DNA of 64,000 bases from Marsupella aquatica (taxonomy: Eukaryota; Plantae; Marchantiophyta). The position numbers were made by a program, and so were the translations under genes. The DNA lies in assembly GCA_973895155.1 (NCBI GenBank), contig OZ316896.1, positions 992,001-1,056,000 of the forward strand. The letters run 5' to 3'. Shown here piece by piece: positions 1 through 64,000 of the stretch. Position 1 is the stretch's first letter. Every line of letters starts with the position of its first letter. The notes beneath the pieces are model-generated. The model was not told the origin of the DNA, did not search any database, and saw only the letters and a program-made list of their open reading frames with translations.

Positions 1-313
1 AGCTACAGGGAGACTGGACACTTGTTGGCGAGACATGTCGACAGATTAGGAGCACCCGAGTGGTTGGAGTGTTGGACAGACCCAGTCCACTACCTTCTAC
101 TACAAATTGAGAGACAACCTGCCTCATTGAGAGTTAGCTGAATGAACTCAATGACTGGCAATGGGAGTGGAAGGGTAGGAACGATGGTTGGACTTTCCCA
201 AACACAGTGTGAGTTAAGTATTGCAAGCCAACTACAATTGATGTTACAAAACTGAATCAGTGGTGGGAAGCACATAGGGGGGAATGGTCATTCCCTAAGA
301 TGAGGTTCTTTGT

Positions 314-622
314 GTGGTGCTTGCTGAAACATGGTTTTTTCACAAATGGTACTGCAAGCATTGGGGAGTTTGTGGACCGGAAGGTGCAAAGACCAGTTTG
401 AGCACACCAAAACACTTGTTCTTTAGCTCCAGCCAGGTCACCAAAAGATGGAAGGAGGTTCAAAGACTGGTGCAGCTATTGGGTTTGATGAAGATAATTA
501 CCACAAATATCACTTTTGTGATTCGAAAGCACAAGAGGAGACCTGGACCTACTGTTGCTGACAGAGATGCACTCCACTATTTGGAACTAGTGCAACAAGG
601 CCAGTTACTCTCATTTCATTAG
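314..622 (+). pseudogene. Degenerate non-LTR (LINE) ORF2 C-terminal zf-RVT-like remnant
   Basis: The translation ...HWGVCGPEGAKTSLSTPKHLFFSSSQVTKRW... resembles the CxxC...ETxxHLFFxC...W motif at plant LINE 3' ends. The cysteines are eroded. Confidence 0.35.
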
Positions 623-926
623 GAGATTACCTGGATGGGTTGTCTTGCACCAAACCAAAACACACTTGCATTGAGATCTATGCTGGATATTTGCCACTCT
701 GAAAAGAAGACTAATTACAGTTTCATTACAGTTTTATTATAGTTTAGACCCCCTCCGACACTTTTGCGTCAGATGTTCTTGCACAGGTTCTTATTTGTAT
801 GACATGAGACGGCCCCTTGACGTATATTATGTCATCCGAGACAGTGTACTAGCTTAAACACAACACCAAAAGATGTTATTTAACGTTGTTCCATTCAGCA
901 TTAACATGGCACTCCAGGGGTTGTCA

Positions 927-1410
927 CACTAGAAGAAGAGATATTCTGAGACTGCAATATGTGACTCCTTCTGGCTCATGTGACTTCATTGTGACAACTT
1001 GACGTGACCTAGGCTGTGACCCACAAAAGTTGAGACCAAAAAATAGAAGTCACAATCGTGACTCGCTTGATACCCATTTGTGACTGATTTGTGACTCCAT
1101 CATGGAGTCTACCTTGTTGATACATGACTATAATATGACTTTAAGTAGTCATATGGTAAGTCAATTCCATGACTTAGTCACCCTCAAAAGCGTTGCCAAC
1201 CTTGTTAAGAGTGACTAACTTGTGACATTTGAGTGTCACAAAATAGACCATGGGGAGACTCTGGTATGAGCTACACAACACAAACATTTGGGTGAGACAT
1301 AGTCATATTTATAACTAATAAGATTGAGATGGAATTTGTAGAAGTTGTAACCATGACTAATCCAAAAATTGGAAGGCAGCAATTGTGTAACAGTTCTTTG
1401 TTCTAGTAGT
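927..1410. mobile_element. Small non-autonomous CACTA (En/Spm)-like element
   Basis: Starts CACTAGAAGAA (927) and ends TTCTAGTAGT (1401-1410, terminal G missing). Flanked by a 3-bp TCA on both sides (924-926, 1411-1413). The interior is packed with TGTGACT/AGTCAC subterminal-type motifs in both orientations. Confidence 0.55.
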
Positions 1411-1899
1411 TCATACAAGAGGTAGTCAATTCATGAGCACTCCGCATTACAATACATCTAAACACTCTCATTCATCGTCATTTTAGAAGTATAACACATA
1501 GGAATAAAAGAAATAAACACATCATGAATGACATCCATATGAAACAAAGCAAGACATAAGCATATCCTTCATAAATCTCATTCATGAGAATTAAAGAGAA
1601 TCACAATACAGCTAAAGATGATGATCAATTCAATTATAATTGTATAATTTATAATGTCATCAATTTGATTCAGAAAAACAGGAACTTCTAAACTGATCAT
1701 TATTTGAAATAATTGAAGGCAAATGAATGATACTATCAATTATCAAATTAACCCACTTGCGGTCATGTACATGTTAACTCAGTTCCATAAGCTCTCATCT
1801 GTTTGTAGGTCAAAATTGGCACTCTAGGTGGCACAGTCCATCCGACTTAACATTGATCCAATACAAAATCTGGAGACATCTATGTAAACATGAAACTCC

Positions 1900-2400
1900 T
1901 TGTTCCAATCGGGAGTGGTTAGTATTGGGGCAGATGGGAGCCATTTTGTCAAATCTTCAAAGGCAATGACCCGTCAAGAAGTCATTTCTAGAATTGCATC
2001 ATTTTTCATCATTTGGTAAGGGGTAATGCTAACTTGGCAAAGTCTTGAATGAACCTCCGGTAGTAGTCTACACAACCTAGAAAGGATTGCACAACTTTTT
2101 GGTCAGTTGAGCACGGGACATTCATCCAGACCGCCATCTTTTCTTGATCTACCTTGATTCCTCTCTCAATGGCCTAATAAGACTCCTTTTGTGACTCCAA
2201 AAAAAACACTTTCTTGGACGCAGTTTCAAACCCACCTCTTTGCAGCTGTCAAAGGTATATCTTAGGTGCTCGGGATGTTGAGCAATTGTTCCAAAGATAG
2301 CAAAGTTGTCCTTGAATACTTTGAAATTCTTGTAGGAAGTCATGAAAAATGTTCATAATGATCTACAGGTTGGAACATTGTTGGGGTGTTGCATAAGCCG
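1900..2400 (-). pseudogene. Ty3/gypsy reverse transcriptase remnant
   Basis: ORF 2149-2343(-) reads FKDNFAIFGTIAQHPEHLRYTFDSCKEVGLKLRPRKCFF, a decayed (Y/F)xDD...HLxxxFxxCxxxGLKLxPxKCxF RT palm/thumb. Boundaries are approximate. Confidence 0.6.
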
Positions 2401-5400
2401 AGCTGGGGGTTTGAACAATGGGAGCAAACAAAAAAAAGCAAACAGGAAAACTGATTTTGCTAGCAAGGCCACCAAGATTGCTAACGACCTAAATCATCAC
2501 CTCCACTATGGGAACTACCTTGGTACATTTCCAGGTCAGAAAAACATGAATATGGACACAAGGGGGTAAGACTTCCGATCATTACAACAAATATTGATTC
2601 AATGGAGAAGGAGTCTTCATCTCGTCATCCCCAAGAATTGCATACGGATCATCTTCCTCATCACCCAATCCACCGTAACTTCCCTCTTCCTAAGAAGAAA
2701 ATCTGGGACACTCTCCACAATAGGCTTCCTGTCCAGGACTTTTTTCAGCAACTGTTCAGCGGAATCGCCAAATTTGTCCCGATCGTCAAAACCGGTGACA
2801 AACCTCCCAGAATATTCTCTCACAAAAAAACTGCAATTTTCCTCAACAATCCAATCAAAAACAATACTTGAAGGGCAAGTGAGCAGCTCAATCACCAATC
2901 TACATGAACCCAATGGAGACCCGGGGGGAACCCACAAATCCCATATCTGGATCCCTCACACACCTAGGAATCATGAGACTGATAAGAGTCAACGACAACA
3001 GATCCTCTAAACTTGAAACTTATCATATTTTGGTGTAACCCCTTTCCACCAGTCTTGCAAAAGATGTCCAAAACAACATTGGAAACCTGTTTTCATGCCA
3101 AGAATACAAATCATTAGTACATTAAGCATGTGAGGCATGTCACTTTTTCACAAAAGATTGATAGTGAAGTTCACTGTCAATATATAATGAAGGCTCAAGA
3201 CTTATTGTGATATCTGAGGTTCCATTGAATGAAGGAGTCACAGTCCGTGGGGCTGCAGGAGGGGGAGGACAAGGATGAGGATGAGGATGAGGAGGAGCCA
3301 GATGTGGAGGAGCATCCAACACCACCTCTTGTGTCCCATCCAGACCGTCCCAAGAGGGACAAGGGGAAGAGACCGGCGACAAGGAGTAGAGGACCCTATT
3401 CTAGAGCTTGTTGGTCTAGTGTAGACTTACATATTTTTGATATGGGTATTCTTATAGGGACCTAGCTTGTCCCAATATTTTCATATGACACCCATCTAGT
3501 TTTTGTGTACCTAGGGATTTTCTATAAAGAACTATTTATTCAGACCTCATCTCAGTGTTGCACAACAAGACCCCAACCATAATTCAAAACTCTAAGTCTA
3601 GACCCTAGCCTCAAGTCACCGTGCAAAACCTATGCAAAAGAAAAAAAATACATATTTATAATTCTCTTAGTATCACAAATTACTATGCTAAACAAATGGT
3701 TTCACAACAATGCAAACCATTTCTCAGGATTATTACCATTCATTTAGTATTGCAACCTACTTTGCCAAATGTGTAGAATTTCAAATATGAAACTTGTTTT
3801 ATTTATTAGGGTCTCACTTCTGCCATGACGCCCGCAAAGCTGCACAAACACAAGAAATTTGCGATTTGATTCGTGTTGAAACTGTTTGCCTTTGCATTTT
3901 GCGATAGGGTTGCAATTCATGCGTGTAACTTTGCAATGGCAGCATTTTATTTTTAGTTCCTTTGTTGTTTGCGACGCTTTCAACTTTGCAAAATGTGTAC
4001 ATGTAGTGTTGTAGTGATTAATGTGTTTTTGATACCTTATTTGTTCATAAGTACTAAATGATAGAAAATCATTCTCTACTTGTTCGTCCATGGGAACAAA
4101 TACCAAGTTTTGGACCTTAAATGCTTATTTATGTTCCTAGTGTCAGTAATAGTACAAGGCCACCTCCAGCATTGACCCAAGGGTGAATCAAACCAATGCT
4201 GTTTGCACGCAATAACATGGATCAGCCGTTCATATTCCTTCTCGAGCGGCTTCCCACCGTCACGGGTTGTGTTTGGCAAAAGACGTTGCAATCTGGTATC
4301 CTACAGAGAGGAAGGCATTCCAGAAGTAGACGGTAGTGCTAGACATTATTGTCACCGACATGGGGAGCACTTTGTCCGAAGCGGCTGAGGCACTAAGTGT
4401 GGAGCCTAATCTTGCAATAACCTGATGGAGATAGTGTGGATACTGGTAAGTGCAAGCTGGAAGGGGAGTAGTGAGCTCAAAGCTTGCACAACTGACCAAA
4501 GAAGTGAGGGAGTATAGGGCAGAGTTTGCCCCTTATACACCCTTTGGTCCAAGCATTGAGTGCACTCGGGCATAAGTAGTGCGCCACTTCCTTGGGTTTG
4601 AGTCCAAGCGGGACTGAGATCCAATTTGGAGTAAGTTACACGGACCCAACGCTAACAACCATGATGTACCCCTAATCATGTTGTACTTCGGGTGTTGCAC
4701 TGCCAGCCCTGGCGTTAACTCCTAACTAACCTATGACTAAGTAGCCTAATCATCATTAGTAACTAACCTGTTGTCTTTATGCTAATAATTACATACTACT
4801 ATGGCTACTTCAGGCATACATTATATGGACAAGGCCTTATTAATACCGTTTACGTGATGCGCCGTCAATGTCACATGAAACATGGGAGGGGAGACCACAA
4901 TGGCAGATGTCGGTTCTCTCGAACAATCTACCTATGCGCGCAATTGCGCTATGAAGTACAGAGAGATGTGCGGGTTGCTAGCTCTAGGCAACTTTGGAGC
5001 GGAGTTAGAGTTGGGGCCTGTATCCAAAAGGAAGTCTCAAATAGGAGCCGATTGGGGGAAGTGCTGGCCTTGAAGCGAATGAAGAAGGAAGAGCTCCTTG
5101 GTTGGCTCAGGAGGAAGGAGGCGTGGAAACTGAAGCAGCCAAGCAGGCTCAAGACGAGCTGCTCATTAAGAGGCACGAGCTGAGCATCATTGTCCATCAG
5201 CTAGAGACCTCCAAGGAGGATAACCAGCATATCAAGAATAAGCTTGCCAAGACATAGCTACAGTTGGCGATGCCCAGAAGAAGATAAGGACTTCAATAAC
5301 TCACAGATTTCAGTCAGGCTCAATTGGCCATCTACAACAAGGCCATGGTAGAAGAAGGGAAGGCTGAGAAGGTAATGCGAGTGCAGCTCGATGACCTCCG

Positions 5401-8400
5401 ACGAGAACATCAACAAAGGAGTGATGAGTACAATGCCCAGACAAAGGCCACCATTCATAAGTTGAAGGCCAATATCACAGCGCTGAACGCCAGGTTCCAA
5501 GCCAAATTATGAACTAATCTATACATATAATATGTCAGCGCATCATAATTGTTTGTGGTGGGCTGTTTAAAGACCCAACAAAAAGCACTGGTTAAATAGT
5601 ACGCTTGGCCCATATTTAATATTGTCAGTCACCTTCACAATAAGGCTACTTGAAGGGGTTATGCATGTCTCATAAATGCAAAGATAAAGGTACAATGACA
5701 AACTCATCAGTAGACAAATGATCTATCCAAATATGGTGGCGTAACATAGCTGAGTTCATTGACACATATTTGGAAACAAGATAATTTTACTTTCACAAGC
5801 AATAATAATCACTTTGCGCGGGGCAAGTGGCATAAATTCCACATGCGTTACAATTCTCGTACGCCTTACCTGTCAAACATGGATTACAATTTTTGTACGT
5901 GAATTTTTTATGCACTTAGCCTTGTTACACAGTGCTGACCTGTCCATTGATTACAGACTAAATCAGGTTAGACATTGATGACCATTGATCAAACACTATC
6001 AATGGTTCTAAGTAAATTATTGTCATATTTATTGACGCATGTATTATCTAAGTTTTTATTAGAATTTGGTCCTAAAAATGTGTATCATTTGTGCATATAA
6101 ATGGATGATATTCTTCACGCTAGTCACATGTGCGTTCTCAACCATCACACGAGTGATAACCCATGTTGCAATATCTACACCATCGATAAATAAAATCTAA
6201 CAAACATGAATTGTCCGGTGATAAATTATTTATAAATTTGCAAAGAGTCTCTTACTGGGCCCTTCAAGAATTGAGTGAAAAAACCAAAGAATGGGCCAAT
6301 TCGGGGTTTGATTCCCTGCTGGCGCACATCAAGTCTTTTGATGGGCAGGAGATCCACTAAGTGTAATATATCTCTCAATTTTTATTTATTTTTGCCTCGA
6401 AAGAACCAAATGAATTCCATTCAAATAGCCAACTACAAAAAGGGGGGCCCACAAAGGCACCAACCCAAGGGACCGAAGGTTAGCGTGCAAAAACCGGTGG
6501 GGCCGGGACCAGGGAGAAAGCTGAGCCCATAAGGGGCAACTAAACAAGTAATTTAGGAACTACAGTCGGAGCAGCACACTCCTAAAGACCGACCAGTGAC
6601 CATGTTCCGGCAAGGTTCCTGCCAGTGGATCCGTGCGGGAGCAAAGCTCCAAATAGTCAGTCTGCAGTGCAACTTCCTAACCTGAACAACCAAAGTGACT
6701 CATGGTGGTCGTGGAGGTACTGGTGGGACTTGAAGGGACTCCTCATGGAGTTCCCAAAGGCCAGCCCAGGTGCCATAGTGAAACGCCATCTCGTTGTGCG
6801 CCTCCCTTGAAGTGATCTTTCCAGCCTGGATACGAACTTTAATCCGGCCCCAATCACAACGTAGGTAGATTCCGAGTCGATGCCAAGATTTTCTGATAAC
6901 TCCTTGTGGGTGGGGTCGGGTGTGTTCAATGAAGTGGGTACTTCTGTCCTTCCACAAGTTCCATCAGATAATAGCCCTTAACGTATGCCACAACTTCATG
7001 GGGACGTCCCAATGCTCCTGTAGGGGCTCCTTGACGAAAATGTGGACTGGCTGTAGGTGAATAAGATTTCCCCTAGAACAGGCACATAGCTGTAGCACAA
7101 AATGTTCCCACCTCCAGACTATCTGCAACTGATTGTAGCTCCAAATGTAGTGAACGATATCTTCCTATTAGTTAGTGCCACACCGGGTGCACCAGGTGGC
7201 CGGATCGGTTGATGGTAGTCTCGGGAACCTCCAGTGCTGTGTTGCAGGTATCCTGTAAATTAGTTGCCACAAGTAGCAGTTCTCGCTAGTAGCTCAGAAA
7301 GGTAGCCATGAATCAGCCCAGAGCGTCCGTGGGTGGGGCTGCCAATTCAATCTGATGGCCCATTTGTGAATCGCTTTGTGGAGGGTTCCACTGAGTGGCG
7401 CCTGAATTTAACATAAGTGGGCGGTGTTAGTTTGCGGTGTTAGTTTCCATAAAGGAGAGTCCTTCCTTCCATTTGTGCTCCAAGAGAGGTGCCAACAATC
7501 CACTCTCTTTTCTTTTTGGGTGCGACTTGTTCTTGAATTTTTCGCTTCATTTTTTAATCTCTCACGGTTTGTCTTCTACCTCATTAAATTTGTCCAGGAT
7601 TTCTTTAATGCGGATGATTCCTGCCACAAGTGATATTTCGTCAGCAATGTTTGAACTTTGACTGGTGTAAATCGAGAGAATGATCATTGTGTAACATTGA
7701 GGTTTGATTGTACAGATTTGTTCAAAGAAGGGCAGTCCGGCATAAGGGCCCATCTACAGAATACTTGTCACCCGCTTCGATCTGCTTTGAGGGTCGCGCT
7801 CATAATGACGGATGCATGTGCGCGGAACAGCAGTGCCAGAGTCGACAGTGGTACTGTTCTCGATTCTGGCACTCCTCTCCAATTAATGCACCTCCTCTTG
7901 CGCGAAAGACGAACTAAATGCCGGAGTGGACGAGTCGTCGTCTTTCAGGTGATTGGAGAGAGCCTAGCTTGAGAGTTTCGGTAGCTTGAGAGTTTCGCCC
8001 GAAGCCTACCGTCGGACAAACTCTGTTGAGTGGAAAGCGGAGGAGAGCAATGAGCAGAGGCCACTGACCAGAGTGTCAGTGACTACAAACCACTACTGAC
8101 CAGAGCTCCCTGTCAGCAAAGCCAGCCACCACATCTGCGGTAAAAGATATGCGACAGTCTTCTTACCAGAGGAACGGATACATGACGAATTCGTGATGGG
8201 ACTAGGGATGGACGAGATTACAAAAGTTGGCTAACTCAATGCTCTGAATTCTGATGAACAATTCTGATCTCCGCAGCTTCTTGGATATCGTGCCATAGAA
8301 AAGTGTGGGTGTGAAGTCCAGCGTGGATAAGTGCAGGCCAGTCATGTGATGTAATCCCTCATAATATTACACTGCTTTTGTCTATATAAATAAATACAGT

Positions 8401-10057
8401 TAAGAAGGCAGTTTTCATAAGTGCATCTTTACTTTCACTGAACGACAAATATATAAGTGCATTTGGCGTGTATAAGGAATTAGAGTACGAGGACTACAGA
8501 GTGTGGCCTCCGACAGCCGGTTCACTATTACATCCCAAGTCCATGCAATGCCGAACCCCAAACTCCAAAATTGAGAGGGCATAACATTGAGTCAGGAGAT
8601 TGGGCTTTGGGTGGTGGTGGTCTCTCCATATTTTCTTTCTCTAGAATTGCTCCAGTCCATGTATTGGAGTTCTGTACCAGATACTCCAGATTGGAGTTCT
8701 GTCCCAGATGTGTCACTTCTTACCCTTCTTGGGTAGTGCAGACACTGGATGAGTGCAGGTTTGAGACGATTGCAAGGAGTTTGCACTTAGCCATTTGGGG
8801 AGGTGGGTTGGGGTCTGGGTAACTCCACATCAAAATAAGACATTTATGGTGGTGTATAAGATCACTCCCTACCATGATAAACCTTCTTTTTAAATGAATG
8901 GGCACCTTATATTACTTCATTTATTTTTGATGTGTGATTACAGGCGAGGGATTTACAGGGGTGGGATGATCAAGGAGTGCATCCAACGAGATTGGACTAA
9001 AGATTTACAAGAGGAGAGTCTGGCGAGTTGTGTTGAGATGCCGTGGACCCATCCTTTCCGCTTCCCAGAGTGCTTCATTATTTATTCAGTCATTTAAAGT
9101 CTGCTGCCAGTGTGAGCGAGTGAGGAAGCATTTTCTACCGAATTGCAGAGTGAGCTCTTCCGAGCCAGAGAAAGCCTGCTAAGCTACGAGGAAGCATTTT
9201 GCAGATTGACAGGGAGCGAGCCAGAGAGAGTGAACCACCTACTGTAGCATATTTCTAGACCACCAGCTAAGAAACAAGAGTAAGCGACGAGGAAGCATTT
9301 CCGACCGTGTTGCAGCGTGAGCTCTACAGAGCCAGAGAAAGCCTGCTGCTGTACGAGGACGTATTTTGCAGATCGATAGACAGCGAGAAAGCTGTGAGGA
9401 TTCCTCGAGACTACTCTAGCATTTTTCTAGACCACCAGCTAAGAGATAAGAACGGTACCATATTCATGTCAGTGAGAGAATTGAGCTAGTTGGACTAAGA
9501 TTTGCGAGCCGCCTACGGAGAGAGAGCGAGATTCTCGATGCAATGAGGAGCATTTGAGAGGTAGGAGAGAGAGAAAGGAGTATTATCGCAAAGTACCGGA
9601 GCGCTGAGCAAAGGTCAACTAGTTCGGAAGGGAGTCCGAGAAAGAGACACAGAGAGAGCTGGATTGCTTTGAAGCAACATCGAGAGACAGTTTGACTCTC
9701 GAATCGATTGATCATTACTTGGTTATGCTTTTTGGCTGATTAATCATGAGATCCTAGAACGAATGTCACGTACAGGGAAAAAAGAACGCGAGCTGGCGGT
9801 GCACTTCTCATATTGAACAGGGGCGTGGATCGGAAGTTCGGAGAGCAAGTTTTAGATTTCTGCAAGGTCAAAGTGGGGTTCGTGGTACCCATGTGATATA
9901 AGGCATCTGCTGTGAACTGGAGCCCCTTACATTTTGGCATGTTGGGAGTACTCCACAAGAGTCCCATGTGACTGATATGGAAAGCCCTTGATGGAACGGC
10001 AGTCTTTCCAGGAAACAGACAGACCACAGCTAGAACAGGAAAGAAACGCTGCGTGCA

Positions 10058-10124
10058 AGAGGTCCAGAGAGGTCCAGAGAGAGAGGTCCAGAGGTCCAGA
10101 GGTCGAGGTCGAGGTCGAGAGAGA
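10058..10124 (+). repeat. Short tandem GAGGTCCAGA / GAGGTC repeats in the 5' leader region of the remorin gene
   Basis: Directly visible: agaggtccagagaggtccagagagagaggtccagaggtccagaggtcgaggtcgaggtcgagagag. Confidence 0.8.
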
Positions 10125-10301
10125 GTTGTACTAAACCTTCGGAAGGGAAGGAACGACGCGCGCGCAGGGCTGAAGGATTAAGGAAGGTCATGGAGTCCAG
10201 GGTCTGGGATCAGATGTTGTAGTCCTGCAGAGGCGAAGGCGGGAGGGAGGAAGCTGATGATAAGGAAGAGAGAAGTCGAGTGGAAGTGAACTCTGTCTCC
10301 T

Positions 10302-13300
10302 ATGATCTCCCAGGAGGAAATTGGGTTTAAGTCTTCGCAAGAGTCGAGATTTTCTCCTCCCAAGCAGAGGGCCAGCAGCGTCCAAGCTGTAGGCACTGCT
10401 CCAGGGGGCCTAATTTATGACCCTGCTTCGGGGAGCTTGCGTTATCCAAGGTTCACTCAATTGCCAGCAGGCCTGAAGAACGAGAAGCAAGGGAGCAATG
10501 TGGCGTTTTCAATTCATGCCAGTGGTGGTGGTGGCGTTGTCGAGAAAAGTAATAGCTGCAAAATAGTAGGAGAGAAGCACAACGGATTGCTGCATGGAGG
10601 TCCCTTCGACCATCAAAGTGCTGGTACTGTAGAGATCAACAAACTTCTCTTCGAAATTCTATAGTCTTAAAACAATGAATCTGTCACTGTCAGTGCACGG
10701 TCCTGACCCTGCGACGTTTCTTTGCATGGCTATGCATTATTTCTGTTCAAGCTCCAGCGTTCTGCCACTGTCGATGTCGGTCAGCTTGTGGTACGAGATT
10801 TCGTGTATGGCTTTGCATTTATATCAGTCGAGGTCGAGAAAGCTCATTCAGCGCGGCCAGTTGACAACCTTCCAGTCGTAGTTTCATTGATGTCTATGAT
10901 TGGGCTCCTCCTAAGTCACCAGCAATGTGTGATTGGCAATGTCTCTAACATGGCAAGTCTCAATTGCAGAATCAAGTCCGAGGTGTGTAATCGGCAATTC
11001 GATTTTGGATAGCAGCTCGTCTACCAGCCCCTCGGGATCAAAGTCTATGAGTGAGATGGACGATTACTCCGATGTAAAGCAACTAATCGCCCACAACCGA
11101 AGTTCTTCTCCATCCGACGCCGATGACGACCCGTTCTACAGTTCCTCAAATATTCAAAAGGTGGTGTCTATCATGCTGCCCTTCTGGATGTTCTGCTGCT
11201 CATTTCAGCTCTCAATAACCTGCAATTCCTTCACTCCACTATGATTCTATATGTCTTCCGATCCCGGTAAGGTGTACCGCACGAGTCTACTCTGTCTGCT
11301 CTCTTTTACAGCGTGTCCTGATTACCTTTTCTGACAGAGGTAAGTCGTTTTGCAGGGTTTGCCTGCGCCCAGCTTTCGACCTTCAGACTCTACTCGTGAC
11401 TCTGTACGGCAGAAGAATCTCAAAGGTAGAGTGCCCCGACATACATTGCACTCATATCGCTCATATTCATGCCGGATGCCTGTATGTTGGTTCTTACACG
11501 AAAAATTGCGCACTTCACGGCAATATTTTTCTCTGTGGCTTCTGGACTCGATTGGAAACGAGTAGAAATGAAAAGTTTAATGTCTGAGCATTACCTTCTT
11601 CGTCATTAAGCATGGCAGTCCGAGGATGACAAGAATGGCTCTCAGATTATGTTGGTATGTGTTTTGTTCATCGTTTTGGCGAATACAGAGATTGTAGATG
11701 TGGGGCAGAAAATTTACCTACTTAATGGTAACCACCACACACGAAGCATCTCAACGTCATCAGTGCCAGGGGTGGACTCGTTTCAGAAATTTGTTAGCAG
11801 AGATCAAGGCGCATTGCAGCATGATGCTTTGGAACTGGAATCGATCCAGGATAACAATGCAGGGTCCACAGATGCAATTCTTCCAGGCCGTTCTTCTATT
11901 GACAACGCTATGATGGATTCTAGAGGCGGGCTAGTTGGTCCCAATGCGAAATCGAGAGGTCAATTACCACTCTGTCGACGGTGTTCTCCGTTTGGATACT
12001 GTCTTATTTTGAAATATTTCGTTAAGCTGCTCTGTTGAACAATCATAATTGATGTTCAAAAGTGTTGCGCACTGCAGGTGGAAGTGGTCTACGTAGCTCT
12101 CAATCCCACGAGCTCTTACGAGTAAAGGACAACGGATGGGGAGGTGAAAACAGAGAGGGGAACCACATTCATGCCGCAGCTACAATGAAAAATTCCTCTC
12201 TGGATCCCATTCTGGAAAGTCTCATGAAAGCGTCGATCATGAAAGACGGTGCCCAATTCAGGTATCAGCAGAACCAGATTGCGGAGAAGATCGAAGAGAT
12301 GAAGAGGAAGAACGCAATGAAGGCATCCTTACAGAGTAGTAGCTTTTCACATGGTGGGACTGGGGCATTCTCGTTCAACCAAACTCACATAGCTCGAGTG
12401 AGCGATGCAGATTTACTAGACTTTGAAAACAATTACGATACTATTAGCAATTCTAGTTTCGACTTTAATAGGGGAGGTGATATTAAAGGTGTGCACAGAA
12501 CGGTGTTGACGAACTTTGCCAAGCCCGCCCCATCGAAATGGGACGACGCAGAAAAATGGCTATCCAGTGAACCACCAGCGAAAGCGAAGAGTGGGGCTAT
12601 GGCACCAGGACCGCTGGCCCTCTCAAAGAAGGCAGCTTTCTTGAATCAAGCAGGGCGACTCATTCCTAATATTAGCAACCTTGCGAAGCTCGCGACACCG
12701 ACCAACTCCGGTTCAGAGGCCTCATCGTCGGTGGGTGATGTGGCAATGGCGAGTAACAACGCTGGAGAGGAGGTCACCAAGTCCGACGAGGACCGCTTGA
12801 AAGGTGAGCGGACGAAGAAAATTGACCCCAGCGCAAAATTTGTCACGAATAACGACGAGGCAGCAGGTCCAGTTGGTGCGTCGAGGTTTGTGTTCTTGCC
12901 AGCAGCCACAGCTGCACCTCCCGGATCTCAGCAGACGGGGACGAATACTGCTGGCTCGTTGGATCGGTATCCTCTGGACGACCTCTTCGGGCGTGACAAG
13001 GGGGATGCCAAGGATGGAAGCACTTCTCCCGATCCTTCTGAACTGAATCTGCTGGATCCTGCTCTCCGCACGGAGAAACCTACTTCTGACTCGCCTCCCA
13101 AAGGTGACTGGCTAGGATTGTGAGCATTGGAGCATTGTGATCTTTTACTCATTCGTTTCGAGTGATGCCCCTGTGCTGCAAGGAATGAACTATGACGGCT
13201 AGATCTTGCTAATGGACTGAATTCGATTACAGTATCATTGATTGAAATATCATCGCTGATCTGGCTGTTCATCCGTCTTACCGTGGTGGGTGTCCACCAT

Positions 13301-15892
13301 TTAGTGTCATGTGAAGAGAGCTGGGACATTCCGGGTGAATTCTGATGTCAGTAGCGGGAAACTAAAAATTGGTGTACCGTTGGTGGATCGACCTCACCTG
13401 CATGGTAATGTTTGTCCGTCATTGTCAACTGACTGTAATTTATGGATTGTTGATCGTTATTCAGATGATGCGTCGTCCAAGCTGGAGGTTACGAAAACCG
13501 ACCAAGCTGCCCTTCCCATCGATGCAGCACCGATAGTTTGCATGAGAGACATGGGAACGGCAATGACACCTATAGCGAGCGTGGAGCCCTCTAGGGCTCC
13601 GACTCCTGTGTGTGTGAGGACGCCAAGCATGCGAAGTCCGTCTTCCTCTCGTCCTGCGACACCTAGTAGGGTCGCACCCACATCTACACCAACCAGTGAA
13701 ACTGAGAAGAAAGTTCATTACACTGACAAAGAGCTTCAGTCGAAAACTCGACAAGAGATTTTGGCACTCGGGACTCAGCTCGGAAAGCATAATATCGCTG
13801 CGTGGGCAACCAAAGAAGAAGAGGAAGAGGATGCGTTCAAGAGTTTGAAGAACAACGTAGACTTAGAAGAAGTGAGGAAGAATGTGATTGCTACTCGCGC
13901 AGCGGCCTGGGAGGAAGCAGAACAGGCCAAATATTTGGCGAGGTGTGTCCTTCCCTTCCTGCGTGCTTCATGTGTGTCAAATGGGTCGACATTCGGCTTT
14001 CTCTCAAATTAAATAATCATGCTTTTGTCTTTGCTGAGATTCCCTATCTCCTCCTTAGTGCGATGATGGAAAGTGTTGTTAGGAAACCGTATTGGACGAA
14101 ATTGGAAAGGTTGTGAATGCAGCCCGATCTAGATTGTCACCTAGGGCAAGCTGGATTGATATCCGTCCAATCAAATACTCTCCCGTGGTGACGTCTTCCA
14201 GGTTCAAGAGGGAGGAGGCAAAAATTCTTGCATGGGAAAATCACGAGAAGGCGAAAGCAGAGGCTGAAATGAGGAGAATAGAGGTTAGTGGGCCCCAATC
14301 CATTTTTGCATGGTTATTGAGCAGATAGGTCGGCAAGAAGGATAGACGGACGTATGCTGTCTTTTGGATGGAATTCAGTAAGACCTTTCAAGGCAAAAAG
14401 AAGGATAGATGGAAAAGGCAACACCTGCTTTACTGTTCCCAACCAGCTCCAGACACGCCACGACGGAAAAGCAGCGTGAGTGAGCTTTCCCACGGCCGTT
14501 TACCCGTGGTAGGATGAAAAGCCAGCGACCGCATTCATCACGGTAAGTATATGAATATATGATGGACGACGAGGAGATAGTGTACCCATCACGATCTTAC
14601 TAATATTAGTCCCAAGAAATTTCTCCGACTGAGAAGGGCTTGCTTTCTTAACCCCTTCCGCTGTAGTTTTCATAAATCCAGCTAAGAGAGACTCATAACG
14701 CTTCGCTATTGTAGATTGATCAGATATGTACGTAACGTGCCTGCCCACAATGATTTCCTCTGCCTGACCAATCAATCCCCCTCCGTCCACATTTCGAAAG
14801 TAACGTCCGCCTTCCCATCATGGCTTCAACTTCATGCCCTCTGAATCGATACCCTCTGATTGAATCGATTTGATTTGTCCCCTCCTCAGCGTGGTAAAAA
14901 AGTAATTCACTGTCCTTCCGAGGATATGAGTGCAATGTCGGTGTTATCTCGATGTAGAAAACTTATACTTCTCTCGACCACATTTATTTTCTTTCGATCA
15001 ATCAATGCGTGTACTGATGTTTAGCGTGCCAAGTCTTCTATGTTTCCTTGCCGCTCTGGTTGTCGCCATCTCCACTTATTTAAAATGACTTTCTGGCCTG
15101 ATATTCACTCATGGATGGATGGATGCTGGAGGCCTTCTGCTTGGTTTATTCGTAAGCATTGAAGTGACATGAAGAGAATTATGTAGCTGATGCCTAAGGT
15201 AGGTCTTTTTTGTTAATCTGCCGGTCCTGTGTCAGGGCTGTGCCGTCGTCCCTTGAAGGAATAATGAAGCGAAAACCTCTTTTATTAGCAGGGAGTCGTA
15301 ATAGTAGAGTTGTAAACGCTTGCTGATCAGTGGATCTTAAATTAGTGGCGAACGAACGACATACGGTTTAGTTACCCACTGAACAATTTTTCTGCCGGCG
15401 AAATCGAGGTGTCCATCCTGACCGAAAGTAGCCCCTCGCTGTAATGCCACGAAGAGAATTAATTGGTGGCGCTCTCGATTTTGAAGTATTAGAGTCCTTG
15501 CTGAGTTCGTAATAAATTGAAGAAACTGAAGATGTTTCATATTGTCGAAGCAAGGGCTCAGTGAAAATCTTCATTTCTGATGACTATCCGATCTGCAGCT
15601 TTTTTTTGGAATTAACTATTGTAAATTACATCGGATGAGTTCTAAGTTTAGACGTATCTAACTCGATCTACTGTTTGATGACAAGCAGATGAGAATTGAA
15701 AGAATGAGGTCACATGCGAATGAGAAGCTAATGAACAAACTAGCTGCCACTAGACGTTCGGCCGAGGAGATGCGTGCCACTGCTGCAGCTCGGCGCGGAG
15801 AGCAGGCCTCAAAGACCTCACAACGTGCTGAGTACATCAGGCGGACAGGGAAAGTGCCCGGCTCCATGTTTGCCAGCTTCTGCTGCTCTTGA
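10302..15892 (+). CDS. Remorin, group 6-like (long disordered N-terminus, C-terminal coiled coil), 8 exons
   Basis: Phase-consistent GT-AG exons: 10302-10623, 10970-11160, 11356-11425, 11689-11958, 12078-13103, 13465-13942, 14202-14283, 15689-15892. Motifs are KPAPSKWDDAEKWL, MRDMGTAMTPIASVEPSR, KTRQEILALGTQLGKHNIAAWATKEEE, RAAAWEEAEQAKYLARFKREEAKILAWENHEKAKAEAEMRRIE, and C-terminal FCCS. The first four exons are less certain. Confidence 0.9.
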
Positions 15893-18568
15893 TTGATTAA
15901 ATTTATGCCAGATATGCGAAGCACTGTCCCACCACAACGTTGGGTGGATGCCCGTCCACTTGAATGGACGTTCCGAATGTTGATTTAGCATTTAGCTTCT
16001 GTGCAGGAAATCTTGCGAAAATGCTGTCGTACCAAAGTAGGGACAGTGGTTACTGGTTAGGTCGATCTTTCCAGGTATATTTCCGAAAATTAGTGTTGGA
16101 CGAAAGGACGTTGGCTATTCGCAATACCGTCGTTTTATGGCAGAGGTTATTTCAGCGTTTCATGGTCCCCGTCTGGTTTCACATTTCTACATAGATTGTT
16201 TTACCACTGCAGTTAATACCAGGCGATCGATACCCTGTGATAGGATTCAGTTTTTGTACCTAATGTTTAGGGTACCTAATGCGCAATCGAATTTCGTCAA
16301 CTTTTTGCAAGTTATTCCCCAGAGGCTCAACCCCTGTTGGAGAGCCTGTATCACTTAATTAAGTCAACAGACCGTCGGTCCCCTTTCTTTCGAACGCATA
16401 ATTATGGGCACACATCGCATCGCAATGATTCCCTCCGCTATAACTTCCTTCTACGAACTCTTTCCAACTACGAGTAGTGAGGTACCGGACGAGTACGGTA
16501 AATAAGTAATCCGAGAGCGTACAATAATACAGTGTGCGTAAGTGCAACATGCAAGCAAACCGGACAAATACTTCCGTTGTAGTAAAACGCCTCTTCGCTA
16601 GTACACTTAGTCCCTAGCTAACCAAAACCTGGTTAGTAGAACACAATTTGGGGACTCACATTTTGGTAATAAATTTGCAAGTAATATGAGAATCTTTAGA
16701 AATGCACTAGAAATAGTCAGCAGGAAACAACATAGGAATCTTGAAAATGCACTAATAATAATTTTTTAAAAAATGCATGTAATTTCAGAAATGCACTAAA
16801 AACACAAAATTAGTGCCCCCCCCCCCCCCCAAAAAAAACATGAAGAACCACTTGCTAGTTATGAGCATGCTTGACCAGAAGATTTAGTGATATAAATATT
16901 TATGGATCCCCATGAAAGTTCTTTCTAAAATTCCTGGATTCATATGCAGTCACATCAGCATGATTTCTCACAAGTCCTATCTCTAAAGGTAGTGATTGCC
17001 TTGGTGAAATTTTTGCAAAATGTATTGGAGAAAGAACCTATCTTTGAACTTGTTTGACCAGGCATGGCCTGTGGCTTTTCTTTAACAAAAATGGCACTAA
17101 AGTTTTTCAAACAAACACCAACACAACTAAAAGTCCATGAGGCATATACAGATCTTTTGGCCTAGATAAGCTTTTAGAAGACTCCCAATGAATTTTTGGT
17201 GATGTAGCTCTTTGTGTTTATATTAGCATGCACAAGACAGTTTGCGATTTCTCCTTAACTTGGGTTTTAGAAGATTCATGATAAAATTCCAGTGATGTAA
17301 AATCTTTGTGTTGTGACGGAGATCAAGTTGAGCTTCTTGAGGTGTATGCTTGATGGGACCCCTGCTAAAGCAACGTACATGATAGGCCCTTATGGAACTT
17401 TTGTTACAAACTAGGCCCCCTCTGACACTTTTGTGTCAGATGTTCTTGTAAAGTCCTTGTAAGGAGTTTTAGCTTGATATTATCACCAATAAAAGTTACT
17501 ATAAAATTTAGAGTCAAACTACGCTGAATGACAAACAACACCGTTGGGGGAACCACAAAATTTCTACCATACCGTCCGTCCTTAGGTTGCGTCACGCAGA
17601 TGATGCATAGGGTTTGCATGATGTTTTGATGTTTCTCTTTGGTCCTTTGTCTAAATATGGAAGAAATCCTCTCCTTTTAGCCATTGGCCCCTGTTACAAC
17701 AGTCAAAAATTGTCCAAAGTGTGGAACAAAGACAACATGGATGTTGTTGTTTCACATCTAGACCCCAAATTTGTCTTAGTATGGAAGTAACCAAGGATCT
17801 TTTACTTTTGGCTGTTTGCCCTTTTGTGACTTTCAAAAATTGTCTAAGTGTGAAACAAAGACAACATGGAGTCAATCCTAACAAGGAAATTTTGCTATCC
17901 TGCAAGAAATGGACTAAATGTTTAGACTAAATATTCTACAAACCTGCTATCATGTCGGAGGCGGATCCTCTAAAACTCTATAATTAGGTGAAGACATATT
18001 TCATTATGTCTTCAAGCATAGAGGTACATGCAGTGGCCTATGACGCGGGTCCGGTGGAAAATGTATGGTTGACCATGTAATTAGGCACCACATAAAAAAC
18101 ATTTGTACATGACCTATGTAGGGGGATCTAGTTTGTAACAACATTTGTGGAGGTATTTGCTTGATCAATCCCCAGAATGAAAGTTGTTATTTGATCGACC
18201 CCCTGAGGTTTATCAACGGTCCAGATCTGAGATCGAAAGGACCATCAATAGTCCAGATTGGAGAAAAATATTGAGGGGGCTGATTAAGCAAACTGTTTCC
18301 AGAAGGGGGTCTACTAAGCACATCTCTCAACATTTGTGTGGGGGACTTAATTTGTAATAAAAGTTGGACTATCACATAAATTTATTCTGGCAAAAGTACC
18401 ATCAAGCATATACCTCTAACATTACTCCATAGCGTAATTTTTAGAACTCTAGAATACTTACAAGGAAAGTTAACTTTCAAAGTAACCCATGGGAGTTCAA
18501 GGGTTATAGACTCGAACCCTTTGGGCTTACAGGTGAGAACCCTCCACCTATGGGTTACCCTGCACGAG

Positions 18569-18695
18569 GTAAGTCATTCGAATCAACTGAGGTCTGATCA
18601 CCAGTAAAAACCGTACCACCTATCCAAATTCCTACACGTAAGTCAATCGAATCAACTGAGGTCTAATCACCACTGAAAACCGTACCACCTATCCT
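18569..18695 (+). repeat. Direct tandem duplication (~57 bp x2)
   Basis: gtaagtca(t/a)tcgaatcaactgaggtct(g/a)atcacca...aaaaccgtaccacctatcc occurs at 18569 and 18638. Confidence 0.8.
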
Positions 18696-18878
18696 ACGAG
18701 TCTGCAACGAACAACTGGAACAATCAAAGTTATTGACGTCCTTGCTACTGTCACTCACTCACTCTGGTCGGTCTGGTCCCCTTTGTACCGTACGGTATTG
18801 TCGGATATGGATTACGGCACCTCTTACTTTCAAGAGCTCTCACACGAGCGCCCAATCGTCAAAGTGCCAGTGGGAGAA

Positions 18879-21800
18879 TGTGACGGGGTCCCGCCACGGT
18901 AAGTCACCATTAGTGTCACCAGCAAGACACCTGTAAATAAATAAGCCCATAGACGCGAGTTTTTTTTAATGTTCTTTAAGTTTGTAAAGTTTTTTAAAGC
19001 ATCTCGGGATAGTCGGAGACCCCAACAGTTTTGTCTAGACCCGGGTTAATTATGGGGCAAAACCTGGGGGGTTTAAAATCGTGACTTTCCGGGAAGGTAA
19101 GGAAGTCCGGGAAATAAGCATTTTTAATTTTTGGTAACACCCCTTCTAAGGCAACACTCAGGCAGGACTGGGGGAGTATGGGGGGTTTAATTAAACCCCC
19201 ATTAAATCCTTCCGCGAGCGAGCCGCGAGGGAGCCGGGCCTTAAAGAGTAGGAGGGGATCCATAAGGGGCAGCCCTGGAGCTGCCACGTGGAATCCCCAT
19301 AAGGGGCACGAAGCCGGCCAAGGCGAAGAAAAAAAAAGAACTCCGTGGGGGGAAGCTGCCGCGAGTTCGGGGGGTTTTTTTTTAAATCCCTCCCAAGGAG
19401 GGCAGCCGGGCCGTGGCAGAGCGAGCGAGTGACCGGGAAGGAGGGCTGCGAGCTCCGCGAGGGCGGGAGCTGCTGCGAGCTGCCGCGCGAGCGGGGCTGT
19501 CCGTGAGTGAAGGGGGGCTGCCGGGGGGGGGAATTAAATCCCCCAAAAAGGGGCGCAACATTCTGGAGCGGGGGAGGCACCTTGTACCCCCATGAGGGGG
19601 ACTAAATGGCAGCCGGTGCGAGCTGCCGCGAGCTCCGTGTGTGAGCCAGGGGGCAGGGAGCCGGCCGGCAGCAGGACTGGGGGATATTAGGGCAGCCGCG
19701 TGGCGAGGGGCGAGCGAGCCCTGCATAGGGCCGCGAGCCGCCAGGGAGCTGCTAGGTGCGAGGTGCGAGGACGCGAGCTGCGGGAGGAGGGGGAAATTAA
19801 AACCCCCTTAAGGGGCTCCGCGAGTGACCAGGCAGGGGGGCCGCGAGCCCGCACGGACGCGAGCTGCGAGGAAGGGGGACTCCCGCGAGTCGGGACAAAG
19901 GAGGGCTCCGGGATGCAAGGCGAAAAGCTGCTCCCGGGAAGGGTTTTGTTGTTTTTTTTCTCTCCCCTCTTTTCTCCTTTTCACACGACCCTTCTCTTGC
20001 CGAAAGCAAACTCGAGTTTCTCTCTCTTATTGCCGAAAGCTTTCTCCTTATGTTACAATTATTTGAGCTCTCTCTCCAATTCTTCTCAAGGCTCACTCAT
20101 GGGGGATTGCGGGGACTGTCCGGGCATTAACGACAGCAACATGTAGTGACGACGGAGGGGATTGAGAGAAATAAATTAATCGGGCTACGGGGGCTGTTTT
20201 GGGCCAGGGAATTGACATTGCTATGGGTGACGGGATTTGGTGATTGAGGATTTGATTTCGGGATGCATGAATGCTAGATCAACCGGAGTTTAGTGTGGCA
20301 CGCATTCGGAGATACAAGGCTGCTTACCGTGACTACGTGGAGACTTTGATTGCAAGGGAGAGAGAAGAGAGAGAAGCTACGATGAGCACGGGATTGGCAG
20401 CAGGTTCCACACCGGTGGGTAGGAGGATTTTTCGTCAAATTTATCCCAAGACCTCCGCCAAGGTGATGGAGGATTGTCGGAATATTTTCCAAGCCACCGG
20501 GGTTACAGAATTCATGAAGGTGGAGATTACCATCCCTCCGGGGAAGAGCTGGGACATTGAGGCCGGGATGGAGTTACGAACGGAGGGAATCTACTTTGAA
20601 TGTCTCAAACGTGTAGTGCCCCATGTGGAGTTGGCTAGGCTGCTGTTTCTGGAGAATCAGAAATTCTCATTCACACCTCGGAACTTTAGGGGAGAACTCA
20701 CGTTGAAGATGGTGGCCATTTGGGTGATTAATCCCACCTCCACCACTGCCATCCCTCTTTCCGCTGTCAAGGATGTTGAGTATAAGGGATTCCTGGCCAA
20801 GGTTCATCAACGGGTCCTTGGCAACGTGCAATCCGGGGTGGTAAATGAAGAGCATTTCGTGGTAGCTATGGACATCAAGAACCACCCAGCCCATGTGTAC
20901 GGATGGTGGTACTACGGGTTGAAGAAGCTGTTGGCCGCTAATCCCGGGAGTGTGAAACCAGGTGGGGCTGTACATTTGATGGGGTCATTTGTATTGGCCA
21001 GGGCAGAAGGGTTGATTGGTTCCCCGAGACAGGAAGACACGGGATCATCTCTCACCATGGAGATCCGGAGTATTGCCACTACCATTTTAGGGAAGCTCAC
21101 GGAGGAATCATCGTCGGCTGGTGGGGATGACGATAGAGGAGAAGAAAACCAGGATGAGGACTACACGTTGGAGTGGCTTGAATCACTCGTGGGAGATCCG
21201 AAAAAGCCCCTGGTCTACAACATTCCGGATGTTTACCTAGCAGAGCTACGGGATTTCAGAGAGGGAGTCCATGAGGGACTCAAGCTAGTCCACACATTGA
21301 GAGATTCTCTCAAGCACGCCACAACCAGAGTAGAGACGTTAGAGCAGAGTACCCTGTCTCTGAAGGAGGTGATCAAGGCCAAGGAGGGGACCATTCATGA
21401 GAAGGTTAAGCTTCTCCAAGCAGCTCACGTAGAGATCTCCAACTTGAAGGGAGCCTTGTCCACCAAGGCCAAGGAGGCAGAAGAGGTGGGAGCGTTGAGA
21501 CAAGCATTGGCCAAAGAGAAGCAAAATTCTGGAGAAGTGGTGGAATGGAGAAACCAGGTGGGAGCACTACGGAGTCAGGTGGCCGCCTTTGAGACACGAG
21601 CAAAGCGGAGTGAGGCCTTGAGTCTGGGGAAACGGAAGAGCCCCGGCACACCTAGCTCCACACTTTCCCCGGATTTGATCTCCCAGGCTATTGAGATGGG
21701 GTGAAGGAGGTTAGTGGGAAGTATGGGCCCTTGTTGGATGGAGCCAAGAAGAGTCAGGAGAAGAGCAAGGGCTTGGAGAAGAAGCTCCGGGAGGTACGGA

Positions 21801-23153
21801 AATCATTACGGGCTCAGGTCAGTACGGGGATGCCACCCAGGTCTGTCACCCCCGGGACTCGCATGGCCACAGGGCAAGTTCTACCGTTGGAGTTGCGGTC
21901 CGGAGAAGAGGCTACCCTATGGAAGGACACCATTGGTGAGGGGTACATCAAGGCGTGGCAGGCCTTAGCCACTTTGAGGAAGCAAGGGAGCAGCAGCACG
22001 AAGAGTACCCCGGTAAAGAAGAAGAAAAGTGAGGTGGCACTCACTCCCGTGAGTGATGAAGAGGAGGCCCACTCACGGGGCACAAGCCAGGGCACCGAGA
22101 GTGAAGAAGAGGAGGAGTAGATAGTCGTACGGATATGGTTGTACGGCCTCTGGATTTCCAAATTTTTTGTGAGGGGTCACTCACGGGCTTGTTGGAAAGA
22201 GCTCGCGGAGCTGATTCCAACAAGAGGCGGCGCTCCTCAAACGAAGCCAGGATGAGCAAGTTATGGCCCGGCGAAATTGTGTTTTTGCGACACGAAAACG
22301 ACCATAACTCAGGCGTCCGATGTCTGTTGCGAGTGCGGCTGAGTGATTCGGGATCAGGAGGAGAAGGGCTATCCAAGGGTGAGCTCAAAAGTACAGTTGA
22401 TAGGGCACCTAGTTTTGGCCATTGTGGGGTGCCTTGCAATTTTAGGGTTCACGGAGTACAGTTGGGGCGCCGTCAAAGGCACCGTCTGCCCCTTGTTTAG
22501 GGTTTAGGGTTTTAGCAGCATGTGTGTGCCGCATGCCTTTTTAGTTTAGGGATTTCTTAGTGCAGGGTTTTAGCGGCGCCGCTAGGGTAGCCGCCATCGT
22601 TGTGACCCCATGAGGGGTGCTTGGTGTGGTTTTTCGGTATTTAGGGGGAGAGCCCCAAAGTAGTTCGGGGGGGAACTCAGTCTAGTGTTTGTTTGAGGGA
22701 AGTTGTCTAGCAGCCCGAAGAGGGAATTCAGCCAGAGTAGTGAGGTGACAGCATAGTATTGTCCCAGGGAGGCAGGAGTTGGGCAGACGGCAGGAGACCG
22801 GGTTATCCTTGCAATGTATACGATTGTTCACCAAAAGATATGGATTTGGTTGGATTCCTGAATTTTGGGTGTGGTGTTCTCTCTCTTGTTGCACGGTTGT
22901 GTTCTTCCCCTAGCATGAATGTTTAGAGAAACTCGTATGGTTTGGTCGACCCTGTGAGTGGGAGAGTGGTGACAGCACTTTGCCAAAGACTAGGAGGAGT
23001 AGGAATAGGACAGTCCACGGGACTTGATCAAAAGCGAAGTGCACGTATAGTCGGTAGACTTGATCAAAAAATACATTTCTGGGAGCGAAAACGAATCTAC
23101 TCATCCTTAGTGAGAAGTTACTCTGTATAGCGTCCCTCCACGTCCCCGTCATA
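18879..23153 (+). mobile_element. Putative CpG-rich non-autonomous element carrying an accessory ORF
   Basis: Abrupt GC/CpG-rich block with CCGCGAGC repeats (19200-19900), an intronless ORF, and LTR-like inverted ends TGTGACGGGG (18879) / CCCCGTCATA (23144-23153). No TSD was found, so the boundaries are tentative. Confidence 0.4.
20271..22120 (+). CDS. Intronless TE-accessory-type protein (globular N-domain, acidic linker, coiled coil, basic/acidic tail) split by a 1-nt frameshift at ~21700
   Basis: A 477-aa ORF (20271-21704) overlaps a 139-aa ORF (21701-22120). The junction ATGGGGTGAAG would read ..EMG-VKEV.. with one extra G. Heptad-rich segment LKHATTRVETLEQSTLSLKEVIKAKE...LRSQVAAFE, and NLS-like KKKK. 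Confidence 0.6.
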
Positions 23154-25842
23154 CGATACAAACGATTATTAGTAGAAACTCAACGGTATTTGATGTGTTA
23201 ATCGTTTGATAAGCAGGTGACAGAGAAGTATTGTATAAGTTTGATGTTATCCTTTAATACCCCAACAAAACCACTATTCAATCTTTTCTTCTTGAAAGAT
23301 TCAGCTCCTCTTCAAGATCTCATTGAAACTCTAGTTCAAAATTTTCTTGAGAATTCATCTTCTTTGTATGATCCAGTTGAAGCTCCTATATGATGATGCG
23401 TTGAATGTTCAAATTGATTCAAAAATCATCCATAGCTTTGAACAAAATGCATTTATGTCAGAGCCTCCCAACCCCTCCTAGATATGGAATTAAAATACCC
23501 ACCTCTTTGGCCCCAAATGCTTTGGTTGATTAATTTCTAGAATTGCTTTGCATATTGAAAATGTGATCCTACTTATCTTCTAAGTCTCTTGTGCATTTGT
23601 TTGAATATAGAAAGGAACAGGAAGGGTTGTATCCCTAGAAAGCCCAACATCAATATTTGTATCAACAATCAACCCCTCCTCCCAGGTATGGAATGTGAAT
23701 GTCTTTCAATTTGGGCCTCAACTTTTTTGCTTTCTTTCCCTCTAGAAATTTGTTTGTCAAAAGATGTAAACCAGAACATCTTCAAAGTCTCTTCCAAGTC
23801 AAGTCTAAATTTTTGAAGTTGTAAGAAGGAAGAGGGACGATTGTATCCTTGAAGAATCCAACACCATCAACACCACCAACCCCTGCACAACCAACCCCTC
23901 CAAGGTTTGTAAAGGAAAATGCCTCCGTGCTTGCCTCCCTGCTTGAAGACTTATCTGTTCTATTGTGAGTAATGGTTGTGCATGTGCATTTGGTCTTTGT
24001 TTAGCACCCTTAGTTTTAGATTTCTATCAAACATTTGTCAAGGAGCTTAAGTGGCTTTTCTCCCAAAAAAACTACCTAATACCTGTTCCATATCCTACCA
24101 AGGTCATAAAGGATTGACAAAATTTCTGAAATGTGCTTGCAATGTTTAATCACACCATACATAAGTAGTTTAAGCTCTCCACTTCTAGAGAGGTAATCCC
24201 CTTGACTACTTTGCACTCACACCCTTCCCCTCTCCTCTACTCCAAGGATTAGCACGAAGGATCTTCACTCCAAGCTGTCACTTTAGAGTATATTCTCACA
24301 CAAACATCCAAGAACCCAAAGTACTTTCCTCTTCAAGCTTAAGTCTCCTCAAGACCCTCAAAGTAGTGTTACCCCTCAACCTTGCCCACTGGCCTTGGTT
24401 TGGGTCCACATATCCTCTTTGAGCTCTTAGAGACTCTTCCCTCTTGTTCTCACTCAAGGCAAGGTATTTTCCATCCTCAAGATACAATCCTCTCTAAGTA
24501 GTGTTCCATCTTAACCTTGCTTCCCTGGCCTTGGTTGTGTACCAGCACATCCCCTTCAAGCTTAGATCAAGATTGCACCCAAACATGGACTCTTCTCTTG
24601 TCCTCATACATTTCAAATTCTCTCACACTTAATGGTCACAATGGAGATTGGGAAGGCTCATTTCATTGCATACTCAATCCTTACAACAAAATTTCACTAC
24701 ACATTCTCCACACTAATCATGGATCACCTCTCCCTTCTCAAGCTTAACCCTACCTTGGCAAGGTAGAGATTCCACTTAAGAGATGAGACTCCCGGTCCCT
24801 AACAAATGAAAACTTCCTCCTTATATACTATTCTCTTTCCACACCACACCAAGCTTGACATGGGGTCGAACTACTCATCCCCAAGTCCTCCTAACACACA
24901 AAGTCCAACTCTATAGTTCGTAGCCCACCCTACAACCTATTGTTTGGACTCCTTCCAAGCCCTTGAATATGCCACACATGAGTTGCATGCTTTGACCTCC
25001 AAACCTGCTCCTGGTTATGGTTTTCCTCACAAGCTTCCCAACCCACTTGAAAGCTTGCAAAAAGAATGAGTGAGTCTCAAGTTGTGCCTAGTCAAAGTTG
25101 ATCTTATTTTACTTGTAACCCCTTTATTACCCTAAGTAAACTACCCTCTATATTTACTTTTCTTAACTTGATGGCCTGACACCTTTGACCAAAGGTAAGT
25201 ACCCTTCCCTAGAGCCTAAATAAAGTGGTATGGGTGCAAGAAAGGTCAGCCCCTAAATCTGGTATTCATTCCCCTATGCTGATTTTGGTTTGCAAGCTAT
25301 CGGGACCCCCTCATGGCCTCGGCTAAAAATATATTTGAATGATTCTTTTTCTGGATTTCCACCTTCACCAAGGGGTGTCTTACCTTCCCCTAACTCAACA
25401 GAATAAAATTTGGGCCCCAATGGATACCCCTAACCAAAGTTATGCCCATTCGTCTAAGGCCTATTTTTGGTGTAAAGTGGGTATAAGCGACGACCCTTAT
25501 CGGAGATTCCAGGTGTCACCCAGAGAGACTCTTGTACTTATGAAGGGAATTATGTTTACTAAGGGAGAGAGAGAGAGAGTGGCTCGGTTCACAAGAACAT
25601 TGTCCAACAACATTCAATCCTCCATAGCTCTAATTCTCCAACATCCAGAATAGCTACTTCTCAAGCAGCCATAACTCGCATCTCTTCAATTCATCAGCAA
25701 CGACAGCCCACATCCAGCCATAGCTCACAACCAACCTAGTCAATTTCACAGCTAGCCCATCTCTTCAATTTTGCAGCTAGCAGCACAACAGCACAACAAC
25801 ACATTCGAAGCACAGCAGCAACACCCATTTCAATTCAAGCAT

Positions 25843-25907
25843 CCCTTCCTTCAATTTAGCCGCCCTTCCTTCAATTCAGCCGCCCTTCCTTCAATTCAGC
25901 CGCCCTT
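25843..25907 (+). repeat. 20-bp tandem repeat (~3 copies)
   Basis: Unit cccttccttcaattcagccg. Confidence 0.85.
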
Positions 25908-27360
25908 GTGCTGAATTGGCACCTCAAGCATCATGTAGCACCTTTGGACAGCCTCCTCGTGCTTGACTTCCTCACCGGCCTCGTGCTTGAGTCGTGGCTT
26001 GTGCGTCGTCGCAGTTGACACTTAGAAAAAAATTCAAATTTTTGTTGGAAAAAACAGTATATCCAGGCTGGGTTTGGACCGCCCCCAAAACTCACCCATG
26101 AGTCCAAAATTGAATCTGAATAGATCCATAGATTCTTTGGACATAGGCCTATGTACTTGTTTTATCAATATCTAAACAAAACCTTATAAAAGATTTTCTA
26201 AAATTAGGTGAAGAGGGTCAATTATTATGTTTCCAAAATTCTTCTCAACTTTGAGATGCTCACAAAAAGTAACCAAAGATAACCAAGTTCAACCACAAGT
26301 TTTTGAGGATAGAGTGGACCATATTTAACCCACTTCCAAACTTGGAACCCCTACATTTACCCATCAGCTATTTTTCCCGAGACCCGCTATTTTGTTAATT
26401 TAAGTCGCACCAAAACACAAGGAAACCCTAGGTTGAGACCCCACTTGACATCTAACTTTTTAGGGGTGCTCTAGGGACCTCCTAGCATCTATGGGAAAAA
26501 TTTAAACCAAAACTAAGACTTCAAGTATCAGGTTGTTTCTCCGGCTCGGAATAGTCGCCTATTCTAAATAAGGACAAAATGTTGTATGCCCCGTCATAAA
26601 GACCTTTCTTATCCCTTGTCACTTGCTTACAACTCAGTAACCTTCCATTTCACTATCTTTCTTATTCTACCTACTTAAGTTCCTAAAACCTAGTCACTCC
26701 AATAGCTCTTAAAACATCTTTCTTACTATTCCTTGTTCAAAAAGCAAAAAAATGACAAGTTTCTTACATAAACGTATATCGAGCCATTCCACAATTTCCC
26801 AGAACCTTTGTCACGGAAGCCAATGCATTTCTTGTATCAATTGTCATAATGCCAGAAGAGTTCATCTTCATCTTCAACTTCCTCTTCCACTTTGTCTTCG
26901 TCTTCGTTTTCAAGATTATCTTCACCTTCATCATCATCATCATCATCAACTTTAGGTTTCAAACCATTATTACATTCTCTTAGAACCATCTTAGGTGGAA
27001 TCCTATCCAATTTTCTTATAGGTTACTAGATCAACACACTCTAGTTTGAAAGTTTCTTTTACTTTTATATCCAGAAATCACACAACCATTCATGACAGCC
27101 CATGAATCTAAACAACGGTGAAACTGTTTAAAATTATTAAATTGTTTGTCCATACAAGCAAACTTTGGTCGCCTTTACTTCTATTGCAAGCGTTGTTATA
27201 CATACAATGTGAAGACAAATTATTAATGTTTACACATGCTTCTACAATTCCAATAGACTACACCTTATGATTTATTTGGGTGTCTATCTATGGATATTAT
27301 ATAGGGACAGAAGTTCAAATAAAATCAAGTAAAATTCTTCCAAAGTTCACAAACAATAGA

Positions 27361-28586
27361 GATTTCCTATATAGTACAACCTTTACTATTTAATAACTTT
27401 CTAACAATGTCGCATCTCTAGCTTCCAAACACATTCTATGAATTCTTATACTTCCCACACTATTCTTGCACATAAGTTTGGAATAACAAAGAAAACTCAC
27501 CATGCCATCCCCAAGGGGCAGACCTCTTATTTATAGTGCTTTGGAGGGGTAATGACTCACCCCTTTGGTACACATGGTCCAATAATATTTGAACATGTAA
27601 ACAACAAGGTGTTTGGATGCTATTGGGCATATTTCTATGCTTATCCTCCTTTCGACACCTAATTGGCCATGTGTTTGATTCTAAATGGACATGCAACCAT
27701 GCAAGGCCTTTTTACACATGTATGCCATGTATCCCTATATATTTTTCTATGTCACAAATCTAGTGGAAAAGTAAAGTCACCTAGTAGGCCTATACTCTAG
27801 TTTATGATAATTATTCCTATAGCCCACAATACTTTATTTAGAAGTGTTTTGTCGTCACTCTAACCCATCATAGGATACCTAAATTTTGTAACTAGGCATG
27901 ATGAATCACCAAACTAGCTACTATGTTAAAACATAAAAACATATAACCCACTTATGTGCATATGTAAGCGTGGGTAAGAACAAAGGTTGAGCGGATTCTT
28001 CAACCTCCCGAAGGAATCGCACACCAAAGTGATGCACGATGAATTGCCAAAAATGAACTTTCTCCATAACCCGAAACTGAAATTCAACGTGATTTGGAAA
28101 TCCAACAGGCACCCCGTGCACTCCGTCCATTGTTGCTTTCTTGCCTTAGAGTTATTGCCTCCTCCTCTCGTTCCTCGTTTCTTTATGAATCGGCAACCCG
28201 CTACAAGCATAGGTACCCGACTTATGGTCTTATTTGTCATCTTAAGTCGAGATGTTGCAAACCCAAAATATACCCATGTAATTTAGGTGTACTATTTGCC
28301 TCGGGGGTTTCACTTCCACAAAAATGGCATATCACGTGCGACGAAGGATAGGGTCATTTTATTGGTTCTAAGGGAAGACTTAAGAATTTTTGTAGAAGAA
28401 CAATAGGGTCTTTTAAATTCAATTTTGAGACTTATAAGAACATTAGGGTCTTTTTAATCCAATTTTTAGAATATTCCAAGAATATTCCAACTTTATAGGG
28501 ATCCGAGGCCTAAAAATGTCGCAGGCGATGGGGAGGTCCCCATATAGTGAGACCCCCGAGCTATTTGCACCAAAGTTACCACAACA
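27361..28586 (-). repeat. 3' LTR (partial; interrupted by the MITE at 28300-28560)
   Basis: Collinear with 35254-36210 (offset 7893 up to the MITE). Followed on the plus strand by TCCACCCCCTC, the reverse-complement polypurine tract. Confidence 0.88.
28300..28560. mobile_element. MITE with CTCGGGGGT TIRs and 8-bp TSD, inserted in the LTR
   Basis: TIR CTCGGGGGTTTCACT / AGTGAGACCCCCGAG. TSD CTATTTGC at 28292-28299 and 28561-28568. The empty site is visible in the other LTR at 36185-36192. Confidence 0.92.
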
Positions 28587-28628
28587 TCCACCCCCTCATA
28601 ACCTGCACATCCTCCGGTATGTGCCAAA

Positions 28629-31600
28629 CTAGTCTTCATCCCCTATATCTTCATCTATTAGTGTCCCTTCTTGATCCCAAGCTACATCGTCAAAGGAAAC
28701 TTGCATCATGTCTCTCCGTTTAAAGAGTTTAACTCTTTTTCCGGCAATAGGAACTCTCAAATCTACACCATCTAGCTCTCGAAGTGAATATGTAGCATTA
28801 TCATGTACTTTTCTCACCACATAAGGGCCAAACCACCTCCTCGAGAACTTCCTGGTGGCACTATGCTGATTGTCTAGTCTACTATCATAGACTAGTACCC
28901 AATCATCTTCTTGAATAGACCTTGGTCTAAGCCTATGCTTCCTATCAAACCTTTCTTTATTCCCCAGCCTTGCCTCCTGCAGTTTTTTTAGTGCTACCTC
29001 AATATCCTCCGAGCGTCACTCAAGTTGTCGGATCCTCAATGCCAATAAGTCTTCCCTACTAAGACCATCTTCCCACGGTAACACACTCCATGTAGGAATT
29101 GTCTCCTCCACTGGCATGATCGGCTTTTGTCCAAACATAAGTTCTGTTGGCATAAAACCTGTTACCGAGCTATGTGTGGTTCGATCTGCCCACAACGCAA
29201 ATGGCAATAACTTTGACCACACATGTATGCTACCATTACAAGCTTTTACCAAAGCCTTAATGATAGGAGAATGCACTCGCTCACTCTTACCATTCCCTTC
29301 TGGATTATAGGCAATTGTCAAGGCAAGCTTTATCTCTAACCTTTCAAAAAACTGTCGAGCCTCTTGTGAATCAAGTTTTCCTCTATCAGCTGTAATCTTC
29401 CCTATGCACCCATAACGGCAAATCACATCTTCAAGTAGAAAATGACATACATTTTCTGTGCTCTTGGTCCTAAGCGCCCTTCCCTCAACTTGATTGGTTA
29501 GGTCTTCCCTTGCTAGAATCACATACCTCATTTGCGAGATCCCAAGAGGTAGAGTTACCAAATCGACAACCCATTTGTAATGCATGGCTAAAGGGTAGGT
29601 GGGATGTAGCCCATCTCGATGCCGAATATTTGAGTAAACTTGACAAGTTTCACAAGTACTCACAAATTGTACTACATCCTTGTACATACCTTTCCACCAA
29701 TATTTTTCCTTTAGTTTGGCAAAAGTAGCCCAAACTCCTCGATGTCCTGCCCATAAGCTTTCATGAAACTCCTTCATCAGTTTTTGTTGCGTCTCTGTAT
29801 CACCAACTACTCGTAGTGGAACCCCTTTGACCTTCTTTGGCTGCTTCCAAAGAACTCCATCCCTCAAAAAGTATCCATAGGCCTTCCTCCTTATCTTCTT
29901 AAATTCTTTGTCAGACCAACCTTCAGATTTCTCCAATGTGCTAAGGTACCGCCCTATATCCACCTATTCACCATCATATAATTCTTCTGAGAATGACTCA
30001 ATTGTCATTGTCAGATTCAACCCTTCTGATTTTGCTTGCGCATTGGAGAAGAACTTTGTACCCACATCTTTTCCTTCCTCTACCATCTCTTCTTCACGGT
30101 AGTATCTAGCTCTAGATAACATGTCGGCCACTTGATTGTCCCTCCCTAATATGTGCTGGAATTCTGGATCTAAAGTTTTGATATAGGCAATCCACCGGAG
30201 CATGGCAATGTCTGTGTGGTACAATTAGCTATTATCCCAAGGAGGGGTAGACAATCGGTTTCGACTACTACTGGTGCTCCAATTAGATAATCTTTATCAC
30301 ATTTGAGTGAAGTTACTATGCCCCACAATTCTCTCTTCAATTGCGGGTAAGCCCGTTGGCAAGTGCTCAAGACTTTTGCCCCAAACTTTACCACACATCG
30401 ATTCCCCTCTTCATCATTATGCCCAATTGCCCAACCAATCCCAATTGGACTTGTATCTACTGTAACAATCACTGGTCGCCTACAATCATAATCAATTCTC
30501 TTCAAAGCTATCATATCAGAAAGTGATTTTTTCAACTTCCTTACTGACATGGTATGCTCTTCCTCCCAAGTAAACTTTTTCCCTTTTCTTAGAAGCCGAT
30601 ATAATGGATCCGCTATATGTACAAAATGCGGGATCCAATGAACATAGAAGACACATGCCCCTAGGAATCTACGAACCTCGGTAGTTGTTTCACATACCTC
30701 CTTCATTTGCTTGATTGCATCCACCTTCGTTGGACACGGCTTCCTCCCATATGGCCCACACAAATGTCCCACAATGAGAACCTCCTTTACCCCGAAGCTT
30801 GATTTCGCCCCAGACAATGTCAAATGGACTTCTTCCAACTTTGTCAAGATCTTATCACAATCTGCAATGTGGTCAGCAACAAACTTTCTACACCCCTTTG
30901 AGTTTTTTGCCTCGTCCTTCTCCTCCTCACTACAACCCTTAATTGGTACATCGTCAATGAATGGCATTGTTATTTCTGGAATGAAGTCTCTTAGTACCTT
31001 GTTCATCCCGCTCATCATATGTGCAACAGAATTTGTTGCTCCCATTGGCAAGGTACACATTCGAAGCAATCCTAGCGGCGTTCGCATTGCAGTTAAATCC
31101 CTTCTTGCAATAGCAAGCTGGAACTGGTCATATCCCGACTATAAATCCCCCATAGAGTATATCGATCTCCCTGCAAATGCATCTGTGAACTCATCCACAA
31201 GAGGACCAATTCCTATATTTTGTATGGTCACCTTGTTGACAGGCTGCATATCTTGAATGAATCGTAATGCTCCAGACTTCTTTGGCACTGTAAACCACCT
31301 ATTTGAGTACGGCAAACATGAAGGTTCCAAGATCCCCATCCTAATTCTCTCCTTCAAAAGTTCTAACAGTTTAGGCAATAGAGCTTTAGGTATAGGAATA
31401 GGCCTCAAATTCCAAGGTACATGCGGAACTGTGAAAATAATCATAGGAGCCACTACCCTCGGATCTACACACCCTATCTCATCTGGTTTGAAGGAAAATG
31501 CTTTACCATGTTTTGATAGCATCTCCCGAAAGCACTTCTCCTCTGCAGGTGTGAGAAATCTTTGATCGCCAATTTTTAACTCCTTCAACTATGCCTCATC

Positions 31601-32104
31601 AAAGGTGTGCCCTATCTTTTTAGGGTCCCTTAAACTTGGTTGCTGCCCAGCATAATCTAGCTTTTCCCCGAAATCAGTAGGTAACGGCAATGCTACTGGT
31701 TTTACCTTCTTTGCTACTGATTCGTACTTTGTCTCCACAAGCACTTCAGGTCTCTCTCTTCCAACAAACGATCTGATTACCTCATATACTCTATGAGAGC
31801 ATATTTTCACCATACTTTGGTCACTCTGTAATATAGACTCCAGGCCTTCTATGGTGTCATCAAAACAAACTTCCTCAAACACTCCTGAAATGTACTCATC
31901 CCCACTCAATTCTCCTCTCCTTCTCAATTCTTTCTCTACAATCTTCACTCTCTTTTTCTCAATTTTTTTAAAGGTTTCCACCTTCATGTACGAAATCAAT
32001 CCCTCTTCTATAAAACCTAAGAACCCATGAGAAAAACCCTCCCCACCTTCTACTTCAAGCGAGAGGTGTTCTACCTTTGTACCATTGTATTCTCGCTCTA
32101 CCAT
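28629..32104 (-). pseudogene. pol (RT-RNase H-integrase) of the gypsy element, with stops and a frameshift
   Basis: RT: LRFIQDMQPVN, LPMGATNS, PFIDD. RNase H: VTVDTSPIGIG, VETDCLPL, NQVADMLSR. Integrase: HESLWAGH..CETC, VVDLV, TADRG, EGNGKSER. No chromodomain at the C-terminus. Confidence 0.92.
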
Positions 32105-34412
32105 GGTACTTCCCCAAAATCCTTAAATTCTGGAGTCACCCTTGGCAATGGTCTCTCCCTCAAGCTGTCTCGATTCCTTGCATGATCTGGACACACGGTT
32201 AAGAATTGTACTGTTCGCTTTCCATCTTTGCTCCTGATCCTGGCATATGATGATCCATCATCCATTGTCTTTGTCTCCATCCGCAATCCCGTTATGTATG
32301 GCATTCCAAGTATAATCGGATAGGTAGCTGACTCTTGGACAAAAAAGTTTTGCCCCTCCTTGATATCTCCTATCGTGATGTTAACATTGGGGCAGGCTCC
32401 CCATAAACTACCTTTAGAATTGTTTGATGCTCTCATCAACCATCCATGCTCCTTGTCGACAGGCCAATCCCCTCTGTCAAACAATTCCTTGGACATGAGG
32501 TTAATTTCTGACCCTGAATCCACCAATGCCACAACAGGTTCTTCCAAGTATCCGATGTGCACCAAGGTTTCCGTAGTGGCTCTAGCCCAATGATTGCGTA
32601 AATAGTGACTCTTTCGAGCTACTTGCTCCTCTTCATCAGCAAATCGCACTCTAGATGATTGATAACATAGAGCCACATTCTCGTCTCCTTCTCCCATGAT
32701 TCCTTGTACGCTCATAGCTTCTGGTTCAACCAAACTTTGACGCTTTCTTTTGATGATATCAATGATGACTTCATGAAACTCTCGTTTCGCAATACCCAAC
32801 ACTTCGCCCAATGTGAAATCCACTTTGCCATTGAGAATCCTCTCCTCCAGCACTTTCTTCAGATCTGTAGCTAGCTCAATGTCGGATTGCAATTTGTATG
32901 TTGGCCCTTTCCCCTTCTCTTTTGACTGATTTCTCCTCCCCTTCATGGAAGACGCTTCATCCATCATTTTCTCTCGAGGTGGAGTTGAATCAGCATGCAC
33001 TCTTTCCTCCCTTGCCGGTCGCTTGGATGGTCCTTCATTGGCCTCGGTTCTCCTCTGCTTGTCTTCTACTAATGCCTCATGTTGACTTTGGGCAATATAC
33101 GCATGCACCGAGAAGGAGTCAACTGGATCATTCCAACCTGTGATTTTTTGAATGGTTTGGCCAGCCTGAGATAGAGATTCTAAGGACATTTTCCCCTTGT
33201 CCATATACCTCTTAGCAAAGGCCACAGCTCGCTTGCTTCTCCTGGTACATTGTTGCATGTCATTTGGGCTTGCTTACACTCATGTCTTGCAGGTTCCACC
33301 TTTGCACCATAGACTGTTGCTTCAACAGATGCCGCTGCATTTGCCGCCGCCATCTCATCCAAAACTTTCTTTATTCCTCCTCGACCAAAGTTGGTCTTTA
33401 TCGGGAGACCAGTTTCCTTTGAGCATATTCTCCCTTCTTTGAAGAAGACCACATTATTTCTCATTGCATCTTTAAAATCTTCACAAGCACTTCGAGCATG
33501 GTCTGTGCTGTCGCACCACATGCATCGTGAGACAAACCCTTCCCGATGTACAGCTTTGGCTTCCGATGATTGACCCTTCTCCTCTAATCTTGTTAGTTTG
33601 ATGCGCAACTCCCTCATTCCTTTCACCAACTCCTCTATGTTTGACTCCTCACTTGATCTTGCTGCAATTGTAGACTTTGGTATTGGCTCCACCCGAGGTT
33701 CTCCCAAACGTCTAGTAGGAGATTTCTTGCTTATCATGATCTTATCTCTCCTCCACTGCCTCTTTGTTAGGAGTGAGACTGCTTCCTCCACATCTTTCCA
33801 ACTGGTCTTCAATCCTCGCTCTTCAGTCGTGTCTTCCAACAATGGCTCCAACATCTCTTGTAATGTAGCATCGGCAGCTTGGAGAAATAACTCGGTTTTC
33901 TCCGCCTCCAAAGTCAGCTTTTCAGTTCTAGACAATTGTGAAAATTGTCTATCAAATTCTCTGAGTAGTTCGTTGGCTGAAAGCCCCTTCTGCGGGCACA
34001 TCACCCATTCTAGAAAGGATCGTTTTGTGACTCGCTCTGAATCCTCCATGAAATATTCATCCTTCAAGGCTCTAGAGAATGTCTCCCAGGTTTCTCCATG
34101 CCTCTCCATCAGCTTCTTGATTTGCTCACGAAGCTCTGGCAAGACGGCAAGCTCAAAGCTTGCAATCATCCCACTTTCAGGTACTTTGCTTAACTCCATC
34201 TCGCGAGTATAGAAATGCAGGTACTTCGAAATATTCCGCCCATCGAATTGATCATTTTTGTTGACAATAGCTTGTAGTGCTTTGGTTGCCAACGCCTCCT
34301 TCTTCTCCATCGCTTGTTGCTCCTTCATGTACAGGTTGAAGGCGTGAAGCATTTGCATGGTTGATGCATCAAACATCATTGACGGTCCTCCTTCTCCTTC
34401 CTCGTTTGTCAT
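32098..34412 (-). pseudogene. gag-protease of the gypsy element (one frameshift near 33260)
   Basis: ORFs 33180-34412 (FDGRNISKYL gag start; CMWCDSTDHARSAC zinc knuckle) and 32098-33258 (aspartic protease ALVDSGSEINLM ... IILGMPY). Confidence 0.88.
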
Positions 34413-34445
34413 TTTATAGTGCGTAGGTTCTCCAGCCCCGAATCT

Positions 34446-34463
34446 TTCACGTCGAGTTCACCA
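34446..34463 (-). promoter_or_regulatory. Primer-binding site complementary to the tRNA-Trp 3' end
   Basis: The plus strand reads TTCACGTCGAGTTCACCA versus the plant cytosolic tRNA-Trp 3' end as I recall it, TTCACGTCGGGTTCACCA (1 mismatch). It lies 4 nt from the LTR edge. Confidence 0.75.
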
Positions 34464-34467
34464 AATA

Positions 34468-36210
34468 TGTCATGAAGTTCGTGGGCGATGTCGGGAAAGC
34501 CCGGGCTTCTGTCTGTCGAAAGAACAATGCGCTACGACGTGCTAATAAAACACTACGATCATTACCCAAAATCGCTCAATTGTCATGGGAACAACGAATG
34601 GAATCGGGGATGAAATGATCATGGTATATGCCGACTCCCCAAAGTTTCTGATGATGAAGGCTCGAAACTCAGTTTTTTGGCGACATATCACCCAAACATT
34701 GCAATCTATACTAAAATTAGGCCTAGGAACTCTATTGAGGTCCATCTTGTAATTCAGAATCACCGTACAAGCTTTTTGAACATAGGAAATTCACCTACGG
34801 TTGTCAATTTCCTTTGTACCATATCAAACAAGTCAAGTACTTACTATCCTATCATCCCTCAAAGGTTCGAGTCAAAACTCTATCTTCATCAATAGGTACA
34901 AAGAAAAATGGTGGACCTATCTAGATTGCAGGCTATGAAGACCCTGTCATCGTCACCATACTATATATCTCACTTAAAGATAGATATACCCTCGAAACTT
35001 TTTCCTAGGCATGACATAGCTTCTTGTCTATTTCCAGGAAAAAATTTCAAATATGCATCTTATTCTAGGAAAATATTACAAGCAATATTCAAACTCAGAA
35101 AAATATGGTTCTATTTGAGCATAATCTAAACCTTCAAGTCATCATAACTTTCTAGTATTATACCAAAATCAAGTGATTCCAAAAGCAAACTTGGTGTGCT
35201 CATCAAGGTGATCAAAGTTAGAATACTATTTCCCTAAGAAAAAATATCATAATGATTTCCTATATAGTATAACCTTTACTATTTAATAACTTTCTAACAA
35301 TGTCGCATCTCTAGCTTCCAAGCACATTCTATGAATTCTTATACTTCCCACACTATTCTTGCACATAAGTTTGGAATAACAAAGAAAACTCACCATGCCA
35401 CCCCCAAGGGGCAGACCTCTTATTTATAGTGCTTTGGAGGGGTAATGACTCACCCCTTTGGTACACATGGTCCAATAATATTTGAACATGTAAACAACAA
35501 GGTGTTTGGATGCTATTGGGTATGTTTCCATGCTTATCCTCCTTTCGACACCTAATTGGCCATGTGTTTGATTCTAAATGGACATGCAACCATGCAAGGC
35601 CTTTTTACACATGTGTGCCACGTATCTCTATATATTTTTCTATGTCACAAATCTAGTGGAAAAGTAAAGTCACCTAGTAGGCCTATACTCTAGTTTATGA
35701 TAATTATTCCTATAGCCCACAATACTTTATTTAGAAGTGCTTTGTCGTCACTCTAACCCATCATAGGATGCCTAAATTTTGTAACTAGGCATGATGAATC
35801 ACCAAACTAGCTACTATGTTAAAACATAAAAACATATAACCCACTTATGTGCATATGTAAGCGTGGGTAAGAACAAAGGTTGAGCGGATTCTTCAACCTC
35901 CCGAAGGAATCGCACACCAAAGTGATGCACGATGAATTGTCGAAAATGAACTTTCTCCATAATCCGAAACTGAAATTCAACGTGATTTGGAAATCCAACT
36001 GGCGCCCCGTGCACTCCATCCATTGTTGCTTTCTTGCCTTAGAGTTGTTGCCTCCTCCTCTCGTTCCTCGTTTCTTTATGAATCGGCAACCCGCTACAAG
36101 CATAGGTACCCGACTTATGGTCTTATTTGTCATCTTAAGTCGAGATGTTGCAAACCCAAAATATACCCGTGTAACTTAGGTGTACTATTTGCACCAAAGT
36201 TACCACGACA
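34468..36210 (-). repeat. 5' LTR of the minus-strand gypsy element
   Basis: TG...CA ends with a short terminal inverted repeat, adjacent to the PBS. About 20 substitutions (counted by eye, almost all transitions) versus the other LTR over ~940 bp. Confidence 0.88.
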
Positions 36211-37011
36211 GCGTGAGGTCACCCATCCCGAAAGTGCTCCCAACTACGAGCACGAAGTCACCCATCACAAGCGCAAGCAGGCGCGAGGTCGAGATCACCC
36301 ATCCGGGGCTATTCCGGATCGTGAGCGCGAGGGGAGGCACGAGGTCGAGCGCGAGGAGGTCACCCATCCCGGGGCTATTCCCAGCCGCAAGCGCTTAACT
36401 GGCAAGTTCTCATCCCACCTTGTGTACACACAAGTTTTCACAACTTGTTGTTTAGATTCAAGCGCCAGGGGACTTTATACACTTTTCGGTTTGCTTAGAG
36501 CCTTGTTTCGGGCCAAATCAGACGCTCTTTAGAGGTTTTTGATAGTTCTGAGTTCATCTAAATACACAGATTGAACCAATTGTGCATGGTTTCTCATCTA
36601 TAACATTGGGACATCATGAAGCCTATTATGAAGGCCTTTCATTGAACATTATGAATATTTGTTTGATCAATATGTGATCACTCTTGGTGTGGAGAGTTAG
36701 TGTTTGACTATTCTTGTTGATTGGATCCTTTCCACACTTGTTTCCTGTTTATGCGCCATGTTGGTTTGGCGTGGGCACTTGATTCTATAGGAGTGATCCG
36801 GGTTTGCGACCAGACATTCTAGTTGTGCTACGTATTTCTCTCCTGGTGATGTTGGAGTGATGCCCAACACACCATGGTGAGTGCTTGTGTTGCTGACAGG
36901 GACAGGTTGCCCTTAGGGTTAGCATATAGATTAGGTTAGGTTGGTCACCACGGATTCTTCTGGTGCTGCTGGTTACCCGATGGACGATGGACCGGTTTCA
37001 CTTGGAGTGGG

Positions 37012-38370
37012 GTGCAGTTTCGGCCAGCGGTATTGGTAGCAGTCAGCAATGCAGCTTTAGACAGTGATTCTGACGAGGACTCAATGACCAGTTCTCCTCG
37101 TCATCAGGTGGTTGCACCTTTGTTGTGGGATATGGACGAGATATACGGGGCTACAAAGGGCCCACGACGATACTCTGGTGCAGTTGGCACAATTGATCTG
37201 GATGACTTCATCCAGGAGTTTGATACGTGGTGCGATATGCAGACATTGCGTAACGCCACATTGTTTATCCCTTTCATAGCATGGAAGGGATTATTTCAGC
37301 ATTTGGAGGGGCCACCCATGGATGACTACCATGAGTTTCGGAAGGCTCATTTGGTTGAGATTGAGGCATGGAGGCAGCATTGGTCACCTAATTACGTGTC
37401 CATCACCTATGGCACTAGTGCGGCTGCCCAACCCATTGCCACAGCTGCTGCCTCTTCTAGCAGCACTAGCCAGAGTGGCACACCATCCACCAGTAGCACT
37501 CTAGCAGCATCCACCGCTACTCCTGCCAGTGTGATTGTGATAGGAACTGGAGTTGCGCCAACATTTAATCATGTGGTGGAATTCTTTGAGGTACTAAAGC
37601 AGAACTATCAGGGTGTGAGAACTGATAAGTTGAAGGGTCTCCAGGAGTTCCAGCGCAAGACTAGAGAGAGTCTACGTGAGACATACACTCGTATGCGCAG
37701 ATTGATCACTGTCACCAAGGGAGTGATAGAGGCTCAAGCAGTCCAGTTTTGGTATGCAATTATGGACAGAGAATTGCGACGCAGAGTGAGAGATGTCACT
37801 CTGCTTAGGGATGCAGATCCCACATTAGCAGTTTTTTTCACCCTTTCTGAGCGTATTGAGCTCAATATGGTGAATGAGAAGGTGGTGACTTTCGGATTTG
37901 CCAAGGAAGCACCAAAGGCTGCATCTACATCTACACCACAGCCTACTACATGGAAGAGCCAGAGGGAGAAGCCTACTACATGAGAGTCTACCAGCCAGAG
38001 ACCTGTGCCCTCTTATGCTGGACAGCAGTCAGGATGTTGGACCTGTGGTGGGGATCATGCACAGAGATATTGCCCAGATCATAGAGGATCAGGGGGAGCA
38101 TCAGCACCTGATCAGCGACAGTATGATCATTGTGGAGCTCCTGGACACACCAAGGATAGGTGTTTCTCACTCCACCCTGAGTTATGGAGGGGAGGATCCC
38201 GTACACATGATCAGGGAAGAGGAGGAGGAGGTAGAGGTGGTGGACGTGGTCATGGCATGCCACATGCAGGGAAACAGGGAGGTGACCCTGCCCCTGCTGT
38301 AACCATAGATCCAAAGGATGCTAAGATTGCTCAATTGGAGCAACAGCTAGCTGCCATGGCTAGTTCCTAG
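37012..38370 (+). pseudogene. gag with two zinc knuckles and RGG tract
   Basis: YSGAVGTIDLDDFIQEFDTWC; ESLRETYTRMRRL (major-homology-like); knuckles CWTCGGDHAQRYC and (C>Y)DHCGAPGHTKDRC. In-frame TGA at 37981. Confidence 0.8.
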
Positions 38371-39351
38371 GTGAGACCTACTTCTGCTGATGGACCTTCC
38401 ACATCCCATGGTCCTTCCACATCTTATGGAGCTGATGGAGATCTTGCCACCATGGGATTCATGTGTGGCACTGCACATATTGATGCATCAACAGCTTTGA
38501 CATGTGGGGCAACCAAAGCTCTTGAGCCCTGAGGAGCAGTAGTGGAGCTAGATCCATAGAGGGGGGATGCACATCGGCAGACAAAGCTTCCTCAGTCTTT
38601 TACATTGTTAAAGACAGTTCAGACTGCCTCTATGAACCCGATTTGGACAAACCCTGGCGTGGGTAAGTTGGTAGAATCCGGTAGTAATACAGTAGGGATG
38701 ACAGGTACCCTGTTGGGGGTGGCTACTGCCATAGTACGCACCCCATTATTTTCAGCGACAGACATGCTGAACTTGGGAGTTGGTCCTGCAAAAGTGTTCA
38801 GATTGGCAGCTACACTCTATGAGGACACTCCCGTTGTTACTTCCCATGCAGAAGCAGCTTGTAGTGTTGAAGCAGTGAAGACCATACCACCTACTACTAC
38901 TAGTGAGACATGGCATGCAGCAGCAGCGAGGTTGGTGGATTTACTAGCACGCCCTGCATTTGAGAGGACTAGGTTTAAACCTAGTGTTGTGTTATTGGAT
39001 AATCGGAGTGGTATCTTCCCTAAATCCACACCATTGTCTTTGGCAGCATTCAATGGTATAATTGCTGGACCTGATGATTTGATTGAGGGTAATGCGCATG
39101 CAGCCGATGTTCCACCATTGGAGGAGTCTCATGAGGAGCACATCATGCAAGGATTACCTGTTGGTAGTGTTGTGCCACCAGTGTGGGGCACTGCACATGC
39201 CTTGCCACAGGCAACAGCACGATTGGTACATGATGCATGGCATCATGCTTTTACACCACAGTCAAGAGCAGAGCAGTCTCTTGCAGATGAACCTGTGACT
39301 CTTTCACCATTGAATACCACTCCTATTGCTTGGCAATATCCACCGGAGGGT

Positions 39352-40296
39352 ATTTGTTTGTTGGATCTTTTTGGTGGGATTAGCACTGGATTGGCTGCTG
39401 TTCTTTAGGCAGGAATTCTTGTGCGTCGTTATTTGTATGTGGAGACAGATGAGACAGCACGGAGGGTCTCATTGCGACATGTGGCTATGTTGGTGGATAG
39501 ATATCCACAGTTGCTGCCAGTGGATGCTGTTCGTGGTTATCAGCATGCACTACCTGCTGATATTTCATTGTTGGGGGCGGATCATCTACATCGTGTTGGC
39601 CCCATTGATTTGGTGATTGCTGGTTGGCCATGTCAGGGCCAATCTAGAGCTGGCATTGGGCATGGACTTCATGATCCACGCTCTACATTGTTTTGGGAGA
39701 TGTTACGGGTGCTGTGTCATCTCCAGCTACATCAGACACAGTCTCCAGCATACATTTTGGAGAATGTGCCATTGTTAGGTGACGATCGTAGTCGGATTGT
39801 TGCCAGTGTTCACCAGGTGAGGTCTTGGATTGGACCTGCTGTGTTATTGGATGCTGCATGTGTGGGTTCTCGTACACATCGTTCATGCTTGTGGCAGACT
39901 AATTTGATCCCATGTGAGGTGCTGAAGCGCGCATTTGACAGCATTCCACGCTCACCAGCCTTAGTGGTGGATGATATTTTGGATCCAAGGCGTCGGGCAC
40001 AGGGTGTGACCCAACCTGATAGACCTCCATTGGCAATGGTCAATGCAGTTGGGCGCCCACGTTGTGCATTACCCACTCTTGTAAGCCACTCTGCTTCATA
40101 TGCATTCAGAGCAGGTGGCTCTAGACTTGTGTGGGACACAGCTCTCCAGCAGTTAGTGGAGCCTACTGCTGATGAGAGAGAGCGTGCTATGGGATTTTTG
40201 ATTGGCACCACTGCAGTTACCTCTGTGTCAGAGGGTTTGCGGCGCCAGGTTCTTGGTCAAGCAATGGACCTGAATTGTTTGACTTGGATTATCAGC
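39352..40296 (+). pseudogene. C5 DNA cytosine methyltransferase domain (DNMT3-like) inside the retrotransposon polyprotein
   Basis: Motifs in canonical order: I LLDLFGGISTG, II YVETD, III ADI, IV DLVIAGWPCQ (PCQ at 39628-39636), V DPRSTLFW, VI YILENV (39760-39768), VIII HRSCLW (RxR eroded), IX ERERAMGF, X VLGQAMD. One in-frame TAG at 39406. Confidence 0.92.
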
Positions 40297-40536
40297 TTGG
40301 GAGACTTAGCTGAACAGTTGCGGATGCGCTCTGCTAGAATTACTGATTGTCCCTTGGTGAGCTTGCGGTCCACTGAGACAATATTGACCACAGTTGGGGG
40401 CGAGTAGACAGTCCATGGACCTATGGCAGGATTGGCCAAGGCTGGACAGATTGTTGAGCAGGAAGGGACTGCTCAATCTACTGCTAAATAGCAATCATCG
40501 GCTATCTCTTCTACCCTACAAAGAGATATTAGGGAT

Positions 40537-42060
40537 TTGGTGGAGAGTTGGGAATCACAGCTTGGCCCTAAGTTAACAGGGGAGGAGAGACGTCGCATGC
40601 ATCGATTCCTGAAGAGTTATTGGAATTGTTTTGCATTCAGCATGAAGGATTTGGGGATACTAAAGGGCCCTGGTATTCAGATTGAATTGGCTAGTGATGC
40701 GCCAATCTTTCGTAGACCATACCGTTATAGTGACATGGAGAGAGCTCTGATTCAAAGCAGAACTCAAGATTTGTTGGAGGCTGGATTGGTGGAGATTTCA
40801 TATGGGGAGTATGCATCTGCCACAGTGATGCCAGCCAAGAAGGATGTGCATGGCAATTACACAGATAGGCGCATGTGTGGTGATTACAGACCTATTAATC
40901 GCCAGACAAAATCTAATCGATATGCCATGCCCACACCTGAGGAGATCTTTGATGCTGTGGGGCATGCAAAGGTTTTGAGTTCATTGGATCTGAGGGCAGG
41001 GTACCATCAGCTTCCAATTAGGCATGCTGACAGGTCCAAGACAGCATTCTGGGGGATTGATTCTTATGGCAAAGATCGTTTGTATCAGTGGTTATTCTTA
41101 CCATTTGGGTTGAAGAATGCACCAGGTGAGTTCCAGAGAGTCATGGATCGAATCCTTGCAGGTTTGGATTTTGTCAGATGTTATATTGATGATATTTTGG
41201 TCTATTCTTCTACTGTGGAAGAACATCAACAGCACTTGCAGATTGTGTTGGAGAGATTGAGAGCACATGGGTTGAAGCTCCATCCTGGCAAGTGTAAGTT
41301 CTTCCAAGACCAGATTGAGTATTTGGGCCACACTATATACCCAGGGGGATTGGATGTACAGTAGACTAAAATGGAGGCCATTACACAGATTCCTTGTCCT
41401 ACTGATGTGAGTAGAGTTCGTGCATTCTTGGGATGGGCGAGCTACTACAGGAGGTATGTTAAAGGATTTAGCCAGCTTGCTAAACCTTTGACCATACTCA
41501 CTAAGTTGGATCAGGAATGGATTTGGGGTGATGACCAGGAGCATGCCTTTCAGGAGTTGAAGCAAAGGTTGGCATCATCGCCTATTTTGAGAAGACCCAT
41601 TTAAGGCAGACCATTTTAGCTACACACTGATTGGAGTGGAGTAGGACTTGGAGCAGTGCTGACTCAGAAGGATGATGAGGGGAATGAGTTTGTTGTGGCT
41701 TATGCTAGTAGATCAAACAATTCAGTAGAGGCTAAGTATAGCTCTTATGAGGGAGAGTGTTTGGCAGCAGTGTGGGCTGTTGCACACTTTCATTGCTACT
41801 TGTTTGGTAACCCCTTCACCTTGATCACTGATCATCAGCCTCTTAAGTGGTTAATGGAGTCTGACAAGCTTAGAGGGAAGCTTGCACGATGGGCATTGTT
41901 GTTACAAGAGTATGATTTCCAGGTGGTGCATAGGCTTGGAAAAGTGAACTTGGATGTAGATGGATTAAGCCGCAATCCATGTACCAGTCAGCAAGATGAG
42001 ACTGGAGCCAGATGGCATGATGAGTCAGATAACAAGATGGTGCCAGGATGGCATGCATCT
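40537..42060 (+). pseudogene. Reverse transcriptase and RNase H
   Basis: RMCGDYRPIN, LDLRAGYHQ, LPFGLKNAP, YIDD (41182-41193), LHTDWS, YEGECLA, TDHQPL, DGLSR. In-frame stops at 41362 and 41602. Confidence 0.95.
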
Positions 42061-42362
42061 GCCTTTCTTTGTTGGTGCCAGCATACAGTGGATCTGTGGA
42101 CTCTACCTCATTGGATGGAGTGGATGATGAGTCTTCAGATGTGGATGTTGGTGAGGTAACTTCTGGACAGCAAGATATTCACAATGATGTGACAGTGTTG
42201 GAATATCTGCGCAGTGGTTCTATTGTTGGCAGTGTTGATGCCAAGGAATGTGACAGGGTTCTACAGAGAGCCAAGAGGTTTCGATGGGAGGGAAACCATC
42301 TTTTGAGAGTACTGCATGATGGTAGAGTGTTGGTGGTCCCAAAACTATCATAGAGAGTACAT

Positions 42363-43616
42363 TTGGTGCGACATGTGCACGAGGAGTTGGGTCACTTTGG
42401 TGTAAAGTGCACTTATAGCTTGCTGGAGACACAGTATTGGTGGCGTGGTATGCACACTCATGTCCAGCAGTTGATAGCTAAGTGTGTGGTATGTGATAGA
42501 GTGAGAGCATCATTTAATGCTCCCACTCCCCAGTTGCACCCGTTGCCGATCATGGGTTTGGGATATCGTTGGAGTTTGGATTTTGCTGGTCCATTACCTC
42601 TTACCCAACGTCATAATCGGTATGTTTTGGTCATGGTGGAGCACTTCTCCAAGTGGATTGAGCTAGTGGCATTGCCAGATAAAGCCAGTGGAGGAGTTGC
42701 TGCTACATTTTTGGATCGTGTACTCAATCATTTTGGAGCACCAGTTGAGGTGTTGACTGATCAGGGAACTGAGTTCCGTGGAGAGTTTGAGAGTTTGTGT
42801 GAACAAGCTCTGATTGATCATCGTACTACCTCTCGTGATCATCCTGAGGCAGATGGATTAGCTGAGAGAGTTGTGCAAACTGTGAAGAGAGGATTGCGTA
42901 AGTATGACTTGCAGGTTGGTCATCTGGGAGATTGGGATCTCCAGCTATCTTGGTTAGCTATGGGCTACCGTTTCAGTCGGCAATCATCACTTGCATCCTT
43001 CTCACCTTACTTTTTGCTCTATGGTAGAGAGCCAGATTTGCCAGCAGCTATTCGTTGTGATGCTGCATCAGTTGTGAACTTGGATGATCCTGATGTTTGG
43101 GTCAAGGTGTGTTCAGAGAGAGCACAGGTATTTCAGCGAGTGATGCCCATGGCTTTCAACAACCTTGCCATTGCCCAACATCGTGGTACTTTGAGGTATG
43201 CCACTATTCGTGGAGGAGGTTACCGTGCAAGCATTCGGCGATTTCATCCTGGTGATTATATTTATTTGCAGCAGACAGCACCCACGACACTTGATGTGAT
43301 CGCAGGCCGGATAATCTTACGTGTGCGTGAAGTGTTGCCTTCTGGTGTCCTGATGTTGGAGGGACGCGATGGTATGGTTTGGAAGGATCATGTGCGCAAC
43401 TGTGCACCATGTCACCTTCCCAACATTGATGGTACAGTAGATCCAAGCTTGGCACATGTTCGTGCTAACTTGAAATGTATGTTGTGTGGATCTGCTCAGG
43501 GAGCAGCTACTATGTTGATTTATGATAAGTGTTTTAGAGGATGGCATATGTCATATTTGACACCACCATTGCAGGTGATTCCTAGTGGATCATGGTTGTG
43601 TCCTCAGTGTCGGTGA
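42363..43616 (+). pseudogene. Integrase with C-terminal PHD finger
   Basis: HHCC (HEELGH...CVVC); D,D,E (SLDFAGP, TDQGTEF, GLAER); PHD at 43476-43613 CMLC...LI(C>Y)DKC..GWHMS(C>Y)LTPPL..IPSGSWLCPQC. Confidence 0.93.
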
Positions 43617-43925
43617 AGCCGACTAGTTATCATTTGTGTTCTCTTGGCAGATATGGATTGCAGGTAGGTGATCGATGGGGCTCACTTGCATCCGGCCTCC
43701 TGATCTTCACACCTAAAAAGGTGTATATCAACCTTGTAAAACTCATGGCTAGCTAGAGTTAGGGGACCTTACTCCCAGCTAGGGGGGCGATTGTGGGTTT
43801 TGGACATGTGTGGACATGAGTTCCACTTGTATTCCATTCTCTTGTGTTTGTGATGTGGCAGTGTGACTATGTCTGGATGTATGTGACAAGCGATGTATGT
43901 TGTGTAGCAATATGTATGCGCACGA

Positions 43926-46895
43926 CAACCATTGTTGAGTCGGCTGAGGGCTGGGAAGACTTTGACCAAAAGATGAAAGAGGAGTTCCAAGCGGAGGATG
44001 TTGATTGGGTCACGCAGGCTACCTTCTTGGATTGGGTGAATGACAAGAACAAGAAGCTGAAGGGGCCGCAAGAGCTTCTAAGGGAGTTCAAGAGAAGGGT
44101 GTCTCAATTACCGAAGAGGGATGTGAGGATCATTGAGTTGCAGCAATCGATGCTCTTCTTGAGGGCAGCTGATGAGGACCTTCGAGAGGAGCTTGAGAAT
44201 GCGATGGAGCTGTTGGAACCTTTGAGAGTTACCTTGTCAATCAATTGGAACCAAGTTGAGAAAGTAGTGTCGAAAGTGAGCAATCAACATTGGAGGCGAG
44301 AGCTGGATAAAGAAGTGACCACTCTCGACCTAAGGCCGCCGAAACCAATATTGAGGAAAGGGAAGCAAGAACCAGCGAGGGATGAGATCAAACCAATGGT
44401 GGATGATCTCACGGAAATGATGTAGAACCTGAAGATATTGGTGGCACATGCGGTTGAGAATCCAAAACCGAGGGTTGCAAGTGCTCTCGAGAGGAAGCGA
44501 GAGATGCAAAGTTGGCCATACATGTGGTGCAACAGCAAAGAGCATGACAAGCAGGAGTGCCTGTGAGGGAAGTTGTGGATAAGGGGCTGATCGAGTTCAT
44601 CAATGAAGTTGGTCAGAAGAAGATCTATCATTTGCTGATACTGAGGAGCCAATTCCGTTCAACTCCAACAAGGGAGGCATGAAGGCTTTGGCCAAGAAGC
44701 GAGTTGAGAAGTTGTCCTCTTCACACCTGGAAGAAAATGTTTACAACGTGGAGTTGGATGGCCCCACGATGGAAATGGATAAGTTTTACAACCACTTGGC
44801 GGATCTGGTGCGAGAGAGATCCGGATGGAGTGATTCAATGCTGATCAATGCGATAATTGTTGAGGTTGGGGCTAGTTGGGATGCCTCGATCAAGTCAAAA
44901 AGGAAGAAGACCAACAAGGATGACACTCCATCTCAATCAGGGGAACTAGAGAGGCGGGATACGCGAGACAAGGAAAGGAGGGTCAGGTTCAAAGATGAGG
45001 AAATGAGTGAGAAAGAGCCGAGAAAAGGGAAGCCAATCAAAAAGGATCCGGGATGGGTGCTAGGCAGGGATGTTGACCAGGCTATGTACCCGGAGGTTGT
45101 AGCTGAGAAGTTCTGGAGCCAACAGGCTCAAGGGTTTATCAATGCCGAGTTCGTTGGCAGCATGAGGCTGGAGATCCAGGAAGCGATCTTGGAGAGATCC
45201 AAGAGGAAAGAGGATTTACAAAGAGGGCCCTCACACCTTGATGGAGGAGGTTGGCGAGATAGAAATAGGGAGTTTTTGAACCTATATTGTTGGGGTGTCT
45301 ATGGGTTCAGGAAGAGAGCTTGCTGACCCCAAAGAGTCAGACTTGGGGAAGCCAAAGAGGGTCAAGTTCCTTGGAGGGGAGCTCATGGATTGTGATGAGT
45401 TCATCAGTGCCTATTCGGAGCTAGTGGACTTGGATGATGAGTTCTTTGATGCAAAAGAGGAGCTCATGGGAGCCGGAAGTGAAGCTGAGTCTGTGGCAAA
45501 CAGGGAACCGATTGAAGGGGAAGAGCGAGAAGGCATTACTATGCAATCAAGAACCATTCATGTCATGGGCTTGATGAAAGGGAACGCTGATGCTTACCGA
45601 GATGGATAGTGGGCTCGAGCAAGTCCGAAGAGCGAGTGTCAGCTAGAAGGAATGGAAGGGAAAGTGCGGACGCTCATTGATACTAGCTCAGAGATCAACT
45701 TGATGGATCCAAAGGTGTTTCAAAAGGGGAATTGGCTGATGGATAATGAGTTGCTTCGAAGTGTGAATTCGGTGAGTTTGATGAAGGACTATCTTTGGGG
45801 CGGATGTCCAAATGTGATGGTAAAGTTCGGGAATGTCAAGCAGGCTTGTAACATTTTTGTTCACGAGCACTTGTCGTTTTCGGTGATACTGGGCATGCGC
45901 GTTCATTACTGAATGGAGGATGGAGACAAAGGTTTTTGACGACACTACCTTCATGGTGAAGGTTCGAGGCAAAGATGGCAAGGAGGTGGTTCAGTTTCCG
46001 GCTGTTCTACTGGGAAATGAGAGGAACCAAAAGTAGTTGCAAGATCCAATAATGGCAGAAGTTGGCATTGCTATGGGTGAGAACCGAGATGCTAAGATGG
46101 ATCTAAGAGTAGAGTTCAAAGGAGAGCCAATTGAGGACCAAAAGATGGGGAGTCTAGTGTTCAAGGAAGAGTGTTACTCAAGAGAGCTACTAGACATTGG
46201 GAAGTATCTAAATGACTTTGGGAAGCGACTAAAATGGGGTGGTGATGAGTTCAAAGGCATTCGAGTGAATTATGATAAGTTCATTCTTAGAGAGGGCTAC
46301 CTTGGCGGAAACCTAAAGGCCCCATGCTGGTACCGATGAGAGTTATTGATTCTAAGGATGACCAGAATCGGATTTTGGAGGAAATCTATGATGTTGAGGT
46401 CAAAGGAGGTTCGAAATCAATAAAAGCAAAGGTCTTTGAGTAGATCTGGAAGAAGTATTGGTGGCCAAATTTGTATTGGGATGTTCAAGAGTATGCTAAT
46501 AACCAAGGGATCCGTTACAACTTGAAGAGGCAGATTCAAGAGCTTGGAGTCTCGTTGGTCCAAGCATGAGTTTCTTGCGAGCTAGGTTAGGACTAGTCGA
46601 GTAGCTAGTCAGTTTTGGGAGTTTGTGAGTTGAGGAGTGTTTTTCCATCAAATTTTGAGTAGATAGCCACTCAAGGAGTTGAGCTTGACAAGTTAGAGGT
46701 AGTGGCCCGCCGTAGGGTCAGCTACCAAACTCTTGCGAGCAAGCTTACTTGAGGGCATCCATTGTAACCATTGAGAGAAAAGTAAAAAAATAAAGGAGTG
46801 AGAGTTTGCTCCAAAAAGTGTTTGTCGCGTGTCCTAGTCGCAACCAAAAATGCGTAGTTTACCCAAGGAGCCCCTAACTTCTAGTCCTCGCGACA
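43926..46895 (+). mobile_element. Degenerate, internally deleted gypsy element (gag-protease, integrase fragment, partial 3' LTR)
   Basis: gag WEDFDQKMKEEF..FLDWV; protease TLIDTSSEINLM; then a jump to pre-integrase sequence LLDIGKYL. The LTR part ~46545-46895 ends CGCGACA and matches ~47835-48184. Confidence 0.8.
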
Positions 46896-47005
46896 ACATC
46901 ATCCCATGTCGGCGAGGGTCTCTAAGATTGGAGGCTGTCGTAAAGTTCTATTGTCACTTGGAGCAATCTGAGGCACACCAGCATATCTCAAGAAGGGCCT
47001 CTGAG

Positions 47006-47292
47006 CTCGGAGGGTTGACTATCAAAAATCTTAGGAACCACGTGCGATCCAAAATAGGTATTTTTGATAGAAATTAACTAAATTTTTAAAAAGCATAGGA
47101 GGCAAAAGAAGGTATTATAAACTCATGTTTATAGAATATTCTCTAATATATACTTTTTATAAAATAAAATAGGTTATTAATATTGAAAATGGAGAATATT
47201 CTTGGAATATTTTCTTTATAAAATAGGTCTATTTATATTAGGCTAGGATCGCACGTGGTACCCCAAAATATACACTTAGTTAACCCCTCGAG
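47006..47292. mobile_element. MITE with CTCGG(A/G)GGGTT TIRs and 8-bp TSD
   Basis: Ends CTCGGAGGGTTGACTA / TAGTTAACCCCTCGAG. TSD CCTCTGAG at 46998-47005 and 47293-47300. AT-rich interior. Confidence 0.9.
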
Positions 47293-47378
47293 CCTCTGAG
47301 ATCTGGCCAACAATAATCTCAGAGACCCTCACCGAGTTTTGCATGTCGGCGAGGTGGTTGACATTGGCGATCTGACAT

Positions 47379-50300
47379 TGTCGTGCCAAAACATTTTGGC
47401 TTAGGAATGGCTTTTATATAGGTTGATGGACGAGACGTCGTTGGTCAATCGCGAGTATGCTAACTCAAAAAAGCTACTTGGTTGGTTGGAGATAAGGCTT
47501 GATGTTTGGGTGACTCATCATCGCCAGACTTGGTGTTTGGGTGAGCCTCGCTGGTGGAAGTTGGCTCGGGCAAGAAAGTTGGTTCCGAAAGCTACTTAAA
47601 GCTTGAGCTGAGGCTCATTGGGGTTTTGTGCTATTGGATCTGTTTGGCTGTTTGTTGGGCTATCTATGAGTTTGTTTGTAGGTTTGGCTCTTGGTGCTGC
47701 TAGTCTGTTGTTTCATCATTCACTGCGGGTGATGGTTTGTTGAGATTGATCGAGGAGGTTTTGGTGTCTAAGAGGTGATGTGGATTTTGGATTTGGTGGC
47801 GGTTTTGAGCTTTGAGTCTTGGGCCTTCCAGCATCAAGTCTTGTCGGTCTAGGCCCAAGTTTCTTATGAGCTAGAGTGCGATTAGTTGAGTAGCTAGTCA
47901 ATTTTGGAGGTTTGTGAGCTAAGGAGGAGGGTTTTTCAGTTAATTTTGATCAGACAGCCACTCGAGGGGTTGAGCTTGACAAGTTAGAGGTAGTGGCCTG
48001 CCATAGGGTCAACCACTAGACTCTTGCAAGCAAGTATACTCGAGAGCATCCATTGTAATCATTGAGAAAAAGTTAAAAAAATAAAGGAGTGAGAGTTTGC
48101 TCCAAAAAGTATTTGTCGCCTATTCCAATCGCAGCCAGAAACGCATAATTTACCCAAAAAGCCCCACTTCTAGTCCTTGCGACATTGGCAATCATATTGG
48201 AGAATCTTTGGGGCGATTGGTTGAGATGGGTGGCTATGACAAAGTCAATCGGATTTTGGGTATTGTCATGTCGATGATGAAAGCCATAAGGAAGGAAGAG
48301 CTCGAGGCGGAAAGGGCGAACATAGAAGCAAACAAAACTATTTGGTGTCTCTAGGAGTTCTGAAAGAGAATGGGCAGTTTGATGGGAGGAATACATGACA
48401 AGCTACCTGAAGTCTTACTTGACAGAGGCCATTGTCTACAAGATGGACAAAGAAGCGGCGGTGAAAGAGTTCATGGTGCTGGTCGAGAAGGAGTTGAGTT
48501 TGATGGTGCGAACCATCATTAACTTGACTGAGAGTTGGGAGGACTTTGATCAAAAGGTGAAAGAGGAGTTCCAAGTGAAGGATGTTGATTGGGTCACGCA
48601 GGCTACCTTCTTGGATTGGGTGAATGACAGGAACAAGAAGCTTAAGGTGCCGCAAGAGCTTCTAAGGGAGTTCAAAAGGAGGGTGTCTGAGTTACCAAAG
48701 AAGGATGTGGGAATCATCAAGTTGCAACGCTTGACACACTTCTTGAGGGCAGTTGACGAGGACCTTCGAGAGGAACTTGAGAACGCAATGGAGTTGTTGA
48801 AACCGTCAAGAGTTACCTTATGAAACGATTGGAACCAAGTCAAGAAAGCGGTGTCAAAAGTGAGTAATCGTCACCAGAGACAAGAGCTGGATAAGGAAGC
48901 GACCACTCTTGACCTAAAGCCGCCGGAACCAGCATTGAGGAAAGAGAAGCAAACCGGTGAAGGAAGAGATCAAACCAACGGTGGATGATCTCGCCATAAT
49001 GATGCAAAACCTGAAGATTTTGGCAGCACATGCGATTGAGAATTCAAAGCCAAGGGTTGCGAGTGCTCCCAAGAGAAAGTGAGAGATGCAGGGTTGGCCA
49101 TGTATGTGGTCCAACAGCAAGGAGCATGATAAGAGGGAGTGCCTGGACCTGAGGAAAGCTGCGGATAAGGGGCTGATCAAGTTCATTGGTGAGGTTTGTC
49201 AAAAGAAGATATCGTTTGTTGATACTGAGGAGCCGATTCTGTTCAACTCCAACAAGGGACTAGGCATGAAGGCTTTGGCCAAGAAGCAAGCTGGGAAGCG
49301 AGTTGAAGAGGCGTCCTCTTCACACCTAGAGGTGGATGGCCCCGTGACAAAAACGGATAAGTTCTACAAGCGCTTGGCTGATCTTGTTCGAGAAAGATCC
49401 GGATGGAATGATCCAGTGCTGATCAATGCGATAATTGTCGAGGTTGGGGCTAGCTGGGATGCTTTGGTCAAATCAAAGAGGAAGAAGACCGATGAGGATG
49501 ACACTCCATCTCAATCAAGGGAATAAGGGAGGCGGGATACGCGAGATAGGGAAAGAAGGATCAAATTCAAAGATGATGAATCAAATGGGAAAGAGCCGAT
49601 TAAGGAGAAGCCGAGCAGAAAGGATCTGGGATGGGTGCTAGGTAGGGATGTCGACCAGGCTATGTACCCGGAGGTTGTAGCTGAAAAGTTCTAGAGCCAA
49701 CAGACTCAAGGGCTTACCAATGTCGAGTTCTTTGGTAGCATGAGGCGGGAGATCCAGGAAGCGATCTTGGAGAGATCTAAGAGAAAGTGTATTTACAAAG
49801 AGGGCCCTCACACCTTGATGGGGGAGGCTGGTGAGTCAAAAATAAGAAGTTTTTAAACCTATAGTGTTGGGGTGTTTGTGGGTTCCGGAAGGGAGCTTGA
49901 TGACTCCAAAGAGTCATGCTTGGGGAAGCCAAAGAGGGTCAAGACCCTAAGAGGGAAGCCCATGGGCTGATGAGTTTGTGGATTCCAATTGCAAGCTCGT
50001 GGACTCGGATGATGAGTTCTTTGATGCGGAAGAAGAGCTCATGGGGAACGAAAGTGAAGCTGAGTCCATGACAAATAGAGAGCCGGTTGAAGAGGAAAAG
50101 TGAGAAGGCACTACTGCGCAATCAAGAACCATTTACGTCATGGGCTCGATGAAAGGGAGTGGCTATGCTTATAGAGATGGATACTGGGCTCGAGCAAACT
50201 ATCCAGAGAGTGAGTGTCAGCTCGAAGGGATGGAAGGGAAAGTGCAAGCTCTCCTTGATACCGGTTTGGAGATTAACTTGATGGATCCAAAGGTGTTTCA

Positions 50301-51190
50301 AAAGGGGAATTGGTCGGTGGACAACGAGTTGCTTTGGAGTGTGAATTTGGTGAACTTGATGAAGGACTATCATTGGGGCGGATATCCGAATGTGATGGTA
50401 AAGTTTGAAAATGTCAAACAGACTTGTAACATTTTTGTGCATGAGCACTTGTCATTTCCGGTGATACTGGGCATGCCATTCATTACAAAATGGAGGATGG
50501 AGACAAAGGTTCTTGATGACACCACCTTAATGGTGAAGGTTCAAGCAAAGATGGCAAGAAGGTGGTTCAATTTCCAGCTGTTCTACCTGGAAACGAGAGG
50601 AACAGGAAAGGGTTGAGGACTGAGTGTGCCGACTCTAGTCTAGGTCCTGAAAACAACATGGCACTTTGCTGAAAGGAGTGGATTGGCGAAGTGCTCGTTC
50701 CTTAGCTCCACATGGGGAAGGAGACACGATGGATAATGGAGAGGATGAGCCACTCGAAGGTGTAGAATCTAACTTGGAAAGGGACAACTTGGAGGTAGAG
50801 TTGGAAAGGCATTACTCATTTGTGGTCGTGCTTGTATACTCGGATACCAAATACAAGACGATTGACAAGAAGGTGAAGCCGACAGCGATGCCTTTGCCAG
50901 ATGATGCGATGGAAGTTATGGATCGAGCAAGATTGGAACCGAGGTTGAGGCCAACTGATTGGATAGGGCATAAGTTTACTCAAGAAAGTTTGTCAAGGCT
51001 TAAGATCGGTTCGGATGGGTTACAAACTAAGGTGGAACAGGTAGCATTTCAAAACATGATAATGGAGCATGACAAGGCATTCTCATTTTTGATTGACGAG
51101 ATTGGTTGTGCGGATCCGAGTAAGGTGACACCGATGGTCATCTTCACTGTCCCTCATGTTCCGTGAGATTTGAAACCGATTTTGGTTGCA
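47379..51190 (+). mobile_element. Degenerate gypsy element (5' LTR 47379-48184, gag-protease, start of pol), 3' truncated
   Basis: LTR TGTCGTG...TGCGACA followed by a TTGGC PBS-like start. Its gag closely resembles the 43926 copy. Protease ALLDTGLEINLM; pre-RT segment YKTIDKKVKP...PMVIFTVPHVP homologous to the minus-strand element. Confidence 0.85.
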
Positions 51191-51409
51191 TCGCTTCCAG
51201 AAGAGTCCTCTGAACACTGAAAATATAGTGGGCATAGTCCTTTTTCAAAGAACAAGTGAGACCTTAATTAGAATTAGTCAAAAAGCTGTTTGGACCCCAT
51301 GATTAAGCCCGTGACAAAATAAGCTCTTGTATATTATGTTCATTGGAGCACATTTATAGAGCTCTCTTACTAGAATTTACTTCCCAAGTCAAAGGAATAG
51401 TCCCGGACT

Positions 51410-51703
51410 CTCGGGGGGGTTGACTATCAAAAATCTTAGGAACCATGTGCGATCCAAAATATGTATTTTTTTATAGAATTAACTAAATTTTTAAAAAGCG
51501 TAGGAGGCAAAAGAAGGTATTATAAACTCATCTTTATAGAATATTCTCTAATATATGTACTTTTTATAAAATAAAATAGGTTATTAATTAATATTGAAAA
51601 TAGAGAATATTTTTGGAATATTTTCTTTATAAAATAGGTCTATTTATATTAGGCTAGAATCGCACGTGGTACCCCAAAATATACACTTAGTTAACCCCCC
51701 GAG
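51410..51703. mobile_element. MITE, second copy of the 47006 family
   Basis: Ends CTCGGGGGGGTTGACTA / TAGTTAACCCCCCGAG. TSD CCCGGACT at 51402-51409 and 51704-51711. Near-identical to 47006-47292. Confidence 0.92.
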
Positions 51704-53780
51704 CCCGGACTGCCATTAAGAATAGAAACTCTGAAGGAGCCAATAGCCAGAACATGAATACCATACAGAACAATATTCGAAGTGGTCAGCTTAATTGAGC
51801 TGAAGAATTGATAGAGATGAAGAAATGCGGTATACAGCTATAGACTTCTTTTGTAGTACTTGACTGAACATTGCATCAAGCCTAGCGATCACCTCATCAA
51901 GATGGTGAAAAATAACACAAGGAAAGTTTTACCTTCCTAAATCCTGCATAATACAGACAATCTACCCGAAAATGAAACGGGAGAACAAATTCAATGTATC
52001 GAAGGGAGTGCACCTAGTTTCGTCCAATCTTTGAAGAACATACTTACTACAACTTTAATCCCCTAGACTAAACTTGTGACGAGTAAACGCTCCCACGCCT
52101 CAGAAACACCATCCTCTGAGCTACACCAAGAGCGGTGTTGGCTCACTTCCTTTGGGCCTAACCCTACTAAACCATAACCCTCTGCCATTGTAAACCCAGA
52201 TAACGAGTTTTTTCAAAAGTCTTTGTGAATGATATAATGGAACCCACCCCACTACCTCGAGAATAGATTTCATTGCCACAATTAATTTGACAGAGTAGGG
52301 AATGATTTGCGTTTGAGAATTGATTTCATTGCCACCATTAATATGCTTGGCAATAGGAAGAATAGCAAGATAATTTTAAAATGAGAGGGTAAAAAGAGAG
52401 CATTACCATTTCCCCCCTTTTTCCTCCCCATTCTGAACCAGGATCATACTCTTTTTGAGTAATTCTTTTCATTTGGTCCCAGGTCATGGCCTTTTAAAAA
52501 TTTATTCAAAGCCTTGGCAATTATTAATGGTGTTTTATAAATGCACTCTTTCACGGGAGGCATAGATGTGTCCCGCCAGCCCAAAGATTTTGATATGCAC
52601 GTGAAGGAAATTGACAATAGTGTTGGTACCTCTGCCCCTTTGCCATGCACATTTCTTCACTACACAATGGTGAGCATCTGGTCTGGGATGATTGAAGTGA
52701 CAAGGTTTGTGCTGGATAGGACTCCAACAAGGGCCATTATTTTCTGGAAGCTCTGGGTATCAGTCCCCTCAATAGTTGTTTTCTTTGGGAGTTTCTTGCA
52801 AAGGAGGGCGGGTGGGCAAAGGATTCACCTCCAACATACACTTTTACATTGCAAAACTGTTTGCGAGGTGAGCATTACTAGATACTATGGCCTGCAAAAG
52901 TATATTATTAATTCTCCTTCTCATTCCAAGGAAAACTATACTCTCCTTCAAACTTCAAATTTGAGAATCCTCAGGTTCCATGCACTCAACCCCCAACTCC
53001 CCCCCCCACAGATTAAGAAGCAAAAGTTCACCATGGGGTTTATGCAATCACTTACTATGGACACAGTAAGGGTGGCATGTAAAGACCATGTAAACACCCA
53101 CACGGTGACATGTCACCCTTACATGTAACCATTCCCTTCCTCTCAAGGCTCTCTACTGTTGATTGTCTCTGTATTGCCATCTGAATTTTTGCTGAGCCGC
53201 GGGTTACAGGATCTATGACACCTCTGGAGCTCAGGAGTTTCTCATTCAATTAGTGCAGAATCTATGTTGCGTATAGATATAGATGAAGGGGCTGCAACCA
53301 TTGCTCAAGTTTCTCTCAAGGTTCTTTTGGGTTCTTTGATGAGGAGCTGCTTGATCAGAGTTCCTTTTTCCGTTGCGCAGCTCGCTCCTTCTTCGAAATC
53401 AGAGTGAGTGTTGTGATGTGTGAAGTGTTCCCCTGCGACCTAATCTCTTGGCTCGTTTCATTCGGGGTTGCATTTTTTTTTCGGTTTTCTGATGAGGAAG
53501 CTGCTCAATTGAAATTGCTTGTTCCGCTAGTCAGCTCTCCCCGCTCTGCTCTTGAGATCGGAGTGCGCTTTCTGTCTGTGGATTCTTCCTCCTCTGCGAC
53601 CTAATCACTTGGGCTCGTTCCAATGCGGGTTTGCAATTGCTCACTCGGTGCATGACTAGCTGTTTGAGAAAGTGTACTGCAGCGACTTGTCTTACGGGCC
53701 TTTCCCGTGCATTTGATCCAACTCCGAGCAATTTGCTCTTAGCTGAGAGGATTCATCGGGCAGCTCGATCAACTGTCATT

Positions 53781-56700
53781 ATGTACGGGGCTAGAGGCGG
53801 CCCTAATTCGCAGGGCAGAGGTAGAGGAGGCAGAGGTGGAGGCGGAAGAGGCGGTAATCGAGGTGGCGGTCGAGGCGGTGGCGGTGGCGGTGGCGGAGGT
53901 GGTGGTGGTGGTGGCGGTGGTGGACAGCGATGGTGGGATCCCGTATGGAGAGCAGAGAAATTAAAGCAAATGCAAGGAGAGGTTCGTTCATGTCCTTCCT
54001 CGCTAATTTTCTTCCAGGGATGGCTATAATAATATCTCAAGGGAGTGGGCCATGCTATAATGATATCTCAAGGGAGTGAACAATGCCGTCCCGAAGTTTG
54101 AGGTTGAAGAAATATTACTCGTCCGACAGCGTGAGATCTTCTTCGTAATATACAGACGATCTCAGCTGTAGCAGATTTGAAATGTGGCCATAACGAAACT
54201 CGAATAGTGTAGCTAACAATAGGTCCAAACAGAGATTGAGTTCTGCAATGCTTTCTTGGACAAGCTTCACTATAAATTGATGGCTGCTGAAGATCTCAAT
54301 CTCTCGTGAGTCAAGTAGCAAAAATCATTCCCCTCTCTTCAAAATTTTAACGTCAGAAATATCGGTGCTAAATTTTCGTAAATAGTGACTTCAATAATGA
54401 ATAGTTCGAAAGACTGAGGATGAAGAGCAATTCTGCCACAGGGCCCCAAAGTAGAGGCGTTCGATCAGAGTTGGTGGTGGGACCGGCTGGAGCAATTGAA
54501 GACGAGGACGGATCGTCAAGAGGAAATCATTAAGACAAATTATGGTCGAGAGGGAGCACAAATGCTGGAGGGCATGGCTGCTGATCTTGGTCTTTATTTG
54601 TAAGCTCATCTCCCCTTCATTTGTCCGTAAGGCAAGAAAGCAGAAGCATCTCCCTCATTTTGGAGTGTAGCTTACAACCCATTACCCATGCTGCAAAGTT
54701 GTCTGAAAGCCTCTTTTTCTCTCCGGAAATGGCCGTCTCAAGCTCCAGAGACAAGCAAGGCAACTAGTGCAATAGGAAATGACTTGTTATTAGCAACACA
54801 AAACTTTTTGTTTGTAAACCGCCTATGGGGCCATATGTTTGGAACTGAACGAATAAATCGACGACAGAGTCTGTAGAAGAGAAGACAGACGAATCAATTC
54901 TGCGGAATCCCTTACCTGACAAAGCATTTTGTCCATCGTTTTGGGAAGGAAGTCATACTTATAACAAAGGCAAGAATACCGTAATGGTAGTCAGTCAAGT
55001 GCCTCTGCCCAACTATCGAGCGGACCTGGATGAACGTCATGGTTCCTCACAACGCCAGGTAACCTTGGACCTGATTCCATTCTCAGCATTCAAAAAACTC
55101 ACTTTCTTTGAGATTCGAGGACAAACCATCGTTTACTTACAACTTTGTCATCCACATCTTCAACTATGGGCTGGAACTTTCAGATCAGGATGTCGTCTGA
55201 CACGGAGAATCGAGTAGAAAATATGCTGGCTGGCATTCGTGGTTTGGACGCTTCAACCTCAGTGAATGGAGTTAAAGAGGTCGGAGGGGCTCCAGAGCCT
55301 ACAGCAGTGCCGCCGTATAGGTTAGGCACAGGTACAAGAGGGCAGGAGTCAGGCGTGTCTGCCGCACATATTAACGAGGAAAAGTTGAATGCTGATCTAA
55401 GAGAGGATCAACGACTCCTGAAGGTCTGTGTTTGATCCTGCTCCTCTTAGGTTCGGTGCCACTTGAGTGTGCATGTGTTTTTTCTTGATCTTTCCTTCAC
55501 TTTCGGGAATGAAATCACGTATGTACAAAAGAAGTACCTGGTAATTGGTAAACTGTGAGAAGCTTGATTCTATTGGAGAGTAGCATATTGATTGGTTTGC
55601 CATCAGGACGTCATGAACGTTAGAATGCTAATGAACCCATGACAGGCAGAATGTATTTACAGGGCTTCTCATGTTGTTGACTGCAGGCAAGCGCATCAGT
55701 GAAAGCTTTGAACGCATTTCGCGAAAAGCTGCCTGCATTCAAGATGAAACAACAGTTGTTGCAGGCAGTTGCAAGGAATCAGGTCAGTGATCATGACATC
55801 CCTCAATCTCCATGATGATATACCATGGGGTAGAAAGCCGCGTACATTCGTCATTTGTCTTTTCTACTTCTGCCTGAAAAGATTTAAGGGAATTACATTC
55901 CATCATGGATCTTTGAGGCATTTCACTGAGAGCAAATTTGAACCTCTAAAATTGTCATTTCTGCTGATAACGTCTTTACGGCACTCTCGTCTAGAGCAGA
56001 TTTCAAGGGGATTTGCTTTTCCATTGGACTTGTGCCCTAAAGTCAGGCGGATGGGATTGACCGTGTCATATGTTGCATTTTCGTTACGCTGAACTCTTTT
56101 GCAATCGATCGTTGGGAGTGTGTCCGGTGCAAGTTACTGTCTGTACTTGCAATATACTACTGCGTCTAGGAGCAGTAATCGTCATATGCCAAACCTTCAC
56201 AAACATCTTCCATTTTCCCCTTTTCTTTGGCCGAAAGCATAATTTTCTCTATAATTTCCTACCTTGTCATTTCTAAGGGCAATAGAGCGCCTAGGTGAAC
56301 GGTATTGTTTAAAGATTTACATTATGGAGTCAATTACGGAGTACAACTATTTCTAGCCAAAGAGCGTGAGCAGTCCTGTGTTGAACGATAATTTCTTGGG
56401 TTTGCGTTGTACTAGTGCGTGTAGACCATAGTCGTAGTTTTACTTTGGTCTTTATCGTGTGCTTTATCACAAGTCGTACTTCGGATCAGGCAGGGTAATT
56501 CTTTGGGCACAACTAAAACAGCTCACCGAAAACTTATGTGCGGATTTTCTGACAGGTGTTGGTAGTTTCCGGAGAAACTGGATGCGGTAAAACTACCCAG
56601 CTCCCGCAGTTTGTGTTAGAAGAAGAGATTGAAGCTGGTCGAGGGGCAGATTGCAACATTATCTGCACACAGCCACGCCGGATCTCAGCTCTTTCAGTGG

Positions 56701-59700
56701 CTGCTCGAGTTGCCGCCGAAAGAGGCGACTCACTTGGACAGAGTGTGGGATACCAAATCCGTTTGGAGTCGAAACGATCAGCAAGTACACGGCTGCTTTT
56801 CTGCACAACAGGAGTCTTACTGCGGCGCCTTGTATGTATTTGCTTTTAGCTTGGCATTTCGGTTATGTTCATTTTTGTTCAGGTAGAGACGTTTCCGTGA
56901 ATGGACTAGATATACTTTTTAATATGGACAATGGGTCTGGAAGACTCAATTATTTGGCTGATAGACTCAGCTGTAATTTTTTTTAAGGAATGCTGGCTGG
57001 GATTGTATATCCATTGTCAAATCACACTTACACAGGTCCAAGAGCCGGAGTTGACAGGAGTCAGCCATGTCATGGTGGATGAAATCCATGAGCGTGGTAT
57101 GAATGAGGATTTCTTACTCATCATATTGAGAGATCTGCTGCCCCGACGACCCGATCTTCGGCTTGTGTTGATGAGTGCCACAATCAATGCAGAGCTCTTT
57201 TCACAGTACTTCAGCAATGCTCCCATGATGCACATTCCGGTTAGTGCCACAATATCTAGCTCTCAGATTTGTCTTTCTACCATGAGAAAGATAGCTCTTT
57301 GTATTATAAGGAAGTCGTCTCTGCATTTGAAACTGTTGGATAGACGGAACTTTTTGCAAGCAGCATTCTTACATATCACATGCAAAGACCAAAGTTGAAG
57401 TACAAGTCGAATGGTCCAAGTGTCTGTAAGACTGAAGAAACTAAGCAATAACTTTTCCTTGTTATTGTTGCAGGGTTTTACCTTTCCAGTAACAGAGCTT
57501 TTTCTTGAAGATGTGCTGGAACTTTCTAAGTACAGAGTGGGTTTAGATCAATCATCTAATGATTTTGGTGGAGGTAGACGAAGAACACAGGAGAAGAAAA
57601 GGGATCCAGTTACACAGGTTTTTGAGGTATCGATATTGTCTATTTGAAATCTCAGCACTCTTTTGAGTCAGCGGCTTTAAGATGGGATTGCATGGAGTCC
57701 CATCCTTGTCTATTCCAACCGGAATGGATTTTAGCAATTTTTTGGTTGGAGAGTCTAATATGACCCAATCTTTGGATGCTGGCAGCCAGAACGGTTGTTT
57801 GTCCTTAAATCGAGTCAGGTGGAACCCAGTTACTCGCACTGTCTTTTTGATAATTCAATGTGCACCATGCTTGTGAAGCCGTCAAAACCACTATATATGA
57901 TTGAGAGAAACTTTATAATACATTTGGGGGAATGTTATTCGTGGCTCTTCTGGATACTTTTTTGAGCAAGGTTTTCTCGTTTATTGTTTCCGTGCTGTTT
58001 GTGTAGCAAGTGGATGTCAGCGTGGAGTATCAGAGATACAGTAGGACCACTAAGCTATCGCTAAAGGCGTGGAATGGGGACGAACTCGACCTTGGATTGG
58101 TGATTTCCTTGCTCCGTACTTTCTGTGTATCAAACAAATGCAACAAATGAGTTGGTTTCCTTTGGTGTTCTATTGCGTTTTGCTCTCAAGGTGCCTCCAG
58201 CAACTTCTGAGCGCTAGTTGCATCGTTCTCTTGCAGGTGGAGTCTGCAATTGAGCACATTTGTGTGCGGGAGAGTGAGGAGGGCGCTTTGCTCGTCTTTC
58301 TGACAGGATGGGACGACATATCAAAATTGTTAGAAAAGTTGAAGGCAAACAGGGTGATTGGAGATAGTAGTCGATATTTACTCCTCCCGCTGCATGGTTC
58401 CATGCCAACGATCAACCAAAAGGAAATCTTTCAGTCGCCTCCTCGAGGCATGAGGTGGGCTCTGATCCTGGTTTTCCCTCCGTTTCAAACTGACGAGTTG
58501 ATTATTTAGAGAGTATTGCTCTTTCTTACAAATCATTAAAATTCGCCTCGTAGTATTGTGCTCTTGCGCAAGCCTAATTTTTTTGCATTGGTCTGCTTCA
58601 ATCTTGCAGAAAAATTGTGCTAGCAACGAATATTGCGGAAACGAGTATCACTATCGATGATGTTGTTTACGTCATTGATTGTGGGAAGGCTAAAGAGACA
58701 AGCTACGATGCTTTGAACAAGCTTGCCTGCTTGTTACCAGCATGGGTTTCCAAGGCCTCAGCTCATCAGGTAGAGTATGATAACGATTTATATCACGAAG
58801 TTAAGCATACAAGGAGAAACCTTGTATATGATCTCTAAGTAGGGTTGGTTTAAGATTATGCTTTGCTACCTGAGCCTAAAAGGCCGGAATGGCTGGAAAC
58901 CAGTGGGTTGCTCACTTGTGTCATGATGTTAACAGAGACGTGGGCGTGCTGGAAGGGTAAGAGCTGGGGTTTGCTACCATTTGTACCCAAAACTGGTTTA
59001 TGAGGCGATGCCAAAGTTCCAACTTCCTGAAATTCTTCGAACACCGTTGCAAGAACTCTGCCTACAGATTAAGAGTCTACAACTTGGTGCCATTGGCAAC
59101 TTCCTCTCAAAAGCGCTGCAGCCACCAGAAACAATGGCTGTACAGAATGCCATTGACTTACTAAAAACAATTGGGGCCCTGGATGGCAACGAGGATCTTA
59201 CGCCCTTGGGTAAGCTCTCACCTATTTCCTTACCACGCAGGTAATCCTGGGGCAGATGGGTTTTATGGTATGTTTGTTCCGTGTTTTGTGCATTGTATTG
59301 AATCCCGTGATCGAATATACTCTGACCAGTTCTGCCTCCTCCAATATATCTTTCACAATCTCATTGATGATGTCTGATACAGGTTGCCACCTTGCACAAT
59401 TACCAGTTGATCCGAAGGTGGGCAAGATGCTCCTGATGGGGGCTGTATTTCAGTGTCTAGGACCCGCCTTGACCATCGCTGCAGCTTTGGCACACAGAGA
59501 CCCCTTTGTTCTTCCTATTGATCGAAAGGAAGATGCCGATGAAGCGAGGCGGCACTTTGCTGGGGACCATCAGAGGTACGTTTAGCTCCCAGTTTAATAA
59601 TCGTGAGTTGGAATCATGGAATCTCGTTACATCTTTCTTCTGGTGATCTGGAGTAGCTGGCTGCCAGTGCTTAATCGTCGCGGAAGTTCTCACTTTGGGA

Positions 59701-61101
59701 TATTGCAAAGAATGTGGACTTAACTGAGTTGTGGTCGCAATAACCTAGACAAGTTTATGTAAGGTGACAACTGATCTCTAAAACTACCCTAGTTGACATG
59801 TAATATTACAGCTTACATAGCTCTACCTGAGATCTGCAAATTATTTTCCAGTTTTTTTAAAGCGAAACTGCGCTAGCTGCAAACTACATGAATGCAGACT
59901 TAAGCTAGAGGCTATTGTATGACACTGTTGTTATTTACTTCTCTAATATGGAGCTGTCTTGTTGCAGTGATCACATAGCCCTCTTGAGAGCATATGATAG
60001 CTGGCAAGCTGCAAAGCGAGATGGCTGGGAAAGAAAATTTTGCTGGGAGAATTACCTGTCGTCGTCTACACTACAAATGATGGAGGAGATGCGCAGACAG
60101 TTTCTAGATCTAATTTCAGACATTGGTTTTGTCAGCAAGACACAGTTTCAGGTTGGCTACAAATCAAGTTGTTAGCCGGGAAGATGTTGTCTTGCTATCT
60201 TTAGTGTGAAATGCATGAAGAAAACAAGCTTGCATTACAATCAATTACGTAAAATATGTCTGTCATTGAAAGAGACTATGCAGGAAGTGTTCTTTTCATG
60301 AATGTATTTGTTTCTGATCCAGGAAAACAATCTGTACAGTGGAGATATGGACATGGTTAAGGCAGTGCTGTGTGCAGGCCTATTTCCAAGCGTTGTTCAA
60401 TGTAAACTGAGGGGCAAACGTACAGCCTTTTTCACCAGAGAGGATGGCAAGGTTGAACCTCATCCTGCTTCGGTAAATGCCAGGGTGAATTTATTTTCGG
60501 ACCCCTGGCTGGTCTACAGTGATAAAGTGAAAACTACTGGGATCTATATTAGGCAATCGACAAATTTATCGGACTATGCTCTTCTCATGTTTGGAGGTAG
60601 CCTTAGTCCTAGCAAGGACGGGCGTGGAGTTGAGATGCTTGAAGGGTACCTGCAATTCTCGGCTGCACCCAAAACTATCCAACTCGTGCAGGTATCTATC
60701 CTTTCATTTGTTTTTCCCAAACGCTTAATGACAATGTTGATCACAAATTATCGGTCCAACAAAATCTACTAGACAGTGAGTCGTGTCTTTCAACCGAAAC
60801 TCATGCCATCAATTTTGCGTTATTCGTGTTTACTTCTGTGAATCCGGAGCAGGAATTGCGGAAGCAACTTGATTCAATTTTACAAAGGAAAGTGAAGGAA
60901 CCTCAATTTGATATCCACAAGGAAGGGAAGCCAGTGGTAAACGCAGTGCTCGAGCTGTTGCACAGTGGGAGTCGACGTCAATCAGAGGATAACTACTCTT
61001 CGTCTTGGGGTCCTGAGGATGGTGACCAGTCTTCAGCAGGCCGGTACTCATCCTCGAGGGGCCAAGGTAACAGCTACAATTCAGGTAGAAACAGATGGTA
61101 G
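53781..61101 (+). CDS. DExH1: DExH-box ATP-dependent RNA helicase (plant DExH1 / DHX36-RHAU type), 16 exons
   Basis: Exons: 53781-53981, 54442-54599, 54953-55058, 55184-55423, 55687-55782, 56556-56831, 57036-57239, 57474-57626, 58007-58099, 58237-58454, 58610-58769, 58936-59209, 59383-59575, 59968-60151, 60323-60691, 60853-61101. Motifs [54 protein letters not shown], plus HA2 and OB-like regions. The N-terminal RGG tract and [11 protein letters not shown] are typical of plant DExH1. Confidence 0.95.
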
Positions 61102-62183
61102 GTGTCAACCTACTTATTTCTTACTACTTATTTTTGACACTAGTTGAGATTTTCATTCTCCAGGCTGTCCAGGTAGTATATGGCTGAATAATTGCGTCCT
61201 CCTACAATTTGTTCGGTAGCTTTCGCCCACGTAGACAGGAAGTGGGTGCCTAGTCATAATTAGAGTAGAACTTTAACAATTTTTTAAGAGCGATTGTCCA
61301 GCTCCGAGGTCTTGACGACATCAAGACAGAGTGGAGGGTAGGTTCTTACATTAGATACAGCGAGGAAGATGGAGTTGTTGTTACAATGGACCGGAATGCA
61401 TGGGTAGCATCTCGCTTAATTCGCTCATGAGCTCTCTCGAGGAGCAGCCAATATCAATTCATGGCCATATTCATCCAAGACCTAACTTGTCTTGTCTTTC
61501 TCATGGGAGCTATGTGAATTGGTATTGCGGAACGGAAACGAATTGGGTATCATAGCCTGCTTTTGCTCCATAAATTCAAGATACTCTAGTATCCGTAGAT
61601 GCGATTCTGGACAAGTGACCTGACCTCTTCATCACGATTGCTTGGTCATTCCTCCACGTCATGGAAATTTCGGCTTATCCGACTTACGAACGGAGGCGAT
61701 TCCAGATGGCGCTTTGCATTTGTGCACACTTGACATGGCATCTTTGGATCTTATGAGAGCAAACTCACAGCGGTTCGTCATGCACACTGGCACATAGCCA
61801 ACGAACGCTCCAGCTAGCCAGATTCCTCCTCCTAGATAGATTAACAGGTGGGAAAGAGGTGAGATGAACAACAAGCTCAGCAATTGGCCAGATGGATAGG
61901 ATCGTTACACCTTTTCGCAGAAATGTCTCACGCAGTCCTCGCCACGTGATTGTCTATCGGCGAAATCCACAAGGGGGAAATTCCTAAGTCCGATACCATT
62001 CTGCATCCGATCTGCCCAATGAGTTAACTCAGCTGAAGGGCTCATCGCCGAAGAGACAATCACGTGGCGACGACTAGGACAATTCCTTGAACGATGCCTG
62101 CAAACCTCTCCAACCCACCAGCCCCCTCTGATTCGCAAACCTCTCTGGGATGAAATTTTCCACAGTTTCGAGCATTGACGATG

Positions 62184-62363
62184 TGGGTCTGCAGCAAAGG
62201 AAAGCTCTAAGTCTTTTGTATGGGTCTGCAGGAAAGAAAAGCTCCAAGTCTTTTGTATGGGTCTGCAGGAAAGAAAAGCTCTAAGTCTTTTGTATGGGTC
62301 TGCAGGAAAGGAAAGCTCTGAGTCTTTTGTTTGGGTCTGCAGGAAAGGAAAGGTCTGAGTCTT
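62184..62363 (+). repeat. 37-bp minisatellite, ~5 copies
   Basis: Unit tgggtctgcaggaaag(a/g)aaagctctaagtcttttgta starts at 62184, 62221, 62258, 62295 and 62332. Confidence 0.92.
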
Positions 62364-62697
62364 GTTGGATGTAATTTTCCACATTTTCTGTCTGTAGGGG
62401 TGTCCGTCTCGTCAATCTCGTGTGGCACTAAGTCTTTCAAGAAACATTCAGTTGTTGACCACTCCTGTAGCTGGTGAGAATTATTTCGGACGCCAGTGGC
62501 ATTTTTTATTTACGAACAGGCGATAGTAAAAAAGTAGAATCTGAAGCCGCAATGGTCCACAAGGTTGGTATTTGAAACCCCCATAGATCACATTTCCCAA
62601 AATTTTAGTTTATTTGGAACAACTTCATTGTCTTGAACTGAAATGGGGAGGAAAAACTATCAGACTCCCCCATCCCAACGTGACAGTTTTTCTCTAG

Positions 62698-63240
62698 GTA
62701 ACCCAGACCAGGGTGAGCCTTTTTGTAACCCAGACCAGGGTGAGCCTTTTTGTAGGGAACCCAGACCAGGGTGAACCCCCACGGGAACAACTTTATTGTC
62801 ATATAATCAAATAATTGTTAGTTTTGGGTATATACTAGAGGAGCCCCCACGGGAACAACTTTATTGTCATATAATCAAATAATTGTTAGTTTTGGGTATA
62901 TACTAGAGGAGTAGGTAAGTTACATTTCATTGTTAAATAATTATTAGTTTTGGGTATATACTAACGGAGTAGGTAAGCTCCACTTCATTAAAAAAAGTTA
63001 AAATAAAATTTTGTCAATTTTAGTTGACATTTCATTAGAAAAAATTAAAGTGATTTTTTGGCCATTTTGGTTGATTTCTTCATCAAAACATGAAGAGGGG
63101 TAATATGATGAGGGGTAAATTCTATTTAATTAATTTTTATTGTGTTAGTATGAAATATTGGCCATTTTGGTTGACTTCTTCATCAAAACATGAAGAGGAG
63201 TAAATTTTATTAGATTATTTTTTATTGTGTTAGTATGAAA
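62698..63240 (+). repeat. Cluster of short tandem duplications in an AT-rich region
   Basis: aacccagaccagggtga x3; a ~69-bp duplication cccacgggaacaac...tactagaggag; a ~100-bp duplication ggccattttggttga...gtatgaaa. Confidence 0.75.
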
Positions 63241-64000
63241 AGCCCCATCTTATTATAAAGTGCCAACTTATATCTACTTTTAAGAGCCTAGATCTAGAGT
63301 GAAGTCTCTAGACAATAACTCTATGGTCATCATGTGCATGGGAAAAATTTGTGACATATGCATGAGAAAAATTGGTGACATGAGTATGATGTATGTCAAC
63401 TGATACATGAAATTTTTTTGTGATAATTTTTAAATATTTACATTAAAAAAATATGACACTATGGCCCCACCACAGCATAGTGCATAGAAGAGGGATGTGC
63501 ATACAAAAAGAGTGACGTGCACATAAAGGAGAATGGTATGTTACATATGACTATTAAAATGATAATTTTTTTTATCATTTCATTAACTTTCAAAGAATAT
63601 AAATAGATAATATATTTTGATAATATATTTATTGTTCTCTCCGCTATTCACTTTCAAAGAACGAGTAATCAGGGCTAGTATATTGTAATGCCTTCAAAGT
63701 CACCCTTCGTGATTGCTCCATAGAGTGACAGTCATCATGTCTTTAGAAATTGGTCAATCCAATTATGGCTCAAGGTATCTTCTGCTTATTTTTCCCCTGC
63801 TTTTTCTTCGTAGCATTTGCCAGTAGTAGGGGTAGATAAGATTTTTCCTAAAATCACGTACTGAAGAATCGCTGGTGCTGTTCCTCCTTTCTAAAGGTGA
63901 ATTGTAACTGTGTCGATCTGATTCCTTCGGAGATGCCTCCGGTATGGGGCCTATGTTCGTTGCAGTTTTCTTTTATTATTTGAAGAGTTTATGCTTGCAA

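Follow-up and report, generated by a model that had tools for sequence, protein, structure and literature searches.

The closest described system is KnitGypsy-Dnmt3 of Klebsormidium nitens, which was reported as a lineage-specific acquisition in this one alga (de Mendoza et al. 2018, PMC5890265). Its methyltransferase produced no methylation in yeast, a result that the authors themselves call inconclusive, and the text of their paper gives no mechanism for the element ends (PMC5890265). The family described here shares with KnitGypsy-Dnmt3 the Gypsy domains, an intronless DNMT3-type domain under purifying selection and DIRS-type repeats, with A1, A2 and two B repeats around A2 (PMC5890265). 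In the algal element, however, DNMT and RT lie in one ORF, whereas in the land-plant family a conserved stop of the leaky type stands between them and a PHD finger is present; the main text on KnitGypsy-Dnmt3 mentions neither a PHD finger nor Marchantia (PMC5890265). SymbioDIRS-Dnmt3 (PAT/DIRS) likewise combines split direct repeats with a carried methyltransferase, which methylates CG in yeast (PMC5890265), but SymbioDIRS-Dnmt3 and PAT/DIRS use a tyrosine recombinase, while the land-plant family encodes a DDE integrase and shows TSDs. Writer-plus-reader retrotransposons have already been described in a 2026 preprint (bioRxiv 10.64898/2026.05.21.726589): the EpiLTRs/DAM-LTRs of Cymbomonas and Euglena are likewise LTR retrotransposons with a DNA methyltransferase and a chromatin reader, but they differ in their DNMT4-related DNMT, DAM and chromodomain, and their authors consider them distinct from streptophyte Gypsy-DNMT3 elements, with which the present family belongs. 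In our literature search we found no report of land-plant members, of the leaky stop or of a circle mechanism.

We analyzed a window of 64,000 nt from Marsupella aquatica and observed that its element is a defunct member of a Ty3/gypsy retrotransposon family found in non-seed land plants (Table 1). The domain order is that of Ty3/gypsy (gag-PR-RT-RH-INT), with the protease present in relatives and deleted in the window copy. ORF analysis of the window placed gag, two zinc knuckles, the methyltransferase, RT and RNase H in one plus-strand frame with 10 stops (37981, 38368, 38530, 38557, 39406, 40405, 40489, 41362, 41602 and 41617). A preliminary description of this locus had seen a C5 methyltransferase with canonical motifs in frame between gag and RT, which Pfam confirmed (DNA_methylase, E 3e-11; FGG..G, GWPCQ and ENV in canonical order). 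It had also seen an integrase ending in a PHD finger, and here Pfam agrees as well (Integrase_H2C2, E 1e-13; rve, E 7.5e-14; PHD as in Table 1), but the integrase-PHD part lies in a different frame. Damage to the copy amounts to ten stops that are private or unchecked, one frameshift, loss of the protease and truncation at the 5' end. Gag starts at ATG 37084 or 37132; it gave no Pfam match and is 63–80% identical to the gag of main-group relatives. The protease deletion amounts to about 147 aa when measured against relative P0002; the protease of relatives gives weak Asp_protease_2 matches, and contigs of the host family show loose ends at 39019. Repeat A1, which in relatives lies about 1.4–1.8 kb upstream of gag, is absent because the 5' leader starts where the LTR of the neighboring Ty3 element ends. 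On the right, repeat B directly abuts the gag of another Ty3 family, the insertion target, and host-family contigs show diverse loose ends at 43927. No paired LTRs flank the copy, and no tRNA genes were found within the window. A neighboring remorin-like gene has its nearest named matches in Sphagnum, Ceratopteris and Juglans (29–41%).

Table 1. Features of the element copy in the window
Feature	Position	Strand	Remarks
5' leader, truncated	36210..37083	+	starts at LTR end of adjoining minus-strand Ty3 element
gag	37084..38370	+	two CCHC-like knuckles near 38035-38165, second damaged; stops 37981, 38368
gag-protease linker	38371..39351	+	aspartic protease of relatives lost in frame at 39018/39019
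DNMT3-type C5 cytosine methyltransferase domain (predicted)	39352..40299	+	motifs I-X in canonical order; stop 39406, motif VIII damaged
Conserved in-frame stop, TAG-CAA-TCA context	40489..40497	+	predicted readthrough site, ORF1/ORF2 boundary
Reverse transcriptase	40492..41361	+	Pfam RVT_1, E 1.5e-33
RT connection and RNase H	41365..41976	+	Pfam RT_RNaseH, E 7.6e-35; stops 41602, 41617
Integrase, H2C2 finger and DDE core	42033..43450	+	frameshift near 42,070; stop 42351
C-terminal PHD finger and final stop	43476..43616	+	Pfam PHD, E 2.7e-5; two Cys lost here
Polypurine tract	43781..43790	+	identical tract 5' of repeat B in relatives
Terminal repeat B, right end ...CA	43791..43927	+	BLAST match to repeat B of L075

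The preliminary description had proposed a search for further copies, and we found dozens of relatives, spread over several genera, with the DNMT in the corresponding place. There were 61 longer homologues, including 15 entries from Marchantia, one from Calypogeia and two from Sphagnum; Closterium contributed two entries, and no Klebsormidium-labelled sequence was among the homologue matches listed. In annotated Marchantia proteins the methyltransferase domain is naturally free of interruptions. For comparison 54 loci were used, which fall into about five subfamilies and partly represent repeated samplings of the same insertions; they were recovered with a DNMT query, so that members without DNMT lie outside the sample. 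One contig of the host skips 39128–40420. Among 17 runs listed, no RNA data set carried the element, which does not bear on its expression. An intact relative, L047, consists of two open frames divided by a single TAG, one of 1369 aa (protease, DNMT) and one of 1047 aa (RT, RH, INT, PHD). Trees of RT and DNMT for 23 elements had 12 of 20 splits in common; the DNMT tree came from a quick tree search, and both trees hold element and phage enzymes alone, without host DNMT3 or Klebsormidium sequences. Six phage-type methyltransferases from viral contigs served as outgroup, these contigs containing only distant enzymes of this type (26–37% identity). The many stops of the window copy, and nothing further, would suit a one-off capture of a host DNMT or a nested insertion in this copy. 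We give this reading practically no chance: the domain is intronless, in frame and selected across the relatives, the RT and DNMT trees are largely congruent, and a one-off capture is refuted by the family-wide DNMT together with the uninterrupted frames of L047. A nested DNA transposon was rejected as well. The comparison indicates that this land-plant Ty3/gypsy family carries the DNMT as an integral domain under selection, together with a PHD finger. The view that the DNMT is integral was already part of the preliminary description and stands; its position has to be corrected, as the domain follows the protease in ORF1 and precedes a conserved stop, rather than lying simply inside Pol.

Next to a stop after motif I, the window methyltransferase has lost the second Arg of the motif VIII RxR, which is present in 8 of 8 aligned relatives. 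In these eight, motifs I–X are unpermuted and in canonical order, and PCQ, ENV and RxR are retained in all uninterrupted relatives aligned. The C5-methyltransferase fold, which the preliminary description had suggested to check, was recovered by Pfam, by a profile search against PDB and by Foldseek. The profile matched DNMT3A (8e-20), M.HhaI (3e-8) and DRM2 (2e-4), and all 34 Foldseek matches listed were DNMT3A/B/C entries (best E 9e-14), the underlying model being that of the L047 domain at a modest pLDDT of 64 and not of the window copy. Profile and model together identify the domain as a predicted DNMT3-type C5 methyltransferase, with DNMT3 as nearest solved relatives. For nine between-subfamily or intact pairs we obtained dN/dS values of 0.09–0.20, the comparison across copies that had likewise been proposed; values for the protease were similar (0.09–0.21), and those among closely related decayed copies were 0.49–0.86. 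These ratios indicate that purifying selection acts on the DNMT domain.

According to the preliminary description the frame was interrupted by point stops only. This is true for many private stops, but the protease was deleted in frame and the stop at 40489 is not one of decay: a stop at the DNMT-RT junction occurs in 53 of the 54 relative loci and is retained across linker lengths of 390–573 nt. It is directly followed by CAR in 48 loci, with CAR preserved in every subfamily. The window context fits the TMV-type readthrough motif UAG-CAR-YYA (PMC2754532). The exact CAR-YYA follows the stop in the window and in seven of the 54 loci (TAG-CAR-YYA in the window and four loci, TAA-CAR-YYA in three more), compared to a background of 6 among 3033 stop triplets on the plus strand of the window. 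The largest group has CAA-CCC, which is CAR-YYC instead of CAR-YYA, and an ATG begins six bases past the stop. L032 has no junction stop, the frame of L043, L044 and L046 is broken across the junction, and P0031–P0033 form one ORF without a split. Host reads listed no variant at 40482–40497, but as the private stop 40405 was equally free of listed variants, this is a weak control. Across the aligned loci, the stop at 40489 is a conserved feature of the family rather than decay, and the element likely consists of an ORF1 (gag-protease-DNMT) and an ORF2 (RT-RNaseH-integrase-PHD) reached by readthrough. Alternatively, ORF2 could arise through termination-reinitiation or be translated from a separate transcript, which would leave the DNMT in ORF1; the main group, with its ATG and its non-canonical third codon CCC, fits reinitiation equally, and L048 and L050 have an early ORF2 Met (positions 5 and 14). 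We judge this improbable, since the first Met of ORF2 in L047 (position 117), L003 (48) and the window (36) lies behind the conserved block leading RT, and since CAR after the stop is retained in all subfamilies. TMV replicase has the same stop context as the window, and its upstream product exceeds the polymerase-bearing readthrough product (PMC2754532); the family differs from TMV in the CAA-CCC of its largest group and in that its readthrough is a prediction from the sequence. With ORF2 likely reached by readthrough, Gag-like amounts of the methyltransferase would enter the particle, where the leaky stop predicts abundant enzyme.

A PHD finger follows the integrase in all 28 sufficiently long loci, with standard spacing in 24. 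In the window copy it lacks two zinc-binding Cys; with this damaged finger tblastn found no relatives, while an intact finger as query did. Chromatin tethering of the integrase is the likely role of the finger, which by analogy with PHD1-type fingers would be expected to bind unmethylated H3K4. As the DNMT and the PHD finger belong to separate ORFs, their presence does not imply that writer and reader act in a coupled way. The preliminary description had attributed PHD-bearing integrases to the Selgy lineage; this found no backing, as the main text of the REXdb paper treats Selgy and Phygy without mention of PHD or methyltransferase and a literature search for Selgy and PHD was empty. A PHD finger in Ty3 is documented instead for Chlamydomonas Gypsy-7a: the polyprotein of Gypsy-7a_cRei also has one, but a methyltransferase is absent from the domains in the figure legend (PMC9940879).

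We then compared the element ends. The locus had been described as an LTR retrotransposon, with which the Ty3/gypsy domains, the TG/CA ends and the TSD agree; an ordinary paired-LTR structure was rejected, as the ends are split repeats of the form A...B or A...B-A-B. Among main-group loci we observed B-A-B in 6 and B only in 12. The polypurine tract lies 5' of B, whereas it is A that forms the left end. Of 10 copies that retain both ends, 7 have an exact 4-bp TSD and 3 an imperfect one. At the A|B joint, L038 has extra letters and L052/L053 have primer-site letters, as would be expected of end-joined cDNA. Immediately internal to the 5' repeat lies a sequence complementary to a segment some 30 nt downstream of a TATA-like box, a putative self-primer; the transcript would be expected to start at this segment. 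Of 20 main-group loci, 11 match over 10–12 of 12 nt at a shared position and the other 9 have their best 12-mer match elsewhere; the match is exact over 16 nt in L047 and 11/14 in L043/L046, so three different sequences keep this complementarity. DIRS/PAT membership was rejected, given an rve integrase and TSDs instead of a tyrosine recombinase without TSD.

From these ends we propose that reverse transcription is self-primed and would yield linear cDNA in which B-nn-A is the true LTR. Joining of its two ends would produce a circle (or dimer), whose palindromic CA-nn-TG site within the LTR would be cut by the integrase, giving a permuted insert. Two-LTR circles would give A...B-A-B inserts, and A...B inserts may come from one-LTR circles, linear DNA or later B-B recombination. 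Foamy virus integrase also cuts a palindromic joint in a circle, but there the LTR-LTR junction is cut and ordinary linear DNA restored (PMC1180852), whereas the predicted cut within the LTR permutes the insert. That ordinary linear integration with rearrangement, or PAT/DIRS-like replication, produced the A...B-A-B ends seems to us rather unlikely. The repeat layout is indeed the DIRS/PAT layout as the 2018 authors define it, and B-B recombination could give B-only copies; on the other hand, no tyrosine recombinase family is among the Pfam matches of the intact L047, TG/CA ends and 4-bp TSDs indicate a DDE integrase, the polypurine tract adjoins B although the left end is A, and the A|B joint carries end-joining scars.

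For the methylation itself we considered camouflage, protection and self-restraint, and we favour pre-methylation of extrachromosomal cDNA: the enzyme likely methylates the new DNA of the element ahead of insertion. CpG is depleted in the element (o/e 0.24–0.42 versus 0.85 in a host exon), which is compatible with methylation from any source. The DNMT may be kept for another role, namely methylation of integrated copies or of the target site, non-catalytic binding of DNA or RNA, or restraint that benefits the host. Such roles are listed by de Mendoza et al. themselves, the Klebsormidium domain showed no activity in yeast (PMC5890265), and the CpG depletion would suit them too. We hold them possible but the weaker choice, as PCQ, ENV and RxR persist in the uninterrupted relatives and the ORF1 location places the DNMT at the site of particle formation. 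The whole model, with the DNMT in ORF1, a likely readthrough ORF2, likely self-methylation before insertion and circle-derived inserts, we regard as somewhat probable. Two-LTR circles are usually viewed as dead ends. More speculatively, and with some doubt, the family may be an old green-lineage Ty3 clade that is still active in liverworts and mosses, Marchantia among them, and in which DNMT3 at Gag stoichiometry would methylate circular cDNA, two-LTR circles cut inside the LTR by the DDE integrase would be the sole route to replication-competent copies, and the PHD finger would place the pre-methylated copy in silent chromatin.

These data extend retrotransposon-borne DNMT3 from one alga to land plants, including Marchantia polymorpha, and the benefit to a transposon of carrying a methyltransferase, a question raised in 2018, can now be tested in a model plant for which methylation mutants exist. 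From the end structure one would predict an integration from circles that is unusual for an element with a DDE integrase, and tools that rely on paired LTRs could overlook the family for this reason. DNMT gene counts in bryophytes may be inflated by these elements. The relatives in Marchantia polymorpha are annotated merely as hypothetical proteins.

The element with an in-frame DNA methyltransferase (DNMT) is a real feature of the window. In the translation of the window copy, gag, methyltransferase, RT and RNase H share one reading frame, as the preliminary description had stated, and this frame has 10 stops; it does not extend to the integrase-PHD part, where a shift near 42,070 changes the frame and an additional stop occurs at 42351. 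The methyltransferase motifs were confirmed in canonical order, and Pfam matches were obtained for DNA_methylase, RVT_1, RNase H, H2C2, rve and PHD; the integrase ends in a PHD finger. The window copy itself is dead, because its DNMT has a stop after motif I, the motif VIII RxR (intact in 8/8 aligned relatives) is damaged, an in-frame deletion of ~147 residues includes the protease and the PHD has lost 2 cysteines. In a comparison with five relatives, 9 of the 10 stops are matched by a sense codon in one relative or more, whereas the stop at 40489 between DNMT and RT is matched by a sense codon in none of the five.

A search with 7996 scored candidates returned 61 longer homologous proteins, including 15 from Marchantia polymorpha, 1 from Calypogeia fissa and 2 Sphagnum rows, all hypothetical or unnamed in their NCBI labels; a profile search contributed 2 further Closterium rows among the best 120 of 234 matches. 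From metagenomes 109 related loci were confirmed, and 80 were kept for analysis. Other family members carry the DNMT in the position expected from the window copy, with the order gag-protease-DNMT-RT-RH-INT wherever the domains are present, although the loci were collected via the DNMT and the sampling is therefore restricted to DNMT-bearing members. The exceptions are two loci (L076, L077) with the DNMT before the integrase and, where RNase H was seen, after it. A PHD follows the integrase in 28/28 loci with enough sequence, with standard spacing in 24. In four public runs, many variant copies are present among the contigs, which together span the element from end to end; the DNMT domain is missing from one host contig. 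We also noted a protein labelled as coming from a bacterial MAG (P0129, Obscuribacterales, 2.4-kb contig) with a 94% match to the DNMT domain of metagenome locus L047; this protein probably comes from a plant or algal element that was misbinned. The alternative order, in which the DNMT sits between RNase H and integrase, was observed in L076, L077 and the proteins P0035, P0036, P0039 and P0045; its members with mapped order form one 23-row clade (support 99). In several of these elements the PHD is followed by a last domain that resembles adenine methyltransferases (in L076 a weak Pfam match to MethyltransfD12, E 0.006), so that they may be DNMT3+PHD+DAM elements.

With the family profile, DNMT3A/B/C scored well ahead of the bacterial enzymes and of DRM2, and a structure model of the L047 domain (pLDDT 64, pTM 0.71) matched DNMT3 entries in all 34 of the matches listed. 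In a quick tree the window DNMT falls into a 12-row clade with Marchantia, Calypogeia and Sphagnum proteins (SH-aLRT 99). The remorin-like gene near the element marks the host as a land plant, likely a non-seed one. In DNMT and RT trees built for 23 elements, 12 of 20 splits are common to both, and L043 is the single well-supported conflict. By the Nei-Gojobori method, with synonymous sites near saturation, dN/dS was 0.09-0.20 for the DNMT domain (9 pairs, either from different subfamilies or of intact copies), compared with 0.09-0.21 for the protease; for RT and integrase, the values that could be computed were 0.02-0.10. The DNMT values rose to 0.49 and 0.86 in two pairs of closely related, decayed copies. 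Judging only by the position and retention of the DNMT, the packaged enzyme would most likely methylate new cDNA ahead of insertion, as de Mendoza et al. proposed for DIRS elements (PMC5890265); the Klebsormidium Gypsy domain showed no activity in yeast in the same work. Since the PHD is carried on the integrase, a joint action of writer and reader is not required.

For the stop between DNMT and RT we surveyed the 54 of 80 loci in which the DNMT end and the RT start lie within 800 nt, dropping 26. TAG or TAA is present in 47 of the 48 loci that align at the window's stop, with CAA as the next codon in 42 of those 47. In the remaining 6/54 loci the bases after the stop are exactly CAR-YYA, the frame being broken in three of them. 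CAR YYA, which serves as readthrough signal in TMV (PMC2754532), occurs as background after 6 of the 3033 stop triplets found on the plus strand of the window. L047 consists of two open frames, 1369 aa and 1047 aa long, with a single TAG between them, and the proteins from Marchantia and Calypogeia terminate at the homologous place, 95-99 residues past the last DNMT motif. Host-family contigs list no variant at 40482-40497 between variable flanks, although the private stop at 40405 is likewise unlisted, which makes this a weak control. From these sequence patterns, ORF2 would probably be reached by stop-codon readthrough. The lack of a Met ahead of the conserved RT-leading block in three subfamilies counts for this, whereas CAA-CCC-ATG after the stop in the largest relative group counts against it. 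With readthrough, the DNMT would be part of the Gag-protease product, the abundant one.

In the relatives, the left end is a repeat A of ~335 nt with a TG start, and the right end is a repeat B of ~115 nt with a CA end, downstream of the polypurine tract. Main-group right ends continue as B-nn-A(-B) in six loci and consist of B alone in twelve; the B-nn-A joint also occurs in L047, L050 and L043/L046, and the window copy terminates at B (43927). The 4-bp target duplication is exact in 7/10 copies with both ends, two being off by one base and one by two. Adjoining the inner edge of the 5' A lies a stretch that has its complement within A itself, at a site ~30 nt below a TATA-like box. The self-complementarity recurs in three subfamilies with different sequences and in the main group comprises 10-12 of 12 nt in 11/20 loci; self-priming is known from Tf1/Tcn1 and TAR elements (PMC6317226). 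By these end signals, the true LTR would be B-nn-A. The A|B joint would accordingly represent two joined cDNA ends; extra or primer-site letters were found there in L038, L052 and L053. At the B|A joint the sequence forms the palindrome CA-nn-TG. In the simplest model, which we hold to be reasonably likely, the integrase would cut a circle or dimer at this internal palindrome; cleavage of a circle junction that is palindromic is known for foamy virus integrase (PMC1180852). Later recombination could be another source of B-only copies. L052 and L053 are rearranged, with an internal inversion and without integrase, and keep the primer-site letters at A|B; L052 still has an exact 4-bp duplication, as expected for an inserted aberrant circle.

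A DNMT-bearing gypsy element and this repeat type are already known from Klebsormidium: KnitGypsy-Dnmt3 has DIRS-type repeats with the same A1, B-A2-B layout (PMC5890265). It differs in having DNMT and RT in one ORF, according to the review file of that paper, where the window family has a stop. The main text of PMC5890265 mentions neither Marchantia nor PHD, and its figures and large supplementary PDF may show domain order or PHD. In the parts seen of PMC12344493 and a 2026 preprint, streptophyte elements come up only through citations of PMC5890265. Chlamydomonas Gypsy-7a carries a PHD (PMC9940879), and many PHD-transposon fusions are reported in bioRxiv 2021.11.30.470311, whose tables lie outside this comparison. 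Neither land-plant members, nor the pairing of DNMT3 with PHD, nor the predicted leaky stop, nor the proposed integration through a circle turned up in the papers cited here or in the literature searched by title or start of abstract, which includes a minority of subscription papers.

Features in and around the DNMT-bearing copy in the window
Feature	Position	Strand	Evidence or remark
DNMT-bearing Ty3/gypsy copy	36210-43927	+	DNMT domain 39352-40299
Second Ty3 element (gag, protease, RT, RH, INT)	27361-36209	-	Pfam; LTRs 97.5% alike
Two decayed copies of another Ty3 family	43928-51200		81-90% alike, ~4.6 kb apart
AT-rich element of ~290 bp, short inverted ends, two copies	47009-47294 and 51414-51705		94% alike; likely a MITE
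Host gene resembling long remorin	12053-14012		nearest named matches carry PF03763
Host multi-exon DEAH-type RNA helicase gene	53700-61100		Pfam DEAD weak, OB_NTP_bind E 1e-16
477-aa ORF in GC-rich stretch	20271-21704		without Pfam match; probably from another mobile element

The DNMT-bearing copy was inserted in the gag of the first of the two decayed Ty3 copies, and its 5' end is cut off by the minus-strand Ty3 element. The left LTR of the latter contains a short MITE-like insert (~28300-28560) with an 8-bp duplication.
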